IMG/VR virus record: IMGVR_UViG_3300031951_000003
Span: 186,001-250,000 of that record
DNA: 64,000 bases
Reading direction: 5' to 3' (one strand)
Part shown: positions 1 through 64,000 of the stretch, piece by piece
How the letters are laid out: each line of letters starts with the position of its first letter
How positions within the stretch are numbered: the stretch's first letter is position 1
Program-made: the position numbers and the translations under genes
Notes under the pieces: generated by a model
Told to the model about the DNA's origin: nothing
The model's input: only the letters and a program-made list of their open reading frames with translations
Databases searched by the model: none

Positions 1-845
1 TTTCCCATATCACTTGGCTGCCAAGCTCTTATTTTTCCACCTTCCAAAACACCAAAGAAAGGACCATTGGTTGCTCTTTCTCCTTTTGATGTTAATCCCG
101 TTGCCCCATAAAAGAAAGCTTCTCCTGTGTGTGATGAACCAGGATAATAAATTCCAACAACATCTCCCAAATCTAAGTCGCTAAAAGAAGACTGAGATGG
201 AACAGCTTGTGAAATTAAGGACTTAATTCTACCGAATTGACCTGATGAATTAATTTGATTTTCACTTAAGCCTTTCGAATTTTGGTTGATTTGTGAAAAA
301 ATGTCAGCCATTTCATTGAGATTACCTCCTTTGAATATTTTACTAAACCCATCTCCTTTGTTTGGAAATGAATTAGACAATCTGTATGCATGCCACGCAT
401 TACCCTGTCTTACACCCGTCTGACTTGCAACATATTGAGAGCATCCTATTGGACCTTTTTTTGCAACATTTTCCTTTCCTTTACAAACATCGTTCAAAGT
501 ATCTTTAACGGTGGGGTATAATACATATCTACCACAACGTTTGGTCAACCCACTATCACTAGGAACAGTTCCTTCTTGATTTCCCTCAAAATATGGTATT
601 CCTAATTTTTTTGACGTATAAGGACCTAATACCCCCTTACCGTTACCTCCATTTTTTAATTGGAAATCCTTTATTGCAATTTTTGTCAATTTTCCTATAA
701 TCCCATCAACTCCATCCCTATTTGGACCAGATTTCCCTAAGTTGTATCCTAATTCCTTAAGTTTTGTTTGAGCGGCTTTAACGAAATCAGTGTAAGATTC
801 GTATTGTTCGAGAATGACTCTCATTTTATTTCTTAAATTTTTCAT
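1..845 (-). CDS. Peptidoglycan-binding domain protein with putative Cys-amidase/CHAP-like region (3'-truncated at window edge; not in ORF track)
   Basis: Manual translation from ATG 845: MKNLRNKMRVILEQ...VKAAQTKLKELGYNLGKSGPNRDGVDGIIGKLTKIAIKDFQ (PG_binding_1-like), later GCSQYV...GNAWH; open to the window edge; ATAAATA at 852-858. Confidence 0.7.
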   Translation of the reverse strand, partial: MKNLRNKMRVILEQYESYTDFVKAAQTKLKELGYNLGKSGPNRDGVDGIIGKLTKIAIKDFQLKNGGNGKGVLGPYTSKKLGIPYFEGNQEGTVPSDSGLTKRCGRYVLYPTVKDTLNDVCKGKENVAKKGPIGCSQYVASQTGVRQGNAWHAYRLSNSFPNKGDGFSKIFKGGNLNEMADIFSQINQNSKGLSENQINSSGQFGRIKSLISQAVPSQSSFSDLDLGDVVGIYYPGSSHTGEAFFYGATGLTSKGERATNGPFFGVLEGGKIRAWQPSDMG

Positions 846-890
846 ACTTTAATAAATATGTTTTTATTTCTATTCTACCATCAGTTTTAT

Positions 891-1835
891 TTAAAACTTC
901 AAACAACCAAAACTATTCATGTATCTTACTACTTTTTCCAAGTAACCAATACTTGTTTGTTGACCCGAACCTTTGTTTGGAAAATAATTGGCAATTGGTT
1001 TGTTTTGTAAAACCATAATTTTCAGTTCAGGTTTAGATTGTGGAAAGGGTTGATATAACGTTTTGTCACACGGTGCAGCATAATTCGGGTCTTTTGTTTC
1101 ACACCATCTAGTGATTAGACCTGGCATGTTGTGTGCAACTATTGCTAAATCCATTGCGTTGTTACCTGTCCCATCAATTCCCTTGATACCCTTAGTTCTA
1201 ACTGCAATCGGATTAACGGATGGACCTGTTCCATTACCTACTTTTAAGGCTCTTTTGTAATCATCATTGATTCTGTGTAATGTCCCTATTCCTTGTTTCA
1301 AAGAACTGAAAGAATCTGAATAGGAACCAACTTTTTTATCTAAACCATAATCATTCCAAGTTTTTTCGGTAAATTGTGCTGAACCCAAACTCATTTGTTT
1401 CTGAGGTTTACCTGAAATTTTATTCACCAAATTTAACCCACCCACAGCGGATTTTGGGAGAAATCCAAACCCTATCGAATGTAAAAATTCTGCCGCGTCA
1501 TCACTCCATTCACTATAAGTACGGAATAAAGTTTCCCTTCCAATAATTCCGATTGCGGCTTTGGCCATGAAAAGCAGTGTATTAGCATCAACCCCAAGTT
1601 CACTCATCAATTTTTGTTTGTTTTGAACTACGTATTCTGCAAATGGTCTTACGTCCTCGGGAATACACGGGTATTTCTTCTCTAAACTGATATTTTCATT
1701 TTGTTTACTGACTCTTGCGTTTTCACGTGAATTATCTAGCCCAAATGAAGTTATTCCTGGTCCTGTTTGTTCTTTAAGAATTCGTAAGATAATATTCTCT
1801 AAATCCGTCTCAGTTAATTTGATACTTTTTTTCAT
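891..1835 (-). CDS. Leader-B protein (MKKSIKLTETDL...LKEQ), possibly lysozyme-like fold
   Basis: Start reassigned to ATG 1835 below TATTTAT (1842-1848); payload unassigned. Confidence 0.6.
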   Translation of the reverse strand: MKKSIKLTETDLENIILRILKEQTGPGITSFGLDNSRENARVSKQNENISLEKKYPCIPEDVRPFAEYVVQNKQKLMSELGVDANTLLFMAKAAIGIIGRETLFRTYSEWSDDAAEFLHSIGFGFLPKSAVGGLNLVNKISGKPQKQMSLGSAQFTEKTWNDYGLDKKVGSYSDSFSSLKQGIGTLHRINDDYKRALKVGNGTGPSVNPIAVRTKGIKGIDGTGNNAMDLAIVAHNMPGLITRWCETKDPNYAAPCDKTLYQPFPQSKPELKIMVLQNKPIANYFPNKGSGQQTSIGYLEKVVRYMNSFGCLKF

Positions 1836-1967
1836 TATGAAATAAATATCCACCAAAAATGACTTTTAGTGATGAGGGAAATAATTATTATTCTTTCAGA
1901 ATAATAATAAGAATTAATAAAAATAAAAAAAAAAGAAAAAAAACTAGTAATACTAGTTCTAGGGATT

Positions 1968-2249
1968 TTAGCAAACCGCCACACAAGAATCGAAACCTAA
2001 AATATCCTCTATAATTTTTGTTACTTCATTACAAGGGTCGTCCAAGAAACCAATGTGAGAGTCGGGTTCATCTCTCCGATTGTCTTTGATGGTTAGAAAA
2101 ACAGCATGAGAATCGGGAATCCATTTATTTGATTTGTCATCATATTTTTGGGTGGGGACGATTTGTATTTCTTTGATTAAAATATCCCCTCCGAAGGAGG
2201 TGTTCAACGAAGACTCAACAAGTCGTTTTATTTTTCCAATCTTGTCCAT
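1968..2249 (-). CDS. Hypothetical protein
   Basis: ORF track, co-oriented and overlapping the upstream gene. Confidence 0.55.
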   Translation of the reverse strand: MDKIGKIKRLVESSLNTSFGGDILIKEIQIVPTQKYDDKSNKWIPDSHAVFLTIKDNRRDEPDSHIGFLDDPCNEVTKIIEDILGFDSCVAVC

Positions 2250-2614
2250 GTCATGTCAGAATTTAAAACCACAGAATAAAGATGTTTTTTATTCCATTCG
2301 TTTGGACCAATAAGTGACAAAGTCTTGGACCCATCAGGATTCTCATATAAGTGATATATCTCCCCAATAATCGGTTCAAATCTATAGTTTGACTCGTAGA
2401 CCTCTTGTTGGATAATCATCGAATTTTGGAGGTCCTGTGCTTCTTTAATGAGCTCTTCATATCGTCTCTTAACCACTCGGTCGACCTTATTGAGACCGTG
2501 TTTTTTAAAGGATGTTAAGTCTTGGGGTTCAATCTTTGGGGCACCTACATGGGTTGGGTAGGGAATTACCATTGGTTGTAGATTAACCTTATCGATATGA
2601 GATTGAGTTGACAT
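2228..2614 (-). CDS. DUF2452-like protein
   Basis: YPTHVGAPKIEP...FEPIIGEIYHLY...LSLIGPNEW resembles the Bacteroidota DUF2452 family (recalled, not searched). Confidence 0.6.
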   Translation of the reverse strand: MSTQSHIDKVNLQPMVIPYPTHVGAPKIEPQDLTSFKKHGLNKVDRVVKRRYEELIKEAQDLQNSMIIQQEVYESNYRFEPIIGEIYHLYENPDGSKTLSLIGPNEWNKKHLYSVVLNSDMTWTRLEK

Positions 2615-2668
2615 AAAAAAAAAGTCCCTTTATGGGACAATTTTATAAAATATATTTTGTAAAAACAA

Positions 2669-3166
2669 TTACTGACCTTTAATCATTCCGATTCCGTGTT
2701 TTAAAAATTCTTTCGCTCTTGGTGAGAGATGTTGCATTGCATATACTTTTTCAATATCCTTAACTAATTCTTCACCGTGTTCGTTCTCCTTGTAGAGTTC
2801 TATGATTTTGTCCATGGCCTTACAACACTCTTTCTTTGTTTCATCAAAATAATTGTAGGGTTTGAATCCTTTAAGATGAGTCATTATTTGGTGTGCTAAA
2901 TGTTCTCCACCATCCGTAACCTTCGGATGAAGTCTCAAGGTTTTGAGCAATTCTAACTTATCAACTAATCCCCTAACACCGTTCTTTCTTAATCTTACTC
3001 CCTCAATATAATCATCATCTTCATCATCGCCCATAATTTCTTCTAACGATTTAGTGTTACCAGCGTGACAAAACTTTCTATCATCTTTTTTCTCGTCTTC
3101 AGAAATATTATAAAATTTCCTGATTTCTTCTTTTTCAGATTCGGTTAAATAAAATCTTTTACTCAT
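2669..3166 (-). CDS. Leader-E protein (MSKRFYLTESEKEEIRKFY)
   Basis: Leader motif; ATAAATA at 3171-3177. Confidence 0.6.
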   Translation of the reverse strand: MSKRFYLTESEKEEIRKFYNISEDEKKDDRKFCHAGNTKSLEEIMGDDEDDDYIEGVRLRKNGVRGLVDKLELLKTLRLHPKVTDGGEHLAHQIMTHLKGFKPYNYFDETKKECCKAMDKIIELYKENEHGEELVKDIEKVYAMQHLSPRAKEFLKHGIGMIKGQ

Positions 3167-3200
3167 GTCTATAAATATAAGTTTCTTTCAAAATCTCCGA

Positions 3201-3908
3201 CTAATCAATCACACCGTGTAAAAATTGTATTTTCTCATCATTAGATAAAGTATCCTTCGTAAATGAAAATGGGTCGTAATCGAATTTGTAAAAATATGGT
3301 TTGTAAAAGTGGTAAACTAACTTCGCACTTTTTGTATCATACAAATCATTGAAGATAAAATACCTTTTATTTAAAAAAGGGTTGTCATTTAACAATTCTT
3401 GCATTTTTTGTCTATCAATTTCATTTTTTGACTTGATGAATGGTAGTTTGAGCAAATCTTGATATAAATTTTCAGCTCTTAGAGTGTAATCAACCGTTTC
3501 TTCATTGTTGAATTTCCACTTATTAAAGAACAGCTGGTCACTTCCATATTTTGGGGTCATGAAAACGTAAAATCCATGGTTCAGGAGAGACTTCTGAATC
3601 CAATTATTGAAATTTTTCCTTACGTTAGTTTTTTTCTTGGTTAGCGCTTCTGAATTATACGAGTTAACAAAGAATGAAAAGAACATATCATAGGGATTTC
3701 TACAACTTATGATTTTTTTTAAATTTTGAAATTTTTCAGGAATGAAATTTGAAAATGAATGCTCATAATACTTAAAATCCAAGTATTCCTCTTTGTCTTT
3801 TTGAGAATATCTGAAAAAATTGTAGTCTTCGAAAATTTTTTTGGTGATTCTAGTTGCACATCTTTCGTGTGCTAACCATACAACCTGATGCTCGGGTGAA
3901 ATATTCAT
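3201..3908 (-). CDS. Sulfotransferase family 2-like protein (degenerate 5'-PSB loop)
   Basis: HERCATR, CRNPYDMFFSFF, DYTLRAENLYQD; paralogue of 8486, 40384 and 41004. Confidence 0.6.
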   Translation of the reverse strand: MNISPEHQVVWLAHERCATRITKKIFEDYNFFRYSQKDKEEYLDFKYYEHSFSNFIPEKFQNLKKIISCRNPYDMFFSFFVNSYNSEALTKKKTNVRKNFNNWIQKSLLNHGFYVFMTPKYGSDQLFFNKWKFNNEETVDYTLRAENLYQDLLKLPFIKSKNEIDRQKMQELLNDNPFLNKRYFIFNDLYDTKSAKLVYHFYKPYFYKFDYDPFSFTKDTLSNDEKIQFLHGVID

Positions 3909-4180
3909 TATTTTATGAAATTATTCAAATTATTCAAAGTATAAACAGAATCATAAGGGTCGTAACAATAATCCCATAAGGATTTGTTTTTGATGAAAGG
4001 GTGTGGTTGACCCTTTGACCATTTTTTTCCTAATTCATAATCATTTCTACACCAAGTTAGTTTTCTATTTGGTGTTTCTACAAAAAATGAACGAATTTTT
4101 TGAATTAATCTGAAAAAAGACATGTAAAACGAATTATCTATATAAGTTTTTTGTATTATTAAATATTTTTTTTGCCTCAA
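3908..4180 (-). CDS. Hypothetical protein
   Basis: ORF track, tight packing with neighbours. Confidence 0.45.
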   Translation of the reverse strand: MRQKKYLIIQKTYIDNSFYMSFFRLIQKIRSFFVETPNRKLTWCRNDYELGKKWSKGQPHPFIKNKSLWDYCYDPYDSVYTLNNLNNFIK

Positions 4181-4325
4181 CCTCCAATAATCTTATTTTT
4201 TGTTCGTCTGAAGGGGAAACCTCAAAGTTTTGAGCTTTGATTTGTCTAATCTGTTCTTGAATTCTTTCATATTGAAACAAATATTGGTTATAAAGTTGAG
4301 CTTTTTGGTCGTTACTTAAATTCAT
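4134..4325 (-). CDS. Small coiled-coil hypothetical protein
   Basis: ORF track; helical Q/E/K-rich composition. Confidence 0.55.
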   Translation of the reverse strand: MNLSNDQKAQLYNQYLFQYERIQEQIRQIKAQNFEVSPSDEQKIRLLEVEAKKIFNNTKNLYR

Positions 4326-4369
4326 AGTTCATTTTTTTTTAAAGGTAGTTTTTTTTCACTCTAAGTAAA

Positions 4370-4657
4370 TTAACTACTGGTTTTTGTTTCATCGTATACC
4401 TGGTTGACCTTATCCAATATTTTGAAAAAATTGTTTTTTGTTGAAGACTTGGTCTTTTTTCCACCTTTGAACAAGGAATTGAGTTCTTTGAGTTTATCTA
4501 TTGAATCCTCAATTGAATCTTCAACACTCGAGTTACCGTTGTCAGTATTGTAATTTACTGGTTGAACATATATGTCTAAATCCATAGCAGCACTGTTGGA
4601 ACCAGTCTCAAATAAACGGTTGTATTGTTCTTTGGTGATGAGTATTTTTTTCATCAA
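4370..4657 (-). CDS. Leader-A-like protein (MKKILITKEQYNRLFE)
   Basis: Leader motif. Confidence 0.6.
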   Translation of the reverse strand: MMKKILITKEQYNRLFETGSNSAAMDLDIYVQPVNYNTDNGNSSVEDSIEDSIDKLKELNSLFKGGKKTKSSTKNNFFKILDKVNQVYDETKTSS

Positions 4658-4659
4658 TA

Positions 4660-5025
4660 TTAGATGACTCTCAATATTGTGTTAATTACAGTATCTGAAT
4701 TTAATTCAGACCAATCAAGAAGTTTTTCTTCTCCGTCCGATGAGACAACGATATGATTAGCATAATCAATATCCCCATATAGTTCAACTCCTGTAACATT
4801 TGCTAAATTCAAATAAACACCGTCATTAGCTCTGAAGATTACTTTGAAGTCTCCTACAAGGTTTGAGCATTCAACATCTGAAAAAACGTTGAATGATTTG
4901 TCTGTTGACACATTCAGAATTTCGAGAGTGATGTCTTCAGTTTCACCTGAAGGATTATGGATGAAGTCCTCACCAACTTGCTTGATGAATTTATCTGATT
5001 CGTTTCTTGAAAAAATTGTTGCCAT
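4660..5025 (-). CDS. Hypothetical protein
   Basis: ATAAATA at 5043-5049 upstream. Confidence 0.55.
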   Translation of the reverse strand: MATIFSRNESDKFIKQVGEDFIHNPSGETEDITLEILNVSTDKSFNVFSDVECSNLVGDFKVIFRANDGVYLNLANVTGVELYGDIDYANHIVVSSDGEEKLLDWSELNSDTVINTILRVI

Positions 5026-5049
5026 TTTAAAATGTTTTCTTTATAAATA

Positions 5050-5262
5050 TCATTGTTTTACTTTGGAGTTATTATCCTTGGACTTAGAGTCCATCCATTC
5101 GAACCAAAAAGCCATAAAAACTATGAAATTTAATCCAAATGACATGAATATTTCTATCAAATCATCATATACGTTCATAGTCAAATGAACATGACCTACC
5201 ATCCAAAAAGGAATGGATAGTTTGGATGCAACATATTTTATGAAAAATCTCAGAAAAGCCAT
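5050..5262 (-). CDS. Small membrane protein
   Basis: Two hydrophobic segments. Confidence 0.5.
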   Translation of the reverse strand: MAFLRFFIKYVASKLSIPFWMVGHVHLTMNVYDDLIEIFMSFGLNFIVFMAFWFEWMDSKSKDNNSKVKQ

Positions 5263-5298
5263 TAATAATAACTATTGTATTTATTATATAGAATAATC

Positions 5299-6369
5299 AT
5301 GCAAAGAACAGAAATAAAGAAGGTTTTAAGGGAAGCACTCGGGGTTCCTCACAACATTGTTGAGGTGAGTAAAAATGCCTACCAAAGAATCTTGAATTGG
5401 GTTAAGAGATTAGATTCAAAAGATTTTGAATATGGTCAAGGTGTCTCAATGAATTTCAGAGTTGATTATCAAATTGCAGACTTCAGGTTTACAACACTAA
5501 AAGTGAAACTCGGGGTTGATGAGCACCCAAAAATCAAAACACCCGAAATAATGTCTATGGCAATCCGTAGTCAATCAAGAAAAACCGAGGATATGAGACT
5601 TGAACCAATCAAGAATAAAACCGTGGATTTAGTAATCGTGATGTTGGTTCCGACTGATTTCAATTACGAAGAATTACCAGTATATTTTGAAAAAAATAAA
5701 AACGAGATTATTGAAAATCTTTCACACGAGTTCAAACATGCCTACGACCACTTCAAAAAACTTTATGACAACCCCATTCAGAGGGCAGAATATCAATCAT
5801 CTATAAATTTAGGTTTCAATTTTGAACCCTTAGATATTTTTGTTCATGATATATATTTTTCCTCCGCAAATGAAAATTTGGTCAGACCTAGTGAAATATC
5901 TGCAGCAATACAAACAGGTCAAATTTCGCAGAAAGACTTCTTAGAGTTTTTGAGAAGTAATGATACCTACAAGAATTTGAAAAGAATTAAAGACTTTAAT
6001 ATTCAGGACTTTGAAAATAGAATACTGAAAGATGAGAAAGGTCTGAACAAATTACTAAGGAAAGTTGGTGAAAAACCCAAGTTGATGACACCTGAGGAAA
6101 AGTTAGAAAGTATATACAAACTTCTTTATTCTGTAATTTCCCAAAAGAAAATAATAAGTTTTGCAGAAATGATTAAGACTAATTTTTTAGAGGAACTTTT
6201 GGGTTTTCAAGATGAAAAAAAGAAAGTTTTTGATAAGTTTGTATCGAGAGTTTCGAGATTCGAAAATCCCAAAGACTTTGTAAAGTATTATGAGAAATTC
6301 TTCAATTATATTGGAGACAAAATGATTCGTAAAATATCCAAACTTTACGCCATCACTCAGAAAAAATAA
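5299..6369 (+). CDS. Leader-F protein with HEXXH zinc-metallopeptidase motif
   Basis: MQRTEIKKVLREAL leader; SHEFKHAYD; sense TATTTAT at about 5278-5284, start moved to 5299. Confidence 0.6.
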   Translation: MQRTEIKKVLREALGVPHNIVEVSKNAYQRILNWVKRLDSKDFEYGQGVSMNFRVDYQIADFRFTTLKVKLGVDEHPKIKTPEIMSMAIRSQSRKTEDMRLEPIKNKTVDLVIVMLVPTDFNYEELPVYFEKNKNEIIENLSHEFKHAYDHFKKLYDNPIQRAEYQSSINLGFNFEPLDIFVHDIYFSSANENLVRPSEISAAIQTGQISQKDFLEFLRSNDTYKNLKRIKDFNIQDFENRILKDEKGLNKLLRKVGEKPKLMTPEEKLESIYKLLYSVISQKKIISFAEMIKTNFLEELLGFQDEKKKVFDKFVSRVSRFENPKDFVKYYEKFFNYIGDKMIRKISKLYAITQKK

Positions 6370-6814
6370 AATTTTCGACAACGACAAATTTATTATTTTT
6401 CTGAAGGTTTAAGAACCTTTTTACGACATCATAACTGAAACCGAATCTATTACCCAAATTCCAAGTTCCCTTTTTTTTCTCGTTGGATTCGAGAATAATT
6501 TCAACAATATAAGAAAGGTTTGAGGTTCTTCTCATTGAACTGTGAATTCTGATACCGAATTTTATTTCAAACCATTCCTTCAATATTTTCGATAGAATTT
6601 TCATGTCGATAGAAAAAAGGTTAGAATATAACGTAAAAAATTTTTGATTGAATTCTAAAGAACCCGCCGAGGTAACATTGAAAAACCAATCCTGATTATC
6701 GGGGTCAACAATCCATAAATTCATTCCATTCGGAACTACTACTTTATTACCTAAGTCTTGTTCAAGTTTTTTGAGAATTATTCTCTTAAGTTTAACGTTG
6801 ACATCCGACATCAA
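6353..6814 (-). CDS. Hypothetical protein of the W-F paralogue family
   Basis: ILKEWFEIKFGIRI matches the motif in 12591, 12923, 25337, 54405 and 54715. Confidence 0.5.
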   Translation of the reverse strand: MMSDVNVKLKRIILKKLEQDLGNKVVVPNGMNLWIVDPDNQDWFFNVTSAGSLEFNQKFFTLYSNLFSIDMKILSKILKEWFEIKFGIRIHSSMRRTSNLSYIVEIILESNEKKKGTWNLGNRFGFSYDVVKRFLNLQKNNKFVVVENFIFSE

Positions 6815-6839
6815 ATTAAATGTAATAAATTTTTGTAGA

Positions 6840-7556
6840 TTAAGTCAAATCAGTTGAAATCTTTTTACTCAATGTTGCATAAATCGGGGATGCAATATTT
6901 TTTACTTGATTTGCAATCTGCCCAACTAACGCCTCATATTTACCACCTGTAGCGTATCTAAGACCCCTCTTGTTTACAAAATTTTTAATCAAATCAGCAC
7001 CTGAGGTTGTATCTGTCAAATAACTTCTTGCAATCAAATCAAAATATGCTTGAATTCCTGATTGAACTGTGTTATGAAAAATGTTTTTACCGCTATTAAC
7101 GTTCCCTACATTGAATGGATTTTTTGTTCGGATTGGTCTTGAGGATGGATTTTTATCGAACCCTCCTTCTGCCGCTAATTGAGAAAGTGCCAATTCCACG
7201 GGAACGTATCTTCCGTATTTGGTTTGAGCATTTTTTGCTCCGTCGGCTAACATTGAACCTGTTATTCCCAAAAGGTTGTGTTTCCTTGTTGAAATAAATT
7301 TATCTGCAATACTTTTATAAGTTTCATATTCTGCAGGATTATTTAAATTCATCACAGGGAATTCACCTGTAGGCACGTTCAAATTTGTTTTGGTGTCTAT
7401 ATTTGATGAAGGGGAAGATGACGTATCAGTTTGATTTGGTTTTGTTGTCGAGAGAAACGTATCTAAAATCCCTTTACTGTCTTTTGAACCTATCAATGAT
7501 TTAAGAATCAAGTCTGTAAGGTCTTGCTCCGATATTAAAAATTTCTTTTTTCCCAT
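6840..7556 (-). CDS. Leader-A protein with glucosaminidase/lysozyme-like (GH73-like) domain
   Basis: LALSQLAAEGGF...NPFNVGN...SGIQAYFDLI...YAT; leader KKFLISEQDL. Confidence 0.6.
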   Translation of the reverse strand: MGKKKFLISEQDLTDLILKSLIGSKDSKGILDTFLSTTKPNQTDTSSSPSSNIDTKTNLNVPTGEFPVMNLNNPAEYETYKSIADKFISTRKHNLLGITGSMLADGAKNAQTKYGRYVPVELALSQLAAEGGFDKNPSSRPIRTKNPFNVGNVNSGKNIFHNTVQSGIQAYFDLIARSYLTDTTSGADLIKNFVNKRGLRYATGGKYEALVGQIANQVKNIASPIYATLSKKISTDLT

Positions 7557-7571
7557 GTTTATAAATATAAT

Positions 7572-7594
7572 AAAAAACCCTCTTTTCAGAGGGT
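7572..7594 (-). terminator. Intrinsic terminator
   Basis: ACCCTCT-tttc-AGAGGGT stem with A6 on the + strand (U-tract on the minus transcript). Confidence 0.75.
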
Positions 7595-7599
7595 AATTT

Positions 7600-8010
7600 T
7601 TAATCGATTACTTCAGTTAGAAAATATCTTAGATTATATCCCTCTGAGACATTTATAATTGAAATGACAGCGGTTTTCGTTTCCTTGTGGACTAAAACAT
7701 CTACCTTAACCATTTGGTCTTCTCTCAAATCTTTTGCAGTGTATCTGTATCCCGAAAGACTTTTAGTATTCATCTCTTCCTTGGTGTTTTCATATACTTT
7801 GAAAATCGAAGGTTTTTTTGCTTGAAAAGAAATAAATTGGGGTTCCACAACAACTGTTATACTTACATCTGAATTTTTGGAATATAAGACCCATTCCTTA
7901 TTTGTATTATCATATGTATACATCTCGGTGAGAGTTGCTTTGTAATAGGTTTGTGCAGTCAAAATGAAGGTAGACAAAACCAAAATTAGTGTTATGAAAA
8001 ATTTTCTCAT
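7600..8010 (-). CDS. Secreted protein with signal peptide
   Basis: MRKFFITLILVLSTFILTAQ, Bacteroidota-style Sec signal ending A-Q. Confidence 0.65.
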   Translation of the reverse strand: MRKFFITLILVLSTFILTAQTYYKATLTEMYTYDNTNKEWVLYSKNSDVSITVVVEPQFISFQAKKPSIFKVYENTKEEMNTKSLSGYRYTAKDLREDQMVKVDVLVHKETKTAVISIINVSEGYNLRYFLTEVID

Positions 8011-8012
8011 TA

Positions 8013-8444
8013 TTAGATTATTGAAATTGAATTTATTTTGTCTCCTGGTTGGATTTGGTCGACAATATCGAGTCCCTCAACAACTTTTCCGAAACAAGTG
8101 TGGTTTCTATCAAGATGTTGGGTATTTTGTCTATTATGACATATGAAGAATTGAGAACCTCCTGTGTTTCTACCTGCATGTGCCATAGATAAAACACCTT
8201 TGTCATGAAATTGATTTGGAGCCGAGACTTCACAGTGGATTGAATATCCAGGTCCACCAGTTCCATCCCCTTTCGGACATCCTCCTTGGATAACAAATCC
8301 TGGAATAACTCTATGAAAATTTAGACCATCATAAAACTTCTTTTCGATTAAATCTATAAAGTTTTTTACGGTAATTGGTGTTGCGTCATCATACAATCTG
8401 GCAACCATGTCCCCTTTTTGGGTTGAAATTTTTACTTTTGTCAT
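8013..8444 (-). CDS. ppiA: Cyclophilin-type peptidyl-prolyl cis-trans isomerase
   Basis: FYDGLNFHRVIPGFVIQGG, LSMAHAGRNTGGSQFFI, LDRNHTCFGKV. Confidence 0.95.
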   Translation of the reverse strand: MTKVKISTQKGDMVARLYDDATPITVKNFIDLIEKKFYDGLNFHRVIPGFVIQGGCPKGDGTGGPGYSIHCEVSAPNQFHDKGVLSMAHAGRNTGGSQFFICHNRQNTQHLDRNHTCFGKVVEGLDIVDQIQPGDKINSISII

Positions 8445-8485
8445 AATATATAAAATTTAAAAAATTGTTTGGAGATTGACAAGTT

Positions 8486-9118
8486 TTACTTCAAAATAGG
8501 TTTATAATCTAACTCATCAAAGTATTTTTGAAACCTCTGATAAACATCACTAACCATATCCGTTGTAAAAAAATCTTCAATGTTATAATTTTCAATTTTG
8601 GTTGGATTTTTCTTTTTTCTACAAAGCTCTTCTAAAAATCCTGATTTAGCAAATTTACTTTCGGATATAAACGAAATCTTCATGTAGTCGGAAAACAAGT
8701 GTTCGAGCCTTATAAAGTAATCAGGTTTTCTCTCTGTAAAATCCATTCCCGAAAACCATAAACTTTCTGTATCGTCGATGTTCGTGATATAAAATTTATA
8801 AAACTCACTTTTTGTAATCAATTTTTCTCTTTGTCTATAGGTGTAAAGAAAAGATGAAAAAATTCGATTTAAGGGATTACGAGCAGTACAAATCAATTTA
8901 TAATTCTGATGATTTTCAAAAAGATTTAAATTGTGGTGATGAACAGGAAATTCTGAATAATCGTGATTTATTTTCCTATCGTAATTTGATAAATAAGATA
9001 CAAAATTCAAACAGGAAAAAATTACATTTGCATGGACTGAGCCTGTTTTTGCTGGAGACCAAAAGAAATATCCATGTTCTTCAGAAATGTTAATCCAATA
9101 TTTTTTATCGTTTAGCAA
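8486..9118 (-). CDS. Sulfotransferase family 2-like protein
   Basis: SPAKTGS (5'-PSB), TARNPLNRIFSSF (3'-PB), DYFIRLEHL. Confidence 0.7.
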   Translation of the reverse strand: MLNDKKYWINISEEHGYFFWSPAKTGSVHANVIFSCLNFVSYLSNYDRKINHDYSEFPVHHHNLNLFENHQNYKLICTARNPLNRIFSSFLYTYRQREKLITKSEFYKFYITNIDDTESLWFSGMDFTERKPDYFIRLEHLFSDYMKISFISESKFAKSGFLEELCRKKKNPTKIENYNIEDFFTTDMVSDVYQRFQKYFDELDYKPILK

Positions 9119-9123
9119 TTGAT

Positions 9124-9468
9124 TTACTTTGGGAAAATATAGGCTCTTTTTTTCAAAATTGAAATATCTGGTTTATTAAATTCATGATTACTTTCCCATT
9201 CGAGAATGAACAATTGATTCATAAAAAAATCAAATTTCACTTTATCAATTGATAGATATTGCAATGCATTGAATAAATCTTCACTCACACAATTATTGAA
9301 TTCTCTTATTAAAACTGTGGACATTTTGTTTGAAAGGAATATGTCTTTACGAGTGGAGAGCAATTGAATTTTTCCCAAGACATTACCGTCTGTGGATAGA
9401 GAGATAATTGTAGGTCCTATTGTAATTGGACCAATTGAAAAAAACTTTTCAAAATTTTGTCCTATCAT
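9124..9468 (-). CDS. Hypothetical protein
   Basis: ORF track. Confidence 0.45.
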   Translation of the reverse strand: MIGQNFEKFFSIGPITIGPTIISLSTDGNVLGKIQLLSTRKDIFLSNKMSTVLIREFNNCVSEDLFNALQYLSIDKVKFDFFMNQLFILEWESNHEFNKPDISILKKRAYIFPK

Positions 9469-9490
9469 ACAATAAAAATAAAAAATAAAT

Positions 9491-10486
9491 TTATTTTTTC
9501 AAATGATTAAATTCGTATTCTATAAGGGAAGATTGAGGTAACTCCTTATTATATGTATACCTTGGACCTATGAAAGACCTTAACTGACCATTCAATTTTG
9601 TTTTTACGACTTTCTCCACATCTTGAATTGTTACATCTCCCATTTCCCCTTTAAGATAATTTTTTGTGGTCTTCTGACCTTTTCCACCAACCAAATCCAA
9701 TACATCGTATATGTCAACAATTACTTTTAACTTATCGGATGAATCATCAATTGAATTGATTTTGAATTTTGCGATAAAAGGGGTATTTTGCATTTCTTCA
9801 TCCCACGCCCACGAATATTGTTTGGCTGAGGACATTCTTTTATTCTGAAATTCTGATTCCTTAGATTTGAGTGATTTTTTTTTGTTTCGAATAATATCAT
9901 CATGGGTCCCATCTCTTTGCAACGTTTTCATTTCTTCTTTTGTAAGTAAAAAAACTTTTCCATCCAAATTTTCATTCCATGCAACTGGATTCGAATTACT
10001 CATTTGTCTACCTGTTGAAGACGAATAATGTTCAGCAACCTCATACCATCTATCATTTTTGTAAATATAAATCGGATACCACCCATATGATTTTACAATA
10101 TAATAAGGAGTTCTGTTGTCATCGAAAGACCAAAAACCCTCAAGATTCGTACCTTTGAAGGGGAGTTGGGCTATGGTATATGAATTGGCTTTTGTGTTTG
10201 AAGTCCACTTTCCTTTCATTTTTCTTGGGTCAACAAAATTTTCTTTCGTAAGATTTTTATAATCGCCGTCTTTTCTGTAATTAAGAAGATAAAGTTCGAG
10301 GAGGTATAATTCATGTCCTTCCGGTAGACCCATGTATTGAGAAACATTTTTGATTACATCCAAAAGTTTAGCACGTGTCTTGTGTTTTTTCTTTTCCTCG
10401 TTGAGAAACTTAAATAATTTTATAACTTTTGGTTCGAGAACTTTATCAAATTGTTCAAAAAGTCTATTTGAAATTTTATACTTCAT
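9491..10486 (-). CDS. Leader-A-like protein (MKYKISNRLFEQ)
   Basis: Leader; ATAAATA at 10492-10498. Confidence 0.6.
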   Translation of the reverse strand: MKYKISNRLFEQFDKVLEPKVIKLFKFLNEEKKKHKTRAKLLDVIKNVSQYMGLPEGHELYLLELYLLNYRKDGDYKNLTKENFVDPRKMKGKWTSNTKANSYTIAQLPFKGTNLEGFWSFDDNRTPYYIVKSYGWYPIYIYKNDRWYEVAEHYSSSTGRQMSNSNPVAWNENLDGKVFLLTKEEMKTLQRDGTHDDIIRNKKKSLKSKESEFQNKRMSSAKQYSWAWDEEMQNTPFIAKFKINSIDDSSDKLKVIVDIYDVLDLVGGKGQKTTKNYLKGEMGDVTIQDVEKVVKTKLNGQLRSFIGPRYTYNKELPQSSLIEYEFNHLKK

Positions 10487-10550
10487 AGAATATAAATACC
10501 ATAATCCCCCACAAATAAATTATGGTTAAATAACCGAAAGGGGTTTAAGA

Positions 10551-11003
10551 TTAATTCGGAAACTTACAGTTGAATGTTTCACCAACCTTAATTGCCAATT
10601 CTTTAGAATATAGCTTAGTTTTTTCGTAATCGAAGGAAGAATCTTTTTTTAAAATTCTATTACAATCGGTATAAACTTTGAAAGAACCCAAATCAAGTTC
10701 AATGAGTTTGTTTGTAGTTTGAACGGCACTTCTTACCGGATAATTACCTGCGAATTTTTTTTCATCTGTATCATAAAAAAATTTAATATTAACAGGTTCT
10801 AATTTAGGTTGTGACGGTGAGGATGTGGTGGATTGAGTTGCCGTAGTTGCAGATGAACCACCCAACTTTATTTGTTGACCATATTCATATCTTGGGCTAG
10901 TTGTGGATTGTGTTGTTGATTTGATTTGGTCACCATATGTTGTGGTTGTTCCTTGTTCGGAAATCAATTTTTTATATTGTGCCTCAGTAATTATGTATTT
11001 CAT
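10551..11003 (-). CDS. Leader-A protein with Thr/Ser-rich linker
   Basis: MKYIITEAQYKKLISEQ. Confidence 0.65.
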   Translation of the reverse strand: MKYIITEAQYKKLISEQGTTTTYGDQIKSTTQSTTSPRYEYGQQIKLGGSSATTATQSTTSSPSQPKLEPVNIKFFYDTDEKKFAGNYPVRSAVQTTNKLIELDLGSFKVYTDCNRILKKDSSFDYEKTKLYSKELAIKVGETFNCKFPN

Positions 11004-11007
11004 ATTT

Positions 11008-11874
11008 TTAGTATTCTACTCTAATTTTTTTATAACCTGAATCATTCAACAACTTGGTGACTTGTTGTTTGAAATCACTTTTACTGGCATTCCAAGGTGC
11101 TGTTGATTTGAACACAATTTTCAAACTACTCATAGTTTCTTTAGGTTCAAACTTCATCGAGTGAACATATTTACCGTAAGGAAGTGAACGAATTTTTGTT
11201 TTAATTTCTTTATTCAGAACGGTTTTGACCCAAGAATCCAAGTTTTTGTATTCTGTTCCCAATCTATCAATATCTAAATGACCATGGTTTGGATTTCCGA
11301 ATTCCACACCCAAAAAACTCTCGGCAAATTTTGTAAACTCTCTCTCGAGGTTGCTAGGATAAACACTTCGAGTCTCTTCACTTTTAACCATTTCAGGAAA
11401 ATCTAAGACCACTTTGAAGTTAACTTTATAAGGAGAATTTTCTATTAATTCGATGTTTGCCCATGGAGGTAGATTCAATTCATCAATGAAATACTTGATG
11501 GGTCTTTTGAATCTTTCGGTAAATTTTTCATATTTTCTTTTCGATGGTAATTTGTATAAACCCTTTTTTACGATTGATTGAACAATACGAGGTATACTCC
11601 ATCTACTTATTTCAAAATTGTCATTGGAAAACATGGGGTCATCACCAATTAGTTCTTGGATAAATTTCTTTCCATATTTTTCTAATAGATATGATATTGG
11701 TGCATCTTTTTCTGAGTCAGGAAGATTTGTGTTTACCCAATTTCTGAACATTATGAAAAGAGCATCATAATAATCTAAATCGTCCACATAATTGAAATCG
11801 ACGGTATTGTTTTCTTCCATAATTGAATGAATCAAAGATACAAGTTCTGACTCAGATAACCTTAACTTCTTCAT
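11008..11874 (-). CDS. Leader-B protein
   Basis: MKKLRLSESELVSLIHSIMEE; ATAAATA at 11880-11886. Confidence 0.6.
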   Translation of the reverse strand: MKKLRLSESELVSLIHSIMEENNTVDFNYVDDLDYYDALFIMFRNWVNTNLPDSEKDAPISYLLEKYGKKFIQELIGDDPMFSNDNFEISRWSIPRIVQSIVKKGLYKLPSKRKYEKFTERFKRPIKYFIDELNLPPWANIELIENSPYKVNFKVVLDFPEMVKSEETRSVYPSNLEREFTKFAESFLGVEFGNPNHGHLDIDRLGTEYKNLDSWVKTVLNKEIKTKIRSLPYGKYVHSMKFEPKETMSSLKIVFKSTAPWNASKSDFKQQVTKLLNDSGYKKIRVEY

Positions 11875-11887
11875 ATTAAATAAATAC

Positions 11888-12178
11888 TCATAAAATCATC
11901 CATCTTATAGACCTCGTGAATAATTCAGGAAACCCGAAAGAGGAAATAACCTGTCTTATGTTGTCTTCATGTTTATTTAAAAGTGAATCCATGTCCCCAT
12001 CATATTGTTTTTTTACTTTACCTGGAACTCCTAACATAATTGTAACCATACTTGGTCTACCACCCATGGTTAAATGGTCAACTATAAAATCAAAATCTAT
12101 AATTTCACCATCTGTGATAGTTTGAATCATTTTTGCGATTTTTTCTCTTTGTTTCAATATGTCATCGAAAGTATTCAC
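11888..12178 (-). CDS. Hypothetical protein
   Basis: ORF track, coupled to neighbours. Confidence 0.5.
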   Translation of the reverse strand: MNTFDDILKQREKIAKMIQTITDGEIIDFDFIVDHLTMGGRPSMVTIMLGVPGKVKKQYDGDMDSLLNKHEDNIRQVISSFGFPELFTRSIRWMIL

Positions 12179-12579
12179 TAAATTTCTTTGGCTTTTGCAT
12201 TTAAGGTTCCACCGGCATCAAAACTACTAAATTTCAATCCGGCATATTTCATCAACTCGGTCATTTTTGCCCTTAGTTCGTGGAAATAAAGTTCACCGTA
12301 TGCTTTCTTTGTCATTTCTGCACTTATGTTTCCGCCATCCCATCCTAAATCAATTAATGGTTGGTTATCAATCGTCAGAGAACAATCATAGTCTATAAAA
12401 TTTTCAACCATGGAATATGGTCCTATACTCCTAACTTGTTTAACTTCAACTACCTTATGAGTTTCAAATTCAAGAACATATGGATATGACGTGGGCATCA
12501 GTGAATCCCATATCTTTTTCAATGGCTTTGTATAGTCTGCAACTATTTCTTCCTGTTTATATTCACTATTCCAACCCAT
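12178..12579 (-). CDS. Hypothetical protein
   Basis: ORF track. Confidence 0.5.
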   Translation of the reverse strand: MGWNSEYKQEEIVADYTKPLKKIWDSLMPTSYPYVLEFETHKVVEVKQVRSIGPYSMVENFIDYDCSLTIDNQPLIDLGWDGGNISAEMTKKAYGELYFHELRAKMTELMKYAGLKFSSFDAGGTLNAKAKEI

Positions 12580-12590
12580 TTTGTTTTTTT

Positions 12591-12923
12591 TTAAAAAGTA
12601 ACGCTTTCTGCATCTTGTTTAAATTCATCATTAAACCAATCGATAATGAATGTCATTCCCTCACTTCCGAAATAATCCTCCAACGTTATAAATAAATCTT
12701 GGTCCAATACCAATTCTTTTTTCCAAACATAATAACGGGCAAAAGTTTCAGGTTGACCATTGTGATATGATTTTTTGTCCTTGTTATAATATCTGATGTA
12801 TGTATCATCCCCATCACTATAGGTGGCAACCTTAGCATTTTCGTCACTAAAATTTGGTCTAACTAAATTAATCATAGTTTTAATTAGTCTTACCAATCTA
12901 TCTTTTGATATTGTATAATCCAT
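12591..12923 (-). CDS. Leader-A, W-F family protein
   Basis: MDYTISKDRL; C-terminal IIDWFNDEF. Confidence 0.6.
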   Translation of the reverse strand: MDYTISKDRLVRLIKTMINLVRPNFSDENAKVATYSDGDDTYIRYYNKDKKSYHNGQPETFARYYVWKKELVLDQDLFITLEDYFGSEGMTFIIDWFNDEFKQDAESVTF

Positions 12924-13297
12924 TAAAAATCAATTTTTTTTACAGGTAATTCGAATCTTTCTTTGAACCATATCTTGAATGGTGCTCTCCAAGTATCTCC
13001 GAAATATCCATCTAGTATCCTTTCATATTGGGTTTCAAGTGAAACTGTTGGACATATGTCACGTGCATTACTTCCTTGTGTGAAATACTCACAGAAATAA
13101 TATCTAAAACATATGTCATCACCCGCATCAAAATCACCTCGATAATATTCTATTAAAGTATCAGATTCAAATTCTTCACCCGTCTCATCATCATATTCAT
13201 ACGGATGATGCCAATTGATGTCCTCGAGTGGAAACAATTCATCTAAGTAATTGATGATTGTTTGTTTGAGTCTTGATTCAGAAATAGTGTATTTCAT
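12923..13297 (-). CDS. Leader-A, W-F family protein
   Basis: MKYTISESRL; C-terminal FKIWFKERF; ATAAATA at 13303-13309. Confidence 0.65.
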   Translation of the reverse strand: MKYTISESRLKQTIINYLDELFPLEDINWHHPYEYDDETGEEFESDTLIEYYRGDFDAGDDICFRYYFCEYFTQGSNARDICPTVSLETQYERILDGYFGDTWRAPFKIWFKERFELPVKKIDF

Positions 13298-13325
13298 AAT
13301 TTATAAATATCCATTAAAAAAAACT

Positions 13326-13350
13326 AAAATCCCCACCTTGTGAGTGGGGA
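13326..13350 (-). terminator. Intrinsic terminator (duplicated at 13764)
   Basis: TCCCCAC-cttgtga-GTGGGGA with A-tract. Confidence 0.75.
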
Positions 13351-13372
13351 CCTAATTTATCTTAATTAATCA

Positions 13373-13729
13373 TTAATTATATTGACCTCTTTCATCCCAC
13401 ATATTCAAACACTCATAACCTTGTTCCTCAAAATTGTTTTCAGTGTCTATTAAGTTCACATTCTTTAATTCATCAAATGAACATAAATCAATACCATCAA
13501 AATCAGCGAAATCACAATCCCTCAGGGATAAGTATGTCAAAGTGCTTGGTAAGTTTGTTAATATTTTTCTAACTTGTTTTGAACTTGCACCCACCATCAA
13601 AACAAGCCCATTTTTTTTATCGAACTGATAATGTGGCTCATCTAATCTATACTCATCTTGTTCTTTAATTACCTTTTTTACTAATCTTATCATGTCAGAT
13701 TCTGTTAATCTTACTATTTTCTTCGACAT
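13373..13729 (-). CDS. Leader-B protein with short LRR-like segment
   Basis: MSKKIVRLTESDMIRLVKKVIKEQ; LPSTLTYLSLRDC. Confidence 0.6.
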   Translation of the reverse strand: MSKKIVRLTESDMIRLVKKVIKEQDEYRLDEPHYQFDKKNGLVLMVGASSKQVRKILTNLPSTLTYLSLRDCDFADFDGIDLCSFDELKNVNLIDTENNFEEQGYECLNMWDERGQYN

Positions 13730-13763
13730 ATTATTATTTTGATAATAAATATCTCAAATAAAT

Positions 13764-13790
13764 AAAAATCCCCACCTTGTGAGTGGGGAT
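13764..13790 (-). terminator. Intrinsic terminator, identical core to 13326
   Basis: aaaaatccccaccttgtgagtggggat. Confidence 0.75.
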
Positions 13791-13798
13791 TAGTTAGT

Positions 13799-14050
13799 TT
13801 ACTCTTCAGTAACGTCAGGTTTGCCCTTGTTAATCCATTTGTCGATTGAACCGATTCCGAAAGAACCGAGAACCAACCATAAAAATGCATTGAAGATGAA
13901 TTCATTGATAACAAGGTCTTTTCCTAAAGAACCAGTTACGATGTCTGCAATCGCAAACCCTGTCATCATTACAAAAGCTAAAAATCCAACGACACTTTTT
14001 TCATTGATTGAGTTGTTGTCGTTAAACAACTGTGAGAAAAATTTTTTCAT
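13799..14050 (-). CDS. Two-TM membrane protein (holin-like topology)
   Basis: Two hydrophobic helices and a charged C-terminus. Confidence 0.5.
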   Translation of the reverse strand: MKKFFSQLFNDNNSINEKSVVGFLAFVMMTGFAIADIVTGSLGKDLVINEFIFNAFLWLVLGSFGIGSIDKWINKGKPDVTEE

Positions 14051-14160
14051 ATTTTGGTAATTTACTTACCAATAAATATTTTTGTATTGACGAAGGACAA
14101 TCATTTAAATAAAAAATCCCCTCAAGATTTATGAAGGGATTACAATTACAATTTCTTATT

Positions 14161-14478
14161 CTAAAAATATTTTTTTGCTTCAGTTCTTGCCAAATTGTCA
14201 AAATAGTTATCAACATCTTTATTATTACCCAAATAAGCTAATATACCATTTTTTATAGGCACAACCTCATTTCCCTCATCGTAAGTAATTTTACCATTTT
14301 TAATAGTATAACAGTGATATTGTAAATAATTGGTCTTACCCTTTAATTTAACTTCAACTTTCATACAAACCACTTGATTGCCTTGCCTGTTCATATATCG
14401 TCTTTCCAGTTCAATATTGACAGTTGCACCAATTCGATTTAAAAATTTAATTATTGATATGACAAAATCTCTATCCAT
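14161..14478 (-). CDS. Hypothetical protein
   Basis: ATAAATA just upstream. Confidence 0.5.
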   Translation of the reverse strand: MDRDFVISIIKFLNRIGATVNIELERRYMNRQGNQVVCMKVEVKLKGKTNYLQYHCYTIKNGKITYDEGNEVVPIKNGILAYLGNNKDVDNYFDNLARTEAKKYF

Positions 14479-14491
14479 GAAAAAATAAATA

Positions 14492-14842
14492 TTAATTGTA
14501 GTCCTCTTCTGGACAGGTCATACGATAAATTTCGAATAGATATTCACCAAACCAATCTTTAACAACATCAGTAACATAACTATAAACATCATCATAATCA
14601 TCCCCTAAGGAATCGACAAAATCTTCATCTTTGGTCAGGAAATCATCTATCGCTATTCTAATTACATTATCTGCATAATCGAACTCATCTCCGAAATCAT
14701 CACACAATGTTGGAAAATCTAATTCTGCATTACGAATGAAGGGTTCGATATTATCTTTAGATAATCGTCTCCTTAATCTTATTTGATAGTCTTCGATTAA
14801 AAAATTGTATTGGGTTTCGGATATGATAAATTTTTTGGACAT
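14492..14842 (-). CDS. Leader-A acidic protein
   Basis: MSKKFIISETQY; D/E-rich payload. Confidence 0.6.
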   Translation of the reverse strand: MSKKFIISETQYNFLIEDYQIRLRRRLSKDNIEPFIRNAELDFPTLCDDFGDEFDYADNVIRIAIDDFLTKDEDFVDSLGDDYDDVYSYVTDVVKDWFGEYLFEIYRMTCPEEDYN

Positions 14843-14859
14843 TAATTATAAATATTCAA

Positions 14860-15681
14860 CTAAAAATTAATACCCGCTCCGAACTGTCCGTATTTTACCA
14901 CGGGGTCATAATCTAATTTCAGAGTGAAGTTTTTAAAATCCTTCATACCACCAAATTTGAATGTGACAAAGTTGTCTTTCGATTTGGGAAAAGTTATTTC
15001 CCCAACATCATCTTTTCCTCTATAGAGTATTCTTTCATTTGCAAGTCCAACCATAGCATGAACTCCAAATCTATTAATCCTCTTTCCTGCTCCGATATAA
15101 AAACTATTTTGTTTGACTAAATCTGAGATGAGAGGGAAATCTACTAAATTAATGGTCCCATACGGAAAATATGTTGAACGGTCTCTTCGATATGTTGTGT
15201 TGAAATCAAAAACGAAATAACCTTTATTACCTATTGTAAAAAACGCACCCATCTGATTATTTGTGGTATGGTGAAGACCAAAACTCATGATTGGTTTTTT
15301 TCCTCTAATTGTGTCACGCCTTCCGTCGTTGTAGTAATAAATTCTTGCTGGTTGTCTATAACCCCAATCATTAAAATACCACATAGGTGAAAAACTATTC
15401 CACCCAAATGTCGGTGCTCCCCACATATTCCATCTATTCCATCCCCATCCATCAAACCATGGGTCACGAACCACAACAGGCTGGTTAGACCTTGGTTTAT
15501 TGAATTCAGTTGGAGTAGAGTTTCTCCAATTACTTGTTGTATTCGATGATGTTGTCGAAGTTCTCGAAGTTGACTGTGTACTTGATTGTGATGGCGGAGA
15601 TGTTCTCCAAGATGATGTTTGAGAGAATACGAACAATGGCATCAATAATACCATTTCAAAAATCAGAATAAGCTTTCTCAT
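14860..15681 (-). CDS. Secreted protein, probable outer-membrane beta-barrel with low-complexity N-terminus
   Basis: Signal ending VFSQ; Ser/Thr- and Trp/Gly-rich linker; amphipathic strands; C-terminal GAGINF. Confidence 0.6.
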   Translation of the reverse strand: MRKLILIFEMVLLMPLFVFSQTSSWRTSPPSQSSTQSTSRTSTTSSNTTSNWRNSTPTEFNKPRSNQPVVVRDPWFDGWGWNRWNMWGAPTFGWNSFSPMWYFNDWGYRQPARIYYYNDGRRDTIRGKKPIMSFGLHHTTNNQMGAFFTIGNKGYFVFDFNTTYRRDRSTYFPYGTINLVDFPLISDLVKQNSFYIGAGKRINRFGVHAMVGLANERILYRGKDDVGEITFPKSKDNFVTFKFGGMKDFKNFTLKLDYDPVVKYGQFGAGINF

Positions 15682-15731
15682 AGTAAATTGATTTTATATC
15701 TATAAATATAATATAAAAAAATCAATTTTGA

Positions 15732-16196
15732 TTAATTACATGAATTCATAAAATCTTTAGCCTGTGAAATCAAAGATTTTACTTTGACAGAATAAGTGCC
15801 AGCCTTACATTGTGGTTTAGGACAATAAACTCTATCTAATAATTTATAATAATCTTCCTCACCACCTATACTTTCAATTTTTCTAAAATCCTGCCATAAC
15901 TTGTAATCTTCAACAGATTGTTTCCAATTGTCATATCTTGCGTGACCCCTATATTCACCAGTAGCCGTCTTCGGTCTAATTTTGGCGTATTTCATACCAA
16001 AACAATTATTATTGGCTTTGAATATTTCACTTTCGAAATGACCTGTTTCTAATATTGCTTGGGCAATTGCTATTTCAGGAAACCTGATTCCTGAATTCTT
16101 CACATAACATGCAAATTCTGATGGAGAAAAGTTCTCCACTTCTGAATCAACACCCATGATTTCTTTAATTCTTGTTATGTCCTCGTAAAGATTCAT
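15732..16196 (-). CDS. Leader-C protein with GH73/FlgJ-type glucosaminidase domain
   Basis: MNLYEDITRIKEIMG; IAIAQAILETGHF...NNCFGMK...YDNWKQSVEDY. Confidence 0.75.
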   Translation of the reverse strand: MNLYEDITRIKEIMGVDSEVENFSPSEFACYVKNSGIRFPEIAIAQAILETGHFESEIFKANNNCFGMKYAKIRPKTATGEYRGHARYDNWKQSVEDYKLWQDFRKIESIGGEEDYYKLLDRVYCPKPQCKAGTYSVKVKSLISQAKDFMNSCN

Positions 16197-16207
16197 AAAA
16201 ATAAATA

Positions 16208-16534
16208 TTAGTCTAAACTACTGTTGATAACATTCCCGTCAGTTCCCACTACAACGAATCCGACCCTGTAATTTCGTGGGATATCAAAATAAGGAAGATA
16301 CTTCATCGTATGATAATCAACCAAATAATGGGGGTCTAATTCCCTCTGGTACATATTATCTTTTGTCATCTCTGAATCATTTACATAAATCCTTAATATC
16401 AATCTATTGATATCCCCAATCTCATAAACTTCAATATGGTCAATCATTGGATAGATACTCATAATGACAGATGAGTTCAATAACTTTGTTATTGGTTTGT
16501 TAATGTATTTTTCCAAAAATTGTTTATCCACCAT
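16208..16534 (-). CDS. Hypothetical protein
   Basis: ATAAATA upstream; IYPMIDHIEV resembles 31446. Confidence 0.55.
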   Translation of the reverse strand: MVDKQFLEKYINKPITKLLNSSVIMSIYPMIDHIEVYEIGDINRLILRIYVNDSEMTKDNMYQRELDPHYLVDYHTMKYLPYFDIPRNYRVGFVVVGTDGNVINSSLD

Positions 16535-16557
16535 ATAGAATAAATAGAAATAAAAAT

Positions 16558-16585
16558 AAAAAACCCCTCCTTGTGAGAGGGGTTT
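16558..16585 (-). terminator. Intrinsic terminator
   Basis: aaacccctccttgtgagaggggttt. Confidence 0.7.
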
Positions 16586-16588
16586 GTG

Positions 16589-16996
16589 TTAAAATCTTTT
16601 TTTTGTTCGAAGTTTTATTGGACCATCTTTTTGATATCTGTTCCAATAATCTCTTCCTGGTTTAGAAACATCCGAACCAATCCTGTCTTCTTGTCCGAAA
16701 CTCCATTTATTTCTCGGTACATCCCTTTGGGTAATGTTCTTATACATTTCAAAGTCATCTGGTCCAAACTCAATTTCTTCATCATAATCAAATTCTTCAG
16801 GGTCAACAGGTCTATCGTCTTCATCAAACCAACTGTCTCTGTGACCTAAAATACCCCTGTTTTCAGGTTTCATTTTCATGAAGTGTCTTTTAGGCATTTC
16901 AGTTCCCATATCCAACGAATCAAGTTCATGTTCTTTTAAAACTCTTTTAACCAATCTTATCAAATCAGATTCGGTCAATCTTACTATTTTTGACAT
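16589..16996 (-). CDS. Leader-B protein
   Basis: Start moved to 16996: MSKIVRLTESDLIRLVKRVLKE. Confidence 0.65.
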   Translation of the reverse strand: MSKIVRLTESDLIRLVKRVLKEHELDSLDMGTEMPKRHFMKMKPENRGILGHRDSWFDEDDRPVDPEEFDYDEEIEFGPDDFEMYKNITQRDVPRNKWSFGQEDRIGSDVSKPGRDYWNRYQKDGPIKLRTKKRF

Positions 16997-17078
16997 ATAA
17001 ATTATTTTATTATAAATACTATTTGAAATAAAAAAAAATCCCCTCACTTAGGAGGGGGGTTCTTAAAATTATGTTTGA

Positions 17079-17474
17079 CTACTTCCAACTATCCAAATTT
17101 AATGTCCTAATTTGAGAAATTATTTGGTCATTTATTTTGTTGTAAGAATTGAAATGATAAATTGAGTTATCAATTAAATTCATGAGAGCTTGTTTTCTTG
17201 GTTGTGGCATGTTCAGACCAGATACCTTATTTTTAAGGGATGCCAACTCAGTCATAACTTTGACATTCGGCTCATCTAATTTTTTTAATTTCTTAATCAG
17301 TCTATCGAGTCTTGACAAGTTCTGAAAATAATCCATTCCATATCCTCTTTTAACACCCTTAACACCTCTATAAAAATCACCCAATGCGTCGAACGGACCT
17401 TCGTTTGTTTCTTGTTCTTGTAAAACTTTCTTTACAATTCTATTTAAATCTGATTCAGTTAGTTTTTTTGCCAT
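17079..17474 (-). CDS. Leader-B helical protein
   Basis: MAKKLTESDLNRIVKKVLQEQ. Confidence 0.65.
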   Translation of the reverse strand: MAKKLTESDLNRIVKKVLQEQETNEGPFDALGDFYRGVKGVKRGYGMDYFQNLSRLDRLIKKLKKLDEPNVKVMTELASLKNKVSGLNMPQPRKQALMNLIDNSIYHFNSYNKINDQIISQIRTLNLDSWK

Positions 17475-17487
17475 GTAGATAAATATA

Positions 17488-17787
17488 TCAGACTTTTGAC
17501 TTTGTCATGTCATCGACAAACTCGGGAAATTTTTTTCTAATACATTCATCCAATTGTTTAGCTTCCTCTTTGAAAGATTTACTTGAGGGAAGAAATCGTG
17601 AAATGAAATTAACGATAAGTCTAATGAAACCTCTATTTTTCTTCCCGTCCATATTGGTCAAAGATGCCATCTTTTTTAGATTCAAATCTCTGATGCAATC
17701 GTTTATAACATCTTCCATGTTATGGTATTTCTGCATCATATCTACTGAAGGTGTGGTGATGAGACTATTGGATTCTTTATTTTTCAT
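17488..17787 (-). CDS. Hypothetical protein
   Basis: ORF track. Confidence 0.5.
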   Translation of the reverse strand: MKNKESNSLITTPSVDMMQKYHNMEDVINDCIRDLNLKKMASLTNMDGKKNRGFIRLIVNFISRFLPSSKSFKEEAKQLDECIRKKFPEFVDDMTKSKV

Positions 17788-17792
17788 ACGTT

Positions 17793-18383
17793 TTAAATTA
17801 CTTCATAATCAATGTTACCGTAATTGTCATAGTCATCATTTTCATCATGAGTTGAACCATCGAGGTCTTCTTGAACTTTTCTATATGCTTCACAAGATGA
17901 CCTAGCCATCACAGTATGAGTCCAAGTTTGAACACATGTTCTTGAAGCTTGAATTGTATATTCTTCTTCTTCGTTATCCTCCCAACCTTCTTCATCCTCA
18001 CAGTCGTCAGTGATAATTTCTTTTGTTTCCTCAGGAACTCTTTTGAAGTTATCAATTGCCTCTGTTAGTTTGTTTCTAAATTCAATGAGTTCTTTTAGAG
18101 AATAAAACTTGAATGAATAACTTGAAGCTTTGGAACCGTCCATTCCAATTTCAATATATTCTTTTGAACCTTCCTCTGCCCCATCGTAGTGATAGACAGT
18201 AAGGTTTGCCCCATTGTCATATTCAAGTGTTCCATTATCCACGAATAGATAGTTTAGGTCCCACTCATCAGGATTGGATTCAACCATTTCTTTATACTCG
18301 GTCTCGAGTTCTCTAATTTGATTCAGAGCTTTTGAGAATTTTTTCTCAAAGGAGGTTTTCCATTTTTTTGAATATTCTGCCAT
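17793..18383 (-). CDS. Acidic hypothetical protein
   Basis: D/E-rich, no leader. Confidence 0.55.
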   Translation of the reverse strand: MAEYSKKWKTSFEKKFSKALNQIRELETEYKEMVESNPDEWDLNYLFVDNGTLEYDNGANLTVYHYDGAEEGSKEYIEIGMDGSKASSYSFKFYSLKELIEFRNKLTEAIDNFKRVPEETKEIITDDCEDEEGWEDNEEEEYTIQASRTCVQTWTHTVMARSSCEAYRKVQEDLDGSTHDENDDYDNYGNIDYEVI

Positions 18384-18385
18384 AA

Positions 18386-18700
18386 TTAAAAAATTAAATC
18401 GTTTGATTTTAGTTCATCCCACTCTTCATTATCAAGAATCTCTACCTCGTCTTCTTGATTATCGGATTCATATCTTAAAATATTTTTCTTCTCACATAAT
18501 TCTCTATAATCTTGACCATAATAAGTATTAACGAACCATTCACGGATTACTTCATCCCAGTCTCCACCACCGTGACCTTCTAAAATATCATCGATTGTTT
18601 CGAAACCATAATCTTTGTAAAATTCCAAAAGTTGTTCTTCGGTTGGCTCTACAGCAAATGATGTATTAACATGGACTAACGCTTTGGGTATTGTGCTCAT
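18386..18700 (-). CDS. Acidic hypothetical protein
   Basis: Preceded by a sigma-A-like variant TTTG-N19-TATTATTG. Confidence 0.55.
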   Translation of the reverse strand: MSTIPKALVHVNTSFAVEPTEEQLLEFYKDYGFETIDDILEGHGGGDWDEVIREWFVNTYYGQDYRELCEKKNILRYESDNQEDEVEILDNEEWDELKSNDLIF

Positions 18701-18746
18701 AGTGTTTTTATTTTCAATAATATTATAAAATTTAGAATTTTCAAAT

Positions 18747-19103
18747 CTACTCGTAAGATTTTACGGATGGAAGGCTAGAATATTCACAATAAAGCTCTTC
18801 TCGTTTCTTTATGAGCTCTTTTTTTACCTCATCAGGAAAATACACTCCATCAGATTCCATGTCCGCAATAGTCCTATAAACGGTTTCATACACGTCTAAT
18901 TTTTTATCGGCCTGTTCTTTCGTTAACGGAGGGGAGTCAAAAAGTTTACCCATAAACTTTGTTAGGTTTGCTCTTGGTCCTGACTCTTGTGATGGGGTTA
19001 TCCCCATTTCTGCTCTATTAAGTTCTTTGATTGTAAGACCAATGAAAATTGCAAATAAAGTAGTTACAATAGTCGAAAGAATTACAATGTCTAAGTTTTC
19101 CAT
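18747..19103 (-). CDS. Single-TM membrane protein
   Basis: N-terminal hydrophobic helix. Confidence 0.55.
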   Translation of the reverse strand: MENLDIVILSTIVTTLFAIFIGLTIKELNRAEMGITPSQESGPRANLTKFMGKLFDSPPLTKEQADKKLDVYETVYRTIADMESDGVYFPDEVKKELIKKREELYCEYSSLPSVKSYE

Positions 19104-19104
19104 T

Positions 19105-19278
19105 TTATTTTCTTTTTGAATTGATGAAATTTAATAATCCCAACATAGTTGGAGGCCATAGTCCGATGAAAATTGCTTTAAGTTGGTCTCCGTTAGTGAG
19201 ATAGATATACTCAGAGACAAAAATACACACAACACACAGAATTAGGATTCCGAGTTCAGAGACTGAAAATTTATTCAT
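19105..19278 (-). CDS. Small two-TM protein (57 aa, below track cutoff)
   Basis: Manual translation MNKFSVSELGILILCVVCIFVSEY...LWPPTMLGLLNFINSKRK. Confidence 0.55.
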   Translation of the reverse strand: MNKFSVSELGILILCVVCIFVSEYIYLTNGDQLKAIFIGLWPPTMLGLLNFINSKRK

Positions 19279-19385
19279 TATTTATAGTTTTTAATTGAAT
19301 TGTTAACATCTTCGATTGTTATGATGACCAAGTAGGTAACAATCAAGATTACAAAAAGTTTTGTAAGTCCTATACCAATCATATA

Positions 19386-19559
19386 TTATTTTTTTTCTTG
19401 TAAAGCCTCAACTAAAACCCAACCGAAAAACATAATTCCGATGGGAAGATTCAAAGATACACCAAAAGAAACAGATAATCCAATCCCGATGATTATTTTT
19501 ATGAATCGAAGACCATCACTGATAATCCGTTTTGCCCAAAAGTTATAAAAGTTATTCAT
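19386..19559 (-). CDS. Small membrane protein (57 aa, below track cutoff)
   Basis: Manual translation MNNFYNFWAKRII...IMFFGWVLVEALQEKK. Confidence 0.5.
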   Translation of the reverse strand: MNNFYNFWAKRIISDGLRFIKIIIGIGLSVSFGVSLNLPIGIMFFGWVLVEALQEKK

Positions 19560-19651
19560 ATATTTTCTTTTAATTATAAAAAATATATTTTAGAATAACA
19601 AATAAAAAACCCCTCACAATGGAAGGGTTCAATTTTTTTTTTATTGAATAC

Positions 19652-20680
19652 TTAAACGTTATAAGTTGTATTTTGATTGTTCGGCGGATTGTTTTTTGCG
19701 TATGCATTAAATCTATTTAAAACATTTTGAATAGTTTGACCTGAATTCATAATACTCATCATTATCCAGAACGCGTTTACATCACCTGTATTAACTATTT
19801 TTACGAAGTCTTCCACCGTGATATCTTGACCAGGTTTTACCCCTATTATGTTTCTTATCCCATATAATCTTGATAAGATTTCAGTATCTTCATAGATATA
19901 TTCTTTTTTATTATTTCTCAACAATCGTAGGTAACTGTTTATTAGGTCGACAGGTTTTTTTATCCCCTGCGCTCTTAAATCATACGCGTATTTATACCAT
20001 TTATCTTTCTCGGCTTTAGTTAATTCTGACTTACGGGCTTCAGTTTCTGAACCGAAAAGGGACCCCAAACTTGTCCATATAGATTCTTTTTTGTTTCTAT
20101 CAATTTTCAAATCAACATCTATTTTTTGTTTAGGGTGGAATGGTTTCACATTATAAAGAATGTGTTGAATTTCATGAATTAAAATTCCGAGAGGGTCTTC
20201 GGTGTTGTTTGCACAATTAATATAAATAATCCCTTCAAAAGGGCTATAACCCATCACTGTATTTGGTCTAACGTGGGCAATTGAATCACTTCTCGGGTCT
20301 GAATAATATTGAAATCGCAAATCAGACAAAGCCTCGTTATAATCTTTGAATATCTCAGAGGCTTCGTTTGTAGAAATTTTCCAATTTTTTGCAAATTTAT
20401 TTAAAGTGACAGGACTTCTCAACCAATCTTTCCACCAATTTACCGCCTGACTTAATGTTGTTGTATTGTAACTCTTCATACAGTTGTCTCTTTCTTTTGC
20501 AAAATCCGCACGTCCTGCAATATTATTGTTTACATAAGTAGAACTTGCTGGTAAACGGGGTTGACCAAATTTCAAAGGTGGTATAGATGGGGTTGGTTTT
20601 TTTTGTTCGTCCAAATTATTGGATATTGCACCACCCATGAGTTCTTTAACTCGTGATATATTTTCATTCAAATTCATCAA
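19652..20680 (-). CDS. Leader-C protein with HEXXH metallopeptidase motif
   Basis: MNLNENISRVKELMG; ILIHEIQHILY; later EILSRL. Confidence 0.65.
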   Translation of the reverse strand: MMNLNENISRVKELMGGAISNNLDEQKKPTPSIPPLKFGQPRLPASSTYVNNNIAGRADFAKERDNCMKSYNTTTLSQAVNWWKDWLRSPVTLNKFAKNWKISTNEASEIFKDYNEALSDLRFQYYSDPRSDSIAHVRPNTVMGYSPFEGIIYINCANNTEDPLGILIHEIQHILYNVKPFHPKQKIDVDLKIDRNKKESIWTSLGSLFGSETEARKSELTKAEKDKWYKYAYDLRAQGIKKPVDLINSYLRLLRNNKKEYIYEDTEILSRLYGIRNIIGVKPGQDITVEDFVKIVNTGDVNAFWIMMSIMNSGQTIQNVLNRFNAYAKNNPPNNQNTTYNV

Positions 20681-20720
20681 TTATAAATATTACAACAATA
20701 AATTATGGCGGAATGAGATG

Positions 20721-21713
20721 TTATATCAAACGTTCGAATGAATTTTTTACCCTTTGTTTAAAAGAAGGGTTTTCCATATCAGGTGGAATTTGAAGTTCAC
20801 CGGAACCTATCGTAATTATACTTTTACCATCAGAGGGTAACCAAATACTTTTTTGGTGGGGCTTTATAAATTTTTCAATTTCAAAAATATCAGGTTCCTT
20901 GAAATTAATACAACCCTTACTCATTTTCCTTCTTTTACAACTCTGAGGGGAAAGGTCCGCGGTTGTTAAAGCATCTATTCTTGGTCTTTTTTTCGTTCCA
21001 TGAAATGCAGTTACAGTTTCGTTACCATCAAAGGTTTCAAATGACATGTATTTCTCTCCATAAGTTGCAATGTCTGATTGTCTCGCAATCTCATCTTCCA
21101 AAGTATCTTTGATTCCTGCAGTTCTTCTGAATATTCCAGCAGGGGTACTTTGTTCAGGCCATCTATCCTCTGTAGGAGCAAAACATTGCTCCATTCTCTT
21201 AACAAACCCTTCCATCCCTTCTTTTTTCAAATTTGCAACACTGTCCTTAAATTTATTCCAAACCTGTTTATAAAAATCTTGAACAACAAACTTGTCGCTT
21301 TGGTCCTCTTTACCTGTTAAAACCAAAAATGTTCTAACAAGTTCATATCCAGGATTGAATAGATAAATTCTGGCTTGAGAATCATCCAATATGGTAAATT
21401 TCTCATTTCCCATTATTTTATTTTTTCTGAGATAATCAACTTGGTCTTGAACTTGTTTGGATGCACTTGGTATTTTGTTAGTGAATAGTCGTTCAACCTT
21501 AGACTTTTCGGCAAACGCTTTACTAACAACAGACGGGTCTATCTTTTGGGGATACTTTCCGTCTTTTATTCGAGGGAAAACCCTCGAGGCTTCTACTGAA
21601 CCCATAGGTGATGACACGGGTCCACCTTGATTGAACAAACCTTCTTTTGTATAAAAAGGGGAAGTTTGTTCCAATAAAAAATTGTATTGTGATTCTGTGA
21701 TTAGATATTTCAT
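20721..21713 (-). CDS. Leader-A protein with L,D-transpeptidase (YkuD)-like domain
   Basis: MKYLITESQY; TPAGIF; AFHGT...MSKGCINF (H...C dyad). Confidence 0.6.
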   Translation of the reverse strand: MKYLITESQYNFLLEQTSPFYTKEGLFNQGGPVSSPMGSVEASRVFPRIKDGKYPQKIDPSVVSKAFAEKSKVERLFTNKIPSASKQVQDQVDYLRKNKIMGNEKFTILDDSQARIYLFNPGYELVRTFLVLTGKEDQSDKFVVQDFYKQVWNKFKDSVANLKKEGMEGFVKRMEQCFAPTEDRWPEQSTPAGIFRRTAGIKDTLEDEIARQSDIATYGEKYMSFETFDGNETVTAFHGTKKRPRIDALTTADLSPQSCKRRKMSKGCINFKEPDIFEIEKFIKPHQKSIWLPSDGKSIITIGSGELQIPPDMENPSFKQRVKNSFERLI

Positions 21714-21753
21714 CAACAATAAATATCACGACCCCATTGTCTGAGATTTAATT

Positions 21754-22368
21754 TTAAACTTTTGATATTGTTTGATTAAATTGGTCTGAATTAATTTGTT
21801 GAGAAATATAATTAGAAAGAAGTTGCTTGTATTTTTGTTCACCGAATTTTTGAATGTATCTATCTTTGTATTTGGTTATTGATGGTTCCACGGATTTTAA
21901 TAAACCTTCGATAGTTTTTAGTTCTGCTTGGATGACATTTTTATTTGTTGCAACCTTTTTCACCACTTGGACCTCAACTGGAGTTAATCTTGTTTTGGAA
22001 AGTAATTTTTCTGCCAACGCAACCGACCCTCTAACACCAACCTGATTTAGTTCAGGTATGAGACCCAAAAGTTTACCCGATAAAGGGATTAAAGAAAATA
22101 GAGTAATAATGGTTGCAGCTTTCTTATTTCCTTCTTGGAAATGTCTTGCAGCATCTCCAAGCCCAACCATAGATGATATAAATGGTCCAATAACAGGAAT
22201 TAGAACAGAAACAATACCCAAAAAAACATTCATGTCATGACTCGTCAAAGCTTTGTCCCAACCTTTTACAACGCTTTTTTGTTGACCTTGGGGAACATAA
22301 TTTCCCCAACCCGTCATGCTCTGTTCTGAAATTAATTTTAATTGTCTTTCAGTTATGATGTACTTCAT
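21754..22368 (-). CDS. Leader-A protein with hydrophobic helical hairpins (pre-toxin-like)
   Basis: MKYIITERQLKLISEQ; LIPVIGPFISSMVGLGDAA...EGNKKAA...LFSLIP. Confidence 0.6.
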   Translation of the reverse strand: MKYIITERQLKLISEQSMTGWGNYVPQGQQKSVVKGWDKALTSHDMNVFLGIVSVLIPVIGPFISSMVGLGDAARHFQEGNKKAATIITLFSLIPLSGKLLGLIPELNQVGVRGSVALAEKLLSKTRLTPVEVQVVKKVATNKNVIQAELKTIEGLLKSVEPSITKYKDRYIQKFGEQKYKQLLSNYISQQINSDQFNQTISKV

Positions 22369-22405
22369 AACAAATAAATATCACGACCCAATTATATGAG
22401 ATGGT

Positions 22406-22951
22406 CTATTTAAGGACATACACCCAAGCGTTTTGCTTGTAATTACCGAATTTTTTGAGTGCTGCGGTTGTTCTGTGCCAACCTTCCAATAAGTCATACT
22501 TTCCGTCCTTTGTTTCAACCACGATAATTGGTTCAGAAGACAAACCACCCTTTTCCAAATTAGATTGTTGAAAATCGTGTCTTTCGGTGTCTTTGGTAAT
22601 GTCAGTTCTTCTGAAACCTTCAATCTTTTTTCTCAAATCTTTCTGAACAAACTCTGTGAATGATTCCAACGACAAATCCAATATTTTATTTTCCCAATGA
22701 CCTTTACCGTGCCCTTCAACAAAACTAACGAGATAACTTCTCACAAGGTCTTTATATTCTTCAGGACTTTCATCTTTTATGTCTTTTGTGTTTCTATACA
22801 ACCAATCTCTTAAAACATATTCAGGCCAATCAATTCCCGTAATTTCTTTACTCTTATTTCTAAGATAATTCATATAACCTTCACGAGTTTCAACAATAAT
22901 CCCCATCAATTCTTTTACTCGTGATATATTTTCGTTCAAGTTCATCATCAA
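22406..22951 (-). CDS. Leader-C protein with ParB/Srx-like domain
   Basis: EPIIVVETKDGKYDLLEGWHRTTAA. Confidence 0.65.
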   Translation of the reverse strand: MMMNLNENISRVKELMGIIVETREGYMNYLRNKSKEITGIDWPEYVLRDWLYRNTKDIKDESPEEYKDLVRSYLVSFVEGHGKGHWENKILDLSLESFTEFVQKDLRKKIEGFRRTDITKDTERHDFQQSNLEKGGLSSEPIIVVETKDGKYDLLEGWHRTTAALKKFGNYKQNAWVYVLK

Positions 22952-22985
22952 TAAATATCACGACCCACTTGTCTGAGATGGTCAA

Positions 22986-23552
22986 CTAATTGAAAAGTCT
23001 TTGGATATTATCAACGTATGGAGAATTATTTGGCTCATTGACCCAAACATACGCTTTTAATGGCTTGTTTTTCATTTTTGCCAAGAAAACTCTATGAGCG
23101 CCGTCAACAACTTCATAACCCTTATCATTTTTTCTTAACGTTATTGGTGGGAGTTTACCAAAATTGACTTTCCTCGGGTCTGACGGGTTTTCTCTGAAAT
23201 ATTTATCTGATTTACCTGAAACATAGTCATCAAATTTTTGTTGTCTATCAATAACAAATTCATCTTCTAAATTAATTTCATTTGGGTCAACAAGTATCGG
23301 TCCCGTTAAAACCCAATCTTTGATTTCGTAAATTGTTCTTCTCCATTCTGCAAACGGTAACCCCATTTCATCATTATATTGATAGTCGATTATTTCCTTT
23401 TGTTCAGGAAACATTTTCAAAAGCAAATTATAAATCTCCTCAGATTTTTCTCGGGTAACAATTTTATTGACAAAGTCCCAATCAAATTCTTCAGATACCA
23501 AACCCATCAATTCTTTTACTCGTGATATATTCTCGTTCAGATTCATCAACAA
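22986..23552 (-). CDS. Leader-C protein with ParB/Srx-like domain
   Basis: PPITLRKNDKGYEVVDGAHRVFLA. Confidence 0.7.
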   Translation of the reverse strand: MLMNLNENISRVKELMGLVSEEFDWDFVNKIVTREKSEEIYNLLLKMFPEQKEIIDYQYNDEMGLPFAEWRRTIYEIKDWVLTGPILVDPNEINLEDEFVIDRQQKFDDYVSGKSDKYFRENPSDPRKVNFGKLPPITLRKNDKGYEVVDGAHRVFLAKMKNKPLKAYVWVNEPNNSPYVDNIQRLFN

Positions 23553-23573
23553 TAAATATCACGACCAATTTGT

Positions 23574-24470
23574 TTAAGATGGTGTCTGAACAATGTCTTT
23601 GAACTTGTCCAAATACACAGTTCTTTCAGAATCAACATTTATTAGTTGTGTGTTAGGTGATAAATAATTATCCTTCACTTTAATATAATACTGACCGTCA
23701 TCTACTATACCGAGTTTTGAAATAAACTCATCAATAAACTTTTTGTTCGAGGTCGACTTCGACAACAAACCTTCCAACCCTTTCTTGGTCAAAATTGTGG
23801 AAGGGTCTCCTGTCTTTTCTGATGGTCTTTCTTTCGTGGCTTCATACTTTCCCAAATATTGTTCCAAAACCATTTCAATATCTCGGCTGTCGTATTTAAA
23901 GTTGGGGTCTGTTTTTGCTATTTCATTTCTCTTAGAAACATTTTCCACCAATAGATAAATTGGGGTATGTAATAGAATTTCTTTGAAGGTTACATTCGGT
24001 AAATATTTTTGCAATTGGTTGTCGACAGTATCCACAAATATCTTTTTCCAAGGCCCTGTTTTGATTTCTTGAGCGACATACCATAATCTTGCGTCAGTTC
24101 CCTTAAGATATTCCTTTTCGAATGGATTTTCAGGAACAGTATCACCATTTTCACGATAAATACCCGAAACAATTCCAGCATCTTCTCTTTCTTTTGCCCA
24201 CTGTCTTATATTTGGATGGTCCAATTTAAGTCTTCTTTCCTCACCTTCTCTCCCTTCTTCACCCGTCCCACTAAAATCATCAGAAGCAATCACAACCCAT
24301 TGATTTGGGTCCTTGGATTCATAATAAGGAACAGCATTCATTTGTTTCAACAAATAAGATTTACCCGCAGAAGAAGTTCCATCCAATAAGACTACCGATT
24401 TATCATCAGCTTGTTCAACCAGCAATCCCATCACTTCCTTAATTCTTTTTATATTTTCGTGTAAATTCAT
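23574..24470 (-). CDS. Leader-C protein with P-loop kinase domain (chloramphenicol phosphotransferase-like)
   Basis: VVLLDGTSSAGKS Walker A; IFVDTV. Confidence 0.65.
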   Translation of the reverse strand: MNLHENIKRIKEVMGLLVEQADDKSVVLLDGTSSAGKSYLLKQMNAVPYYESKDPNQWVVIASDDFSGTGEEGREGEERRLKLDHPNIRQWAKEREDAGIVSGIYRENGDTVPENPFEKEYLKGTDARLWYVAQEIKTGPWKKIFVDTVDNQLQKYLPNVTFKEILLHTPIYLLVENVSKRNEIAKTDPNFKYDSRDIEMVLEQYLGKYEATKERPSEKTGDPSTILTKKGLEGLLSKSTSNKKFIDEFISKLGIVDDGQYYIKVKDNYLSPNTQLINVDSERTVYLDKFKDIVQTPS

Positions 24471-24538
24471 AACAATAAATATACCGACCCATTTGTTTAG
24501 ATGGTGATAATGAGGTGGTCACAATGAAGGGACAAGGA

Positions 24539-24610
24539 CCGAACCGACGAAGTCGGTCGGGGACCGTCGGCCGAAAAAACGGGGGAAAATACCGACGGAG
24601 TCGGTTTCCG
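24539..24610 (+). other. GC-rich tandem hairpins with C-GNA-G triloops
   Basis: ACCGAC-GAA-GTCGGT at 24543-24557 and ACCGAC-GGA-GTCGGT at 24591-24605, both extendable through bulges. Confidence 0.75.
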
Positions 24611-24646
24611 TTTGCGAATATCTGGTTAAAATAAGAAAAAAAGATA

Positions 24647-24943
24647 CTACATCTTAAATGCATCATGACAAAGGAGCTCATCCTCAAAATAAATGTCCAA
24701 GCTGCAAACACCACCCCCACCAAAGTACTGAGAAAGTTCGGTCATTCTTGTCATAAGTCTTCTCATAAGATGATGACAAGAAATCATTCCTGTTTGCTTG
24801 TCAGCAGGTTTCAAATAAACTTTAACAGTTATTATACCCAATGCCCAATTTTTACCGACCCAAATGTTTTCAATTTCGGGGAATTCATCAATTAAGATGG
24901 AATCAAATAATTTCTGATATGAAGATGGGGGAACTTTCATCAA
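24647..24943 (-). CDS. Hypothetical protein
   Basis: ATAAATA upstream; DEFPEIENIWV. Confidence 0.55.
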   Translation of the reverse strand: MMKVPPSSYQKLFDSILIDEFPEIENIWVGKNWALGIITVKVYLKPADKQTGMISCHHLMRRLMTRMTELSQYFGGGGVCSLDIYFEDELLCHDAFKM

Positions 24944-24967
24944 TAATAAATACTACACGCACATGTC

Positions 24968-25195
24968 TTATATTTCGTGAACATCACGATTACTCATATT
25001 TTGCAAATCTCTAAATAATTTGTCATACTGCTCCCTCCCCAACCTAACATACATGGCTTTCATAACATCAGACATTTTTCCAAGCTTTATAACTTCCTGT
25101 TCATACTTGTCCATAAATCCCTCGGGGAGACTATATGATTTATTAATCTTCGGTTCCATGTATTTTATTTTTTCCTCCCAATAACTCTCTTTCAA
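24968..25195 (-). CDS. Hypothetical protein
   Basis: ORF track. Confidence 0.45.
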   Translation of the reverse strand: MKESYWEEKIKYMEPKINKSYSLPEGFMDKYEQEVIKLGKMSDVMKAMYVRLGREQYDKLFRDLQNMSNRDVHEI

Positions 25196-25340
25196 GTTTT
25201 AAATTTTGTTCCTTCACCAATTTATCAATTATTCCTTGAACACCTTGTTTTGAGACCTTAGTAGATTTCATTACTCTTTTCATAAGCTCAATATCAATTT
25301 CGTTGGATATTTTCCTCGTCAATAATTCCTCTATTGTCAT
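25143..25340 (-). CDS. Hypothetical protein
   Basis: ORF track. Confidence 0.45.
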   Translation of the reverse strand: MTIEELLTRKISNEIDIELMKRVMKSTKVSKQGVQGIIDKLVKEQNLKLERELLGGKNKIHGTED

Positions 25341-25675
25341 TTTATAATTAATTTTAATAAGTCAGATAAAACCTTTATATTATTCCTTTCTCCAAACCAA
25401 TCTCTAACATATTTCCATGACTCCGTGTTTTCAACAGGAAAATATCCTTCGATTTTTTTACATAAAGAATCAGACCTATAAACTTTAACTTGGTCACTTT
25501 TGACTTGAAACCATAATATCAAAACACCACTATCCGACTTTATCTCATAGGTGTCGGTCCACGTCCTAAGTGGACTATACATAATCTCACAAGTAGTCCC
25601 TCCCCCAACATAATCATCCAAAAATTTATAAATCTTTTCTTTCATATCTCGAATGTATCTGATTATTTGACCCAA
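25337..25675 (-). CDS. W-F family protein without leader
   Basis: IYKFLDDY...YVRDWFGERNNIK. Confidence 0.5.
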   Translation of the reverse strand: MGQIIRYIRDMKEKIYKFLDDYVGGGTTCEIMYSPLRTWTDTYEIKSDSGVLILWFQVKSDQVKVYRSDSLCKKIEGYFPVENTESWKYVRDWFGERNNIKVLSDLLKLIIK

Positions 25676-26103
25676 GTTCGAGCCTATTTGAAATTGATTC
25701 CATTATTTGTGTATATTCAAATTGAAGTTCCTCCTCGTGGTCCTCATAATACTCCTCACCCTTGGCGGAATATCTTCCACCAATAATTTTAAGAGCATAA
25801 GCATGGGGGAATCTACCCTTGTTGTGAATTGTTAATTGCATTTACCCTATGAATATGTTTATTCCCTCCCATTTTACCCCTTTCAATGTCTCGTCTCATG
25901 TTTTTCAAAGTGGTATAATATTTTCCGTTGATGGATTTATTATACCTTGCCTCAAGAACCTCGACCTTCGAATACTCCTCGTATCTTGTCTTCGCATCTC
26001 TCATTACTTTTCAATTTTCATTTTCCATATAATATAAACAATTCCCCCAACAACCACAAGACATGCAATCCCAATCAACATATAAAATATTTCACTATCC
26101 ATA

Positions 26104-26301
26104 TCATTCTATTTTATGAATTTTTTTATCTCCCCCTAAATTCAGTGCCCTACATTCAATGAGGTCCAACCTTTTTTTATATTCCTTCCAAAGAAGTTCA
26201 TTGAAGTCTTTTCTGAAATCATAACTTTCTTGTTTGAGACCTAACTCCTCCAATCTCTGAAGCTCATAAAGATAAGGAAAGATATTTCTTGGAAATTTCA
26301 T
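26104..26301 (-). CDS. Hypothetical protein
   Basis: ORF track. Confidence 0.4.
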   Translation of the reverse strand: MKFPRNIFPYLYELQRLEELGLKQESYDFRKDFNELLWKEYKKRLDLIECRALNLGGDKKIHKIE

Positions 26302-26573
26302 TTATCATCTTTTTTATCAAACAAATACTCATGAAGTATTGTCCCCCCAAATATGAGAATAGCAACCCCAAAGAAAATTATCAATGAATAATCCATATAC
26401 TATTTTTTTGCAAACATAGACCTTTTACAAAAAATTTCCAAAAATTTTTTTTTGACTATAAAGGGGTAAATAAAAAAAGAGGGGTCTTGTCTATGGAACG
26501 TAGTGGAATACTTGTTTTAGAAACATATTTCCAATTTTACAAAATAGAAGGTTTCCATTTTACATATTATAAA

Positions 26574-26599
26574 GGAATTGGAAATATAATTCCAATTCC
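26574..26599. promoter_or_regulatory. Perfect inverted repeat (10-bp arms), possible operator
   Basis: GGAATTGGAA-atataa-TTCCAATTCC in non-coding DNA. Confidence 0.5.
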
Positions 26600-26656
26600 C
26601 ACAAATAAAAAACCCCTCTGTATGAAGTAGGGGTTTAATAAGTATAATTGTTTTTA

Positions 26657-27307
26657 CTATGCCAACATTGTTTGAACATCTTTGATTTGTGTATTGAAGT
26701 CATCAATATAAGGTTTCAACTCTTTTGATTTATTTGATAAAGCTGCGAGTTTGCTTGAGACAATAGCGAGAGCATCTGCGGCTTTTGATTTGAATATTTT
26801 TACAAGAGCAATCATGAAGGAATATTTCCAAGGTTCTTTTGCTAAGTTGAAACCTGCAGATTTTATTATACCCATGTTTTTCATAATCACACGAAGTTCA
26901 AACGGTGTCTTTTTTAATAAAGATTTTACTTCCACTCTCGCAGCAATGTTTGAGGCATTACCTCCAACAGGAATTAGTGACGAAGCAAATGTAACAACCG
27001 CCAATAAAGACATTTCAATTTTTTCTTCAGTTGTCTTTGCAAAGAAATACCTAACAACATATGTGAGAGCATGTGTAACATCAATACCAATTGATATTAG
27101 ATTACCAATTCCTGGTACAGCATCAACCAAACCTGAAACAATATCAGCATAATCATCAGCATCCAAATTTGGACCCAACTTACCCAATTTATTCTGAGCT
27201 GCGACTTGATTATCAACCTTCTTTAATTCACGTCTTTCGTAATCTGTTGAATAACCTTGTTCCATCATGATGGTCTTCAATTGAGATTCTGTGATAATGT
27301 ATTTCAT
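26657..27307 (-). CDS. Leader-A protein with hydrophobic helical hairpins
   Basis: MKYIITESQLKTIMMEQ; DAVPGIGNLISIGID...FASSLIPVGG; related to 21754. Confidence 0.65.
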   Translation of the reverse strand: MKYIITESQLKTIMMEQGYSTDYERRELKKVDNQVAAQNKLGKLGPNLDADDYADIVSGLVDAVPGIGNLISIGIDVTHALTYVVRYFFAKTTEEKIEMSLLAVVTFASSLIPVGGNASNIAARVEVKSLLKKTPFELRVIMKNMGIIKSAGFNLAKEPWKYSFMIALVKIFKSKAADALAIVSSKLAALSNKSKELKPYIDDFNTQIKDVQTMLA

Positions 27308-27384
27308 ATTACAATAAATACTTTGGGAAATAAAAAACCCCCTTCGTGAATGAAGAGGGTCTTGTTATAGAAATTATTTTTTTT

Positions 27385-27858
27385 TTAAATCCCAATACAA
27401 CTTAACAATGCTTTTACATCTTTCGCTGGGTCAGAACCTAAACCACCTTGGTCTTCAGGTAATCCTGTTAAAAAGATTACAATTAGTGAAGATAATGCCA
27501 ACACACCTCCAGCAACCAATCCAACAGGGTTTGCAATTAACATAGCAACGATTCCAAGAGCATAAGCTCCAGCACTTGTAGTTAAAAACATTAAACTTGT
27601 GAGTTGTTTTGATGTGATACATTTTTTGATTTTTTCCTGTATTTTAGGGTCAGGTTTTGCACCACTTTCAAATTTTTGTATTGCCGCATCAATCATTGAT
27701 TGTGCTTCAGCTGATTCGGTCAAATATGGTTTTACATCACCTTGTTTAGTTTCAACCAATTGTTTGAACTTCTCGTTGTAAACTCTCATTCCACCTTTAT
27801 GTTGTTCACGGATGGCGTTTTTTTCTTCTTCAGAAATATTGTTTAAAATGTGTTTCAT
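27385..27858 (-). CDS. Leader-E protein with C-terminal TM hairpin
   Basis: MKHILNNISEEEKNAIREQH; two long hydrophobic helices. Confidence 0.65.
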   Translation of the reverse strand: MKHILNNISEEEKNAIREQHKGGMRVYNEKFKQLVETKQGDVKPYLTESAEAQSMIDAAIQKFESGAKPDPKIQEKIKKCITSKQLTSLMFLTTSAGAYALGIVAMLIANPVGLVAGGVLALSSLIVIFLTGLPEDQGGLGSDPAKDVKALLSCIGI

Positions 27859-27942
27859 AATTTTAATTTTATTATAAATATATTCGGAAATAAAAAACCC
27901 CCTTCGTAATTGAAGAGGGTCTTGTTATTTTGAAATGTTTTA

Positions 27943-28449
27943 TTAGAGCGGACCATATTTTCTCATTCTTCTTGATGCTTGTCTACATTCCTTACTCGTT
28001 CTTGTGTTGCCACCAATCAATTTGATTAGTTTAACAACCAACATTAAAATGATAATACCTGCAAACACCTGAATGAAAACAACAGGGATTGCCATTGCAC
28101 CAATTGTTACAATCTCTCCCACTTGTTCACTTTGAGTTTTTCTTTTGAAAATTGATTTAACCTTTTTGATTAACTCCTTAACATCTTTGGCTGAAGTCAG
28201 ACCATCGATTTGTTCTTTGATTTTCTGAAGCATTGTCTTTTGTTTCTCATCCGCAGTTGGAGGAGTTTCAAGTGGACAATCGTTCAACGCAAATTCAATA
28301 TCTTCAGTCGATACGGGTTCTTCCCCAACTGTTGATAGTTCATTATTAATCACGTCAAGAACTTGAGATTCATCTTCTTTCAATAATCTCTTTTCCAATC
28401 TGATGTTGGCTTCTTGTATGTGTCTGATTTTACTATAACTTCTATTCAT
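27943..28449 (-). CDS. Leader-D protein with C-terminal TM helix
   Basis: MNRSYSKIRHIQEANIRLEKRLLKE. Confidence 0.65.
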   Translation of the reverse strand: MNRSYSKIRHIQEANIRLEKRLLKEDESQVLDVINNELSTVGEEPVSTEDIEFALNDCPLETPPTADEKQKTMLQKIKEQIDGLTSAKDVKELIKKVKSIFKRKTQSEQVGEIVTIGAMAIPVVFIQVFAGIIILMLVVKLIKLIGGNTRTSKECRQASRRMRKYGPL

Positions 28450-28550
28450 AATTTGATTTTATAATAAATACAAAATTTTCCCAAAAATTTTTAAATGAAA
28501 AAACCCCCTTCGAAATTGAAGAGGGTCTTGTTCTATAATTCACAATGATG

Positions 28551-28850
28551 TTATTCATCAAACATTGATTCCAATTCTTTAACAACCTCCTTTGCATAAT
28601 CAATAATCTCATCGGCTTGTTCATCAGTCAAATCGTCGTCTTGATAAGCCTCATGCATTATTTTATAAATTTCATTAATACATCTTTCAACCTCATCCAA
28701 ATCCTCCTCCTCATCCATTGCGTGATTTGCAACCATATCAATTACTTTAAAATAATCTTCAGTAGGGTCATCCTCTCTTCTTTGTTCCTTTACTATCTTA
28801 TTAACCAATCTTGTTAAGTCAGATTCTGTGAGTTTTACTATCTTTTTCAT
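28551..28850 (-). CDS. Leader-B protein with highly acidic payload
   Basis: Start moved to 28850: MKKIVKLTESDLTRLVNKIVKEQ; DEEEDLDEVE, DDDLTDEQADE. Confidence 0.65.
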   Translation of the reverse strand: MKKIVKLTESDLTRLVNKIVKEQRREDDPTEDYFKVIDMVANHAMDEEEDLDEVERCINEIYKIMHEAYQDDDLTDEQADEIIDYAKEVVKELESMFDE

Positions 28851-28940
28851 ATGAAATAAATATCCCAAAAATTTTAAAATGAAAAAACCCCCTTCGTAAT
28901 TGAAGAGGGTTTTGTTCTATAAATTAAGATTATTAGTATC

Positions 28941-29381
28941 TTACAAACTTTGTATCAATTTGAATACTTGACCCCTATTCATATTTTCAGTTTTAATTAA
29001 TTTGGGTTTCTCGTCCCCAACCCTTGTATAATATTCAACTTTGTATGGTCCATTAATGTCTTTTAGTCCACTAAAATATATTTTTTTGAATTCATAATTA
29101 GGGTGATTATTTTTACTCAATTGTATAAAATCCCCTTCATCATCCGAAAAATTTTCAACTTTGTTGTTTCCTTTTGCCATACTAATAAGGTTCTCGGTAT
29201 AGATATTTAGTTTCTGTTTTTTTACATTATTATATCCCTTTTCTCTAAGTATATTTTTAATTTTATTTAAAAAACCACCATATATATCATTTTCACCATC
29301 AGTCTTTGTATTTTGTTCTTTAATAACTTTATTAACCAAACGAATCAAATCGTTTTCTGTTAATCTTATAATCTTTGACAT
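28941..29381 (-). CDS. Leader-B protein, paralogue of 30815
   Basis: MSKIIRLTENDL; shared GPY/FxVEY(Y/F)...KxIKTE C-terminal motif. Confidence 0.65.
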   Translation of the reverse strand: MSKIIRLTENDLIRLVNKVIKEQNTKTDGENDIYGGFLNKIKNILREKGYNNVKKQKLNIYTENLISMAKGNNKVENFSDDEGDFIQLSKNNHPNYEFKKIYFSGLKDINGPYKVEYYTRVGDEKPKLIKTENMNRGQVFKLIQSL

Positions 29382-29491
29382 AGAATTTATTTTCCAATAA
29401 ATATACCAAAAAAGGAGAATTTTTTCCCAAAAATTTTAAAATAAAAAACCCCCTTCTTTTCAGAAGAGGGTCTTGTTTTAAAAAAATATAA

Positions 29492-30007
29492 TTAAATTAA
29501 AGAGAGCTTAATTTTTACACCATTACCCGCGTCAATAGTTGCACTTTTTCCTTGATTACCAGCCAAAGATTGTAATCCCGCATTTAGTTTGTCTTGAGGT
29601 ACTCTAAATTTCATCCATCCATCGGAGGTCAGAGCGTCGGTAGGAATTAATTCTTTCATGATTTTTTTCATAGCATTACCTGATGGTTGAGCTTCTCCCA
29701 GTAATGTTCCTTGTCTGTCTCTTCTAACATTTCTCAAAATTACATTAAAAGGCACGTTAGGTAAAAATGAACCTGGGTCATACACCCCTTTTACACTGTA
29801 TTTGTAAGTTGTGTTTGGAATGTTCTGTCCTTTGTTGTCTCTTTGTGAAAGATAAATTGTACCAGTTCCGTCGCTTGAAGCATTAACCAAAGCTGGAGTT
29901 GCAAGAACAGTTAACAAAGGAACTTGAGCCATAGGTGCTTGTTCTTTTATAACTCTCTTAACCAAATTCAACAAGTCGGATTCAGTTAATTTTATAATTT
30001 TCGACAT
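29492..30007 (-). CDS. Leader-B beta-rich protein
   Basis: MSKIIKLTESDLLNLVKRVIKEQ. Confidence 0.65.
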   Translation of the reverse strand: MSKIIKLTESDLLNLVKRVIKEQAPMAQVPLLTVLATPALVNASSDGTGTIYLSQRDNKGQNIPNTTYKYSVKGVYDPGSFLPNVPFNVILRNVRRDRQGTLLGEAQPSGNAMKKIMKELIPTDALTSDGWMKFRVPQDKLNAGLQSLAGNQGKSATIDAGNGVKIKLSLI

Positions 30008-30110
30008 ATAACTTATTTTACTATAAATAGACCCAAAAAGGACAATTTTTTCCCAAAAAATTTTTTTAAGAAAAAACCCCCTTCGTAATTGAAGAGGGTC
30101 TTATTTCAGA

Positions 30111-30407
30111 TTAACTTTGACCGAATCGTCTGTAGTATCTTATTTCATAATATCTTTTATCCTTACAATCTATTCTTGTTCTAGAACCATACTCATATGA
30201 GGGAATACAAAAACCTGATTTAATATTTTTTATTAGTTCTTCAGTTGATTTAACCGCATTAGGGTCTGATTTTATTGTTTGAGGAGTTGATTGTTCAGAA
30301 AGATTGTGCATACCAAATCTACTTTCAGGTTGTTCCTTCAATAATCTTTTTTCCAACATTAAATTTGATTCCTGAATATGTCTTATTTTACTGAAACTTC
30401 TATTCAT
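30111..30407 (-). CDS. Leader-D protein
   Basis: Start moved to 30407: MNRSFSKIRHIQESNLMLEKRLLKEQ. Confidence 0.65.
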   Translation of the reverse strand: MNRSFSKIRHIQESNLMLEKRLLKEQPESRFGMHNLSEQSTPQTIKSDPNAVKSTEELIKNIKSGFCIPSYEYGSRTRIDCKDKRYYEIRYYRRFGQS

Positions 30408-30462
30408 AAAATATGTTTCCAATAAATACTCCCAAAAATTTTTTTCTCAGTTGAAGGATAAA

Positions 30463-30714
30463 TTAAATCAAATGGTCGTGTTTTAGAAAAAGAATATAAC
30501 CTTCAATATCTCTCAATACTTGGTTTACATTCCTACCCGACAAATGATAAAACCCATGTTTACTTTTTTTGATTGTTATAAGTTCCCCATTTGAAAAATA
30601 TATTCTTTTCGGTGACCTTCTAACAACCGAGACCTTATTACTCCCATTCATATAATGGTCCCCAACATTACAATCCAAAATAAACTGATGTGATTTTATC
30701 CATAAATTTTCCAT
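30463..30714 (-). CDS. Hypothetical protein under a host-type promoter
   Basis: No leader; sigma-A promoter at 30719-30750. Confidence 0.55.
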   Translation of the reverse strand: MENLWIKSHQFILDCNVGDHYMNGSNKVSVVRRSPKRIYFSNGELITIKKSKHGFYHLSGRNVNQVLRDIEGYILFLKHDHLI

Positions 30715-30718
30715 AACA

Positions 30719-30750
30719 CAAAAATAAGAAATGTTCTTTTTTTTCCCAAA
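30719..30750 (-). promoter_or_regulatory. Bacteroidota sigma-A promoter
   Basis: Minus strand TTTG-N20-TATTTTTG. Confidence 0.7.
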
Positions 30751-30814
30751 AATTTCAAATTAAAAAACCCCCTTCGTTTCGGAAGAGGGTCATGTTTATA
30801 GTTAAATTTCTTTA

Positions 30815-31198
30815 TTACCCAAAGTTTTGGAGAAGTTGCCCAATTTTATATCCATCCAATTTTTCTGTTTTGATTTTTTTTCCACCTTTAAAATATTCTA
30901 CAACGAAAGGTCCGAACATACTATAGTTATTCAAATAAATTATTGTAGATTCTGGACTTGTCCCCGTGTCACTTAAAATCAATTTTTTTTGACCTCCTTC
31001 ATCATAAAAATCAACCGTGTAAGGTCTCTTGTACATTGATAAAAGTGAATAATTGCTTTTAATAAGTTTGAATCCTTTCTTTAAAAAATCTTTTTTTACC
31101 ATTTGTAAAAAAGATTCTAAAGTCTCTGATTGTTCTTGAATTACTCTTTTCGCCAAACGAACCAAATCTTGTTCTGTAAGTTTTATAACTTTTGACAT
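30815..31198 (-). CDS. Leader-B protein
   Basis: Start moved to 31198: MSKVIKLTEQDLVRLAKRVIQEQ. Confidence 0.65.
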   Translation of the reverse strand: MSKVIKLTEQDLVRLAKRVIQEQSETLESFLQMVKKDFLKKGFKLIKSNYSLLSMYKRPYTVDFYDEGGQKKLILSDTGTSPESTIIYLNNYSMFGPFVVEYFKGGKKIKTEKLDGYKIGQLLQNFG

Positions 31199-31308
31199 AT
31201 AAATAATTTTATTATAAATATACCGAAAAAGGACAATTTTTCCCAAAAATTTTTTTTGCGTTATTCAAGGTATTATCCCCCCCAAAACTGACATTTTGAC
31301 CTACATAA

Positions 31309-31369
31309 GGGGGGATACGGGGGGAGGGGGGCCCCCATAGGGGGGTATGCCCCCATGCCGAAGGGGGGT
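31309..31369 (+). other. G-tract cluster, potential G-quadruplex/hairpin
   Basis: Five G6 runs at about 31309, 31319, 31326, 31340 and 31363, interleaved with C5 runs. Confidence 0.6.
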
Positions 31370-31371
31370 GT

Positions 31372-31430
31372 TGTGGATAAATAGTTATTCCCACCCCCTA
31401 TACATTTATCAACAGATAGGATGTGGAAAA
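31372..31430. promoter_or_regulatory. DnaA-box-like cluster 1
   Basis: TGTGGATAA (perfect, 31372-31380), TTATCAACA (31406-31414), TGTGGAAAA (31422-31430). Confidence 0.55.
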
Positions 31431-31445
31431 GTTAATTTGGTTTTG

Positions 31446-31940
31446 TCAGAATGTCCGATTTCGTTCAGTGAATACTGCGTCAGATGGTATCTCTTTTATC
31501 TCGGGGATAATCCATGACCCCACCACGAAGCTTCTACCTTTACGTATCTTAAGGTCTTCGGGGATTGCGTTAGATGTGGATACAGATTTCATTGTCTTCT
31601 CCACGTCGGCTTGTATATCTTGTGTCTGTTCTCTATCCACATTAAACATTGTGGCGAGGTATGAGGTTTCATAAGTGTTTGGGAGGTGATGACCAAGTCT
31701 TTTATCCAAATAATATCTTAGGTATGATACCATTGGCCACCCCGTTTGTTTTTGTAGGATGAAGGGGTCCACGAACACGTCGAGGAAGATGAGGTTATAT
31801 TGGTTTATCTCCTCATCACTTGGGACCCTGATATCTATAATCCATGGGTATTCCCTTTTAAGAATCCTTTTGATTAACTTATACTCATAGGAGCTTTCCA
31901 CTTCATCTTTGGTTACATAGTTATGTTGTTCGACAGGCAT
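31446..31940 (-). CDS. Hypothetical protein
   Basis: ILKREYPWIIDIRV; ATAAATA upstream. Confidence 0.55.
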   Translation of the reverse strand: MPVEQHNYVTKDEVESSYEYKLIKRILKREYPWIIDIRVPSDEEINQYNLIFLDVFVDPFILQKQTGWPMVSYLRYYLDKRLGHHLPNTYETSYLATMFNVDREQTQDIQADVEKTMKSVSTSNAIPEDLKIRKGRSFVVGSWIIPEIKEIPSDAVFTERNRTF

Positions 31941-32097
31941 TAAAAAAAATAAATTTGGTTATATCATAAATACTTCGGACCTTTGTTATGTCTGAAGCGG
32001 GAGTGTATGGACGGGCTGGGGAATAACCCTTGGAGCTGAATCAGAGGTAGCTTGCTTATACCCCATGGATAAGATTTCTTTTGGTGGAATGAAATAA

Positions 32098-32514
32098 TTG
32101 TCGTATCTTTGCCTTATGTTATATCTTAAAACCCCGACCATCACGATGACCACCCCATATATTAGGGACGTGGTTGGTGAGACCATTATGTGGTGTGAGA
32201 AGAACATGGGAAAAAAAAGGAAGAGGACCAAACTTAAGTTTAGGGTTCTGACTCAGACCCATGGGGAAAATTGTTATGGGATGTATGACCCCAAAAAGAA
32301 TACCATCATCGTCCACAGAAATATGTGTCAGTCGGTGAGAGATGTGGTGAAGGTTGTCATTCATGAGTATACCCATTTTCTTCAGGACCTTCGTGGATAT
32401 TCGAAGGTATTAAGGGAAGTTGGATATAGAAGACACCCACAAGAAGTTGAGGCGAGGGGGAATGAAAAATTGTTTTCGAAATGTTGGACCGATATAAAAA
32501 ATAACTTATGTTAA
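32098..32514 (+). CDS. HEXXH zinc metallopeptidase-like protein
   Basis: VVIHEYTHFLQ...HPQEVEA. Confidence 0.7.
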   Translation: MSYLCLMLYLKTPTITMTTPYIRDVVGETIMWCEKNMGKKRKRTKLKFRVLTQTHGENCYGMYDPKKNTIIVHRNMCQSVRDVVKVVIHEYTHFLQDLRGYSKVLREVGYRRHPQEVEARGNEKLFSKCWTDIKNNLC

Positions 32515-32719
32515 GAATTATTTATTTTCTTATTCTTGGGTTTCTGTTTGTTTGGGGTTGGAATCATATCCCGAACTTTATGGCTTACCTTTTCGTGGGA
32601 GCCCTTGTTGCATTTTTCATCAAACAAACAAAAGATTAAATGAGACGATTTTTAAAAGCCCTTCTTGTTGGCTACATTATCCTTGGTGTGTGGGATATTC
32701 TCTTTGGAAAAAAGAAACC

Positions 32720-33001
32720 TTAGAGCCCCGCCCCTCTTATTAACTCCCTACACTTCTCTATTATCTGAGTTGGGGTAATGGACTCGTCTTTCGTATAGAG
32801 TCCCTCCACTTTTGCATCCACGCATGCCCATGCGTTTAGTCCGATAGGTTTTCTTACAAACCCCGTCTTTGCCTTCTCGAAATATAAAATCCCTAAGTGT
32901 TCCCTCAGGTCCCCGAGCTTGAAACTTACCTCCACCGATATTCGGTCAGGGGTAATCAGTGTGATATCAAATGACAGTTTGTCCATGGTCCCATTAAACA
33001 T
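32720..33001 (-). CDS. Hypothetical protein
   Basis: ORF track. Confidence 0.5.
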   Translation of the reverse strand: MFNGTMDKLSFDITLITPDRISVEVSFKLGDLREHLGILYFEKAKTGFVRKPIGLNAWACVDAKVEGLYTKDESITPTQIIEKCRELIRGAGL

Positions 33002-33028
33002 AGTTTAGGAACATATAAAAATAAAGAA

Positions 33029-33210
33029 TGTGGAAAACTTCTTTTGGTCCTGACGCTATGTCAGTGTGGAAAACTTTTCTTTCGTTGGGGGTAAATGTGG
33101 ATAACTTTTTTTGATTTTGTCATAATGTCAGGGGAGCGTTGCATAGGGGATAATCCCCTCGACCCATTTTCCCCCACTTTTCCCCACCACTCATTCCCAC
33201 ATTTTCCCAC
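33029..33210. promoter_or_regulatory. DnaA-box-like cluster 2 with pyrimidine-rich TTCCC(C)AC repeats
   Basis: TGTGGAAAA at 33029 and 33065, TGTGGATAA (perfect) at 33096-33104, AGGGGA-taa-TCCCCT at 33145-33159. Confidence 0.55.
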
Positions 33211-33513
33211 CACTTATGGTCATGTAGATAGTGTAAAGACCACTTTTTCCCCTCTCACGGTATCAGGAAGACCAGTTTTTTAATATGTATGTTTCTTAGC
33301 AAAAAAAGGAAGATTAAGTATGAGACGGGGGGAGTGAACGTAGTGAACCTTTAATGTGTATTAATTAACCTTCAACGAGAGGGACATTTTGTCTCCCTGT
33401 AGCGATGGACAAGTAGTATATGGTGGTAAAATGTGGAGGTAAAAAGTTATAGATATGATTATAGTTTATCACGATAGTGTTGTATATTGTAATCATGTTT
33501 ATAACTTATCATA

Positions 33514-33589
33514 TATCGTTTCGTTATACGATATGTCATTATATCGTGTGAATATACGATTGTCTATAATATCGTTTCATTAGACGATT
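33514..33589. repeat. Three tandem palindromes TATCGT-N8-ACGATW at 28-bp period
   Basis: Copies at 33514-33533, 33542-33561 and 33570-33589. Confidence 0.85.
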
Positions 33590-33690
33590 ATGTAATCACC
33601 ATCTCATCTGTCCCCTCACTGAGTGGGGGGAACTTATGGGTGGGGGAAAAGTCAAGTTCATATACTGTGTAGTCTTACTTTTTTATGTAA

Positions 33691-33712
33691 AAGTAAAGTT
33701 ATAACTTTACTT
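33691..33712. promoter_or_regulatory. 22-bp perfect palindrome, probable operator
   Basis: AAGTAAAGTTATAACTTTACTT, 21 bp upstream of ATG 33734. Confidence 0.6.
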
Positions 33713-33733
33713 AAATGGGTGATACTTATTACT

Positions 33734-34192
33734 ATGATATACTTTATAGAAAATTTAGAAACCAAACACATTAAAATTGGTTTCACTACAGATATTAAAA
33801 ATAGACTAAGTAACTTACAGACATCTTCACCATATGAGTTAAAAGTGTTAGCGGTTTGTGAAGGAAATGATAAAACCGAAAAAGAATTACATATTAAATT
33901 TAACGATTACCATACCAGAGGAGAGTGGTTTAATCCTAATAAAGAATTGATTGACTATATCAGTCAGTTCCCCCCATATAAGTCAGATAACAAACAACAC
34001 GGTAATTTAGCTAGTCTAAGAAAACAGAAGAAGATGAGTATGGAAGAAGTTGGTAAAAAAATGAAGATAAGTAAACAAGCTGTTTCAGATATCGAAAAGA
34101 GATACGAATATGGTAATATAACAATCAAAAACCTTAGGTCATATCTTGATGCTATTGGTTATGATGTTACTATAGTTTTCTCGCCGAAATAA
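33734..34192 (+). CDS. T5orf172 (GIY-YIG-like) domain fused to XRE-family HTH
   Basis: MIYFIE...IKIGFT...RLSNLQTSSPYEL...EKELH..F.....RGEWF; LASLRKQKKMSMEEVGKKMKISKQAVSDIE. Confidence 0.8.
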   Translation: MIYFIENLETKHIKIGFTTDIKNRLSNLQTSSPYELKVLAVCEGNDKTEKELHIKFNDYHTRGEWFNPNKELIDYISQFPPYKSDNKQHGNLASLRKQKKMSMEEVGKKMKISKQAVSDIEKRYEYGNITIKNLRSYLDAIGYDVTIVFSPK

Positions 34193-34285
34193 GATTATAC
34201 AACAAGTGAGTGAATGAAGGACACTCCCGAACCTTTAGGTGAGGGATGTATTGTGTCCGTAGTGAATGAACTTGTTGTATAATCT
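34192..34285. repeat. Structured element copy 1 (nested hairpin)
   Basis: 16-bp perfect outer stem AGATTATACAACAAGT/ACTTGTTGTATAATCT; inner GGACAC/GTGTCC, TCCC/GGGA and ACC-ttta-GGT. Confidence 0.8.
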
Positions 34286-35036
34286 AAACTTGATAAACTT
34301 CATATGAGATAGGGATAGATAGTGATTGTTTGATGTTATCAATCATGCCCGTTCTTTGTTTAACATTTCCCCATGTAATGAAGAAAAGACCATTTTCTAA
34401 CTGAATGAAGCTATTTCTGTTCATTTTTTTTGGGTCTGAAGTCATAGACGAAGGGAGTTCATCTTTTGTCTTTTTGAAGTAATTGGGTAACTTGGTAAGT
34501 AAAACTTCAGGTGAGAAATTGGTTGAGAGATACTGACCAAGAAGAACATATCTATCAATAGTTGTATCCGCGACAAATTCAGTATTATCAATAAAGATTT
34601 TGATTGAAGACCTGACTTTTTTGATATTTTCTAAAATCTCAATTTTTTGAGTTTGAGTGGTCCCTGAATCTGAGACAATTGATTCAGTTAAATCAAGTTC
34701 AAGTGTTTCGGGAAAATAATTGGTAAGTTTAGTAATTTTTTTGTGTAATAAATCCTCATCATCACAATCAAACCATTCAGTGGTAATACTTTTTCTATCG
34801 TTATATTCTTTAGTAACTCTATATTCTTCGAAACATGCGTGGAGGGCCTTTTCTAAGGAACTCATGTGATTAGTTTGGAATATACGTATAAACACAACGT
34901 CCACAGGCATGTGTGTAGAATTTAACGCGGTTTCTCGGGATTTATAATCTATGGACCGACCTAACTTATAATAATTCGTTATAAAATTACCAAGATGGTC
35001 AACCATTCTTCCAATGTAACAATAACCTTGACTCAT
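34284..35036 (-). CDS. T5orf172 (GIY-YIG-like) nuclease with C-terminal putative DNA-binding domain
   Basis: GYCYIG...YYKLGRS...RETALNST...LEKALH...TEWF. Confidence 0.75.
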   Translation of the reverse strand: MSQGYCYIGRMVDHLGNFITNYYKLGRSIDYKSRETALNSTHMPVDVVFIRIFQTNHMSSLEKALHACFEEYRVTKEYNDRKSITTEWFDCDDEDLLHKKITKLTNYFPETLELDLTESIVSDSGTTQTQKIEILENIKKVRSSIKIFIDNTEFVADTTIDRYVLLGQYLSTNFSPEVLLTKLPNYFKKTKDELPSSMTSDPKKMNRNSFIQLENGLFFITWGNVKQRTGMIDNIKQSLSIPISYEVYQV

Positions 35037-35175
35037 AAATTATTTTATGAGCTAAAATAAAAAATATTTTTCTTCTTACAAAAAATTATTTTACCCCCTC
35101 ACTTATGCGGGGGGTTTATTAGGTGGGGGGTTATCTTTAATCTTGTATGAATCAACAAGGATTACTTAACAGTTC

Positions 35176-35276
35176 GATTATACAATTAAAGAGTGAAGTG
35201 AATGAGGACACTTCCGAACCGAAGGTGAGGAATGTATTTGTGTCCGATATGAACTGAACGAATTAATTGGATAATC
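35176..35276. repeat. Structured element copy 2
   Basis: GATTATACAATTAA/TTAATTGGATAATC outer stem (1 mismatch); GGACAC/GTGTCC, TTCC/GGAA and ACC-gaa-GGT. Confidence 0.8.
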
Positions 35277-35292
35277 TTTTTTTACTATATTT

Positions 35293-35547
35293 ATGGATAT
35301 GGGAGAAGCACTTCAGAAGATATTAGAACAATTGATTGTAAAGAAGTATAATTCACTTATTGGAGTGGATGTTTCTAACTTTTATATGAATGAGGATTGG
35401 TATAGAATTACTTATTATTTTAATCCACCACTTGAGCATAAAGATGCTATTGAGATTATGGAAGAGACCGCGACTTTATATAAAATGCTTGGTCCGAGTG
35501 GTAAGGGAGACATAATCGTTGATTTTAAAAAAGTTGAGGATAAATGA
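35293..35547 (+). CDS. Hypothetical protein
   Basis: Sense TATTTAT at the start (true ATG possibly 35299). Confidence 0.55.
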   Translation: MDMGEALQKILEQLIVKKYNSLIGVDVSNFYMNEDWYRITYYFNPPLEHKDAIEIMEETATLYKMLGPSGKGDIIVDFKKVEDK

Positions 35548-35861
35548 CCGTCGAACAAGAAGTAAATAGGATTGTTAAATTTGTTAAGGAATTATATTCC
35601 CCCTATGATGTTTATGTTCAGGGCAGTAAAATGGGTAAGTATAGTATCATATTTTACTTCGAGGAAATCGACGACAGGTATATTGTTAATCCGCAGCATA
35701 AGGACCAAAAACAACATAAAGCCAACATGTTTAAACGCGAAATTAGAGACCAAATATATAACTTCTTCGGAATCAAAACCACGGGACTGCAACCAAATGA
35801 TTATTTTTCCCCACACGAAGAACACCCTATAACAATCGTTGTAACCTATGTAAATAAATAA
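35544..35861 (+). CDS. Hypothetical protein resembling the payload of 55357
   Basis: IIFYF...MFKREIRDQIYNFFGI. Confidence 0.55.
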   Translation: MTVEQEVNRIVKFVKELYSPYDVYVQGSKMGKYSIIFYFEEIDDRYIVNPQHKDQKQHKANMFKREIRDQIYNFFGIKTTGLQPNDYFSPHEEHPITIVVTYVNK

Positions 35862-35863
35862 TC

Positions 35864-36247
35864 ATGAGATATATTATAACACAAACACAACTTCATTCTT
35901 TGATATACAGATACTTGAATGAAATGTTCTCTAACAAAGACTTTAGAAAAGAAATTAATCCATATGTAAAAGACGGTAATACATGGAGGATTAATATGTT
36001 TGATAATGATGGTAATGAACTCATGAACTATTTTTGGTTTGGGCCAGGTAATTCTTGGGACGACGACGAAGATACTCCTCCACACAATGGTGTTGGTAGT
36101 CTTCACATCCACCACAGAATTGTTGATGCACTGAAAAAGACATTCTCCATTAGAGAAAGCAAGGTTCTTGATATCGTTGCTGATTGGGTTAGTGAGACTT
36201 TGGGTGGTGATATTGATGAGATTGACATTTACCCCACCAAAAACTAA
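35864..36247 (+). CDS. Leader-A, W-F family-like protein
   Basis: MRYIITQTQLHSLIYRYLNE; IVADWVSETL. Confidence 0.6.
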   Translation: MRYIITQTQLHSLIYRYLNEMFSNKDFRKEINPYVKDGNTWRINMFDNDGNELMNYFWFGPGNSWDDDEDTPPHNGVGSLHIHHRIVDALKKTFSIRESKVLDIVADWVSETLGGDIDEIDIYPTKN

Positions 36248-36582
36248 TATTCTAACTTCTTATTAAAATCTAATACCGTAGAGACTTCTCCTGTCCATCC
36301 ATCGGCAAGATAACCGTTTTTCAAATTCTTGATTGCATATATTGCTTCCGATTCTGTTTTGAATACAATTGCTGTGGTGTGACAATCACCCCATCCACAA
36401 ACCATTTCTTTGATTGTATACCATCTTTCCCAAAAGAATAAAAACTTCTTCTTAACTTGTATGGTATATTGTTCTTTTTGGACATCACACCTTTCATAAT
36501 AAGTGTGTTTTACGGTTCTAAATAATGGAATGTTTTTCATATGTTCAAATCTAATATTGAATATGAAAAAGAAAACCCCCAC
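36244..36582 (-). CDS. Hypothetical protein
   Basis: ORF track; true start probably internal MKNIPLF. Confidence 0.5.
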   Translation of the reverse strand: MGVFFFIFNIRFEHMKNIPLFRTVKHTYYERCDVQKEQYTIQVKKKFLFFWERWYTIKEMVCGWGDCHTTAIVFKTESEAIYAIKNLKNGYLADGWTGEVSTVLDFNKKLEY

Positions 36583-36601
36583 ATTTCTGTGAGGGTTAAT
36601 T

Positions 36602-36976
36602 TTATTGATGTTCGAAAGTAAGAGTTATATCACCCCCATCTTCGAATTCATTCCACGCTAATAGTGTTTCCCCGCCGTTTGATGTTTGGGTCCACGACTT
36701 GCCATTTGCAGTTGCTGTCATTTTAAGTGTTTGAACTCCATCAGCCATCCATCCTCTATCGACATAGACTCCCGCCTCAGGACCAAATGAAAGATTCCCT
36801 TGCATATACCATACGTTTGGTTCCACCCAAAACAATAATGATTTGGTATTATGAACTTCCTGAGATGACCATTGTGTCTCTGAGTTTGCTCCGATGGTTG
36901 TATTACCAAGACCCACACCGTCTATGGTTAAATTATATTCGGTGTTGTTTTGAATTGTTACATTTGCTTGCCACAT
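36602..36976 (-). CDS. Beta-rich hypothetical protein
   Basis: ORF track; flanked by a terminator. Confidence 0.55.
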   Translation of the reverse strand: MWQANVTIQNNTEYNLTIDGVGLGNTTIGANSETQWSSQEVHNTKSLLFWVEPNVWYMQGNLSFGPEAGVYVDRGWMADGVQTLKMTATANGKSWTQTSNGGETLLAWNEFEDGGDITLTFEHQ

Positions 36977-37084
36977 ATTATTTAAAGTTTTTTAGAACCT
37001 CATGGTTCTTGTTTATTCTTTTCATCGTTTTAATCCCTGAGCGTTTGCTTCTCATAGGTCTCGGTTTTTTCTTTTTCTGTGCCA

Positions 37085-37759
37085 TTATTTTTTTATTTTT
37101 ACACAGTTTGGGTATCTTTTCCCAAACATCGTTTTCATACCCTTTTGGGTGTATCCTTTCCAGCATCTCTCTTTCAGTTCTCCTTCTGTTTGTTCCATCT
37201 TTTGACCCGACTTAGGTCTTATGACAATTATTTGTCCGACGTATAAGTTTTGTGGATTGATTGGCGTTTCGTAAAAGTCAAACCAACATCTTCTGAAGTC
37301 AGTTTTACTGACAACCCTCATTTCTTCTAAGTAAGGGTCAAGTATGAATAAGTTATCATCATTATACCCTATAACAACTGAAGAGTGACCTTCAGGTGGG
37401 TCACCACAAAACCAATCAACAATTACAGGGACGTTAGCATCAACCAACTTAATAACTTCATCAATTGTAGAATTATTTTTAAGATAAACATCAAATCCGA
37501 GTGCCTCTGCAGCACATGCCATATCTTCACTTTTACACCCCAATTCATAGGTATGGTCACAAATCTCCGCAATATCTTTTTCACTCATGTTTTTTCCGTA
37601 GTAACCAAATACCATCCTGAGTGATGCGGGTCCACAGGTGCTATCATCTGATTGCAAAAAATGAGGAACCTCCAATAACTTTGTTGGTTGTTGATTAACT
37701 TGTTCAACAATTTCAGTTATAATTTGGACTAATTTTTCTTCAGTTAATCTTATCTTCAT
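37085..37759 (-). CDS. Leader-B protein with C39-like cysteine peptidase and a CWKGY...YPNCVK tail
   Basis: QSDDSTCGPASLRMV; GHSSVVIGY; ILDP. Confidence 0.75.
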   Translation of the reverse strand: MKIRLTEEKLVQIITEIVEQVNQQPTKLLEVPHFLQSDDSTCGPASLRMVFGYYGKNMSEKDIAEICDHTYELGCKSEDMACAAEALGFDVYLKNNSTIDEVIKLVDANVPVIVDWFCGDPPEGHSSVVIGYNDDNLFILDPYLEEMRVVSKTDFRRCWFDFYETPINPQNLYVGQIIVIRPKSGQKMEQTEGELKERCWKGYTQKGMKTMFGKRYPNCVKIKK

Positions 37760-37769
37760 TCCTTTTTAT

Positions 37770-39107
37770 TTATAACATACCATCAATACTCGAACCAATA
37801 GATTGATAAATAGGATGATTCGAATGTGGCTCAATTTTACCTATCGGTGGTTCAATCAAGGTTGCCCCCTGTTGTTTAAATTGTTTATAGTAATTTCTCA
37901 CTTCTTTTTCTGTTATGTTTTTCAATCCACCCCATCCCCAAGAACCTTGAACGACGTAAAAGTTAGCGTTTGGAAACTTTGATTTCAGAACGCTAAACAA
38001 TCTGGGTATATCATCCTTGGTAAATTTACCAAATCCCCCATTAGTCCCAATTACTATAATTACATTGGAAACGTCATTACTCTTGGGATATTGTGAAACT
38101 GCGTCTGTCAACCATGAAACAGTTTTTCCACCTTCCCAAAGACCATCAATTCCACCTGATTTGGTCAACCTCGACGCTTTAGTTGTATTCATATCAACAT
38201 ATGGGACTTGTGAATCCCCAATAATGATATTTTTACCTTGAGAAATAGTATTCTTACCTTTAGTTATCGTCTTTTTGTTATTGGCTAAGTCTATGGCTTG
38301 TTCTAAATCCTTCACACCGAATTTTTGTGCTTGTGGTAAAAACCCTGTCATGACAAAAAGTTTTGGATTAGACATTAGCATTCGGTTCCAACCATTGTAG
38401 TTAGTTGTATAATCCCATATTTTTTTAGTGTCACCCCAACCGTTTTGGTAAAGGTAACCTCCAACATTTCCACCTGTTCTATCGGCACCGTGAGCACAGT
38501 GTATGAGAACATTACCTTGGCTAAGTAATGAATTAACTTTATCTTGGTCTTTAGTAGATGAAAGTTTAAAGAATTTAACCCCTTTTGATTCTGCTAAATT
38601 CTTTTCTGATTGTATTGTTGTCATCGGGTGTGTCGAGTAATGTCTTGAATCACGACCGTCTCCGTTGAATCTGATGATAGTTTTTATTCGGTATTTGTCG
38701 ATAAGCTCTGACAAATAATCTTTACCATTAAGTGTTACAGGTATCTGTGCAGAACGGTAATTATTTTTCCCATCAGGAATCAAGTGAAAATTGAACTCTT
38801 TACTGAGTGTCTCATCTTTTACATCACCAATATATTTCTGCGCAATTTGTTCTCTTCGATTGTTGAAAACCTCTGGTTTCATTCCAGCTTTAAATGCCTC
38901 GTGTGCCGCCTTTGTGAATGGACCATACTTCCCGTCAACACCATCCTTGTTCGGACCAAACTTTCCAATGTAATATTTCTTTGATGTTAAGAAATTTTGT
39001 AAATCCTTAATTTTAGGGTCAACGTCATAGGATATTTCGAAACTTTCGTCTTCGACCGCTTCCCCCATGAGAACTCTGATTCTTCGTATGTTTTCTTGCA
39101 GATTCAT
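37770..39107 (-). CDS. Leader-C multidomain protein: PG-binding + tyrosine/dual-specificity phosphatase + SGNH-like hydrolase
   Basis: Start moved to 39107 MNLQENIRRIRVLMG; DLQNFL...DGVDGKYGPFT; NYRSAQ; LIHCAHGADRTG; IIGDSQ...IGTNG...HP. Confidence 0.7.
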   Translation of the reverse strand: MNLQENIRRIRVLMGEAVEDESFEISYDVDPKIKDLQNFLTSKKYYIGKFGPNKDGVDGKYGPFTKAAHEAFKAGMKPEVFNNRREQIAQKYIGDVKDETLSKEFNFHLIPDGKNNYRSAQIPVTLNGKDYLSELIDKYRIKTIIRFNGDGRDSRHYSTHPMTTIQSEKNLAESKGVKFFKLSSTKDQDKVNSLLSQGNVLIHCAHGADRTGGNVGGYLYQNGWGDTKKIWDYTTNYNGWNRMLMSNPKLFVMTGFLPQAQKFGVKDLEQAIDLANNKKTITKGKNTISQGKNIIIGDSQVPYVDMNTTKASRLTKSGGIDGLWEGGKTVSWLTDAVSQYPKSNDVSNVIIVIGTNGGFGKFTKDDIPRLFSVLKSKFPNANFYVVQGSWGWGGLKNITEKEVRNYYKQFKQQGATLIEPPIGKIEPHSNHPIYQSIGSSIDGML

Positions 39108-39171
39108 CCAAAAATAAATATCTGAGGTCCAAACAATTGTTTTGAATATTTCTTTGTTATATTTATTAATA

Positions 39172-39447
39172 ATGGAAAACAAACATGATAAAATTGTTTC
39201 GGTTCTCGAAAACTTCCTCAATCAATGGGATGTTGAAGGGATATGTGGTTTCTTCATTGATAAGGAACTTGATGAGCACGATAATATTTGGGTATACATT
39301 ATTCTGAACATCGACTTTGTCCAATCAATTCAAACAAAACCTGAATTTGTTGCAAAGAGAATGAGAAACGGTGTCAAAGAATCTATAAAAAATTTTACGG
39401 GAATTGATGTGATGGTCGGTTCTACGGCAAAAAAGTGTGACGAATAA
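39172..39447 (+). CDS. Hypothetical protein
   Basis: Start moved to 39172 below sense TATTTAT. Confidence 0.55.
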   Translation: MENKHDKIVSVLENFLNQWDVEGICGFFIDKELDEHDNIWVYIILNIDFVQSIQTKPEFVAKRMRNGVKESIKNFTGIDVMVGSTAKKCDE

Positions 39448-39455
39448 GTATTGAT

Positions 39456-40205
39456 ATGTTAATTTACGAAAAAAAAGATATAGAAATAAATGAACTTCAC
39501 AGGTCTAGAGGCCATTTCGAAACTCAACCATTAGAGGATTTTTTAAAGATGATGAGTGAGAAATTGAAGTTCAAAGAATTTTCCAAATTAGCAAAAAAAT
39601 ATTACATTGATAAATTGGGTTATCAGCCTACAAAAATCACCGATTACAAACTCCTCGACTTATACAATTACTTCGGATTAAGGCAACAAACCAAGCCAAG
39701 AGAACTTACTCGATACGACTCATTAACGGGTTTCGCTTACTACTTAGCAAAAAAAATATTCAATCTCAAATCAGCAGGATTAGGTTTGAGTTATTTTATC
39801 AATAAAAACGGGAGTGAGAAAGAGTTTTATTTTTTTGACCCAATGTTTCAAATTTTTGTAGGTAAAATTTCGACAGATGAGGCGAATATGAAAGGTAATT
39901 CATTAACTGTTCAAACATCTGCAGCCGAGAGAAAATTAATCGGGATGGGTTATGGTCTTAAAATGTATCTTTCGATACTTGAGAACTGTGATTACCTTAT
40001 GAGTAGTTCGGTGTTGTTCACAGGTTCATTCAGAATATGGTCGAAAGTTTTACCAAAATATTCGAATGTTTGGTATAAGGATAGTTCAAGTGATACTGGT
40101 AAATCCAAAAACGATTTTGTAAAAATAAATCCTGAGGAGGAATTCAAAAAATCAGGTGGAGATATCGATTACTTTGTTGCATCGATTTATCACAAAAAAA
40201 TCTAA
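39456..40205 (+). CDS. Hypothetical protein, possible GNAT-like C-terminus
   Basis: RKLIGMGYGLKMY...SSVLFTGSFRIW resembles the acetyl-CoA binding loop. Confidence 0.4.
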   Translation: MLIYEKKDIEINELHRSRGHFETQPLEDFLKMMSEKLKFKEFSKLAKKYYIDKLGYQPTKITDYKLLDLYNYFGLRQQTKPRELTRYDSLTGFAYYLAKKIFNLKSAGLGLSYFINKNGSEKEFYFFDPMFQIFVGKISTDEANMKGNSLTVQTSAAERKLIGMGYGLKMYLSILENCDYLMSSSVLFTGSFRIWSKVLPKYSNVWYKDSSSDTGKSKNDFVKINPEEEFKKSGGDIDYFVASIYHKKI

Positions 40206-40387
40206 TCTTTTTTCTCCTTATTCGTAATTTTGAAATTACAAACCCGCTTTCCATTGATTGTTGGCATACCAAATTCATCAACACCGATTGTCTTGACCGT
40301 GGTTCTTCTATTTCTAAATCTACCCGTGTAAATTATATCACCAACCTTAATCGGAATAAAAATTCCTGTTTGTTTCTTATCACTCAT
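40202..40387 (-). CDS. Small hypothetical protein
   Basis: ORF track; last gene of the umuD-umuC run. Confidence 0.5.
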   Translation of the reverse strand: MSDKKQTGIFIPIKVGDIIYTGRFRNRRTTVKTIGVDEFGMPTINGKRVCNFKITNKEKKD

Positions 40388-41001
40388 ATTTTTGGTTCAT
40401 AACCCAATTTATCAAAATACCAACGATTTTTTTCGTATAAGTATTCAATCATATCATCTGTATAACATTCTTTTAAATCCAACTCCCTGTGGGACTCATT
40501 TTTGAGTTTTCCACAAAGCTCTTTCAATAAACCTGATTTGGAAAGATTACTATCTGATATGAATGGAATTTTTACGTAATCTTCATATAAACTCTCGGTT
40601 CTGACATAAAAATCAGGAACTCTAGGAACTTCGACAGTCCCTGAAAGAAAATAATCAAATGATGTGCTCCTGATGTAATTCGAAAAAAATTCCTTGAATC
40701 CTTTTGGACTGATTTCCTTAACTTGGTTTTGGAATTTGTAGGCTGAGACCAATCTTGTGAGTGGGTTTCTAGCCGTGCAAATGAGAGAGTAGTTTTCGTG
40801 ACCGTCAAACAAATCCGTGTTGTGGAAATGACCTGGAAAATTGGATTTCCTCTTAACTTCAGACCTATCTGAACTGCACTCCATGAAAGTGAAAGGTAGA
40901 CAACTGAATACTGTTACCGCATGGTGTGAACCTGTTTTGGGTGGTGTCCAAAGAAATGATTTCATTTCCTCAGATATATTTAACAATTTAGTTGTTCTCA
41001 T
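40384..41001 (-). CDS. Sulfotransferase family 2-like protein
   Basis: PPKTGS, TARNPLTRLVSAY, DFYVRTESL. Confidence 0.75.
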   Translation of the reverse strand: MRTTKLLNISEEMKSFLWTPPKTGSHHAVTVFSCLPFTFMECSSDRSEVKRKSNFPGHFHNTDLFDGHENYSLICTARNPLTRLVSAYKFQNQVKEISPKGFKEFFSNYIRSTSFDYFLSGTVEVPRVPDFYVRTESLYEDYVKIPFISDSNLSKSGLLKELCGKLKNESHRELDLKECYTDDMIEYLYEKNRWYFDKLGYEPKI

Positions 41002-41003
41002 TG

Positions 41004-41588
41004 TCAGAATGGATAATCATAGTTTAACATACTACAGTAGTCTTGAGAACAGGAAAAAATAATATCTTTGATTTCCTGAGTGAAATATTTGTCAACGTCA
41101 TTTATGACATCGGTATCATTATCTTTAATAGAACATAAATTTCTAATTTGAACTAATTTATCGAAATCGGAATTTGCTATGAAAGGTATTTTATTGTAAT
41201 CATCATAAAGATTTTCGATTCTGATAAAATAATCCGGAGTCCTTTCCTTAAATGGCCAAATTATACATCTCAATGTTGTTTTAGGAAAGTTCATATAAAA
41301 ATAGTTCTGAAAACTTTCAGGACTCCAAATATTCGGATTTTTGTGATTAAATTTATAAAAAGATAAAATTCTTGAAAATGGATTTCGAGCCGTAGATAAA
41401 AAAATATAATCTTTGTGTCCGCTTGGATAATCGAAGGAATGGTTATTGTTTAACGGGATTACTTTCAAACCATCAGGCGTTTTTTTGTAAGTTGAAAATC
41501 CGTAGTTTTTCAAAACTTTTACACAATGAACCGAACCTGTTCTAGCTTGTAACCAAACAAATGATTTATTAATTTCTGATATGTTCAT
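41004..41588 (-). CDS. Sulfotransferase family 2-like protein
   Basis: [28 protein letters not shown]. Confidence 0.7.
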
Positions 41589-42793
41589 ACGAAAACTTTG
41601 GGTATTTCATCCCAAGATGTGGTATACTTTTGGGACATGAAATCTTGTCTCATCTCCCACTCTTTTTTTTTGTTTATGGGTGCCTGAACTAACTGTATTG
41701 AAGTTGTAAATAAAGTGGGTTGTTCTATATTCTCGGGCATAAGTTCATTAAATATAATTCCACATTTTTTATAATTCTTACTTGAGTTATAAATTTTCTT
41801 TAAGTGTGGATATACCTGGCTCCATATTTCATCCACATCTCTTGTTTGTTTTTGAAATGTAATCTGTTTACTCGAGTAATGTTTTTCACCTTTATGAACA
41901 TTTCCACTTAAAAATATGGTTGCTCGGTTTGGTGATATTTCATTATCAATAAGTTTTTTCACCCCGTTTTTAATATATGTATACATGGCCTCAGATAATT
42001 GATTAAAATCATTTACGTCTTGTCCGAATGACCTTGTTGATGCTATGTTCTTTTTTAACTTTGGTAATGGTTTTACAGGATGACAATACATACCAAGAAG
42101 TTCACACTTTGTTCTAAGTCCATTTACATTCATCATTTTTCTGACAATACTATCAGACATCATAACAAATTGACCAACACTCTCAACTCCTAAGTTTTTT
42201 AATTTTTTATTCCACTGTCTACCAATACCCCAAACCTCATCTACAGATATTGTGTAAAGTGATTCCCTAAAATCATGCAAACTCCAATATGAACAAACAC
42301 CATCGTATGATTGTTGTTGTTTGGCTATATGTGATGTAAGTTTGGCTAATGTCTTATTTGGACCGACACCTATTGAAACAGGAACTCCTGTAAGTCTTTT
42401 AACCTCATTACGAATAAGATGTAATCTATCTAAAAGTTCATCATCGGGTATATTAGAAAAATCCACAAAACACTCATCAATAGAATAGACCTCAACTTCT
42501 TTAGCATACTTCTTTATGGTTGTCATGACTCTGTCTGACATATCTCCATACAAGTTATAGTTTGATGAATAAACACAGAATCTATGTTCTTCCATGAAGT
42601 CTTTTTTCATAAAGAAAGGTTCACCCATTTTGATTCCAAGGGCTTTGGCTTCTTGAGAGCGGGCAATAACACAACCATCGTTGTTAGATAAAACAACTGT
42701 AGGTCTCCCAATGGAGATTGGATTGAAAACTCTTTCACAACTAACGTAAAAATTGTTACAATCTACAATACCGATTTTTTTATTGGACTGCAT
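41585..42793 (-). CDS. umuC: Y-family DNA polymerase V catalytic subunit
   Basis: [42 protein letters not shown]-terminal [16 protein letters not shown]. Confidence 0.93.
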
Positions 42794-43160
42794 TTTTATC
42801 TATTTTAGGTTTTCCGTGTGGTTTTGGTTTTCCATTCTCATCTAAATTAACAAAAACAATTTTGTCAATTTTGATTACAGATTGTTTTGTCATTTTGTTT
42901 CTAACATCACACGCAATTGTAATTGAGGTATTTCCAACATTAATCAGTTCCATACCAAATTCCACTATATCACCTACCACTGCGGTTGAAACAAAATTTA
43001 TTTCACTCATCGCTTTGGTTACAATGTTTCTTTCTCCTAATTGACAGACAGCAAATATTGCAGCCTCTTCGTCAATCCACTTTAAAACTTGTCCTCCAAA
43101 TAATGTTCCCCTAGCATTCAAATCACTCGGTTTAATTAACTTTCTTGTTCTATATTTCAT
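42780..43160 (-). CDS. Hotdog-fold acyl-CoA thioesterase
   Basis: [24 protein letters not shown]. Confidence 0.88.
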
Positions 43161-43726
43161 TTTTTTAAATCTCCTCTTACATCTGATTTTACTTTATCGA
43201 GATAGACCAATCTCTCATTTTGACTCACGAATGGAACACTCCAAAACTGACGTGTCTTTGTTCTGAACCAACCAAAAACAAATGAATAAACCCCCATTAC
43301 TAATCTTAGTTTAACTGAGTTTAGATATAAAGTAAGGACGGGTAATGATGGTGCACCATGAGTCAAATAAGTTCGAACCTTTTTATCCTTCAACAAAGGT
43401 TTTGGATATCCGTATTTTTTTGTGACTGGTATGAACTTGTATGCAAACCCTGGTGTGAATATTTGGTCAAAGAACGCCTCTAACATTGGTGTTGTCCTAA
43501 ACCACCAAACAGGAGATATGAAATATATTCTATCTGTCCATGTAATTAAGTCTTTATATTCCCTAACTTTATCTTTACCAAAATCAAATGTCTTGTTTTC
43601 CGCATAGAGGTCTACAATATAGAAATCTTCTTTATTAGATTCTAAGGTATCTGCAATTGTTTTTTGTATTCCGTTGTAACAAAAACTCTGTTTGTCAGGA
43701 TGTGCAATGATAATTAAATTCTTCAT
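43157..43726 (-). CDS. Flavodoxin-fold NAD(P)H-dependent oxidoreductase
   Basis: IIIAHPDKQSF; SPVWWFRTTPMLEAFFDQIFTPGFAY. Confidence 0.88.
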   Translation of the reverse strand: MKNLIIIAHPDKQSFCYNGIQKTIADTLESNKEDFYIVDLYAENKTFDFGKDKVREYKDLITWTDRIYFISPVWWFRTTPMLEAFFDQIFTPGFAYKFIPVTKKYGYPKPLLKDKKVRTYLTHGAPSLPVLTLYLNSVKLRLVMGVYSFVFGWFRTKTRQFWSVPFVSQNERLVYLDKVKSDVRGDLKK

Positions 43727-43727
43727 C

Positions 43728-44045
43728 TTATAACTTGTTTAAAATCCAAGAGACTCTCCCCCAAACATTCTCTTGTCCTTCGTATTTTCTAATTTTAAAA
43801 TGGTCTTTCTCTGTGAGGACAACTAACTCACCTTCTGTAGGGTCAATAGAACGGTCTATGACGAGGATATTTCCTGTCTTGACTCCAAGTGTGTTTGGAC
43901 CCATATAACGGAAATAAAAGGTCGTATACGTGTTCTGAATGATTAAATCATTGAGGTCTAAACGTTTGTCTACATAAGATTCGGCGGGAGATGCAAATCC
44001 TGTTGTTCTTGACTTAATATTTAACTCTTTCGCAGTTGTATTCAC
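43728..44045 (-). CDS. umuD: UmuD-like S24 protein lacking catalytic residues
   Basis: GFASPAESYVDKRLDLNDLII...LVIDRS; GDSM replaced by GPNT and VKK by IRK; GTG start. Confidence 0.8.
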   Translation of the reverse strand: MNTTAKELNIKSRTTGFASPAESYVDKRLDLNDLIIQNTYTTFYFRYMGPNTLGVKTGNILVIDRSIDPTEGELVVLTEKDHFKIRKYEGQENVWGRVSWILNKL

Positions 44046-44049
44046 GATA

Positions 44050-44080
44050 CAAAAATAGTAAAATATTTTGTATCTTCAAA
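44050..44080 (-). promoter_or_regulatory. Bacteroidota sigma-A promoter of the umuD operon
   Basis: TTTG-N19-TATTTTTG. Confidence 0.7.
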
Positions 44081-44091
44081 TATATTGTCTA

Positions 44092-44709
44092 TTAAAATAT
44101 CTCTCCTATGAGAACTTGTGGTTTGATTCCCATCGCAGCTGCAGTGCAAAGTCTTGTGTTACCAGCAACTAAATGGAATCTGTCACCAAATTTGAGTATT
44201 AGTGGTCTTTTGTAGTCACCACTTTGAAGGGCTTTTTTCAACTCTCGTGGGTCTTGTTTGTTATACTTTTTTGCAAGAGCCATTACTTTTTTCATCTCAC
44301 CTTTTTTGATTTGATTACATTCCGTATTTTCAAGATTGTTCCAAACCTCGTCGGGTATTTTAACTTCGATGGCGTTGTCTAATGCACGATAAACATCTTC
44401 GACAGATATATCGATATTTTCGTCTCTATTCAAATCTTGAACTACTCTTTCTATTTCGTCCATTTCTGACTTCAAGTATCTTTTCCTTCTCTCCATAAAA
44501 TAGTTGACCTCATTTCTTAGGTCATCAAAATCTGAAATGCCAGCATCATAGACGTAATCTTCTAAGTCTTTGAATTTGTTAAATTTCAAATGTTTGAGGA
44601 GCTCAGGATGTTTTTTCACGTCATCAAGAAATTCCTGAACACCTGAAGAATCAGGTGATAACTCATTTATGAGTCTTTTAATTCTTAATATTTGTTCACG
44701 TAAAATCAC
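44092..44709 (-). CDS. Leader-C-like protein with ParB/Srx-like domain
   Basis: MILREQILRIKRLINE; RPLIL...HLVAGNTRLCTA. Confidence 0.6.
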   Translation of the reverse strand: MILREQILRIKRLINELSPDSSGVQEFLDDVKKHPELLKHLKFNKFKDLEDYVYDAGISDFDDLRNEVNYFMERRKRYLKSEMDEIERVVQDLNRDENIDISVEDVYRALDNAIEVKIPDEVWNNLENTECNQIKKGEMKKVMALAKKYNKQDPRELKKALQSGDYKRPLILKFGDRFHLVAGNTRLCTAAAMGIKPQVLIGEIF

Positions 44710-45107
44710 TCTCCGAATATTTTTTTTATATGTTGAGGAAATTGTTTTTGAAACTTTTTCAAAAAGACGGATGATAGAACACTCGCCATATTTTCTTCAG
44801 GACCTCCAATATCTTGTATAGGTTCATCCTCAGGAACACCCATTGACTGATGTTGATATTCGTGAACCCATTCATGGGCTAACGTCCTTAAAATATCAAT
44901 TAAAAGTCTACCTTTACAAAGAACAAAAATCTCACTTTCGGGCATTCTAACACCTGTTGTCATATTTTCATTTCTCTCATTTTCAAAATGAATATGAACG
45001 TCTTTTTTTAATTTCAATTCATCTTGTAATAACTGACAAAAATCCTTAATTACATCAATTGAATCCGATAAATTTGATTTTGATATGTTTTTGAGACAAA
45101 CTTTCAT
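44706..45107 (-). CDS. HEXXH metallopeptidase-like protein
   Basis: RTLAHEWVHEYQH...EENMA; start moved to MKVCLK below TATTTAT. Confidence 0.65.
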   Translation of the reverse strand: MKVCLKNISKSNLSDSIDVIKDFCQLLQDELKLKKDVHIHFENERNENMTTGVRMPESEIFVLCKGRLLIDILRTLAHEWVHEYQHQSMGVPEDEPIQDIGGPEENMASVLSSVFLKKFQKQFPQHIKKIFGE

Positions 45108-45329
45108 GTAAATAAATATCCATGAAAGGGAAAGGTCAGGGAGAAAGTTCAAAAATCAAAAAGTTATATGAATTTTGATTGGATGAGGGTTGGTCTGTTT
45201 TTGAATACTTGAGATTTGAATCTTGATTAAACAAAATCTTCATCGGATATCACATACTATAATTGTTGCTGGTTGACATGAAGCCAACTATCTCTCTGAT
45301 TTTATCACAATCCCACCCGACCTTATAAC

Positions 45330-45758
45330 TTATATCTGAGTTGTTGCGTTGTGAGCATCTAACTCATCCTGTAACATTTCGATTTGGTCCTCGATATTTT
45401 TTATCATATTATCCCTTGAGATAATATTGATGACACTTGTCTTATATTCAGTCTCATCGCTGTATCGGTTTTTACTTTTACCCTCTTCACAACTTAGAGC
45501 GGCTAGTTTTTGAGCCTGAGACTTGAGTTCGGACATCAAAAAAATCTTACCATATATTGGTTGGTTGGCAAGGTGTATTTTTTCTTTTAGACTTACCAAC
45601 TCTGAAGACAATTTGAAATATTCCATAAGCGCATCGTTAACATCATACGGTCTGTTCTGACCATCGGTAACAGTATTGTATGTATACACTTTTTGAAACG
45701 CGTCTCCGATTTTTTTTACAAGTTTGTTCTTGTATTTCAATGCTTGTTTAATATTCAT
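45330..45758 (-). CDS. Coiled-coil protein (DIP1984/DUF6847-like)
   Basis: MNIKQALKYKNKL...IEMLQDELDAHNATT (family recalled, not searched). Confidence 0.55.
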   Translation of the reverse strand: MNIKQALKYKNKLVKKIGDAFQKVYTYNTVTDGQNRPYDVNDALMEYFKLSSELVSLKEKIHLANQPIYGKIFLMSELKSQAQKLAALSCEEGKSKNRYSDETEYKTSVINIISRDNMIKNIEDQIEMLQDELDAHNATTQI

Positions 45759-45799
45759 AAATTTGTATTTAGTTCAGAAGTATAGTGTATAAAGACATC

Positions 45800-46906
45800 T
45801 TAGTCAAGTTGCTTAACCAAATTTAACGCTTGTGCAATTATTTGGTGCATGTCGTAATAAACGTATGTTGCTAATCTACCACCAAAATAATAATTTGGTA
45901 AATCATTCGTCAATTCTTTATACTTTTCGTAAATTAGGGTATTTCTATCGTCTCTTATTGGATAGTAAGGTTCATTCTCACCATTATAATCTGCAGGGAA
46001 TTCATAACTAATAATTGTTCCTTTTTGATTTTGTGGGTCAAACCACTTATGTTCTAATATTCTTGTGTATGGTGTTTCTCGGTCAGTATAGTTAACCACG
46101 GGAACCCCTTGAAAATTATCTTTTTCCAAACGTTTTGTTTCCCATTCCAAACTTCTATATTCTAAATTTCCATAAAGGTAGTCAAAAAATCTATCTATGG
46201 GACCTGTGTAGATTACCTTTTGAGCTAGCGAATCATGATATAACTTCGATTCGAAGTAGTCTACCCCTAATTCAACATCACATTTCTGTAACATCTTTTC
46301 AAATATTTGAGTATAACCTCCAATTGGCATCCCTGTATATTTGTCATTGAAGTAATTACTATCCCAAGTAAACCTTAAAGGTAATCTTTTGATAATTGAC
46401 GGGGGTAGTTCCTGACAGTTTTTGTTCCATTGTTTTTCAGTATATCCCTTGATGAGTTTCTGATAAATTTCATCACCCACCATTGACATTGCCTGTTCTT
46501 CGAGATTGGTTATCTTTCCCTTATATTTAATCTCCTCAATAATTTGTTTCGCTCTTTCAGGTTCGTTGACTTTCCAAAGTTGATTGAATGTCCACATGTT
46601 GAATGGTAATGTAAACATTTCGCCCTTGTAGTTCGCAATTACATTATGTGTGTATTGTCTAAACTCGGCAAATTGATTCACGTAATCCCAAATATGTTTG
46701 TCGTTGGTATGGAAAATATGTGCACCATATTTGTGAACGTGAATACCGTCCACGTTTTCAGTATAACAGTTTCCACCTATTACAGGTCTTTTATCAATTA
46801 CCAAACATTTTTTTCCTTTCTTAGTTAGTTCGTAAGCACAAACGGAACCGAATGGTCCCGCCCCTACTATCAAATAATCATATTTTGGAAAATTCAATAA
46901 AATCAT
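45800..46906 (-). CDS. glf: UDP-galactopyranose mutase
   Basis: YDYLIVGAG, HKYGAHIFHT, YRSL, EPYYP, GRLATYVYYDMHQ. Confidence 0.95.
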   Translation of the reverse strand: MILLNFPKYDYLIVGAGPFGSVCAYELTKKGKKCLVIDKRPVIGGNCYTENVDGIHVHKYGAHIFHTNDKHIWDYVNQFAEFRQYTHNVIANYKGEMFTLPFNMWTFNQLWKVNEPERAKQIIEEIKYKGKITNLEEQAMSMVGDEIYQKLIKGYTEKQWNKNCQELPPSIIKRLPLRFTWDSNYFNDKYTGMPIGGYTQIFEKMLQKCDVELGVDYFESKLYHDSLAQKVIYTGPIDRFFDYLYGNLEYRSLEWETKRLEKDNFQGVPVVNYTDRETPYTRILEHKWFDPQNQKGTIISYEFPADYNGENEPYYPIRDDRNTLIYEKYKELTNDLPNYYFGGRLATYVYYDMHQIIAQALNLVKQLD

Positions 46907-48057
46907 TTGAAATCAAAATTGAAACTTTCAGAATCAATAACATGTTCCTCAGTTTTTCTTGTCAATCTCTCTTTGTATTCAACAAGAAAATTCCCTGTGT
47001 TGGTATAAGCCCTACTTTCAATTAAAAAGGATTTGACAGGGAAAGGGTTTTTTCTTTCAGGTTCCATCATCTTGTCGATTACCTGAATTGCTTCTTGAGT
47101 TTTACCTAATGAATCATAATGGAATGCAAGATAAAGTAAGTTTTCATTTCTATCTTTACTAAACTCGCTCGCTAACTTGAAAACCTCCTCGGCTTTCGCA
47201 TGTTCACCCAAGAAATCATAAGACCATCCCATAACAATCAAACCAAAGTAAGCCATCTCATCTTCATATTTTGGTTTTTTCTCAACACCCCAAACATGTG
47301 TCAATTCCATGAATCTTTCATAATACCACAAAGACCTTCTAGCATATTCTTCTGAGTGTTTTCTTCCGAAAGGTAATTCGCTCGAGTTCCCATAACAATC
47401 AGCATAACTCTTAGCAATATACCAAAGGTGATAGTAATCTTCATGAACCTTGTTTCCTACAACTTTATCAATTTCCAGTTCGAGTGCATCTCTTAAAAAC
47501 TTTCTTGGTGCCGCCCAAGTATCACCATCTTGTGAAACGATGTGTCTGAGCCCATAGGGCATGTTAATTCTTTGAAAATCTTCACCAATTTCAGGAAGAT
47601 GAATTGTTTCGTGTCTTTTGTCGTGTGCAAAAAACCAAGGTAATTTAGCATTCCAAAACCAAGTTCTGAAATAATTTGTATCGCCGGCTTGTGCTGCAAT
47701 ATTGTAACTTTGTATTTGTGTGTTTTCTAAAATTGACCAATCGAAATCTGAATCAACATGAAGGGTCTCATCCGCATCCATCCTCAAAACCCAGTCACAA
47801 CCATGTTCTGATGAAAGACATTTTTGTAGGGTATGGTCTCTATTCCAACCAGGAAAATTCCAATCGATTTTATAAGTGAAACCTGGAATGTTTTTGGTTT
47901 GAAAAAAAACATTAATTTTGGACTCTGTGTCATCGTTTCCATTACATTGGATTACATAGTAATCAATATAAGGTGCCACTGATTCTAACATTCTCATGAT
48001 GGTTTTGGATTCATTTCCAACCATCGAGTTCAATACAATTTTTGCTTTCTTATTCAT
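46903..48057 (-). CDS. GT2-like glycosyltransferase with TPR-like C-terminus
   Basis: NESKTIMRML; WVLRMDADE (DxD); RHETIH; helical repeats. Confidence 0.75.
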   Translation of the reverse strand: MNKKAKIVLNSMVGNESKTIMRMLESVAPYIDYYVIQCNGNDDTESKINVFFQTKNIPGFTYKIDWNFPGWNRDHTLQKCLSSEHGCDWVLRMDADETLHVDSDFDWSILENTQIQSYNIAAQAGDTNYFRTWFWNAKLPWFFAHDKRHETIHLPEIGEDFQRINMPYGLRHIVSQDGDTWAAPRKFLRDALELEIDKVVGNKVHEDYYHLWYIAKSYADCYGNSSELPFGRKHSEEYARRSLWYYERFMELTHVWGVEKKPKYEDEMAYFGLIVMGWSYDFLGEHAKAEEVFKLASEFSKDRNENLLYLAFHYDSLGKTQEAIQVIDKMMEPERKNPFPVKSFLIESRAYTNTGNFLVEYKERLTRKTEEHVIDSESFNFDFK

Positions 48058-49297
48058 AAGTGTAGTTCATTACTCCTTCTTCGTCGAAGTATTTTTTTAT
48101 TGGAACGTGGTTTTGAAATTTGTGGGAGTGTCCTCTCTCTTCATTCCAATACCAATCATCGAAACCAAGCTCTTTGATTCTATCATGAATCCTTTTGTCG
48201 TAGTGGTCTCTGATTAATCTCGCCCTTCTGTTTATATCATAAGCATTGTTATCAACAGTGCTATTACGATTGTTGTATTGTAAGTATAACATTCTTTTCA
48301 CGTGAATAAACCTTGTATGTAAGAATGTTCTGACAATCATTTCAAAGTCATCGGCTACCGGGGTTAGTTTGTTGTGACCACCGAGTTCATGATAGAGCTT
48401 TCTTTCCCACATTCTTATGTGGTCGGGCATTGAGATGTTGAAACGGATTGTCAATGGATTGATATCTGGATACCAATGTGCCAGATACTTTTGTCCATCA
48501 GCATAAACCCACGAGTGTCCTGCATAACCGAAGTCAAAAAAGTTATCAGGTCTAGCATACCAATTACCTGACCAATCATGGTCATAAGACTTCATTTCAC
48601 CATCATCGTATAACTCACATACATCAGTATACAAGAAACCAGCATCAGGGTATTTTTCGATTGCGTCATTACAAACCTCCAAACAATCACTTATGAGTGC
48701 ATCATCGTGGTCCAATTCACAAAGCCAATCTCCATCACACAACATAGCCGCCCTGTTTTTAGCTAACCCTACATTACCCCCTGAAGTGGGATATATTTTG
48801 TGTATCTTTACTCTGTAATCAATGTTCGAAAATTCCTTCAACAAGTTCCAAGTCTCGTCATCTGGCGAATCATCAACAACAACCCATTCCCAATTTGTGA
48901 ATGTTTGATTCTTCAAACTTTCATAAGTTCTCCTTATTCTCTCTCCTGTTTTATATGTTGGTGTAAAAATTGAGAATCTCGGTCTTTGATAGTCAGTATT
49001 TTTGAATACCGTTTGACAAACAACTATGTTTGCTAAAACGTTATCCTGAGGTAAGAATTCGTAATGAACATGTTTTTGTTTTAAGAAATAATGAGGAACT
49101 TCGATTTCATCTATAAAGGACAGGATAACATCAGGTTGATATTTCGTATAATCCCCCGCCACATCATTGGTATAGGGTAATGCATAAATGGTGACTTCAT
49201 CATAAAGTCTTTCCTCGAAGTAAATATCAGATTCTAAAATGAATTTCCCTGTGGAAACCCAACCGTAAACTATCGCACTAGGTTTTTTTGTCTTCAT
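48050..49297 (-). CDS. GT2 glycosyltransferase
   Basis: FSIFTPTYK, WEWVVVDDS, ELDHDD, ADDFEM. Confidence 0.88.
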   Translation of the reverse strand: MKTKKPSAIVYGWVSTGKFILESDIYFEERLYDEVTIYALPYTNDVAGDYTKYQPDVILSFIDEIEVPHYFLKQKHVHYEFLPQDNVLANIVVCQTVFKNTDYQRPRFSIFTPTYKTGERIRRTYESLKNQTFTNWEWVVVDDSPDDETWNLLKEFSNIDYRVKIHKIYPTSGGNVGLAKNRAAMLCDGDWLCELDHDDALISDCLEVCNDAIEKYPDAGFLYTDVCELYDDGEMKSYDHDWSGNWYARPDNFFDFGYAGHSWVYADGQKYLAHWYPDINPLTIRFNISMPDHIRMWERKLYHELGGHNKLTPVADDFEMIVRTFLHTRFIHVKRMLYLQYNNRNSTVDNNAYDINRRARLIRDHYDKRIHDRIKELGFDDWYWNEERGHSHKFQNHVPIKKYFDEEGVMNYTYE

Positions 49298-49598
49298 CTA
49301 AGTGGTGAATTGTTTCTTTGGATGGTCTATTCTTTTTATCTGAAGCTTTTTTCATCATTTTTTCAAACTGTCTTGCTTGGTCTTTGACCATTTCAGAATC
49401 AATTTTGTAAATTCGACCATCCGTTCCATCTAAATTTAATCTTACACCTTCGGTTGTAAAGATGGAAATTGATTCATATCTACATAAATTATCGAAGTCC
49501 CATACCGTTGTGGAATGAAGTCCTTGAACCTCTCCTTTGTTGATTCCACCATATTTTGTGAAGTGAATGAATTTATCACCTTTTTTAAACATCTCCAT
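49278..49598 (-). CDS. Hypothetical protein
   Basis: ORF track. Confidence 0.5.
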   Translation of the reverse strand: MEMFKKGDKFIHFTKYGGINKGEVQGLHSTTVWDFDNLCRYESISIFTTEGVRLNLDGTDGRIYKIDSEMVKDQARQFEKMMKKASDKKNRPSKETIHHLDEDKKT

Positions 49599-49917
49599 CT
49601 GAATCCCAATCTGTTAATACGAATTCTAATCTAACTGCCTCGATATGTCCATACCTATTTACCCAAGCATTTCCCTTGAGTCCACCACTCGAAGAAAAGT
49701 AAGTTGCTTTCGAACATTTCCCTTTTTTTGCCAATTCCATAGCATCTCTCAGCCTACCGACAGCAGATGATTTCAACATTTCGATTGTGGGTGTATTTGA
49801 ATCAAAAGCCCAAGTCCATCGAAGAGTCTTCATAGCGATTTCACATTTACGGAAATCGAAATTGTCGAGAATCTCGGCAATCATTTTGTTTTCTTGCTCA
49901 ATGATTTTGTTACTCAT
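49585..49917 (-). CDS. Hypothetical protein
   Basis: ORF track. Confidence 0.55.
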   Translation of the reverse strand: MSNKIIEQENKMIAEILDNFDFRKCEIAMKTLRWTWAFDSNTPTIEMLKSSAVGRLRDAMELAKKGKCSKATYFSSSGGLKGNAWVNRYGHIEAVRLEFVLTDWDSDGDV

Positions 49918-49954
49918 GAGAAGAATAATAAAAAATAAAATTTATAAAGGAAAA

Positions 49955-50626
49955 TTACGGTTTTATGTATACCTTGGTGCCTGAAGGAATTGAGTTCAAC
50001 ATCCATTGAATTGCATTGTTTGAAACTCTAATACAACCGTTGGAACGAGGAGTTCCTAAGTTTTTCTCTTTGTTTGTTCCGTGGAAATATATGTTCCTTG
50101 AAAATGCGTTTTTGTTACATGGCTCTAACCCATCGAGTTCCAAAATACCTGTGAGAACCTCAGCCACGTGTCTTTGTCCCTTCTCATCCACTCTCATCGA
50201 GTCTTTGTCAGGACCCAAAATTTTACCTGTTGGAGTTTTAGCCACAATCACCTCATATGGTTTTGCCTCAACTTTTCCTTTTACTTGTAACAAACCTGTT
50301 GGTGTTTCCTTATTATCAGGACGATTGTTAAAACCATTCGCACCAGTTGATACAATAACAGTTTTGATTGCGGTTTTACCGTCTTGTGTGTAATACATTC
50401 TTTGTTCAGGTCCCCAAACTATCAGAAGTTTTTCTCCCTGTTTTATCATTCCCTTTTCAACCAATTCAGAATAAAGTTCTTTCCAATCTTCAGCTTCAAT
50501 TATTTCAGGACTACAATCGGTAACCTTTGGTTTCTCTTCTTCATCATCAAACCAAGTGCTCGGTTTATACCAAGCCTTTTGTTCTTGTAACTTCGCCAAC
50601 TGTGATTTGGTTATGATATACTTCAT
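49955..50626 (-). CDS. Leader-A protein with L,D-transpeptidase (YkuD) domain
   Basis: MKYIITKSQL; VSTG...TPTG; IYFHGT...GTPRSNGCIRV. Confidence 0.85.
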   Translation of the reverse strand: MKYIITKSQLAKLQEQKAWYKPSTWFDDEEEKPKVTDCSPEIIEAEDWKELYSELVEKGMIKQGEKLLIVWGPEQRMYYTQDGKTAIKTVIVSTGANGFNNRPDNKETPTGLLQVKGKVEAKPYEVIVAKTPTGKILGPDKDSMRVDEKGQRHVAEVLTGILELDGLEPCNKNAFSRNIYFHGTNKEKNLGTPRSNGCIRVSNNAIQWMLNSIPSGTKVYIKP

Positions 50627-50647
50627 AAAAATAAATACCTTTATTAA

Positions 50648-50676
50648 CAAAAAAACCCCTCACTAAGGAGGGGTTT
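50648..50676 (-). terminator. Intrinsic terminator
   Basis: aaaaaacccctcactaaggaggggttt. Confidence 0.7.
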
Positions 50677-50693
50677 GAATTTTACGTTTCGTT

Positions 50694-51032
50694 TTAGAAA
50701 AGTCTAAGGAGATAACTTATAACTGCAGCTAAGCCAACAAGAGCTGGCATTTCTGTTTTGTTTCCACCCATCAAAGATAAGTGTAAAACAACAGCCGCAC
50801 TCATGAAACAACAAATAATAAAAGCACCGATAACAGATGTCATTGGAACTGAAAGGAGGATTGCTCCAATAAGTTCACCTACGCCTGTAATAACTCTATA
50901 CTTTTCGAGTTTCATGTAAGCAAAATTTCCAACCATTTCTTGGGTTCCAACGATTTTTTCAATTGCTCCTTTACCTAAAAAAAGAGAGGTGACAACTGAA
51001 AGAACCCACCCGATAATTGCGATAATACTCAT
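50694..51032 (-). CDS. DoxX-family membrane protein
   Basis: Four TM helices; GVGELIGAILL; MSAAVVLHL. Confidence 0.75.
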   Translation of the reverse strand: MSIIAIIGWVLSVVTSLFLGKGAIEKIVGTQEMVGNFAYMKLEKYRVITGVGELIGAILLSVPMTSVIGAFIICCFMSAAVVLHLSLMGGNKTEMPALVGLAAVISYLLRLF

Positions 51033-51092
51033 AATGATTAATTTATTATGGGATTATAACCTGAAACCCTGAACAAGTAAAGTATTCCGATA

Positions 51093-51308
51093 TTATGAAT
51101 TCATTTGTGAAAGGAACTCATGGATTATTTCTTGACACTCATCTTCATTACCAGCTTCATCGTCCCACATAATTTCAGATGAGTCCGCAGTCCAATCATC
51201 CCACTCATCCCAAGTGGCAACGATTGTGAATTTTCTTTCATCATCAGTTTCTCCATTAAACCAAACAGTTTTGGAAGTTGTTTTCGGTGAGTCAAAATCT
51301 ATTTTCAT
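51093..51308 (-). CDS. Small acidic protein
   Basis: TATATTTG -7-like element upstream. Confidence 0.55.
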   Translation of the reverse strand: MKIDFDSPKTTSKTVWFNGETDDERKFTIVATWDEWDDWTADSSEIMWDDEAGNEDECQEIIHEFLSQMNS

Positions 51309-51454
51309 ATTATTTATATTTTCACAAATATAGGAAAATTTTGTGACAAAAAAAACCCCTCTAATGAGGGGCTCTTTTACTTTTTACACCATCCGAAACA
51401 TACTTTACCAAAAGTTATTTTCGTGATGAAATTACAGATTTGTTTCATGATTTA

Positions 51455-51775
51455 TTAAACTTTTCTTCTGTGTGGTTTACCATGATGTCTTTGACATTTG
51501 GAACACACAGGTTGTGGTTTATGTTGAGCCATTCTAATTCTTTGAGCCGCTCTCATTTGTTGCATTCTTTTGAATTGTTCTTCAGACATTGTTATAATGA
51601 CTTTACCGTCTTTCTTTTCAATCTGAGGTCTTTCCATTTCCCATCTTTGTCGATGGTCTATAAAGTCTCTAAATTGATTAGGAAGAGGTCTTTGGCCTTG
51701 TGGTCTCATAGGCGGTTGAGCTGCTAGTGTAAGTGTGGCAAATACACCGAGCAGAATTAATGTGATTTTTTTCAT
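51455..51775 (-). CDS. Secreted low-complexity protein
   Basis: Signal peptide ending LAAQ; Q/R/P-rich. Confidence 0.55.
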   Translation of the reverse strand: MKKITLILLGVFATLTLAAQPPMRPQGQRPLPNQFRDFIDHRQRWEMERPQIEKKDGKVIITMSEEQFKRMQQMRAAQRIRMAQHKPQPVCSKCQRHHGKPHRRKV

Positions 51776-53337
51776 GTTATTGCTTTAAATTTTTCTGTAC
51801 TTAAATAAGTATTTTCCCAATAAGGTGGATTAATTTTTTTTGGACTTACTTTTTTCAAAAACTCACCATTGATATCATAAACGTTTACTTTGTCTGATGG
51901 CGTCCCTAATGAGAAATCAGCCTCGAAAATATACATGTTTCCATCTTTCGATTTGACCACGTCAGTCCAAAGACCACTTCGGTAACCCCCTCGAAAACTA
52001 CCTTGGGAGCGAATAGCTCCATTTGGAAAATAATAAGTCCATTTACCTAAGTAAGACTTAGTAGCTCCGATTTTACCCATGGCTTCAACTTTTCCTGTTC
52101 TTCCGAAAAAAATAGTTTTACCATATGGGTAAGAATCCCGTTCGTCTCTCATGTTGGAAACATATCTAATTTTACCTGTACCAGTATAGCCCGTTTGAGT
52201 CATATCTGAATAATTCATATTCTTATAAACTCCGTCCCAATCACCCATCATCCATATACCTATTCGTTTTCCGTTATTATTATATGTGCCTTTTCTGTAA
52301 ATTTTTCCGTTTTTGAAATTCTCTTCATATTCACCTACTAAACCTCCACTTAAAGTGGTTCCCTTTTTCTCAATTTTTCCGTCGGAATAGTATTGAACAA
52401 AAGGCCCTTCTTCTTCACCATTTTTATAAGTCTTAATTCCCGCAAGTTGTCCTCCACCGTAAAAGTATTTCCACACACCCTGCTTTCTACCATTGTCGTC
52501 TTCGAAACCTTTATCTTTAACGGGGATTTCAAATTGGCTTGGAAAATTTTCAGCTTCGATACTATATTTTGGAACCCTATCACCAACAAATTTGAAAAAA
52601 TCTATTTGTTTTATCTTATGCGTTTCATAGTCATTTTTGTCCATAAACTGACCTGACTCATGATGTAATTGATAAGGAGACCTCCTATCATCCAAATTAA
52701 AAAGTAAAAAATAACTTGAACCCTTTGGGTCAGTCAGATAATTTTTGAAGTAACTATATTGACCTATGGTACATATATCAATTTTAGCACCTTTGTCTCT
52801 TCCTTTGCATCTTCCTAGAATGTCTCTATATAACTTCCAAACATCTTTGTTTACACCAAAAACTTCGAATACCTGATACTTGTAGTCGCCATTGTCATAT
52901 ATCCCCAAGTATTTTATTCCACCTGAGGATTCCAACTTCTCGATATCATTTTGTGAAACAAAGTTATCTTTACCCTGTATTTCATCATAGACAATATTTC
53001 CTTCTCTAAGTTTAACAATCTCTTGCAAAAATTTCTTAACATCTTCGGCGGTCCTATACAGGTGAATGTCCTTGTATTCAAACTTTTTCTTATTTTTCTC
53101 GTATAGGTCGAAGTATTCTTTATACTTGTATACATCCTCGGCTTTGATAATACCAGTTCCCACCTTCTTTGTGAGCCAACTCAATAAATAAAATTTGTTA
53201 CCCGTAACTTCAACTATTTTATTGAAGTCATCTTCTGAAATGGGCTTTCCCTCACCTACATATTTGTTTTTGAGATTGAGAACATTTTGGTCAACTTGTT
53301 CTTTTAATACTTTCCAAATGAGGGAGCGTAGTTCCAT
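51772..53337 (-). CDS. Leader-F protein with C-terminal MORN-variant repeats
   Basis: MELRSLIWKVLKEQ; repeated G.W.YY/F..G....G.Y..G. Confidence 0.7.
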   Translation of the reverse strand: MELRSLIWKVLKEQVDQNVLNLKNKYVGEGKPISEDDFNKIVEVTGNKFYLLSWLTKKVGTGIIKAEDVYKYKEYFDLYEKNKKKFEYKDIHLYRTAEDVKKFLQEIVKLREGNIVYDEIQGKDNFVSQNDIEKLESSGGIKYLGIYDNGDYKYQVFEVFGVNKDVWKLYRDILGRCKGRDKGAKIDICTIGQYSYFKNYLTDPKGSSYFLLFNLDDRRSPYQLHHESGQFMDKNDYETHKIKQIDFFKFVGDRVPKYSIEAENFPSQFEIPVKDKGFEDDNGRKQGVWKYFYGGGQLAGIKTYKNGEEEGPFVQYYSDGKIEKKGTTLSGGLVGEYEENFKNGKIYRKGTYNNNGKRIGIWMMGDWDGVYKNMNYSDMTQTGYTGTGKIRYVSNMRDERDSYPYGKTIFFGRTGKVEAMGKIGATKSYLGKWTYYFPNGAIRSQGSFRGGYRSGLWTDVVKSKDGNMYIFEADFSLGTPSDKVNVYDINGEFLKKVSPKKINPPYWENTYLSTEKFKAIT

Positions 53338-53529
53338 GTTTTATAAATACTTTGGACATAAAAAAACCCCCGATTTCTCGGGGGCCTTTACTTATTTCTT
53401 GATTTTAGAAACAAGCTTTAGAATATGTGGTCCCACCACAACTCCGACAACGACACCTAATAAAAAGTGCCAATGCCATAAAAATTCTAATTGTTCCATA
53501 GTTTTTTAAAAGGTTTAATTTTGTTTAGA

Positions 53530-53976
53530 CTATAAATGATAGTTCAGACCCAAACCTACAAGGTTGGAATGCTTACCATCTTTTACAGTTCTTAGAATTG
53601 ATTGTTCTAAGCACCACTTCTTGTTTATCTTGTATCCAATGGTAGGGACATAAGTAAATTGCCCTTTTTGTCCATCGAACAAAGTAACACCCCCGTCAAG
53701 ACCAACATAAAGGTTCTTCTTAAGGTGCTTACGGTATCCAACTAAAACAGGCATTCTTACAAAAGACGCCTTGTCTTGCATGAACTGGAAAGATACATTC
53801 AAATTCTTTTTATGAAAGTTAACTTTCTGACCCCATGCTTTGGAATCCCAACCAACATTTCCTGCTAACGGAGCGTTCACAGTTGCACCAACAGAGATAT
53901 CCCATCCCTTTTTATCTTGTGCAAATGTTACTAGCGAACATACGAGAGCAAAAAATAACAAAAATTGTTTCTTCAT
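53530..53976 (-). CDS. Outer-membrane beta-barrel protein
   Basis: Signal ending TFAQ; alternating strands; C-terminal GLGLNYHL. Confidence 0.7.
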   Translation of the reverse strand: MKKQFLLFFALVCSLVTFAQDKKGWDISVGATVNAPLAGNVGWDSKAWGQKVNFHKKNLNVSFQFMQDKASFVRMPVLVGYRKHLKKNLYVGLDGGVTLFDGQKGQFTYVPTIGYKINKKWCLEQSILRTVKDGKHSNLVGLGLNYHL

Positions 53977-54090
53977 TTTCGTTTTATTTAACGGTTTATA
54001 AATAAAAAACCCATCTTCACCTACAACTAAGTTGAGATGGGATGGGATTTATATTCTCTTATAAATATCTTTGAAAATCCGAAAATCGTC

Positions 54091-54408
54091 TTACATGAAC
54101 CTTTTGACCCTGTAACCCATGTTACCCAAGTAATCCTTGAAAACCTCTTTTGTTCCTGTTTTGGATAGGTTAAACATGATTTTTACGAGTTCGAAAAGTT
54201 GGTCAGTAACGAATAAAATTTGGTCACCTTTCTCATATGCCATCTTGTTTTCCTTACCTTTTCCGAACAAGACTAGGTTGTTAGTTTCCTCAGGAGAATA
54301 GTCCTCAAGGTAACTGTCAAGAAATAAAAAAATCTTGTCATTTATTTTAGATTCTCCAACAATTCCAAGGAACTTGTTTAATCTATTTTCTGTGATGATG
54401 TATTTCAT
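54091..54408 (-). CDS. Leader-A paralogue
   Basis: MKYIITENRLNKFL. Confidence 0.65.
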   Translation of the reverse strand: MKYIITENRLNKFLGIVGESKINDKIFLFLDSYLEDYSPEETNNLVLFGKGKENKMAYEKGDQILFVTDQLFELVKIMFNLSKTGTKEVFKDYLGNMGYRVKRFM

Positions 54409-54713
54409 GGCTCTACGAATTCCACCTTAACATTGAATTTATTTTCGAACCATAGTTTAATTAAGAGTTTCATTTTTTCTTCACTCAAAGCAAACATATC
54501 GGTCATATTTTTTTGGAAGTGGCGGTTAACCCATAATCTTCCATCTGTGTGGTCAAATTCCATAATGTCCTCCCAATCGTCTTCACCATCCCCAATTTGG
54601 TGAGATACTACAATATAAGGATGAAGTCGGTTAACAACCTTCCTTTCAATCAAATTGTTAAGGTAGTCGATAATAAACTGATTCAACCTATTTTCAGAAA
54701 TAATGTATTTCAT
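54405..54713 (-). CDS. Leader-A, W-F family protein
   Basis: Start moved to 54713 MKYIISENRL; LIKLWFENKF. Confidence 0.65.
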   Translation of the reverse strand: MKYIISENRLNQFIIDYLNNLIERKVVNRLHPYIVVSHQIGDGEDDWEDIMEFDHTDGRLWVNRHFQKNMTDMFALSEEKMKLLIKLWFENKFNVKVEFVEP

Positions 54714-54714
54714 A

Positions 54715-55068
54715 TTACTCGTCTTCATTTTGGTCTTCTTCATGCATCCACTCAAAATTATCCATTGTGAGGGATTTATCATATCTCTCATTGAACCAAT
54801 TTATTATGGTTTTGATGGCGTCGAGATTAGGAATTGAAAAAAGTTTAGTTAATTGAGTAACTAATCCATCACTAAGGTAAATCACTTCAAACTCTCTGTG
54901 TGGATGCATACTTGAATATTGAATTCTGTAAAGAATTTTGCTTGTATTATACTGTCCGTCTGCAAGATTAAACTCACCATCACCAATATCCCACTCCCAC
55001 CAATCGATTGAATCAAGATAAGATAATATCAAATTTTTTAACCTATTTTCTGTTATTACGTACTTCAT
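54715..55068 (-). CDS. Leader-A, W-F family protein
   Basis: MKYVITENRL; IINWFNERY. Confidence 0.65.
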   Translation of the reverse strand: MKYVITENRLKNLILSYLDSIDWWEWDIGDGEFNLADGQYNTSKILYRIQYSSMHPHREFEVIYLSDGLVTQLTKLFSIPNLDAIKTIINWFNERYDKSLTMDNFEWMHEEDQNEDE

Positions 55069-55357
55069 GGTTAATATTTCTTATTGTTGCGGTGGCTGAA
55101 TGAACGGGAACTCCAACCATATCCTCAACGAACTGTGCAAGTTGGTGTTTAAAAAAATGAAAATCAGGACCCATAGTTCTTTCGGTAACATAAAATATTG
55201 GATGAAGAATATAATAGGTTCCACCCATCATTGCTTTACCTTCTTCAATCGCAACCTCAGTTTTCATAACAGAGTTGTTTGTGAAAGTCTCAGCAACCTG
55301 TTTGATAATTTCTTTTATCCTATCGTTTTGTTGTTCTGTAATAATATATCTTTTCAT
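55043..55357 (-). CDS. Leader-A protein
   Basis: MKRYIITEQQ. Confidence 0.6.
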   Translation of the reverse strand: MKRYIITEQQNDRIKEIIKQVAETFTNNSVMKTEVAIEEGKAMMGGTYYILHPIFYVTERTMGPDFHFFKHQLAQFVEDMVGVPVHSATATIRNINHEVRNNRK

Positions 55358-55785
55358 CATACTTTTGTCCAGGTCATTTCAAAAACCTCATATTCGAGTG
55401 GTGTTCCATAATAGGCAATATCCAAATTGAAATAAGATTTGAGGTCCTTATATACTTCCCTCTTGGCAAGTAAAGACCAATTCCTATCCTTCTTTTGTTT
55501 GCTGAAGTCAAAGTAAAATTTGATGTTTGGTCTTTGAATGGAGAAACCTTCATTTCCATAATGAGTTCCTTTCTCCCCAATCTCAATCTTCACCAACTCA
55601 TCCCCAAACTTAACTTTAAAAAATTCTATAATCTTTGGAAGTATACGTTCGATACGAACTTTGTAGTCCTTAATAAATTGAATTCTCTCCTCTTTTGAAA
55701 GTTCATGAAACTTCTCCACCCAATCAGGTGTGTCTGATGTCAAAACAATTGCCTCCCTTAATATTTTTTTGATGAGTTCTCTCAT
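55357..55785 (-). CDS. Leader-F protein
   Basis: MRELIKKILREA; ATAAATA at about 55790. Confidence 0.6.
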   Translation of the reverse strand: MRELIKKILREAIVLTSDTPDWVEKFHELSKEERIQFIKDYKVRIERILPKIIEFFKVKFGDELVKIEIGEKGTHYGNEGFSIQRPNIKFYFDFSKQKKDRNWSLLAKREVYKDLKSYFNLDIAYYGTPLEYEVFEMTWTKV

Positions 55786-56037
55786 GATTATAAATACAAA
55801 ACAAAATAAAAAACCCCTCCTGATTGGAGAGGTTTGAAATTAATTGGATGGTTTGTCTGATTCGATTTTATTAACAACGTCTTTGAGGTGTCTTAGTAAA
55901 AGCTCGTGGTCATAATCGTTTTTCTCACCATAAACTTTCAATTGCCCTGAGACGTAGTCTAAAGAAAAAATCGCATCTTTTACTTCTTGTTTTGTCATAG
56001 TTTAAAATTATAAAAAATTATTTCAAATAAACCAAAT

Positions 56038-56065
56038 AAAAAAACCCCTCCTTATTGGAGGGGTT
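56038..56065 (-). terminator. Intrinsic terminator
   Basis: aaaaaacccctccttattggaggggtt; similar copy at 55807-55835. Confidence 0.75.
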
Positions 56066-56069
56066 CTTA

Positions 56070-56819
56070 TTACATTGCTCGAAGGATTGCTTCAGTCTCA
56101 CCATCCCACTTTTTGATTTGGGATTTAGGAACCCAAAAAGTCAATTCACCAATTTCTTCCACCCGACGAAGATAATCTTGACGGAATCTTTCTGCTTCTG
56201 AAGCGTCCTTGATATATTCCACACCCATATGACCCGCACAAATCTTACCGAGACCAGTCAACATAGAGAACTCATCTGTGAGAGTCTTCATGCAACATGT
56301 ACAAACCTTACCACGCTTGATAGTCAACTTACCTGTGAACTGTACCGCCTTTGGTGACACCGCCTTCACACGAGTGATGTCGATAAGGATGGGGTTAAAC
56401 TGAAGACCGTAGGTCTCTTTGAGTTCCATACCCTTTTTACGACCAAGTTTAATGGTCTCACCTTCGGTAGGCCAGTTCATACGAATGGTCTTCTCCTTAT
56501 CTTCTTCCTTCTGAATCTGAGCCACAGCGGCTGAGATTTGCTTTGAGGTAAGTGTACCCCACTTCTGAAATTTGGAGGCGATGTCCTTTACGAAAGGGTT
56601 CTCGCCCTTGTAGTCAACGATACGCTTCACATCCTCAGGAAGCTCTTCCTTGTTGATAACCTTAACTTCAGAGTTAAGAGCCTTCTCGGTGGCTTCGAGT
56701 TGCTTTGGGGTTAAACCTCCCCACTTCTTGAGAGCGTCTTTCATGTTGAGGATGAAACGGTTTTGACCTTGGTAGTTACGAACTTTGTCTTGAACTGAAA
56801 CTTGGGTTGTGGTAGTCAT
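56070..56819 (-). CDS. Early protein with C-terminal DUF6011-like Cys motif
   Basis: CTCCMKTLTDEFSMLTGLGKIC; two LT.KQ repeats; start moved to 56819. Confidence 0.6.
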   Translation of the reverse strand: MTTTTQVSVQDKVRNYQGQNRFILNMKDALKKWGGLTPKQLEATEKALNSEVKVINKEELPEDVKRIVDYKGENPFVKDIASKFQKWGTLTSKQISAAVAQIQKEEDKEKTIRMNWPTEGETIKLGRKKGMELKETYGLQFNPILIDITRVKAVSPKAVQFTGKLTIKRGKVCTCCMKTLTDEFSMLTGLGKICAGHMGVEYIKDASEAERFRQDYLRRVEEIGELTFWVPKSQIKKWDGETEAILRAM

Positions 56820-56840
56820 GGTGGATGTGTTTTGTGAATA

Positions 56841-56871
56841 CAAAGATAATCATTTCACACAATTCACCAAA
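56841..56871 (-). promoter_or_regulatory. Bacteroidota sigma-A promoter
   Basis: TTTG-N19-TATCTTTG. Confidence 0.8.
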
Positions 56872-56872
56872 A

Positions 56873-57859
56873 TTATTTTTTTAAAAAACCAAGTTCATAT
56901 ACTAATGGTCTCATTCTATCTTCCAAGTTCTTATATAACTGACGAAACTCTTTGAACTCTTCTTGGAAATATTCTTTCCACACAAGTTTAAGTTGAGCAT
57001 ACCCTGCATCCCAAGAGTTGAGATGATTTTCATCGTTTGCCATAACTTGACGAAGTTCCATAGACCTTTCAACAAGTTCTGTTGCTTTATCTAATACTGC
57101 TTTTGCATCAGGAGAAAGTTTGTCGTAGATTCTTTCTTCACCAAATAGAATTTTGTGAACATAACGGTCTGAAGATGTCCTTGCGTCGTTGTAAAGTTCA
57201 TCATATCCGTTTTGGTCCGCAAGTTCTTTCATCTTGTCTAAGGACATCCAAAAGAATTCGTTTTTTATATCCCATAATTGGTCTTTGTATTCAACTTGAC
57301 GAAGAGAAGATTGATTTGATTTAGACTCGAATAAAGAATAAACAACAGAATCATACTTGAATTGATTGAACAATTCATGTTGTTCATTTGGAGCGAGATA
57401 TTCGTCCTTTTCGTTTTTCCAATCTGCAGTAATCATTCTTCGAACTGAAAATAATAATAAAGACTCTATAAAATTTTTTTGAGTAACTGAAAATCCATGA
57501 CCAACACTACAGGTGCTTGTAAACAAAGCGACATCTTCCATGCTCTTTCCTACATTGTTGGCGGTAGAAAGTAAATAACCAAAACTATTAGGTAATAGTG
57601 AACCATACCCTTTTTGTTTCACTTTCAGAGATGAAGAAAGTTGAGGAGCATCTTTCGCCCCTTTTATTTGACCTTTCGCATAATCTTTTAGTGACTTGAG
57701 TTGGTCTGTATTATAAACAAATTTGGTTGATTTATTTTCTATTTGAAAATCTTTATTTAATTCAAGTAAATCGTATGTAAACATTTTGTTTTTTTTGTAA
57801 AGATAGGACTTATTTTTTATTTGAGAAAATTGAAAATGAAAGTGCCCAAGAAGACACAT
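56873..57859 (-). CDS. C-terminal part (specificity region) of a split type IIG-like restriction-modification enzyme
   Basis: Frame open across the stop of 57810..59294; first in-frame ATG at 57784; SLFESKSNQSSLR...WDIKNEFFW. Confidence 0.6.
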   Translation of the reverse strand: MCLLGHFHFQFSQIKNKSYLYKKNKMFTYDLLELNKDFQIENKSTKFVYNTDQLKSLKDYAKGQIKGAKDAPQLSSSLKVKQKGYGSLLPNSFGYLLSTANNVGKSMEDVALFTSTCSVGHGFSVTQKNFIESLLLFSVRRMITADWKNEKDEYLAPNEQHELFNQFKYDSVVYSLFESKSNQSSLRQVEYKDQLWDIKNEFFWMSLDKMKELADQNGYDELYNDARTSSDRYVHKILFGEERIYDKLSPDAKAVLDKATELVERSMELRQVMANDENHLNSWDAGYAQLKLVWKEYFQEEFKEFRQLYKNLEDRMRPLVYELGFLKK

Positions 57860-59294
57860 CCGCGAAGTTGGATGAATCCATTATGTAACCTCCTGAAAAT
57901 GAATATTCACCAAAAAAAAGTTTTCTAAATGTTTCGGAAGATGGTCCTGAAATCCATGTTAATGGAGAGAATATTGCAATATTCGTTTTGAACTCTTTTT
58001 GAATTCTATATATGAATTGAAGGTAGAGTTGTTGAGCCGAATTTCCCATTTTTTCTTTAACCATGATTTCATTTATCTTAGTTTTACTTGCACCCGCCCT
58101 ATCATGTCCCTCTTCTTTATAAGATGTTTTTTTCGAACCCGTGGTGTAGGGTGGATTCATCAATACAATAATCTCCTTACCTCCCTCAATCGCATTTCTC
58201 AAACCAATAGGGAGTTTCTCATAATCATCATTCAAGAAGTCATATTGAAACTTAACCGCTTCAGGGTTATATCCCATTTGATTTGCAGTATCAATATCTG
58301 CCTGAATTAAAGTTGAACAATAAAGTTCTTTGAACTTATAATCACGGGTAAGATTCCCCGTCCCCCAAGCAGGGTCCCAAACAATATATTTTTCTTTCCA
58401 ATCTTCACCGAACACTGATGTGATATATTCGTGGGCTTTGTCTACCCAAATTGAAGGTGTGAAGAACTCACCTTGTTTACGACGAACAGTATCTTCAACA
58501 ATGCGGTCAACAACAGCGGCTAACTTATGTTTCTGAGATGGCGTATAAGAAGACGAAAAGTGTCCGAAGAATGATTCGAAGGCTTCACGAGATACTACAG
58601 GAACCTCACCTAACGCCTTTGAAACAACTGTCTTTCTTTTCTTGACAGGGTGAAGATAGTTGTCGTCCTTGTTCACCAAAATTTGAACAAATAGATTCGC
58701 TCTTTCATTGGTAGTGAACTTATTTTTTACAAGAACTTTTTCATCAAAATAACGGAATACCTCTGTAATGTTTTTGTCCGTAACGAGAACTTTTCTTTGA
58801 ACATTATCAGTGAGGTCTTTAACCTTTTGAATACACTCAGGAAAATGATGAGAATCATAGACGAATGGTTTGATTGATTCGTCCTTCATCATGGTTAATA
58901 CTAAATCAGTAATTGAATGAGCAGATGAGGGTGGAACACTCCAATCCAAATCCATTTCTAAATACTTAATGATATCATTGACATGTAATGTTAAGCACTC
59001 GTTTCTATCCCCGATGAAAATTGTAGATGGAGGAACAATTCCTTTATCGTAGAAACGCTTTACATAGAAAACAGATTGAGCAAGAACTTTTACAAGTTCA
59101 GATTTGTTTGACAAATTCAAATCATCTTTGAACTCCATAAGAGTTCTGACCTTGTGAGATTTGGAAACTCCGAATCCATCGCATCCAAAAGGAGATGTGA
59201 TTTCCATATCCTTGAATTTCTTTTTGAATTCGTGTCGGTAGGAATTTTCAACATCTTTTTCATTGAGGGCTATTGCCAAACTTTTGGACATCAT
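57810..59294 (-). CDS. N-terminal part of a type IIG-like enzyme: PD-(D/E)xK nuclease + N6-adenine methyltransferase
   Basis: CDGF...LMEFK...LAQSVFY; GEFFTP; VWDPAWGTGNL; NPPY. Confidence 0.82.
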   Translation of the reverse strand: MMSKSLAIALNEKDVENSYRHEFKKKFKDMEITSPFGCDGFGVSKSHKVRTLMEFKDDLNLSNKSELVKVLAQSVFYVKRFYDKGIVPPSTIFIGDRNECLTLHVNDIIKYLEMDLDWSVPPSSAHSITDLVLTMMKDESIKPFVYDSHHFPECIQKVKDLTDNVQRKVLVTDKNITEVFRYFDEKVLVKNKFTTNERANLFVQILVNKDDNYLHPVKKRKTVVSKALGEVPVVSREAFESFFGHFSSSYTPSQKHKLAAVVDRIVEDTVRRKQGEFFTPSIWVDKAHEYITSVFGEDWKEKYIVWDPAWGTGNLTRDYKFKELYCSTLIQADIDTANQMGYNPEAVKFQYDFLNDDYEKLPIGLRNAIEGGKEIIVLMNPPYTTGSKKTSYKEEGHDRAGASKTKINEIMVKEKMGNSAQQLYLQFIYRIQKEFKTNIAIFSPLTWISGPSSETFRKLFFGEYSFSGGYIMDSSNFADVSSWALSFSIFSNKK

Positions 59295-59311
59295 ATCTAT
59301 AAATATTTGTG

Positions 59312-59343
59312 CAAATATAAGACACAAACCCTATTATGCCAAA
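59312..59343 (-). promoter_or_regulatory. Bacteroidota sigma-A promoter (followed by a TATTTAT motif)
   Basis: TTTG-N20-TATATTTG, then TATTTATAGATATG. Confidence 0.7.
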
Positions 59344-60599
59344 AGTTTTTTTCCTGCTCTTTCTCTATGAAACTTTATTGCAAACCTGTGAACCTCTTCT
59401 TGAATAACTCCGAGAACGGACCAATCCATTGGATGTTGTTTACCATCAGTTGTATGAACGGTCTGTGACCTGTGTTTTTGGTCTTTCGAAATTGATATCA
59501 AATCAATCCTGTTGGTAAGTCCAAGAGACTCAAATACCTTCTTTGCAACGTTTAATTGACCAATTCCCCCATCAATTAGAACAAGGTCAGGTAGTTGACC
59601 CTTTTCATCCAAGAGTCTCTTAAAACGTCTGTAAACCACTTCCTCGAATGACAGACAATCATTACCATTGTTTGACTCCTCACGAATGATATACTTACGG
59701 TATTCACTCTTGAGAGGTTTGTTATTCACATATCTTACAGAGGCCGCAACATTTGAGTCACCCTGATTGTGTGAGTTGTCAAACGCCTCGATAATCAAAG
59801 GAAGATTTTTAAGACCCAAAACCTTTTTTATACCAAAGGCAATCTTGTTATATTTCCTTACACGGATGGGTTCGAGTTTCTCTTCAAGTTTTTTGATTTG
59901 ATTAACCCTGTTGAGGTAGTTGTCCGCCTTTTCGAACTCCAAGTTCTTGGCAAACTCATGCATTTTTCCTGTGAGAAACACCTTTAACATCTTATAATCA
60001 AGTTCGAATATCTTTCGAACAATTAATTGATACTTCAGATATTCAAGGTTCGATTCCAAGGCAATGCAGGGTGCGTTACAACGACCAATATGATACTCAA
60101 GACATGGTTTGAATTTACCTGCCCCGATGTTTTCTTGATTCAAAGTATAGGAACAAGTTCTAAGTGGAAGGATGTCGTTGATAAGTTCCATAACTTCATA
60201 CGCCCTTTGACCTGAGGTGAAGTTGATTCCACAGGTGTCCTCACCTTTCCCATGAGTTATTTGAAGTTTGGAGTATGGTCCACCAGTCAAAGACAAATGC
60301 CAAGTTCTTGACTTATCATCTTTACCTTTGATGTTGAACTTGGGTTTGTAAATTTTGATGAGTTCTTCCTCCATGATGAGAGCCTCAGCCTCAGATGAAG
60401 CAATCTGATACTCAACGTCACGTATTTGTTCAACAAGGGTCCTTGTCTTCTTGTCATCGTGTTTCTTATTGAAATAAGACGCAACACGTTTGGGAAGGAA
60501 CTTGGACATCCCCACATATATTACCTGGTCTTTGCCATCTTTGTAGATGTAACAACCAGGGTATTTGGGAGCTGATTTTATTTTTTCTTTGATGTCCAT
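59334..60599 (-). CDS. uvrC: UvrC-like excinuclease lacking the C-terminal HhH domain
   Basis: PGCYIYKD...IYVG; CLEYHIGRCNAPC; IEAFDNSH; PDLVLIDGG; EVHRFAI; start moved to MDIKEK. Confidence 0.88.
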   Translation of the reverse strand: MDIKEKIKSAPKYPGCYIYKDGKDQVIYVGMSKFLPKRVASYFNKKHDDKKTRTLVEQIRDVEYQIASSEAEALIMEEELIKIYKPKFNIKGKDDKSRTWHLSLTGGPYSKLQITHGKGEDTCGINFTSGQRAYEVMELINDILPLRTCSYTLNQENIGAGKFKPCLEYHIGRCNAPCIALESNLEYLKYQLIVRKIFELDYKMLKVFLTGKMHEFAKNLEFEKADNYLNRVNQIKKLEEKLEPIRVRKYNKIAFGIKKVLGLKNLPLIIEAFDNSHNQGDSNVAASVRYVNNKPLKSEYRKYIIREESNNGNDCLSFEEVVYRRFKRLLDEKGQLPDLVLIDGGIGQLNVAKKVFESLGLTNRIDLISISKDQKHRSQTVHTTDGKQHPMDWSVLGVIQEEVHRFAIKFHRERAGKKLLA

Positions 60600-60808
60600 T
60601 CTTTTCTGTGTTTGTAAAACCAATAGGAGTGAATGATGATAACGCACGAATTTACAACAATTGTCGGACCTGCCGAAATTCCGAATCCATAAACTAACCA
60701 AAAAATTGCGCCAACCGTGTTGACCGCTCTAAGACGGAAAACGTCCTCAATTAGGAATGAACCTAAAATGAGGACGCTCCCGATATATCCATATATTTCC
60801 CACATCAT
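60578..60808 (-). CDS. Small inner-membrane protein (YgjV-like)
   Basis: Three TM segments; RLRAVNTVGAIFWLVYG. Confidence 0.6.
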   Translation of the reverse strand: MMWEIYGYIGSVLILGSFLIEDVFRLRAVNTVGAIFWLVYGFGISAGPTIVVNSCVIIIHSYWFYKHRKEWTSKKK

Positions 60809-61260
60809 TTCGCGAATGCTTTATCTGCCCAAGTCTTTGCTCCAACCAATGTCCACAAGTTCATATCACACATGTCAGGGAAACAAGTTCTCATGGTTCC
60901 AACGGTGATTACCTTTAAGAAACCAAGGTCGATTGAATACCACTTACCACCTTTTGTAGTGTAAACGTTCATCCACTGACCGTATTCGTTCTTAACTTGA
61001 ATGTTGACCAAAGAATTCTTGCCATATCCACGGATTACATCAACAGTTCCTTTGGTGTCGTGGATGTTGATAAACCCAGCTTTGCATTTGCCTGCGATGC
61101 GGAATTCATATTCTTTGTTGATATCTTTCAGGTGGTTTGAAACTGAAACGTCGAGAGATTTACCTTTAACGAAAGTTCTGAATGAACCGTAAAAAACGTC
61201 AGAAGAATAGGCGTTGTTGGTGTTGATGTTTACTGCGGGAAGGGTAGTGGTTTGTGTCAT
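60805..61260 (-). CDS. Hypothetical early protein
   Basis: Start moved to 61260; sigma-A promoter upstream. Confidence 0.6.
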   Translation of the reverse strand: MTQTTTLPAVNINTNNAYSSDVFYGSFRTFVKGKSLDVSVSNHLKDINKEYEFRIAGKCKAGFINIHDTKGTVDVIRGYGKNSLVNIQVKNEYGQWMNVYTTKGGKWYSIDLGFLKVITVGTMRTCFPDMCDMNLWTLVGAKTWADKAFAK

Positions 61261-61279
61261 ATTGTTGTGTTTTGTTACA

Positions 61280-61311
61280 CAAAGATAGGGAACCACAATT
61301 TACCAGCCAAA
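61280..61311 (-). promoter_or_regulatory. Bacteroidota sigma-A promoter
   Basis: TTTG-N20-TATCTTTG. Confidence 0.8.
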
Positions 61312-61317
61312 TATATT

Positions 61318-61740
61318 TTAAACTTTATCACAAATGTGTGGTTGGAAACAAGCTTGTCCCCCACCTTCCACATATCCAATTCTTTCATTTATATTTGTTG
61401 AACGAAGGTATGGTGATTCTTGTCCACAGATTACACATCTGTCTTTCTCATCCATCTTTGGGTCTCCTTGGAGAACACATCCCAAATGGTCATATCCTAC
61501 AAGATAATCATATTCAACTTCAGAAGTATCTTTACCACAGATTGAACAAGTCCAAGGTCGAATGATTTTCTTTACACTTCCATCAGGAGCAATTTCCATC
61601 ATGAAATGTTCATCATCTTGAGGAGGACCCTCAAGGTTTCTTCTTTCTTGCCAGTATTTGTTTCTTGCAAGACCACCAAGTTCGAAGTCGTTAGGTGTGT
61701 TTAGGATTTCTTCTGCTGTTAGTGTTACAGTGATTCCCAT
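61318..61740 (-). CDS. Hypothetical protein with two CxxC motifs
   Basis: CSICG, CVICG. Confidence 0.55.
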   Translation of the reverse strand: MGITVTLTAEEILNTPNDFELGGLARNKYWQERRNLEGPPQDDEHFMMEIAPDGSVKKIIRPWTCSICGKDTSEVEYDYLVGYDHLGCVLQGDPKMDEKDRCVICGQESPYLRSTNINERIGYVEGGGQACFQPHICDKV

Positions 61741-61800
61741 ATGATTTGTTTTTTAAAAACTAAAGGAAAATATTCAAAAGACAAATCTATTTATATTAAT

Positions 61801-62214
61801 ATGGAAAAATTTTCTAAAGAATGGAAATATAGATACAAAGAAACGCTTACGGAAAAGTTCAAGTATCTTTTCCTAAGTGAAATGCACAAACACTTTGAGT
61901 TGATAAACCTCCAAGTGACAGACATTTCATATAATGGTGATGTAATGGAGGGAATGGATGTTGATGTCGAAATTGATTATCAGGGCGCTTGTGACGGAGA
62001 CGCACACAGTGTTGGACATATGTTATCAATAATCTCAAACCAAGTGCATGAATTTTTTTTCAAACACCAAATCGACCCAGTAACCTTTAAGTTTAAAGGA
62101 GGTGATGTTGATGGTTTAATTATTAATGACCCTATGATATTAGAATTCCATTACAAATTAGATGAACTACATAAAGTTCTTTTATACATAACGATGAACT
62201 ATGACCAACAGTAA
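61801..62214 (+). CDS. Hypothetical protein
   Basis: Start moved to 61801 below sense TATTTAT. Confidence 0.55.
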   Translation: MEKFSKEWKYRYKETLTEKFKYLFLSEMHKHFELINLQVTDISYNGDVMEGMDVDVEIDYQGACDGDAHSVGHMLSIISNQVHEFFFKHQIDPVTFKFKGGDVDGLIINDPMILEFHYKLDELHKVLLYITMNYDQQ

Positions 62215-63058
62215 GATTTATAGATTAGCCAAAAGGATGTTTAGTGACTTTACTAAACCACCTCAGACTCCAAATGATGTTTACAACACATTGACGGGAG
62301 AAAAAAACTATTGGGATTACTTTAAGTATATGGGTCCTGACAACTTCATTAAATTATGTATTGCCACTTGGGGTGTTTCACAAAACATACCCCAAGAACA
62401 AATAGAAGAATGGTATGATAAAGTCTTTTTTGCAACAGTCTTTTCAACGGAAGACGAAACCTACTACGATGAATGTGGTATGTGTGATGGAGGAGGACAT
62501 GTACGATGTGATAACTGTAATGGAATAGGTGATTTGGAATGTGATGAGTGTGAGGGTGACCTTGAAGTCACTTGTCATTTTTGTGATGGTGATGGTAAAA
62601 TAGATGGAGATGACGGACCTGAGGACTGTGATGAGTGCGAAGGTAAAGGACAAAGGGAGTGTGACGAATGTAATGGAACAGGTAAGGTTACATGTCACAT
62701 ATGTGGTGGTGATGGGGATGTATATTGTGATGATTGTAATGGTGATGGAAATCTCGAAACCGATGAAAAACTATTTGACATTCAATTTATAGTTTGTTGG
62801 AATAGAAACCTTTACGACTTATTCGAAATCAAAGAGGAAGAATTTGAAGAAGTTATACCAACAGATAGATTCTATAATAGTAAATCTATAATTATACTCG
62901 GAGAAGTGACACAAGAACACGCTGAACTTTCTGATGAAGTAACCCCAGACCAAATATATTGTTTGGGACTTTATAATCAACTTCCAAATGTTAGATTTGA
63001 ACCGAGAAAACCTAAATTCTTCACAACACCAAGTTGGGACATAAGCCATCTCCAATAA
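62201..63058 (+). CDS. Protein with eight DnaJ-type CxxCxGxG zinc-finger repeats, no J-domain
   Basis: CGMC, CDNC, CDEC, CHFC, CDEC, CDEC, CHIC, CDDC. Confidence 0.75.
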   Translation: MTNSKIYRLAKRMFSDFTKPPQTPNDVYNTLTGEKNYWDYFKYMGPDNFIKLCIATWGVSQNIPQEQIEEWYDKVFFATVFSTEDETYYDECGMCDGGGHVRCDNCNGIGDLECDECEGDLEVTCHFCDGDGKIDGDDGPEDCDECEGKGQRECDECNGTGKVTCHICGGDGDVYCDDCNGDGNLETDEKLFDIQFIVCWNRNLYDLFEIKEEEFEEVIPTDRFYNSKSIIILGEVTQEHAELSDEVTPDQIYCLGLYNQLPNVRFEPRKPKFFTTPSWDISHLQ

Positions 63059-63068
63059 TTTATATAGA

Positions 63069-63548
63069 ATGGATGTAAAATATTTTTTAAAGGTATTAGA
63101 AAAAGAGGGTTATCCAAATCCTGACATTCAATCTATTGCCAAGATGGTTGGATACAACTTAGATTATTTTCTCCTTGGTATAAGAGACAGAGTTGGTGAG
63201 GAAGGTGTAATCGATTTTTGTGAAAAAGCAATAAATAAATTGCAAGGTGAAGATGGAGTCAGGGTTGACTTGGGTGGAGACGAATATTGTTACATAAAAA
63301 TATTTCCACAATACTACGACGAGAGGGAATCGGAAAATGATGTGATTGCTAAAAGTAGTTGGGGCGATTCAAACATATTGAGTTCAGACCCAGAAACAGG
63401 TGATGAGAGCTACTTTACAATTCAAGTAGTAATCGACAATACAGACATGGGTGGTTGGAGTGACTTGGACGAGTTATTGGACCACATCAAAGAACAAGCC
63501 TACAACATAGTATTCCAAAACTGTGGTTTCGGTGTTTGGTGGGAATAA
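63069..63548 (+). CDS. Acidic hypothetical protein
   Basis: ORF track. Confidence 0.55.
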   Translation: MDVKYFLKVLEKEGYPNPDIQSIAKMVGYNLDYFLLGIRDRVGEEGVIDFCEKAINKLQGEDGVRVDLGGDEYCYIKIFPQYYDERESENDVIAKSSWGDSNILSSDPETGDESYFTIQVVIDNTDMGGWSDLDELLDHIKEQAYNIVFQNCGFGVWWE

Positions 63549-63575
63549 AAAAAAAAGGGGAGACCGAAGTCTCCC
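63547..63575 (-). terminator. Terminator with UUCG loop between convergent genes
   Basis: Minus strand GGGAGAC-TTCG-GTCTCCC followed by a T10 tract. Confidence 0.8.
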
Positions 63576-63617
63576 AATAGGGGCTGAACGGTTTTGCCAG
63601 CCACTCCACCACCAAGT

Positions 63618-63917
63618 TTAACGAACTTGGAAACCTTTTGGAAATAATGTGTTGGCTAAAGAGGTAAGAGCCTCAGAACTTAAATATCCAACAACATCAT
63701 CGTTAGCTTCAGGTAAGTAATATTTTGTCACGAAATCACCAGTCTCACTGTCCATAATTGCAATTTCGAAATCATCTTTGAAATCACCATACAACCCTTG
63801 AGCACCCCCAACAATTGAGAGTCCAATTTTTCCATCAGTCATATATGTCTGACGTGCACCCTCAACCATATTTCTATGGGGTTTGGAGTGTTCTATAATA
63901 TTTTCAATCGTTATCAT
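63618..63917 (-). CDS. Hypothetical protein
   Basis: LSIVGG...LYG...FEIA...DVVGYL. Confidence 0.55.
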   Translation of the reverse strand: MITIENIIEHSKPHRNMVEGARQTYMTDGKIGLSIVGGAQGLYGDFKDDFEIAIMDSETGDFVTKYYLPEANDDVVGYLSSEALTSLANTLFPKGFQVR

Positions 63918-64000
63918 AATCCTTTGAGTAATTGTCTTAATTTGATTTCTAAAAGTTCTAATGTGTTCTTATCCTTTGCGGTTTTATTTGGTTTTTTCCT

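What the first reader, a model, noticed from the sequence alone, without database searches (positions are those of the whole stretch)
19652..24506. Cassette array 1: six single-gene units joined by a ~34-bp repeat fused to promoter and leader codons
Seen: the repeat (minus strand GACCATCTcAgAcAAnTGGGTCGTGATATTTATT) sits directly before each start (21718, 22373, 22950, 23551, 24474; degenerate at ~20.7 kb). In three units identity continues ~45 nt into the leader-C coding sequence (~20633-20678, 22902-22946, 23502-23547). The stop codon of 23574 lies inside a repeat, and this array has no poly-U terminators. Payloads differ completely (HEXXH, YkuD, TM hairpin, ParB x2, kinase). Established analogy: PeSL mobile regulatory cassettes mediate modular shuffling in T4-type phages. 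Inference: repeat-mediated recombination inserts, deletes and swaps tagged payloads, like an integron without an integrase.
Basis: partly seen in the sequence, partly recalled or inferred. Interest (0 to 1): 0.78.

Follow-up and report, generated by a model that had tools for sequence, protein, structure and literature searches.

The report
Shuffled cassettes of leader-tagged phage proteins
Six neighbouring genes of a 321-kb T4-like lake phage each begin with the same short promoter-plus-leader module; the module most likely sends unrelated enzymes into the phage head for injection, and related phages have swapped these genes at it like cassettes.

Summary
Five near-identical junctions and one degenerate one precede six minus-strand genes (19652-24470), where 0.05 matches are expected by chance. 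The junction occurs nowhere else in the 321-kb genome.

Each unit has four parts:
- an array-specific element of about 25 nt;
- TATTTAT, the promoter motif that this phage also uses for its virion genes;
- an ATG with no ribosome-binding site before it;
- a 15-22-aa leader ending in hydrophobic-x-Glu, followed by an unrelated payload.

The payloads are a HEXXH zincin-like protein, a YkuD-like cell-wall enzyme, a two-helix membrane protein, two ParB-like proteins and a P-loop protein.

Relatives whose payloads are 80-93% identical carry different cassette sets and orders between the same flanking genes. The DNA homology blocks end inside the junction or leader. The same payload occurs with different leader types. 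The genome has no integrase.

About 34 genes of this genome carry these leaders, and so do hundreds of proteins in more than 130 viral contigs. All five complete relatives tested, and this genome, encode a T4 gp21-type prohead protease, whose known cleavage motif is L/I-x-E.

Best reading: an expanded, distant counterpart of the T-even internal-protein loci, with capsid-targeting propeptides on injected effectors that are shuffled by homologous recombination. The cassette architecture and the mosaicism are shown. Capsid targeting is inferred.

The parts
24505..24640 (-). GC-rich hairpin block with a weak terminator (24611-24595) just upstream of the array. It is conserved before the array in relatives.
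   Evidence: Folding z=-2.4. Terminator scan. Homology to L284, L306, L307 and L373.
24471..24506 (-). Junction J6: CACCATCTAAACAAATGGGTCGG element, then the TATTTAT promoter (24475-24481), 4 nt before the ATG.
23574..24470 (-). Cassette 6: leader MNLHENIKRIKEVMGLLVE (type 3) plus a P-loop (GTSSAGKS) kinase-like payload, 298 aa.
   Evidence: 333 homologues, nearly all with the type-3 leader.
23547..23583 (-). Junction J5 (promoter at 23552-23558). It contains the stop codon of cassette 6.
22986..23546 (-). Cassette 5: leader MNLNENISRVKELMGLVSE (type 3) plus a ParB-like payload (VVDGAHRV), 186 aa.
   Evidence: PHROG 1033, E=2e-4.
22946..22982 (-). Junction J4 (promoter at 22951-22957).
22406..22945 (-). 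Cassette 4: leader MNLNENISRVKELMGIIVE (type 3) plus a second, unrelated ParB-like payload (LLEGWHRT), 179 aa.
   Evidence: PHROG 4715, E=1e-5. Shares only the leader with cassette 5. A 38% homologue in L305 has a type-1 leader.
22369..22405 (-). Junction J3 (promoter at 22374-22380).
21754..22368 (-). Cassette 3: leader MKYIITERQLKLISE (type 1) plus a membrane protein with two hydrophobic segments, 204 aa.
21714..21750 (-). Junction J2 (promoter at 21719-21725).
20721..21713 (-). Cassette 2: leader MKYLITESQYNFLLE (type 1) plus a YkuD-like (L,D-transpeptidase fold) cell-wall enzyme, 330 aa.
   Evidence: The 87-90% identical homologue P0139 carries a type-3 leader.
20678..20720 (-). Junction J1: degenerate. 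It keeps CATCTCA and the promoter (20683-20689).
19652..20677 (-). Cassette 1: leader MNLNENISRVKELMG...NLDE (type 3), a disordered linker of about 40 aa, and a HEIQH zincin-like metallopeptidase-like payload, 341 aa.
   Evidence: Family members carry type 1, 2, 3 or a fifth leader.
19607..19630 (-). Intrinsic terminator closing the array (9-bp stem followed by a run of T).
   Evidence: The weak Rfam isrJ-like hit here is a terminator artefact.

Best explanation
The window lies in a complete 321-kb T4-like jumbo phage from lake metagenomes. The array is a hyperplastic locus of late-expressed genes for proteins that are most likely packed into the prohead and injected with the DNA. It is the counterpart of the T-even internal-protein (IP) loci.

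Each cassette brings four things:
- an array-specific junction of about 25 nt;
- the phage's late-type promoter, TATTTAT(T/A), 4-6 nt before the ATG, so the mRNA is leaderless or nearly so and has no Shine-Dalgarno sequence;
- an N-terminal leader peptide;
- a payload.

The main leader types are MKYIITESQ..L.EQ (type 1), MSKIVRLTESDL.RLVKRVIKEQ (type 2) and MNL.ENI.RIKE.MG-h-h-x-E (type 3). They are interchangeable and all end in hydrophobic-x-Glu.

Inferred function of the leader: it acts as a capsid-targeting propeptide. It docks the protein to the assembling head core and is cut off by the gp21-type prohead protease after the Glu. The payloads (zincin-like peptidase, cell-wall enzymes, ParB-like proteins, P-loop kinase-like protein, membrane protein) would then act at or just after injection.

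Inferred mechanism of shuffling: the module of about 35-80 nt (junction, promoter, leader) is shared by cassettes and by related phages. General homologous recombination between copies therefore inserts, deletes, reorders and re-tags payloads without breaking expression or targeting.

Shown: the architecture, the promoter class, the spread of the leaders, the leader swaps, and the mosaicism with breakpoints in the module.

Inferred: encapsidation, cleavage and injection, and that the recombination is homologous rather than site-specific.
For: 1. T4-type head machinery is present. The genome has a gp21 prohead protease (PF03420, E=1.5e-22) and a gp23 capsid protein, in a conserved order of portal, protease, scaffold, capsid. 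All five complete relatives that carry the leaders also have the protease. The known gp21 motif is L/I-x-E, and T4 capsid-targeting sequences are 10-20-aa N-terminal propeptides (PMC9026906, PMC5694885).

2. The leaders end in hydrophobic-x-E at fixed positions.
- Type 1/2: the first such site falls 8 or 13 residues after the TE core in 165 of 349 proteins.
- Type 3: 94 of 108 have it within 6 aa after MG, against 8% of control windows. This set is dominated by the kinase family.
- The Glu is invariant in the kinase, HEXXH and YkuD family alignments.

3. The leaders are modular and equivalent. One payload family carries different leaders: HEXXH has types 1, 2, 3 and a fifth; YkuD has types 1, 2 and 3; the ParB-like family has types 1 and 3.

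4. Constraint is on the protein, not the RNA. In 28 kinase genes the leader's third codon positions vary (pi 0.34), compared with 0.46 in the payload.

5. The models show the leader as a separate N-terminal helix, in HEXXH followed by a disordered linker of about 40 aa. Confidence in these parts is low.

6. Expression is shared with virion genes. TATTTAT precedes 102 of 396 genes. Those with a known function are sheath, tail fibre, portal, scaffold and protease. DNA polymerase, helicase, ribonucleotide reductase and SbcC lack it.

7. Two tagged genes sit in or near the head gene cluster, one directly after the capsid gene. The capsid protein's own conserved N-terminus contains LKVIKED, like the leader end.

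8. The payload set matches the domain repertoire described for injected 'polyvalent' phage proteins: zincin peptidase, ParB-like, peptidoglycan enzymes, zeta-like kinase (PMC5512222).

9. Shuffling: searches show different cassette content between the same flanks, with breakpoints at 24470-24505, 23542-23587, 21671 and 20634/20608. There is no integrase. A weak RecA-like hit exists.

10. T4 ipII and ipIII themselves share the leader MKTYQEFIAE and near-identical upstream DNA.
Against: - There is no direct evidence that any tagged protein is in a virion or is cleaved.
- About 34 tagged genes per genome is far more than T4's handful.
- A third of the type-1/2 proteins have no hydrophobic-x-E within 20 aa after the core, apart from the I-T-E of the core itself.
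- The leaders have no sequence similarity to the T4 capsid-targeting sequence.
- The protease-leader complex prediction gave no answer.
- The scaffold is not enriched in the motif beyond its composition.
- At least 20 sequencing runs from at least 13 studies hold the array unchanged, and no rearranged joints were seen. These were mostly contigs, which drop rare variants.
- The function of the 25-nt junction element is unexplained. It is not a hairpin and not part of the general promoter.
Confidence: 0.6

Rival explanations
1. The leaders are addressing tags for some other destination or partner, not for the head interior. Candidates are incorporation into the tail or baseplate, a shared chaperone, or the cell envelope at lysis. 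Several payloads are cell-wall enzymes, so the set could include lysis proteins.
For: - Modularity and protein-level constraint fit any targeting signal.
- Peptidoglycan enzymes are among the payloads.
- Late expression also fits tail or lysis proteins.
Against: - The leaders are hydrophilic amphipathic helices, not signal peptides or membrane anchors.
- The end motif is exactly that of the gp21 protease family, which all complete relatives tested carry.
- A kinase-like protein and ParB-like proteins make no sense as lysis proteins.
- Tagged genes lie beside the capsid gene.
Confidence: 0.17
2. The array is only a family of tandem duplicates that diverged beyond recognition except at the 5' end. 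The repeats are relics and play no part in recombination.
For: Tandem arrangement, same strand, similar 5' ends.
Against: - The payloads have unrelated motifs and predicted folds.
- Identical payloads occur with different leaders and different neighbours in relatives.
- Homology blocks stop at the module.
- One relative has an extra cassette flanked by two junction copies.
Confidence: 0.04
3. The conserved 5' coding sequence is an RNA- or DNA-level element, such as a translation-start enhancer for leaderless mRNAs or a downstream part of the promoter, rather than a peptide signal.
For: The promoter lies 4-6 nt before the ATG and there is no Shine-Dalgarno sequence, so the first codons are at the 5' end of the mRNA.
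Against: - Synonymous sites in the leader vary almost as much as in the payload.
- Three to five leader types with different nucleotide sequences substitute for each other.
- Many tagged genes in relatives sit inside operons without the promoter.
Confidence: 0.04
4. The 25-nt junction is a site for a dedicated site-specific recombinase of an unknown family, so the array would be a true integron-like system.
For: The element is specific to the array, lies just outside the promoter, and is conserved in relatives.
Against: - The complete genome has no tyrosine or serine recombinase.
- The junction has no inverted-repeat structure.
- Several breakpoints lie at the leader/payload boundary rather than in the element.
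- T4-type phages recombine on short patches of homology (PMC2839356).
Confidence: 0.05
5. The leader is a recognition tag for the phage's own ClpB/ClpC-like AAA+ protein, used for timed unfolding or degradation of the tagged proteins.
For: A Clp-type AAA+ gene lies near the structural genes (genome 120795-122810). N-terminal tags are a known way in which Clp unfoldases pick their substrates (own knowledge).
Against: There is no specific link between the two. This reading does not explain the hydrophobic-x-Glu end or the co-occurrence with the gp21 protease.
Confidence: 0.04

Closest known systems
Internal-protein (IP) loci of T-even phages: T4 ipI, ipII and ipIII, and the polymorphic IP loci (Repoila et al. 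1994, as described in PMC2839356, PMC12373910, PMC3012670)
   Same: - Otherwise unrelated small genes share an N-terminal leader of 10-20 aa and the DNA upstream of it.
- The leader ends in L/I-x-E, the site cut by the gp21 protease.
- The loci differ in gene number, order and identity among relatives.
- The proteins are injected and act against host defences.
- T4 ipII and ipIII show the shared leader plus shared upstream DNA directly.
   Different: - The leaders are not similar in sequence to MKTYQEFIAE.
- There are three to five leader types instead of one.
- About 34 tagged genes per genome, against 3-4 in T4.
- The payloads are mostly enzymes of 100-500 aa rather than small basic inhibitor proteins.
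- The promoter is a different motif (TATTTAT) and the mRNAs are leaderless or nearly so.
- Encapsidation is unproven here.
PeSL cassettes (promoter-early stem-loop) of RB49/phi1-type phages (PMC2839356, PMC4122927)
   Same: - A conserved regulatory module between single-gene units in hyperplastic regions.
- Differences between close relatives have their breakpoints in the module.
- Recombination needs no dedicated recombinase.
   Different: - PeSLs carry a sigma-70-like early promoter and a GC stem-loop terminator, and they stop before the ATG.
- This module has a late-type promoter and no stem-loop, and it runs on into a coding leader.
- The neighbouring array at 27.3-31.3 kb, with a terminator in each unit, is closer to the PeSL layout.
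Integron gene cassettes
   Same: An array of unrelated single-gene units in the same orientation, joined by a recurring sequence, with content that varies among relatives.
   Different: - No integrase.
- No attC-like folded site.
- Every cassette has its own promoter.
Propeptide-bearing ejection proteins of giant phages (phiKZ, 201phi2-1, SPN3US) (PMC5694885, PMC9026906)
   Same: Large phages in which many head-internal proteins are processed by a gp21-related protease after Glu. Paralogues there also share conserved N-termini.
   Different: The propeptides of those phages are mostly longer than 100 aa and are not arranged as shuffled cassettes. They also belong to a different phage lineage.
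Polyvalent proteins of phages and conjugative elements (PMC5512222)
   Same: The same kinds of domains: zincin-like peptidase, ParB/Srx-like, peptidoglycan-attacking enzymes, zeta-like kinase. They are proposed to be delivered with the DNA.
   Different: There the domains are fused into one giant polypeptide. Here each domain is a separate gene with its own tag.

Membership tests
T4-type capsid-targeted internal proteins (IP/CTS system) | Unrelated proteins share a short N-terminal leader | tested here: met
   Six array genes, about 34 genes in the genome, and 349 + 108 distinct proteins in other contigs. The payloads are unrelated.
T4-type capsid-targeted internal proteins (IP/CTS system) | The phage encodes a gp21-family prohead protease and a T4-type head module | tested here: met
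   PF03420 E=1.5e-22 and PF07068 E=4.6e-62. All 5 complete relatives tested have the protease.
T4-type capsid-targeted internal proteins (IP/CTS system) | The leader ends at an L/I-x-E site and is removed by the protease | tested here: inconclusive
   The motif is present at fixed positions and the Glu is invariant in three payload families. Cleavage itself cannot be tested, and the complex prediction gave no answer.
T4-type capsid-targeted internal proteins (IP/CTS system) | The proteins are present inside virions and are injected | not testable with these tools
   No isolate and no proteome are available. The nearest isolates (Flavobacterium phage immuto, Microcystis phage Mel-JY01) lack the leaders.
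T4-type capsid-targeted internal proteins (IP/CTS system) | The leader is homologous to the T4 CTS (MKTYQEFIAE) | tested here: not met
   The T4 ipI, ipII and ipIII N-termini were fetched. They show no similarity beyond Met-Lys. This is therefore an analogue, not a sequence-family member.
PeSL | A sigma-70-like early promoter in the module | tested here: not met
   Sigma-70-like sites are not enriched (56 found, 54.7 expected). The conserved motif is TATTTAT, which is shared with virion genes.
PeSL | A stable stem-loop (terminator or attenuator) in the module | tested here: not met
   All six junctions fold no better than shuffles (z from -0.5 to +1.0). There is no terminator inside the array.
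PeSL | Insertions, deletions and replacements between close relatives have their breakpoints in the module | tested here: met
PeSL | Excised mini-circles are formed during infection | not testable with these tools
   This needs inverse PCR or long reads from infected cells. The contig-based runs showed no joints.
Integron | An IntI tyrosine recombinase next to the array | tested here: not met
   PF00589 and PF00239 are absent from the complete genome, while the control genomes all or nearly all gave hits.
Integron | attC sites that fold as imperfect hairpins | tested here: not met
Polyvalent proteins | Several disparate effector domains in one polypeptide | tested here: not met
   Each payload is a separate gene of 180-340 aa. 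Only the domain repertoire is alike (PMC5512222).

The most novel reading that the evidence does not exclude
A large clade of uncultivated freshwater jumbo phages uses a small 'address code' of several interchangeable N-terminal propeptides. The code loads dozens of separately encoded effectors (cell-wall enzymes, peptidases, nucleases, kinases, membrane proteins) into the head for delivery. The different leader types may specify different amounts, positions or order of ejection. If so, the leaders would give a sequence-only way to read out the injected arsenal of phages that have never been grown, and a natural, portable tag for packaging foreign proteins.
Probability: 0.25. Interest if true: 0.85.

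Novelty: new variant of a known kind. Interest (0 to 1): 0.72.

Why it matters
If the leaders are capsid-targeting propeptides, a simple motif search would list the injected proteins of a whole clade of uncultivated 290-320-kb phages. In this genome that is about 9% of the genes, and most of them have no known function.

It would show that the T4 internal-protein principle is old and expandable. That principle is a shared tag on variable cargo, with the tag's DNA also serving as the recombination handle. Here it has several tag types and enzyme cargo.

It would also give testable candidates for new anti-defence or cell-entry effectors, and for protein-packaging tags.

Even without that function, the locus is a clear natural example of cassette shuffling by short shared regulatory-plus-coding modules, without any dedicated recombinase.

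Tried and rejected
- DNA comparison with five complete jumbo relatives (G006-G010): they are too divergent and only the module motifs match.
- IMG/VR contigs with four repeat copies turned out to be the same phage at 100% identity, so they say nothing about shuffling.
- Raw-read runs held almost no reads of this phage, and the contig runs showed no joints. This is no test of rare rearrangements.
- RNA folding of the junctions: no structure beyond shuffles.
- Rfam: only sub-threshold terminator-like hits.
- A general upstream promoter element: none exists. The 25-nt element is array-specific and unexplained.
- The protease-leader complex prediction gave 'no answer' and is not used as evidence either way.
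- The AlphaFold model of the kinase-like protein had pLDDT 57 and gave no significant fold match. PDB sequence and profile searches for the kinase, HEXXH and both ParB-like proteins found nothing.
- The HEXXH model (pLDDT 66) gave only weak, though consistent, zincin-peptidase matches.
- Enrichment of [LIV]xE in the scaffold: none beyond composition.
- tblastn of the 24-aa leader against isolated phages: no match. The leader profile is absent from the nearest isolates.
- A full-text search for the leader peptide strings found no paper describing them.
- Repoila et al. 1994 could not be read and is cited only through later papers.

Full report
**Where the window lies.** The window is bases 186,001-250,000 of a 321,139-bp IMG/VR virus record with direct terminal repeats, rated 100% complete. 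Its GC content is about 33%.
- The record encodes a T4 gp21-type prohead protease (PF03420, E=1.5e-22) and a gp23-type major capsid protein (PF07068, E=4.6e-62).
- These sit in a conserved order of portal, protease, scaffold, capsid.
- The nearest isolates by capsid protein are only 42-45% identical: Flavobacterium phage immuto, Microcystis phage Mel-JY01 and a 484-kb uncultured phage.
- It is therefore a distant T4-like jumbo phage from fresh water. At least 20 sequencing runs from at least 13 studies of lake or freshwater metagenomes hold the array almost word for word.

**The observation.** It is correct in every checkable detail.
- Six minus-strand genes fill 19652-24470.
- The 18-mer CAATAAATATCACGACCC (+ strand) occurs five times with up to 2 mismatches, each time directly before a start codon. 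Chance expectation is 0.05. It occurs nowhere else in the genome.
- The aligned junctions share about 35 nt before the ATG. Three of them also share about 45 nt of coding sequence. The sixth is degenerate.
- The stop codon of the first gene lies inside a copy.
- No terminator lies inside the array. One closes it at 19630-19607, and a GC-rich hairpin block precedes it.

**Anatomy of a unit: the promoter.** The 3' part of the repeat, TATTTAT(T/A), is not special to the array.
- It lies within 40 nt upstream of 102 of 396 genes, at a preferred distance of 11-13 or 19-23 nt from the ATG.
- The motif-bearing genes with a known function are the tail sheath, a tail fibre, portal, scaffold and prohead protease.
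- DNA polymerase, helicase, ribonucleotide reductase and the SbcC-like gene lack it.
- Outside the array nothing upstream of the motif is conserved. In this it resembles the T4 late promoter, which is a single short element.
- I read it as the late promoter of this phage (inference). With only 4-6 nt between motif and ATG, and no Shine-Dalgarno sequence, the transcripts should be leaderless or nearly so (inference).

**Anatomy of a unit: the junction element.** The 5' part of the repeat, CCATCT.A.ACAA.TGGGTCGTG, is specific to this array and to its relatives. It does not fold better than shuffled sequence. Its role is unexplained.

**The leaders.**
- The array uses two leader peptides: MNLNENISRVKELMG (four genes) and MKYIITE.Q..L.EQ (two genes).
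- A third, related type, MSKIVRLTESDL.RLVKRVIKEQ, dominates the neighbouring genes. There are hints of a fourth and a fifth type.
- A profile search finds 29 N-terminal matches of types 1/2 in this genome, and there are 5 genes of type 3. That is about 34 genes, 27 of them in this window.
- Two lie in or near the head gene cluster, one directly after the capsid gene.
- Degenerate DNA patterns find the type-3 leader on other payloads in at least 8 other viral contigs. They find the type-1 leader in more than 119 contigs, often in arrays of 3-7 genes.
- In all the loci fetched there are 349 distinct type-1/2 proteins and 108 distinct type-3 proteins.
- All five complete leader-bearing genomes of 288-322 kb that were tested carry the gp21-type protease.
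- No paper in the searchable library contains these peptide strings.

**What the leaders are.** Four results argue for a protein-level, modular signal.
1. In 28 kinase genes the leader codons show the pattern of a constrained protein. Diversity at codon positions 1/2/3 is 0.21/0.09/0.34, against 0.18/0.10/0.46 in the payload. The DNA or RNA sequence as such is therefore not conserved.
2. One payload family carries different leaders.
   - The HEXXH family has types 1, 2, 3 and a fifth. One member, 79% identical to the window's protein, has type 1 where the window has type 3.
   - The YkuD-like family has types 1, 2 and 3. An 87-90% identical member has type 3 where the window has type 1.
   - A ParB-like family has types 1 and 3.
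   - One kinase homologue, 87% identical, lacks the leader altogether and sits in a different genome context.
3. Every leader type ends in hydrophobic-x-Glu, usually followed by Gln, at the point where conservation stops. That Glu is invariant in all three family alignments, and its position is sharply fixed.
4. In the two structure models the leader is a separate N-terminal helix. In the HEXXH protein a disordered linker of about 40 aa follows it. Confidence in these parts is low.

The T4 prohead protease gp21 cuts after Glu in L/I-x-E. [quoted passage not shown] The most economical reading is that these leaders do the same job. This is inference. No virion data exist, and a protease-leader complex prediction gave no answer.

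**The payloads.**
- Cassette 1 has an invariant HEIQH motif and weak but consistent structural matches to zincin metallopeptidases.
- Cassette 2 keeps the His...SxGC motif of YkuD L,D-transpeptidases, and distant homologues add a peptidoglycan-binding domain.
- Cassette 3 is a two-helix membrane protein.
- Cassettes 4 and 5 give weak ParB-like hits and are unrelated to each other beyond the leader.
- Cassette 6 is a P-loop protein with weak kinase-family hits.
- Elsewhere in the window, tagged genes encode a glucosaminidase, a clear YkuD enzyme and a C39-like cysteine peptidase.
- This is close to the domain list described for 'polyvalent' proteins, which phages are thought to inject with their DNA (PMC5512222). 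That independently fits the cargo idea.

**Shuffling.** The kinase payload has 333 homologues, and a metagenome scan gave 79 loci. Relatives with 87-93% identical kinase genes have other neighbours.
- L284/L285 carry an extra 84-aa cassette between the upstream flank and the kinase. It is bounded by two junction copies, and different cassettes follow downstream.
- L307 shares both flanks with the window, but between them it holds eight cassettes in another order. The YkuD gene comes before the kinase, and the HEXXH payload is joined to a type-1 leader.
- L311, L305, L306, L308 and L373 give further arrangements.
- The DNA homology blocks end in the module. The kinase block starts at 24470-24505 and ends at 23542-23587 in six relatives.
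- In L307 the YkuD block starts just after the leader (21671). It runs through the next junction and the next leader and stops at the leader/payload boundary (20634). The HEXXH block starts at 20608.
- The complete genome has no tyrosine or serine recombinase and only a weak RecA-like hit.
- Homologous recombination on the shared module of 35-80 nt, as proposed for PeSLs and for the T-even IP loci (PMC2839356), explains the pattern. It remains an inference from breakpoints.
- Within this lineage the array is stable: four contigs are identical and many runs hold it. No joints were seen, but the usable data were contigs.

**Comparison with what is known.**
- The closest system is the pair of polymorphic internal-protein loci of the T-even phages. 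T4 ipII and ipIII, fetched here, share the leader MKTYQEFIAE and almost the same 60 nt upstream. Later papers describe at least 10, and up to more than 30, IP variants in relatives, with shuffling attributed to the shared elements (PMC12373910, PMC2839356).
- The present locus works like that but is not a sequence-family member. Its leaders are unrelated in sequence and come in several types. There are ten times more tagged genes. The cargo is mostly enzymes, and the promoter is different.
- It is not a PeSL, because it has no early promoter and no stem-loop. It is not an integron, because it has no integrase and no attC, and each cassette has its own promoter.

**Verdict.**
- The likely function is a capsid-address tag with a protease site on injected effectors. 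This makes the locus a new, much expanded variant of a known kind.
- Confidence by part: about 0.9 for the architecture and the mosaicism, about 0.75 for homologous recombination as the cause, and about 0.6 for capsid targeting.

Noticed in passing
window 24505-24640: A GC-rich block (about 60% GC in a 33% GC genome) with two stable hairpins (z=-2.4), just upstream of the array. It is single-copy in this genome. In two metagenome runs it has 5-8 times the contig depth of its surroundings, and many contigs end there, so it also occurs in other genomes of those lakes. It is conserved before the array in relatives.
   Followed up: partly
window 27300-31300: A second cassette array in which every unit has a strong terminator (AAGACCCTCTTC...GAAGGGGGTTTTTT) followed by the TATTTAT promoter and a type-2 or other leader. 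This is a true promoter-plus-stem-loop layout, closer to PeSLs than array 1 is.
   Followed up: partly
window 15732-16196, 37085-37759, 49955-50626: Further leader-tagged enzymes: a glucosaminidase (PF01832, E=8e-14, type-3 leader), a Peptidase_C39-like cysteine peptidase (E=1e-18, type-2-like leader) and a clear YkuD L,D-transpeptidase (E=1e-20, type-1 leader).
   Followed up: partly
genome 103335-105146 (outside the window); L420-L424: The first 34 residues of the major capsid protein (MGALLESGLVGNIGLKHLKVIKEDTINKWDKLGF) are identical in four of five relatives and near-identical in the fifth, although the whole proteins are only 63-85% identical. The stretch contains LKVIKED, which resembles the end of the type-2 leader (RVIKEQ).
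   Followed up: partly
window 24636-24752 versus L042: One otherwise identical contig (IMGVR_UViG_3300008117_000032) lacks these 117 bp, which changes the C-terminal end of gene 24647-24943. It could be a strain variant or an assembly artefact.
   Followed up: partly
window about 31256-31400: An odd stretch of C7 and G6-G8 runs (CCCCCCCAAAACTG...GGGGGGATACGGGGGGAGGGGGGCCCCC) between cassettes. Unexplained.
   Followed up: no
genome 120795-122810 (outside the window): A ClpB/ClpC-like AAA+ protein (PHROG 4871, E=7e-246) encoded next to the structural genes.
   Followed up: no
L284 2980-3255: A pterin-4a-carbinolamine dehydratase domain (PF01329) carrying a type-1 leader in a relative. It is an unexpected cargo if the leaders mean capsid targeting.
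   Followed up: no
L190 (IMGVR_UViG_3300042556_002990), 331-5035: A 5-kb contig made almost wholly of tagged genes of all leader types, with the same junction element before the first one. Two of the payloads are repeat proteins with CPxCG-type zinc-ribbon-like repeats.
   Followed up: no
genome 268000-275200 (outside the window): Very long collagen-like (Gly-X-Y) tail-fibre genes form the only other GC-rich stretches of the genome.
   Followed up: no

What the first reader, a model, noticed from the sequence alone, without database searches (positions are those of the whole stretch)
26600..31255. Cassette array 2: terminator-promoter-leader-payload units repeated seven times
Seen: seven near-identical ~35-bp terminator hairpins, most preceded by CCCAAAAATTTT and adjoining the TATTTAT of the next gene. 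Eight of the nine ORFs carry leaders (A, B, D, E). The one leaderless ORF (30463) has a host sigma-A promoter built from the repeat's own TTTG. 28941 and 30815 are paralogues. Inference: each gene is an autonomous monocistronic module, and the shared ~60-80 bp junction is a recombination substrate. The repeat differs from that of array 1, suggesting independent cassette lineages.
Basis: partly seen in the sequence, partly recalled or inferred. Interest (0 to 1): 0.72.

Follow-up and report, generated by a model that had tools for sequence, protein, structure and literature searches.

The report
Phage gene cassettes with address tags
A 321-kb T4-like phage from lakes carries a fast-shuffling row of small late genes, each with its own promoter and terminator, and most begin with an interchangeable short peptide that probably loads the protein into the phage head.

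Summary
Seven copies of one 28-30-nt intrinsic terminator hairpin lie at window 27333-30790. They are the only copies in the 321-kb genome. Each sits between a stop codon and the TATTTAT motif of the next minus-strand gene.

The genome is a T4-superfamily jumbo phage, with a Gp23 capsid protein and a Peptidase_S77 prohead protease. Its host is probably a Bacteroidota bacterium. TATTTAT is its genome-wide promoter motif, most likely late: it stands upstream of 103 of 388 genes, including tail and head genes.

Relatives carry different gene sets at this locus. One cassette indel leaves a single chimeric junction, as described for T4 PeSL elements. Other differences are microhomology deletions.

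Eight of the nine proteins start with 17-25-aa leaders under purifying selection. The leaders are swapped between orthologous payloads exactly after a conserved (I/L/V)-x-E-Q. That motif matches the T4-type protease cleavage motif, which is also conserved at this phage's capsid maturation site. Leader A heads at least 8,813 protein clusters and co-occurs with the protease.

Best reading: a hyperplastic late-gene region whose leaders are capsid-targeting propeptides, as in T4 internal proteins. Packaging and cleavage are inferred, not shown.

The parts
31199..31445 (-). Conserved G/C-tract intergenic element ahead of the array, ending in AAATTTTTGGGA (31241-31249) and the TATTTAT of cassette 1
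   Evidence: It is the densest G/C-run cluster in the genome. It is conserved in five relatives far better than the flanking protein.
30815..31198 (-). Cassette 1: 127-aa protein with leader A (MSKVIKLTEQDLVRLAKRVIQEQ); paralogue of 28941
30715..30814 (-). Junction: hairpin 30763-30790, TTTTTGGGA 30744-30752, and a host-type promoter TTTG-N20-TATTTTTG at 30719-30750
30463..30714 (-). Cassette 2: 83-aa protein with no leader and no TATTTAT; host-type promoter; no terminator after it
30408..30462 (-). Junction without a hairpin: TTTTTGGGA 30430-30438, TATTTAT 30422-30428
30111..30407 (-). Cassette 3: 98-aa protein with leader B (MNRSFSKIRHIQESNLMLEKRLLKEQ), followed by a remnant of a D-type leader (..FGMHNLSEQ)
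30008..30110 (-). Junction: hairpin 30072-30099, TTTTTGGGA 30051-30059, TATTTAT 30023-30029
29492..30007 (-). Cassette 4: 171-aa protein with leader A, a disordered linker and a globular alpha/beta payload; its homologues carry leaders A, B or D
29382..29491 (-). Junction: hairpin 29444-29471, TTTTTGGGA 29425-29433, TATTTAT 29397-29403
28941..29381 (-). Cassette 5: 146-aa protein with leader A; truncated by a ~190-nt deletion in L011 and L012; absent in L013 and L048
28851..28940 (-). Junction: hairpin 28883-28910, TTTTTGGGA 28863-28871, TATTTAT 28856-28862
28551..28850 (-). Cassette 6: 99-aa acidic protein with leader A; fused to the next payload in L013 (256 aa)
28450..28550 (-). Junction: hairpin 28499-28526, TTTTTGGGA 28479-28487, TATTTAT 28464-28470
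27943..28449 (-). Cassette 7: 168-aa protein with leader B and a C-terminal hydrophobic segment
27859..27942 (-). Junction: hairpin 27893-27920, TATTTAT 27874-27880, no TTTTTGGGA
27385..27858 (-). Cassette 8: 157-aa protein with leader MKHILNNISEEEKNAIREQ and a hydrophobic C-terminal part; absent in L013, where one chimeric junction remains
27308..27384 (-). Junction: hairpin 27333-27360, TATTTAT 27314-27320
26657..27307 (-). Cassette 9: 216-aa protein with leader MKYIITESQLKTIMMEQ; 100% identical in L013, whose neighbouring genes are 70-85% identical
26603..26640 (-). Closing terminator with a different sequence (CCCCTACTTCATACAGAGGGGTTTTTT)

Best explanation
Window 26,600-31,255 is a hyperplastic late-gene region of a 321-kb T4-superfamily phage that probably infects a freshwater Bacteroidota bacterium.

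The array holds nine small minus-strand genes. Eight are preceded by TATTTAT, the phage's own single-element promoter motif, most likely late. Eight are followed by an intrinsic terminator, and seven of those terminators are copies of one hairpin. The one gene with no terminator after it is also the one that lacks TATTTAT.

The junction (stop, hairpin, U-tract, optional AAATTTTTGGGA, TATTTAT) works as a portable regulatory cassette. Because it is repeated, it is also a substrate for homologous recombination that inserts, deletes and swaps genes. This parallels the PeSL elements of T4-type phages, but with a TATTTAT (probably late) promoter instead of a sigma-70 early one. Microhomology deletions add further variation.

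Eight of the nine proteins begin with one of four interchangeable 17-25-aa amphipathic leaders that end in (I/L/V/M)-x-E, usually followed by Q. The most likely function of these leaders is capsid targeting. On this reading they dock the diverse payloads into the prohead core, the phage's T4-type prohead protease cuts them off after the Glu, and the mature payloads are ejected into the host with the DNA, like T4 IPI-III and Alt.

Shown:
- the anatomy of the array
- that TATTTAT is a genome-wide upstream motif (its late timing is inferred from the kinds of genes it precedes)
- plasticity among relatives
- one chimeric junction
- leader modularity and purifying selection on the leader
- presence of the protease, and conservation of its motif at the capsid maturation site

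Inferred:
- packaging into the head
- cleavage of the leader
- ejection into the host
- what the payloads do
For: Phage type.
- Peptidase_S77 is present (E 1.5e-22), as is a Gp23 capsid protein (E 4.6e-62).
- The nearest cultured capsids are Flavobacterium phage immuto, Microcystis phage Mel-JY01 and RM378.

Promoter.
- TATTTAT lies within 40 nt upstream of 103 of 388 genes, a 25.7-fold enrichment.
- It precedes the genes for tail sheath, tail fibre, protease, scaffold and portal. It is absent at the genes for DNA polymerase, SbcC and an AAA protease.
- It also precedes the terminase, portal and tail-fibre genes in cultured phage immuto.

Terminators. All are strand-specific. dG is -15 to -19.5 kcal/mol and each has a U6 tail.

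Plasticity.
- Six or more arrangements occur at the same locus.
- L013 has one chimeric junction where the window has two junctions flanking the 157-aa gene. This is the topology described for PeSLs (PMC2839356).

Leaders.
- 35 genes carry them, and 27 of those lie in a 43-kb zone.
- Only 1 of 181 within-family pairs has homologous payloads.
- For leader A, pN/pS is 0.28 with pS 0.62, so the peptide is the selected unit.
- One payload family carries leaders A, B or D, with the swap point exactly after EQ. A second swap is seen in the 341-aa protein.
- Glu22 is invariant and P3 is I/L/V in 16 of 16 sequences.
- 35 of 35 leader proteins have [LIVM]xE at residues 12-28, against 118 of 353 other proteins.
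- 28 of 35 leader genes have TATTTAT, against 76 of 353 others (p 6.5e-12).
- Leader-A proteins flank the capsid gene.
- Seven of nine payloads are basic.

Protease motif. The capsid protein's I-N-E|A aligns with the T4 gp23 L-T-E65|A66 maturation site.

Co-occurrence. 9 of 10 large IMG/VR contigs with leader A encode Peptidase_S77, including all 5 that are at least 90% complete.

T4 precedent. In T4, diverse internal proteins share only a 10-19-aa N-terminal capsid targeting sequence that gp21 removes (PMC9026906 and PMC3012670).
Against: - There is no virion proteome, no N-terminal mapping and no cleavage assay.
- The protease-leader complex prediction gave no answer.
- P1' is Gln in most leaders but Ala at the capsid site.
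- Three payloads have hydrophobic, membrane-like segments. As far as I know this is not typical of T4 internal proteins.
- Payloads are not significantly depleted in [LI]xE (p 0.18).
- Cultured relatives with the same protease lack leader A. The tag is therefore clade-specific, and its co-occurrence with the protease could simply reflect shared ancestry.
- A gp55-type late sigma factor was found only as a weak match (E 0.002) with no PHROG support.
- Between near-identical strains the indels are microhomology deletions in coding sequence, not junction exchanges.
- Five IMG/VR genomes are identical over the array.
- RNA evidence is limited to two low-depth contigs.
Confidence: 0.55

Rival explanations
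1. The cassette architecture is as described, but the leaders are not capsid-targeting propeptides. They are a shared docking helix for some other common partner: a chaperone, the phage's AAA+ protease (as a degron), the membrane, or a scaffold for a non-capsid assembly. On this reading the (I/L/V)-x-E-Q ending is simply part of that helix.
For: - The leader is predicted as an amphipathic helix tethered by a disordered linker.
- It also occurs internally in fused proteins, so it does not need a free N-terminus.
- The genome encodes a 671-aa ATP-dependent protease-like protein.
- Three payloads have membrane-like segments.
- Relatives with the same S77 protease lack the leader.
- The complex prediction was uninformative.
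Against: - The conserved Glu with I/L/V at P3 matches the T4-type cleavage motif, which is conserved at this phage's capsid maturation site.
- The genes carry the TATTTAT motif also found upstream of structural genes.
- Leader-A genes sit next to the capsid gene.
- Internal copies are equally expected if polyproteins are cut by the prohead protease.
- T4 offers a direct precedent.
Confidence: 0.27
2. The repeats are leftovers of tandem duplication, kept similar by selection for strong expression signals. They have no special role in recombination, and the gene-content differences among relatives come from ordinary illegitimate deletions and insertions.
For: - 28941 and 30815 are paralogues.
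- Strain-level differences are microhomology deletions in coding sequence: a 9-nt overlap in L011 and 1-3 nt in L011/L012.
- L048 lost the hairpin by a short-homology deletion.
- Five IMG/VR genomes are identical over the array.
Against: - Payloads are unrelated in all but one pair.
- The 157-aa cassette indel leaves one chimeric junction: its 5' part and loop match the upstream junction and its 3' part matches the downstream one.
- The 146-aa cassette indel has its endpoints in the repeated promoter and leader region.
- All seven hairpins share the same U-G wobble, while leader synonymous sites are near saturation. This points to copying or conversion of the junction.
- The same hairpin occurs in other phage contigs in other contexts.
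Confidence: 0.12
3. The array is an integron-like, site-specific cassette system in which the hairpin serves as an attC-like recombination site.
For: The array consists of short genes separated by an imperfect-palindrome repeat.
Against: - None of the window proteins scanned against Pfam matched an integrase or tyrosine recombinase. Other window ORFs were not scanned.
- Each gene has its own promoter, unlike promoterless integron cassettes.
- The hairpin is a canonical terminator with a U-tract in gene sense.
- Crossover points vary in position.
Confidence: 0.02

Closest known systems
PeSL (promoter-early stem-loop) regulatory cassettes in the hyperplastic regions of T4-type phages (Arbiol et al. 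2010, PMC2839356; Comeau et al. 2014, PMC4122927)
   Same: Both are composite promoter plus stem-loop terminator motifs repeated in the intergenic sites of a hyperplastic region of a T4-superfamily genome. Both stand immediately upstream of ORFans. In both, an ORFan flanked by two elements in one genome is replaced by a single chimeric element in a relative.
   Different: The promoter here is the phage's own TATTTAT motif, which stands upstream of structural genes. It is not a host sigma-70-like early promoter. The stem-loop lies upstream of the promoter, and seven copies are nearly identical and confined to one 3.5-kb stretch. Most flanked genes also share peptide leaders, so exchange points extend into the coding sequence. 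Mini-circles were not tested.
T4 internal proteins IPI, IPII and IPIII and Alt, with their capsid targeting sequence (CTS), and the polymorphic IP loci of T-even phages (Mullaney and Black 1996; Repoila et al. 1994; reviewed in PMC9026906 and PMC3012670)
   Same: Both are diverse, mostly small and basic, otherwise unrelated proteins. Within a leader family the members share only a short N-terminal propeptide ending in (L/I)-x-E. Both occur in a phage with a gp21-type protease. In both, gene content varies between related phages.
   Different: There is no sequence similarity to the T4 CTS. The leaders are longer (17-25 aa) and fall into at least four interchangeable families. There are about 35 tagged genes per genome, against a handful in T4. 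Internal leader copies occur, and some payloads have hydrophobic segments. Packaging and cleavage are untested.
Propeptide-bearing ejection and inner-body proteins of phiKZ, 201phi2-1 and SPN3US giant phages
   Same: In both, many paralogous or diverse head-internal proteins are processed at x-x-E motifs by a T4-related prohead protease, and cleavage sites are redundant.
   Different: The lineage is different (phiKZ-like versus Gp23-type). The cleavage motif there is S/A-X-E. No repeated promoter-terminator cassettes or interchangeable short leaders have been described there, as far as I found.
Integron gene cassettes
   Same: Both are arrays of short genes separated by a repeated imperfect palindrome, with variable content.
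   Different: No integrase was found among the window proteins scanned. Every gene here has its own promoter and terminator. Exchange is by homologous or illegitimate recombination.

Membership tests
PeSL-type mobile regulatory cassette | Composite motif of a promoter plus a stable stem-loop, in an intergenic position | tested here: met
   Hairpin plus TATTTAT occur in seven junctions.
PeSL-type mobile regulatory cassette | The promoter is a host sigma-70-like early promoter | tested here: not met
   Sigma-70-type matches are not above the shuffle expectation (37 against 33.9). The motif is TATTTAT, which also precedes structural genes. Only the 83-aa gene has a host-type (Bacteroidota) promoter.
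PeSL-type mobile regulatory cassette | Concentrated in hyperplastic regions, upstream of ORFans, in a T4-superfamily genome | tested here: met
   Gp23 and Peptidase_S77 are present. No array protein matches any protein family. The locus varies among relatives.
PeSL-type mobile regulatory cassette | Indels bounded by the elements, leaving a single chimeric element | tested here: met
   Seen for the 157-aa cassette, window against L013. Seen partly for the 146-aa cassette. Other indels are microhomology deletions.
PeSL-type mobile regulatory cassette | Excised mini-circles; measured promoter and terminator activity | not testable with these tools
   This needs PCR or long reads and reporter assays.
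T4-type capsid targeting sequence / internal head protein | The phage encodes a gp21-type prohead protease | tested here: met
   PF03420 matches at E 1.5e-22. It is also present in 9 of 10 large leader-A contigs.
T4-type capsid targeting sequence / internal head protein | A short N-terminal propeptide shared by otherwise unrelated proteins | tested here: met
   35 genes carry leaders, and payloads are homologous in only 1 of 181 within-family pairs. Leaders are swapped on orthologous payloads.
T4-type capsid targeting sequence / internal head protein | The propeptide ends at the protease motif (L/I)-x-E | tested here: met
   Glu22 is invariant and P3 is I/L/V in 16 of 16 sequences. 35 of 35 leader proteins have the motif, against 118 of 353 others. 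The motif is conserved at the capsid maturation site.
T4-type capsid targeting sequence / internal head protein | Sequence homology to the T4 CTS or to IP proteins | tested here: not met
   No Pfam, PHROG or NCBIfam family matches. The leader was not found in cultured phages.
T4-type capsid targeting sequence / internal head protein | The protein is present in the head, its leader is removed, and it is ejected into the host | not testable with these tools
   No isolate or proteome exists. The complex prediction gave no answer.
Integron | An integrase and promoterless cassettes with attC sites | tested here: not met
   Each gene has its own promoter. No integrase or recombinase family matched among the window proteins scanned against Pfam; other window ORFs were not scanned.

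The most novel reading that the evidence does not exclude
The leader families (A, B, the MKYIITESQL type, the MNLxENIxRIKELMG type and the SE-EK-N-I type) form a general, undescribed address-tag system. On this reading, a clade of environmental T4-like jumbo phages uses it to load a very large and rapidly exchanged arsenal of proteins into the capsid for injection. For leader A alone this arsenal covers at least 8,800 clusters at 50% identity. The tags are interchangeable, travel together with a late promoter and terminator as one mobile unit, and also occur internally, giving polyproteins that the prohead protease would cut apart.
Probability: 0.35. Interest if true: 0.8.

Novelty: new variant of a known kind. 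Interest (0 to 1): 0.62.

Why it matters
T4 biology offers two classic ideas. One is that repeated promoter-terminator cassettes drive gene shuffling in hyperplastic regions. The other is that a short capsid-targeting peptide lets the phage pack arbitrary proteins for injection. Both rest on a few enterobacterial and vibrio phages.

This locus suggests that both operate together, and on a much larger scale, in uncultured freshwater jumbo phages:
- about a tenth of the genes are tagged
- the tags are interchangeable
- leader A alone heads thousands of unrelated protein clusters that no database names

If the leaders are confirmed, they would mark candidate injected proteins directly from sequence. 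Such proteins are likely to act in host takeover or counter-defence. The leaders would also be a ready-made tag for packaging cargo into such phages.

Tried and rejected
Searches that found nothing useful:
- DNA similarity to cultured phages: none.
- tblastn of the leader against cultured phages: none.
- The leader-A profile is absent from Flavobacterium phage immuto and Microcystis phage Mel-JY01. In the 484-kb uncultured phage LR756508 it gave only an 18.6-bit match (E 0.0012) that did not recur at E <= 0.001.
- Pfam, PHROGs, NCBIfam and PADLOC on all array proteins: nothing above the family cut-offs.
- Pfam on ten other leader proteins: nothing.
- Rfam and tRNA scans of the window: nothing.
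- Literature search for the leader motifs: nothing relevant.

Structure and feature searches:
- The AlphaFold model of the 171-aa protein gave a confident payload domain, but Foldseek found no PDB match at E <= 0.001.
- ESM Atlas searches of the 216-aa and 83-aa proteins gave only weak leads. One was the Pre-toxin TG domain at score 0.84.
- The protease-leader complex prediction returned 'no answer' and is not used as evidence.

Other checks:
- The T4 gp55 late sigma factor gave only a 15.5-bit match, and PHROGs did not confirm it.
- AAATTTTTGGGA as a fixed -33 element is rejected. Its distance to TATTTAT varies from 1 to 24 nt. Its role remains unexplained.
- Depletion of cleavage motifs in the payloads is not significant.
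- Metagenome contigs break at every junction, as expected for repeats. Their 'joints' and depth holes were not used as proof of rearrangement.

Full report
**What the sequence shows.** All genes of the region lie on the minus strand.
- Reading in gene sense, each intergenic junction has this layout: stop codon, about 20 nt, the hairpin GACCCTCTTC-N6-GAAGGGGG, a U6 tract, in five cases AAATTTTTGGGA (sometimes duplicated), then TATTTAT, 5-15 nt, and ATG.
- The 28-nt hairpin core occurs seven times without mismatch, at plus-strand coordinates 27333, 27893, 28499, 28883, 29444, 30072 and 30763.
- It occurs nowhere else in the 321,139-bp genome to which the window belongs.
- The hairpins fold at -14.8 to -19.5 kcal/mol, with z-scores of -3 to -6.
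- All seven share a U-G wobble that would be an A-C mismatch on the other strand.
- The terminator scan finds them on the minus strand only.
- A ninth junction (30408-30462) has no hairpin.
- The array is closed by a terminator of a different sequence at 26603-26640.

**What genome this is.**
- The record is a complete virus genome with direct terminal repeats.
- It encodes a T4-type prohead protease (Peptidase_S77, E 1.5e-22) and a Gp23-type major capsid protein (E 4.6e-62).
- It also encodes a tail sheath, a tail fibre, a DNA polymerase and an SbcC-like nuclease.
- The closest cultured capsid proteins are those of Flavobacterium phage immuto, Microcystis phage Mel-JY01 and Rhodothermus phage RM378, at 37-43% identity.
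- Bacteroidota-type promoters (TTTG-N17-23-TAnnTTTG) are about 8-fold enriched upstream of starts.
- Some proteins have signal peptides of the kind I recall as typical of Flavobacteria (this comparison rests on my own knowledge).
- The phage is abundant in lake metagenomes.
- Taken together, it is a distant T4-superfamily jumbo phage, probably of a freshwater Bacteroidota host.

**The promoter motif.**
- TATTTAT is not special to the array. It lies within 40 nt upstream of 103 of 388 predicted genes, a 25.7-fold enrichment.
- Its spacing to the ATG is bimodal, at 4-6 nt and 12-17 nt.
- It precedes the genes for protease, scaffold, portal, tail sheath and tail fibre.
- It is missing at the genes for DNA polymerase, SbcC-like nuclease and an AAA+ protease.
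- In the cultured relative immuto, 8 of 9 copies in the head module stand just upstream of coding sequences, including terminase and portal.
- I therefore read it as the lineage's late promoter.
- It is the reverse complement of the core of the T4 late promoter TATAAATA (T4 motif from my own knowledge). Whether that means anything is open.
- A gp55-like late sigma factor was not convincingly found.

**The junction as a recombination substrate.** Near-identical genomes from several lakes are either identical over the array or differ by two deletions inside coding sequence that have 1-9 nt of microhomology. More distant relatives differ in whole cassettes:
- L013 has 169 | 256 | 216 aa where the window has nine genes.
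- L048 has a new 240-aa leader-A gene and lacks the 146-aa gene.
- L051, L062 and L064/L057 have other sets between the same anchor genes.
- L047 places the 171-aa payload beside homologues of genes that lie 17 kb away in the window.

- For the 157-aa cassette, L013 keeps one junction. Its 5' flank and loop match the window's upstream junction and its 3' flank matches the downstream one. The crossover therefore lies in the shared 3' stem and T-tract.
- This is exactly the topology described for PeSL-mediated excision in RB49 and phi1.
- The 146-aa cassette indel has its endpoints in the repeated promoter and leader region.
- L048 lost the hairpin through a short-homology deletion.
- L013's 216-aa protein is 100% identical to the window's, while its neighbours are 70-85% identical. 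This indicates recent mosaic exchange.
- So homologous exchange at junctions is real, but it is one of several processes.

**The leaders.**
- Thirty-five genes, 27 of them within 43 kb, start with one of a few leader families.
- Only 1 of 181 within-family pairs has related payloads.
- Leader A copies differ at 62% of synonymous sites but only 18% of non-synonymous sites. The peptide is therefore under selection, and the DNA is not simply being homogenised.
- Homologues of the 171-aa payload carry leader A, B or D, and the switch falls exactly after '...EQ'.
- The 341-aa protein swaps leader E for leader C in L013.
- The 98-aa protein has leader B in front of a remnant of leader D.
- In the AlphaFold model the leader is a low-confidence helix joined by a disordered linker to a confident globular domain.
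- The leader-A profile finds 8,813 cluster representatives at E <= 0.001 among 1.84 billion proteins. Most matches start at residue 1. Some are internal or doubled, which points to fused modules.
- None of the leader proteins examined carries a name, and a text search for the motifs found no literature.

**Why capsid targeting is the best reading.**
- T4 internal proteins share only a 10-19-aa N-terminal capsid targeting sequence that gp21 removes at (L/I)-x-E. Their genes vary between T-even phages.
- The protease is present in this phage.
- The capsid protein's I-N-E|A aligns with the T4 gp23 L-T-E65|A66 site.
- Leader A has an invariant Glu with I/L/V at P3.
- All 35 leader proteins have [LIVM]-x-E at residues 12-28, against 33% of other proteins. 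The copies are related, so that p-value overstates independence.
- Leader genes are strongly associated with the late promoter: 28 of 35 against 76 of 353.
- Two leader-A genes flank the capsid gene.
- Relatives attach leaders to peptidoglycan-binding and lysozyme domains.
- 9 of 10 large leader-A contigs encode the protease.

None of this shows packaging or cleavage. The complex prediction was uninformative. P1' is Gln rather than Ala. Some payloads look membrane-active. Cultured relatives with the protease lack the tag. I put the composite explanation at 0.55. The architecture and plasticity part is near certain. The capsid-targeting part is about even odds.

**Transcription.**
- One metatranscriptome holds two perfect contigs, each inside a single gene (27395-27659 and 28954-29365). 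None spans a junction.
- This is compatible with monocistronic messages.
- It is weak evidence: depth is low, DNA carry-over is possible, and assemblers break at repeats.

**Verdict.**
- The finding is real.
- It is best filed as a new variant of two known T4 themes, PeSL-like regulatory cassettes and CTS-tagged internal proteins. Here they are combined and greatly expanded in an uncultured phage clade.
- The payload functions remain unknown.

Noticed in passing
window 31199-31445 (minus strand): The intergenic element ahead of the array has the densest G/C-run cluster in the genome: 9 runs of at least 5 G or C within 118 nt. It has its own TATTTAT, GC hairpins and a 10-bp long-range stem. It is nearly invariant in five relatives whose flanking protein is only 39-57% identical. 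No Rfam family matches and there is no covariation. It could be a late structured RNA or a DNA site.
   Followed up: partly
window 19652-24470: A second array of six genes has MNLNENISRVKELMG or MKYIITE.Q leaders. The genes are separated by only 27-43 nt that carry GGGTCGTGATATTTATTG, and there are no terminators between them. Here the promoter and leader modules exist without the hairpin.
   Followed up: partly
window 13297-17080: Array 1 has a different terminator family (CCCCACTCACAAGGTGGGG and variants) but the same TATTTAT motif and the same leader A.
   Followed up: partly
genome 100272-100742 (+) and 102702-103283 (-), outside the window: Two leader-A proteins flank the major capsid gene (103335-105146). 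The 232-aa protein between portal and protease ranks 3rd of 295 proteins in [LI]xE density, as expected for a degradable prohead core protein.
   Followed up: partly
window 30111-30407: The 98-aa protein carries leader B followed by the tail of a D-type leader (..FGMHNLSEQ). Its homologue in L064 has the full D-type leader. This is a nested leader replacement.
   Followed up: yes
junctions at window 28479, 28863, 29425, 30051, 30430, 30744, 31241: AAATTTTTGGGA is almost unique to this array (7 of the 8 genome copies). It lies at a variable distance (1-24 nt) from TATTTAT and is sometimes duplicated as AATTGTCCTTTTTGGG. Its function is unexplained.
   Followed up: partly
window 33623-35036: Two T5orf172/MUG113 (GIY-YIG-like) genes lie about 2.5 kb upstream of the array. 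L011 appears to have a different arrangement there from L012 and the window.
   Followed up: no
whole genome: TATTTAT often lies only 4-6 nt from the ATG (52 genes). If transcription starts a few nucleotides downstream of the motif, these messages would be leaderless or nearly so.
   Followed up: no
window 41585-42793, 59334-60701, 45800-49297: The window also encodes a Y-family polymerase (IMS), a UvrC-like nuclease, a UDP-galactopyranose mutase and a family-2 glycosyltransferase.
   Followed up: no
L053, L056, L059, L063 (IMG/VR contigs): The same hairpin sequence follows a leader-E gene next to DNA-methyltransferase-like genes in other phage contigs. The terminator is therefore shared beyond this locus.
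   Followed up: partly

What the first reader, a model, noticed from the sequence alone, without database searches (positions are those of the whole stretch)
31273..31455. G-quadruplex-like tract abutting DnaA boxes where the long minus-strand gene run ends
Seen: five G6 tracts (31309-31369) directly followed by a perfect DnaA box (31372-31380) and two one-mismatch boxes. The cluster is flanked by CTGACATTTTGAC (31288-31300) and GTCAGAATGTC (31445-31455). Almost all genes left of ~32 kb are on the minus strand, while plus-strand genes appear at 32-36 kb. Established: TTATCCACA is the DnaA consensus. Inference: part of a phage replication origin using host DnaA, or a DnaA-titrating site, with a G4 or R-loop element.
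Basis: partly seen in the sequence, partly recalled or inferred. Interest (0 to 1): 0.65.

Follow-up and report, generated by a model that had tools for sequence, protein, structure and literature searches.

The report
Conserved DnaA-box and G-tract phage element
A 190-base non-coding stretch of an uncultured 321-kb freshwater phage joins host-type DnaA boxes to an array of G-runs; the same element is kept almost unchanged in many related phages whose neighbouring proteins have drifted to about 30% identity, so it is a real control site on the DNA, although its role (replication start, gate or transcription control) is not yet shown.

Summary
The G/C-run cluster (31277-31398) is unique in the 321-kb genome and is its strongest G-quadruplex-prone site. 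The densest cluster of DnaA-box matches in the genome lies at 31372-33104. Relatives settle that it is functional: an 18-base core (31306-31323) recurs in at least 120 freshwater metagenome contigs. All 59 distinct versions studied keep 4-6 G-runs. Of these, 56 keep boxes of only four kinds (TTATCCACA commonest) just upstream. The same two small genes (88 and 164 aa) precede the element, and an early-type promoter follows it. The 164-aa protein is only 26-40% identical across these contigs. No RNA structure signal, Rfam match, intrinsic terminator or precise DNA end was found. The origin reading is not confirmed. A strand-corrected GC-skew model gives no inflection here. The phage's helicase and polymerase genes lie about 150-190 kb away. 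The "end of the minus-strand run" is a small island made partly of recent gene insertions. Best reading: a DNA-level module that recruits host DnaA beside a structure-prone G-tract block, most likely a site for starting or controlling replication. The closest known parallel is the DnaA-box repeat regions of phage T5.

The parts
31269..31283 (-). G7 run followed by ATAAT (read on the minus strand). It closes the element 10-15 bases before the promoter A/T tract. It resembles a -10 hexamer.
   Evidence: Invariant in alignment A2. Kept family-wide as G5-7 + (A/T)(T/C)AAT.
31288..31300 (-). The same kind of pair recurs at 31445-55, 33049-64 and 33118-31.
   Evidence: GTCAnAATGTC occurs 4 times in the genome, 3 of them in this locus. 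Family members carry TGACA/TGTCA in all combinations at this place.
31306..31323 (-). Invariant 18-base core: two C6 runs joined by GTAT on the minus strand, which reads G6-ATAC-G5 on the plus strand.
   Evidence: Identical in all relatives of alignment A2. An exact-match scan found at least 120 metagenome contigs.
31309..31368 (+). G-tract array: five G6 runs with two C5 runs between them. It is the strongest G-quadruplex-prone site of the genome.
   Evidence: All 59 family members have 4-6 runs of G4 or longer; 55 have a four-tract motif with loops up to 12.
31372..31430 (.). DnaA-box cluster: 31372-80 (-, perfect), 31386-94 (+, TTATTCCCA; TTATCCCCA in relatives), 31406-14 (+, TTATCAACA), 31422-30 (-, TTTTCCACA).
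   Evidence: The family-wide box density peaks at 6-17 per kb in the 200 bases upstream of the core, against about 0-0.4 per kb downstream of it.
31421..31458 (+). 38-base composite repeat (box + T-rich tract + pentamer pair). It overlaps the stop codon of the 164-aa gene. Paralogous copies lie at 33094-33131 and, more diverged, at 33027-33064.
31446..31940 (-). Gene for a 164-aa protein of unknown fold (p164). It is always found just upstream of the element.
   Evidence: Homologues at 55-69% identity and 26-40% identity. The gene ends 105-200 bases before the core in 38 of 54 contigs with enough DNA. No family or fold match.
32720..32986 (-). Gene for an 88-aa protein (p88). The true start is the second Met. 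It is the first gene of the two-gene unit.
   Evidence: 78% identical in near relatives and 33-67% across the family. No fold match.
32987..33622 (.). Second conserved non-coding block at a divergent-transcription hub. It holds boxes at 33029, 33065 and 33096; the palindrome GGGGATAATCCCC at 33146-58; C-rich direct repeats at 33163-217; and three ATCGT-N8-ACGAT palindromes exactly 28 bases apart (33515-88) in a stretch of 26% G+C.
31198..31258 (-). Promoter of the first gene of the small-gene array (TTTG ... TATATTTA, then ATG at 31197). The same promoter is repeated before each gene from 26.4 to 31.3 kb.
   Evidence: It follows the element in nearly all family members.

Best explanation
The stretch 31269-31430 is a cis-acting DNA element, not a gene and not an RNA. 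It belongs to a three-part unit kept throughout a large family of uncultured freshwater phages, probably of Bacteroidota hosts. The unit consists of two small genes (p88, p164), then a cluster of DnaA boxes, then an array of G-runs with a nearly invariant core, then an early-type promoter.

Proposed working:
1. Host DnaA, which the phage does not encode, binds the boxes. These flank both small genes in two to three clusters.
2. It builds a nucleoprotein complex directly beside a block of DNA that can leave the B-form: a G-quadruplex on the plus strand, C-rich folds or G/C hairpins on the other.
3. I take this to be a site where phage DNA replication is started or licensed. p88 and p164 would be the phage-specific partners. 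The second block (32987-33622), with its AT-rich stretch and 28-base periodic palindromes, would be the other half.

Shown: the anatomy, the uniqueness, the conservation and the linkage to the genes.
Inferred: DnaA binding, the non-B structure, and the replication role.
For: - Unique, non-random cluster.
- The core block is 84-90% identical where the adjacent gene is 67-71% identical at DNA level and 55-58% at protein level.
- The family-wide scan shows an invariant core, G-tracts in 59 of 59 versions and boxes in 56 of 59. The perfect DnaA consensus is the modal variant: 70 of about 140 boxes, against 0.001 per sequence in shuffles.
- Box density peaks just upstream of the core and again around p164 and p88.
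- Among near relatives, changes at box positions mostly stay inside the accepted consensus TTWTNCACA.
- The phage has no dnaA gene.
- There is no covariation, no fold excess and no Rfam match, so the constraint acts on the DNA sequence itself.
- The second block has an AT-rich (26% G+C) stretch with three palindromes at exact 28-base spacing, also present in relative G008.
- Layouts with DnaA boxes beside initiator genes and repeats are established for P1, F and pSC101 origins (textbook knowledge).
Against: - A strand-corrected GC-skew model gives no origin signal at 215-222 kb: R2 gain 0.02-0.04, against 0.10 for about 300 kb.
- The DnaB-like helicase gene (genome 27 kb) and the family-B polymerase gene (63 kb) are far from the element at 217 kb.
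- The DNA directly beside the boxes is G/C-rich, not an easily melted AT-rich stretch.
- The closely spaced box pair is inverted with a 4-6 base gap. E. coli DnaA prefers tandem pairs 2-3 bases apart (PMC11317965). An inverted pair also fits a dimeric phage protein.
- p164 and p88 show no initiator fold. A language-model hint to plasmid Rep families was not borne out.
- No binding or replication data exist.
Confidence: 0.4

Rival explanations
1. Operator and insulator of a transcription hub. A phage-encoded dimeric protein (p88, p164 or a product of the divergent operon at 35293-36247), not DnaA, binds the inverted box pairs and the pentamer pairs. The two homologous blocks, 1.1-1.7 kb apart, control the two-gene unit and the first early promoter, possibly by looping. 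The G/C block keeps the units apart.
For: - The closest box pair is a 22-base imperfect palindrome. One relative has its 4-base centre inverted.
- One box overlaps the -33 region of the p88 promoter.
- Two homologous blocks bracket an operon, and a promoter always follows the element.
- There are three evenly spaced palindromes between divergent genes.
Against: - The modal site is exactly the universal 9-base DnaA consensus, and the variants are those seen in T5. That would be a coincidence for an unrelated protein.
- The sites stay constant while the candidate phage proteins diverge to 26-40% identity.
- No DNA-binding fold was found in p88 or p164.
Confidence: 0.25
2. A boundary element of the T5 kind: DnaA boxes in conserved repeat regions beside the early genes hold or gate the incoming or replicating DNA (injection stop or a similar checkpoint), not an origin.
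For: - Same four box variants as in T5.
- The boxes come in pairs.
- Two related repeat blocks bracket a few genes.
- The non-coding blocks are better conserved than the ORFs.
- An endonuclease gene has inserted into a repeat block.
- The neighbours are many small genes with their own strong promoters (for T5; here).
Against: - The T5 model is itself an untested proposal (preprint 10.1101/866236).
- The physical ends of this genome are unknown. The record's 344-base 'terminal repeat' lies inside a tandem-repeat gene, so it is an assembly circle.
- T5 has no G-tract array that I know of.
- The repeat blocks are mostly direct here and inverted in T5.
Confidence: 0.15
3. Transcription stop for the p88-p164 unit. 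The C-rich transcript acts as a Rho loading site, or the G/C hairpins block the polymerase. The element would take the place that a hairpin-plus-T terminator holds in every other cassette of the array.
For: - It sits exactly where the other cassettes carry a terminator.
- The transcript is C-rich.
- Runs are kept while loops vary in length and sequence.
Against: - No terminator-like site is called here, while six are called in the cassettes.
- No T tract follows the element.
- Letter-for-letter conservation of the ATAC and A loops, and of the boxes, is not needed for a stop signal.
- Most members carry G runs that would pair with and hide the C runs.
Confidence: 0.1
4. A structured non-coding RNA, a packaging or terminus site, or an assembly artefact.
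For: Contig ends fall within 120 bases of the core twice as often as expected: 14 against 6.9.
Against: - Fold z-scores are -0.4 and +0.1.
- There is one compensatory pair in 36 and a positive covariation term.
- No Rfam match.
- The contig ends are scattered over about 150 bases, not at one base.
- Six assemblies have identical sequence, and the stretch is present in runs of 14 studies.
Confidence: 0.05

Closest known systems
Repeat regions 2 and 3 (injection stop signal region) of phage T5 and relatives (Davison, bioRxiv 10.1101/866236)
   Same: - Conserved untranslated repeat blocks that are better kept than the ORFs.
- DnaA boxes in close pairs.
- The same variants: TTATCCACA, TTATCAACA, TTATTAACA, TTATCCCCA, TTATTCACA.
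- Two related blocks bracket a few genes.
- An endonuclease gene has inserted in a block.
- They lie beside early genes.
   Different: - No G-tract array is described there.
- The T5 blocks are inverted copies inside a 10-kb terminal repeat. Here they are mainly direct, and the genome ends are unknown.
- The host is probably Bacteroidota, not Escherichia.
- There is no sequence homology.
Plasmid and prophage origins that need both a Rep protein and DnaA (P1 oriR, F oriS, pSC101, RK2)
   Same: DnaA boxes beside repeated protein-binding sites that flank a small initiator gene, with an AT-rich stretch nearby (layout only; textbook knowledge).
   Different: - p164 and p88 have no winged-helix Rep fold or family match.
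- No clear 17-22 base iteron array lies next to the boxes.
- A G/C-rich block stands where an unwinding element would be expected.
Conserved sequence block II of mitochondrial DNA (G-runs joined by one A) and the ColE1 primer region
   Same: The motif G6-A-G4-6 is nearly invariant here: 57 of 59 versions. In those systems G-rich RNA and DNA form a stable hybrid or quadruplex that ends transcription and makes a replication primer (my knowledge).
   Different: There the non-template strand and the RNA are G-rich. Here the known transcription reads the other way, giving C-rich RNA, and I found no rightward promoter.
datA and DARS DnaA-binding clusters of E. coli
   Same: Non-origin clusters of a few DnaA boxes that act on DnaA itself.
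   Different: These are chromosomal, use tandem boxes 2-3 bases apart and have no G-tract block. No effect on host DnaA is shown here.

Membership tests
DnaA-box cluster (site bound by the bacterial initiator DnaA) | 9-base sites matching TTATCCACA or TTWTNCACA | tested here: met
   In the window there is one perfect box and one consensus-fitting box in the element, plus three more 1.7 kb away. In the family 43 of 59 versions have a perfect box and 56 of 59 have one of the four variants.
DnaA-box cluster (site bound by the bacterial initiator DnaA) | Clustering beyond chance and conservation of the sites | tested here: met
   It is the densest 2-kb window of the genome; 18 of 5000 random placements reach it. 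The family density is 6-17 per kb against about 0-0.4 per kb downstream of the core.
DnaA-box cluster (site bound by the bacterial initiator DnaA) | Tandem pairs 2-3 bases apart, as preferred by E. coli DnaA | tested here: not met
   The close pairs are inverted with gaps of 4-6 bases (PMC11317965). The host is not E. coli, so the weight of this test is limited.
DnaA-box cluster (site bound by the bacterial initiator DnaA) | Physical binding of DnaA | not testable with these tools
   This needs a gel shift or ChIP.
Replication origin | GC-skew inflection after removing the strand effect of genes | tested here: not met
   The test is weak for phages that replicate by recombination or rolling circle.
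Replication origin | AT-rich unwinding stretch next to initiator sites | tested here: inconclusive
   There is none beside the element. A stretch of 26% G+C with periodic palindromes lies in the partner block at 33437-33600. Its sequence is poorly conserved.
Replication origin | Adjacent initiator gene | tested here: inconclusive
   p164 is always adjacent, and a language-model search points only to Rep families. Fold and profile searches give nothing.
Replication origin | Autonomous replication or initiation mapped in vivo | not testable with these tools
   The raw-read runs hold almost none of this phage.
G-quadruplex-forming sequence | Four or more G-tracts of 3 or more bases with short loops | tested here: met
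   In the window the loops are 4, 1 and 8, and G4Hunter gives 2.84. In the family 36 of 59 versions have loops up to 7 and 55 of 59 have loops up to 12.
G-quadruplex-forming sequence | Folding in vitro or in vivo | not testable with these tools
   Only an energy model with quadruplexes allowed was run: -73.9 against -30.3 kcal/mol. Neighbouring C runs compete for the G runs.
Structured RNA | Covarying base pairs or a fold more stable than shuffles | tested here: not met
   no Rfam match.
Intrinsic terminator | G+C hairpin followed by a T run | tested here: not met

The most novel reading that the evidence does not exclude
A large family of uncultured freshwater phages shares an ultra-conserved origin-type element. 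In it, host DnaA and a G-quadruplex (or its C-rich counterpart) act together with two unknown small proteins to start or gate phage DNA replication. This would be the first conserved quadruplex-bearing initiation site in a bacterial virus, and a phage use of DnaA outside the enterobacterial models.
Probability: 0.2. Interest if true: 0.85.

Novelty: new variant of a known kind. Interest (0 to 1): 0.62.

Why it matters
Conserved non-coding control sites of uncultured phages are almost unexplored. This one is easy to recognise from its 18-base core. It is widespread in lakes: at least 120 contigs carry the core, and this phage alone appears in sequencing runs of 14 studies. It is better conserved than the proteins beside it.

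It ties a universal host protein site (the DnaA box) to a G-quadruplex motif. That makes two open questions directly testable:
- whether lytic or jumbo phages outside E. coli exploit host DnaA;
- whether quadruplex DNA has a selected function in bacterial viruses.

It also gives independent comparative weight to the unproven idea that the DnaA boxes of phage T5 are functional. Finally, it marks p88 and p164 as proteins worth studying.

Tried and rejected
- RNA gene: rejected. Rfam gave nothing at gathering scores or at E up to 1, there is no fold excess and no covariation.
- Intrinsic terminator: rejected.
- Sequencing or assembly artefact: rejected. Generic poly-G patterns in IMG/VR mostly hit contig ends, but this stretch is internal and identical in six assemblies.
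- Physical terminus or pac site: not supported. Contig ends near the core are scattered. The record's 'terminal repeat' is a 344-base overlap inside a repeat-rich gene.
- Read laying gave nothing. The two raw-read runs held 2 and 7 reads, and the other two runs were only contigs.
- p164 as a Rep initiator: a language-model lead was not confirmed by Foldseek, VIA-align, the Atlas fold search, a PDB profile search or Pfam. The AlphaFold model had pLDDT 73 from a shallow alignment.
- p88: the model was poor (pLDDT 67) and had no match.
- GenBank phages: no similar DNA.
- Host origin comparison: a 5.1-Mb Chitinophagaceae genome has 45 perfect boxes without a tight cluster. This was uninformative and I dropped it.
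Its right arm lies in the last codons of p164 and differs in relatives.
- The unrelated viral hits to the box-pair pattern are within chance expectation.

Full report
**Setting.** The window is bases 186,001-250,000 of a 321,139-base IMG/VR virus record rated complete. Its 'direct terminal repeat' is a 344-base overlap inside a tandem-repeat coding region. The map is therefore an assembly circle, and the physical ends are unknown. The phage has no dnaA gene. It has a DnaB-like helicase gene at genome 27 kb and a family-B polymerase gene at 63 kb. A Bacteroidota host is likely. The genes lack Shine-Dalgarno sequences. The repeated promoters read TTTG ... TAnnTTT. The best bacterial relatives of its Y-family polymerase gene are nearly all Bacteroidota, at 34-44% identity. 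The phage occurs in lake and freshwater sequencing runs of 14 studies.

**Observation.**
- The cluster of nine G or C runs in 122 bases is the only such cluster in the genome.
- It is the genome's top G4Hunter site. The only two other sites at or above 2.0 lie 2.3 and 3.8 kb away, in the same locus.
- TTWTCCACA occurs nine times in 321 kb. Five of these lie within 1.7 kb here, all in one orientation and all intergenic.
- For TTWTNCACA this is the densest 2-kb window of the genome; 18 of 5000 random placements reach it.

**Local anatomy.** The element lies between two minus-strand genes. Upstream is a 164-aa ORF (p164, 31446-31940). Downstream is the first of a series of small genes. Each gene of that series has the same cassette of hairpin-plus-T terminator and promoter, from 26.4 to 31.3 kb. 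At the place where the other cassettes carry the terminator, this one carries the G/C block.

A second non-coding block (32987-33622) shares several parts with the element:
- a 38-base composite repeat;
- three more boxes;
- pentamer pairs of the TGWCA type;
- GGGGATAA motifs.

In the relative G008 both blocks carry the same triplet of boxes: reverse, gap of 4-5, forward, gap of 7, reverse. The second block also has an AT-rich stretch (26% G+C) with three ATCGT-N8-ACGAT palindromes exactly 28 bases apart. Only five matches to that pattern exist in the genome.

**What is ancestral.** Relatives lack window 31989-32747, which holds a SprT-like gene. They also lack 33650-35094, which holds two T5orf172/GIY-YIG-like genes, one of them with an HTH domain. 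The ancestral layout was therefore, from right to left in window coordinates:
1. three plus-strand genes (35293-36247);
2. about 1 kb of conserved non-coding DNA;
3. p88 and then p164, both on the minus strand;
4. the element;
5. the promoter array.

The 'end of the minus-strand run' is thus a small divergent hub enlarged by insertions. Minus-strand genes resume at 36.2 kb.

**Conservation, near relatives.** Homologues of p164 at 55-69% identity lie on short lake contigs.
- The element downstream of them is 84-90% identical over 133 columns.
- The gene itself is 67-71% identical at DNA level.
- Against G008 the sliding identity is 0.87-0.92 over 31220-31400, against 0.55-0.75 in p164.
- Box changes among these relatives mostly stay within the accepted degenerate positions of the DnaA consensus: TTTTCCACA, TTATCCACA, TTATTCACA. 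The recurring exception is TTATCCCCA.

**Conservation, whole family.** The invariant 18-mer (31306-31323, minus strand) was scanned against JGI metagenomes. Of 64 distinct 263-base versions, 5 are unrelated chance hits and serve as controls.

In the other 59:
- 43 have a perfect TTATCCACA within 150 bases upstream. The mean is 1.19 per sequence, against 0.001 in shuffles.
- 56 have at least one of exactly four variants: TTATCCACA (70 instances), TTATTAACA (29), TTATCCCCA (22), TTATCAACA (15).
- Box density is 6-17 per kb in the 200 bases before the core and near zero after it. It rises again around the start of p164 and upstream of p88.
- All 59 have 4-6 runs of G4 or longer on the G-rich strand.
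- 36 have a canonical four-tract motif with loops up to 7, and 55 with loops up to 12. None of the five controls does.
- The A loop next to the scanned core, which the scan itself did not require, is kept in 57 of 59 (the ATAC loop lies inside the scanned 18-mer).
- One member has no complementary C run at all. The G-tract array, not G/C pairing, is therefore the common denominator.
- Where hairpins are possible, their loops vary in length and sequence.
- p164 homologues of only 26-40% identity still end 105-200 bases before the core in 38 of 54 contigs with enough upstream DNA. p88 homologues (33-67%) lie further upstream.

The scan required the 18-mer, so its invariance is selected. The flanks were not selected.

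**What it is not.**
- Not an RNA. There is no Rfam match. Fold z-scores are -0.4 and +0.1. Only one compensatory pair was found among 36.
- Not an intrinsic terminator.
- Not an artefact.
- Not a precise DNA end. Contig ends are twice as frequent near the core (14 against 6.9), but they are scattered, as expected of assembly breaks at homopolymers.

**Origin test.** Raw cumulative skew follows gene orientation. I fitted a model with a gene-strand term and a replication term over all pairs of origin and terminus positions.
- The best fit has an origin near 300 kb and a terminus near 90 kb (R2 gain 0.10).
- An origin forced to 215-222 kb gains 0.02-0.04 and ranks 523rd to 2677th of 9592.

This is negative. 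It is not decisive for a phage that has its own replisome and may replicate by recombination or rolling circle.

**Partners.** p164 and p88 have no Pfam, PHROG or PDB relatives and no convincing fold match. A language-model search returned only plasmid Rep families among the named clusters for p164, with scores of 0.89-0.91. I report this as an unconfirmed lead.

**Interpretation.** The constraint acts on the DNA letters. It is much stronger than the constraint on the neighbouring phage proteins. The boxes are the universal DnaA consensus, with the same tolerated variants that Davison lists for T5. That pattern is what one expects if a conserved host protein reads the site.

I therefore rate DnaA binding at about 0.6. 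Within that I prefer a role in replication initiation or control (0.4 overall). The alternatives are a phage-protein operator or insulator (0.25), a T5-like boundary (0.15), a transcription stop (0.1) and others (0.05).

Three points count against the DnaA and origin reading:
- the inverted arrangement of the box pairs;
- the G/C-rich neighbourhood of the boxes;
- the skew result.

The G-rich strand is the template of the known leftward transcription. A transcription-made quadruplex or R-loop of the mitochondrial or ColE1 kind would therefore need a rightward promoter, and I did not find one.

**Verdict.** The finding is real and conserved. It is more interesting than a single-genome curiosity, because it defines a widespread element. 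The DnaA and G4 association is supported comparatively. The origin claim remains a hypothesis.

Noticed in passing
window 26400-31270: An array of small hypothetical genes. Each is preceded by the same cassette: a 12-13 bp hairpin plus T-run terminator, then a roughly 45-base promoter. This resembles the promoter-early stem-loop cassettes that shuffle genes in T4-type phages. The gene content of the array differs between relatives.
   Followed up: partly
window 33596-33655 and 35080-35145: The 1.4-kb insertion carrying two T5orf172/GIY-YIG-like genes (33623-34192 +, 34284-35036 -) is flanked by a direct duplication of about 40 bases (CCCCTCAC...G6...GGTGGGG). This sequence is single-copy in relatives. 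Both copies are among the only three G4Hunter peaks of the genome.
   Followed up: partly
window 31989-32747: A SprT-like / DUF6782 metallopeptidase-like gene (32098-32514 +) sits between p88 and p164 only in this phage lineage. Relatives join 31988 directly to 32748.
   Followed up: partly
window 33515-33588; G008 87884-87929: Three 18-base palindromes (ATCGT-N8-ACGAT) exactly 28 bases apart in an AT-rich stretch. Two of them are conserved in relative G008, which lacks the adjacent HTH gene, so they are not that gene's private operators.
   Followed up: partly
loci L084, L086, L089: Two Lake Erie contigs carry different deletions that both begin right after the same bases of the core (C7-GTA). 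One scaffold has a gap flanked by a duplicated right half of the element. This is either a rearrangement hot spot or misassembly at homopolymers.
   Followed up: no
genome 1-5000, 270001-275000, 320001-321139: Segments of 46-50% G+C in a genome that averages 35%. The first and last are a gene made of tandem repeats coding Pro/Glu/Asp/Val-rich units, and this gene also produces the apparent terminal repeat.
   Followed up: partly
window 41585-42793: A complete Y-family (UmuC/DinB-like) translesion polymerase gene whose nearest bacterial relatives are almost all Bacteroidota (34-44% identity). Beside it lie thioesterase, flavodoxin-like, sulfotransferase-like and C39 peptidase genes.
   Followed up: partly
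G006 base 1; G007 base 1: The contigs of two divergent relatives both end inside the second repeat block, at the equivalents of window 33040 and 33133. G006 starts with a perfect TTATCCACA.
   Followed up: no
window 31569-31647: Inside the p164 gene, an 18-base inverted repeat carries two one-mismatch boxes (GTATCCACA and CTATCCACA) 43 bases apart.
   Followed up: no
window about 17000-17600: A paralogue (54% identity over residues 10-68) of the N-terminal part of the ORF 30815-31246, the first array gene (its true start is probably the ATG at 31197), lies about 14 kb to the left. It has a copy of the same promoter at 16988-17018.
   Followed up: no
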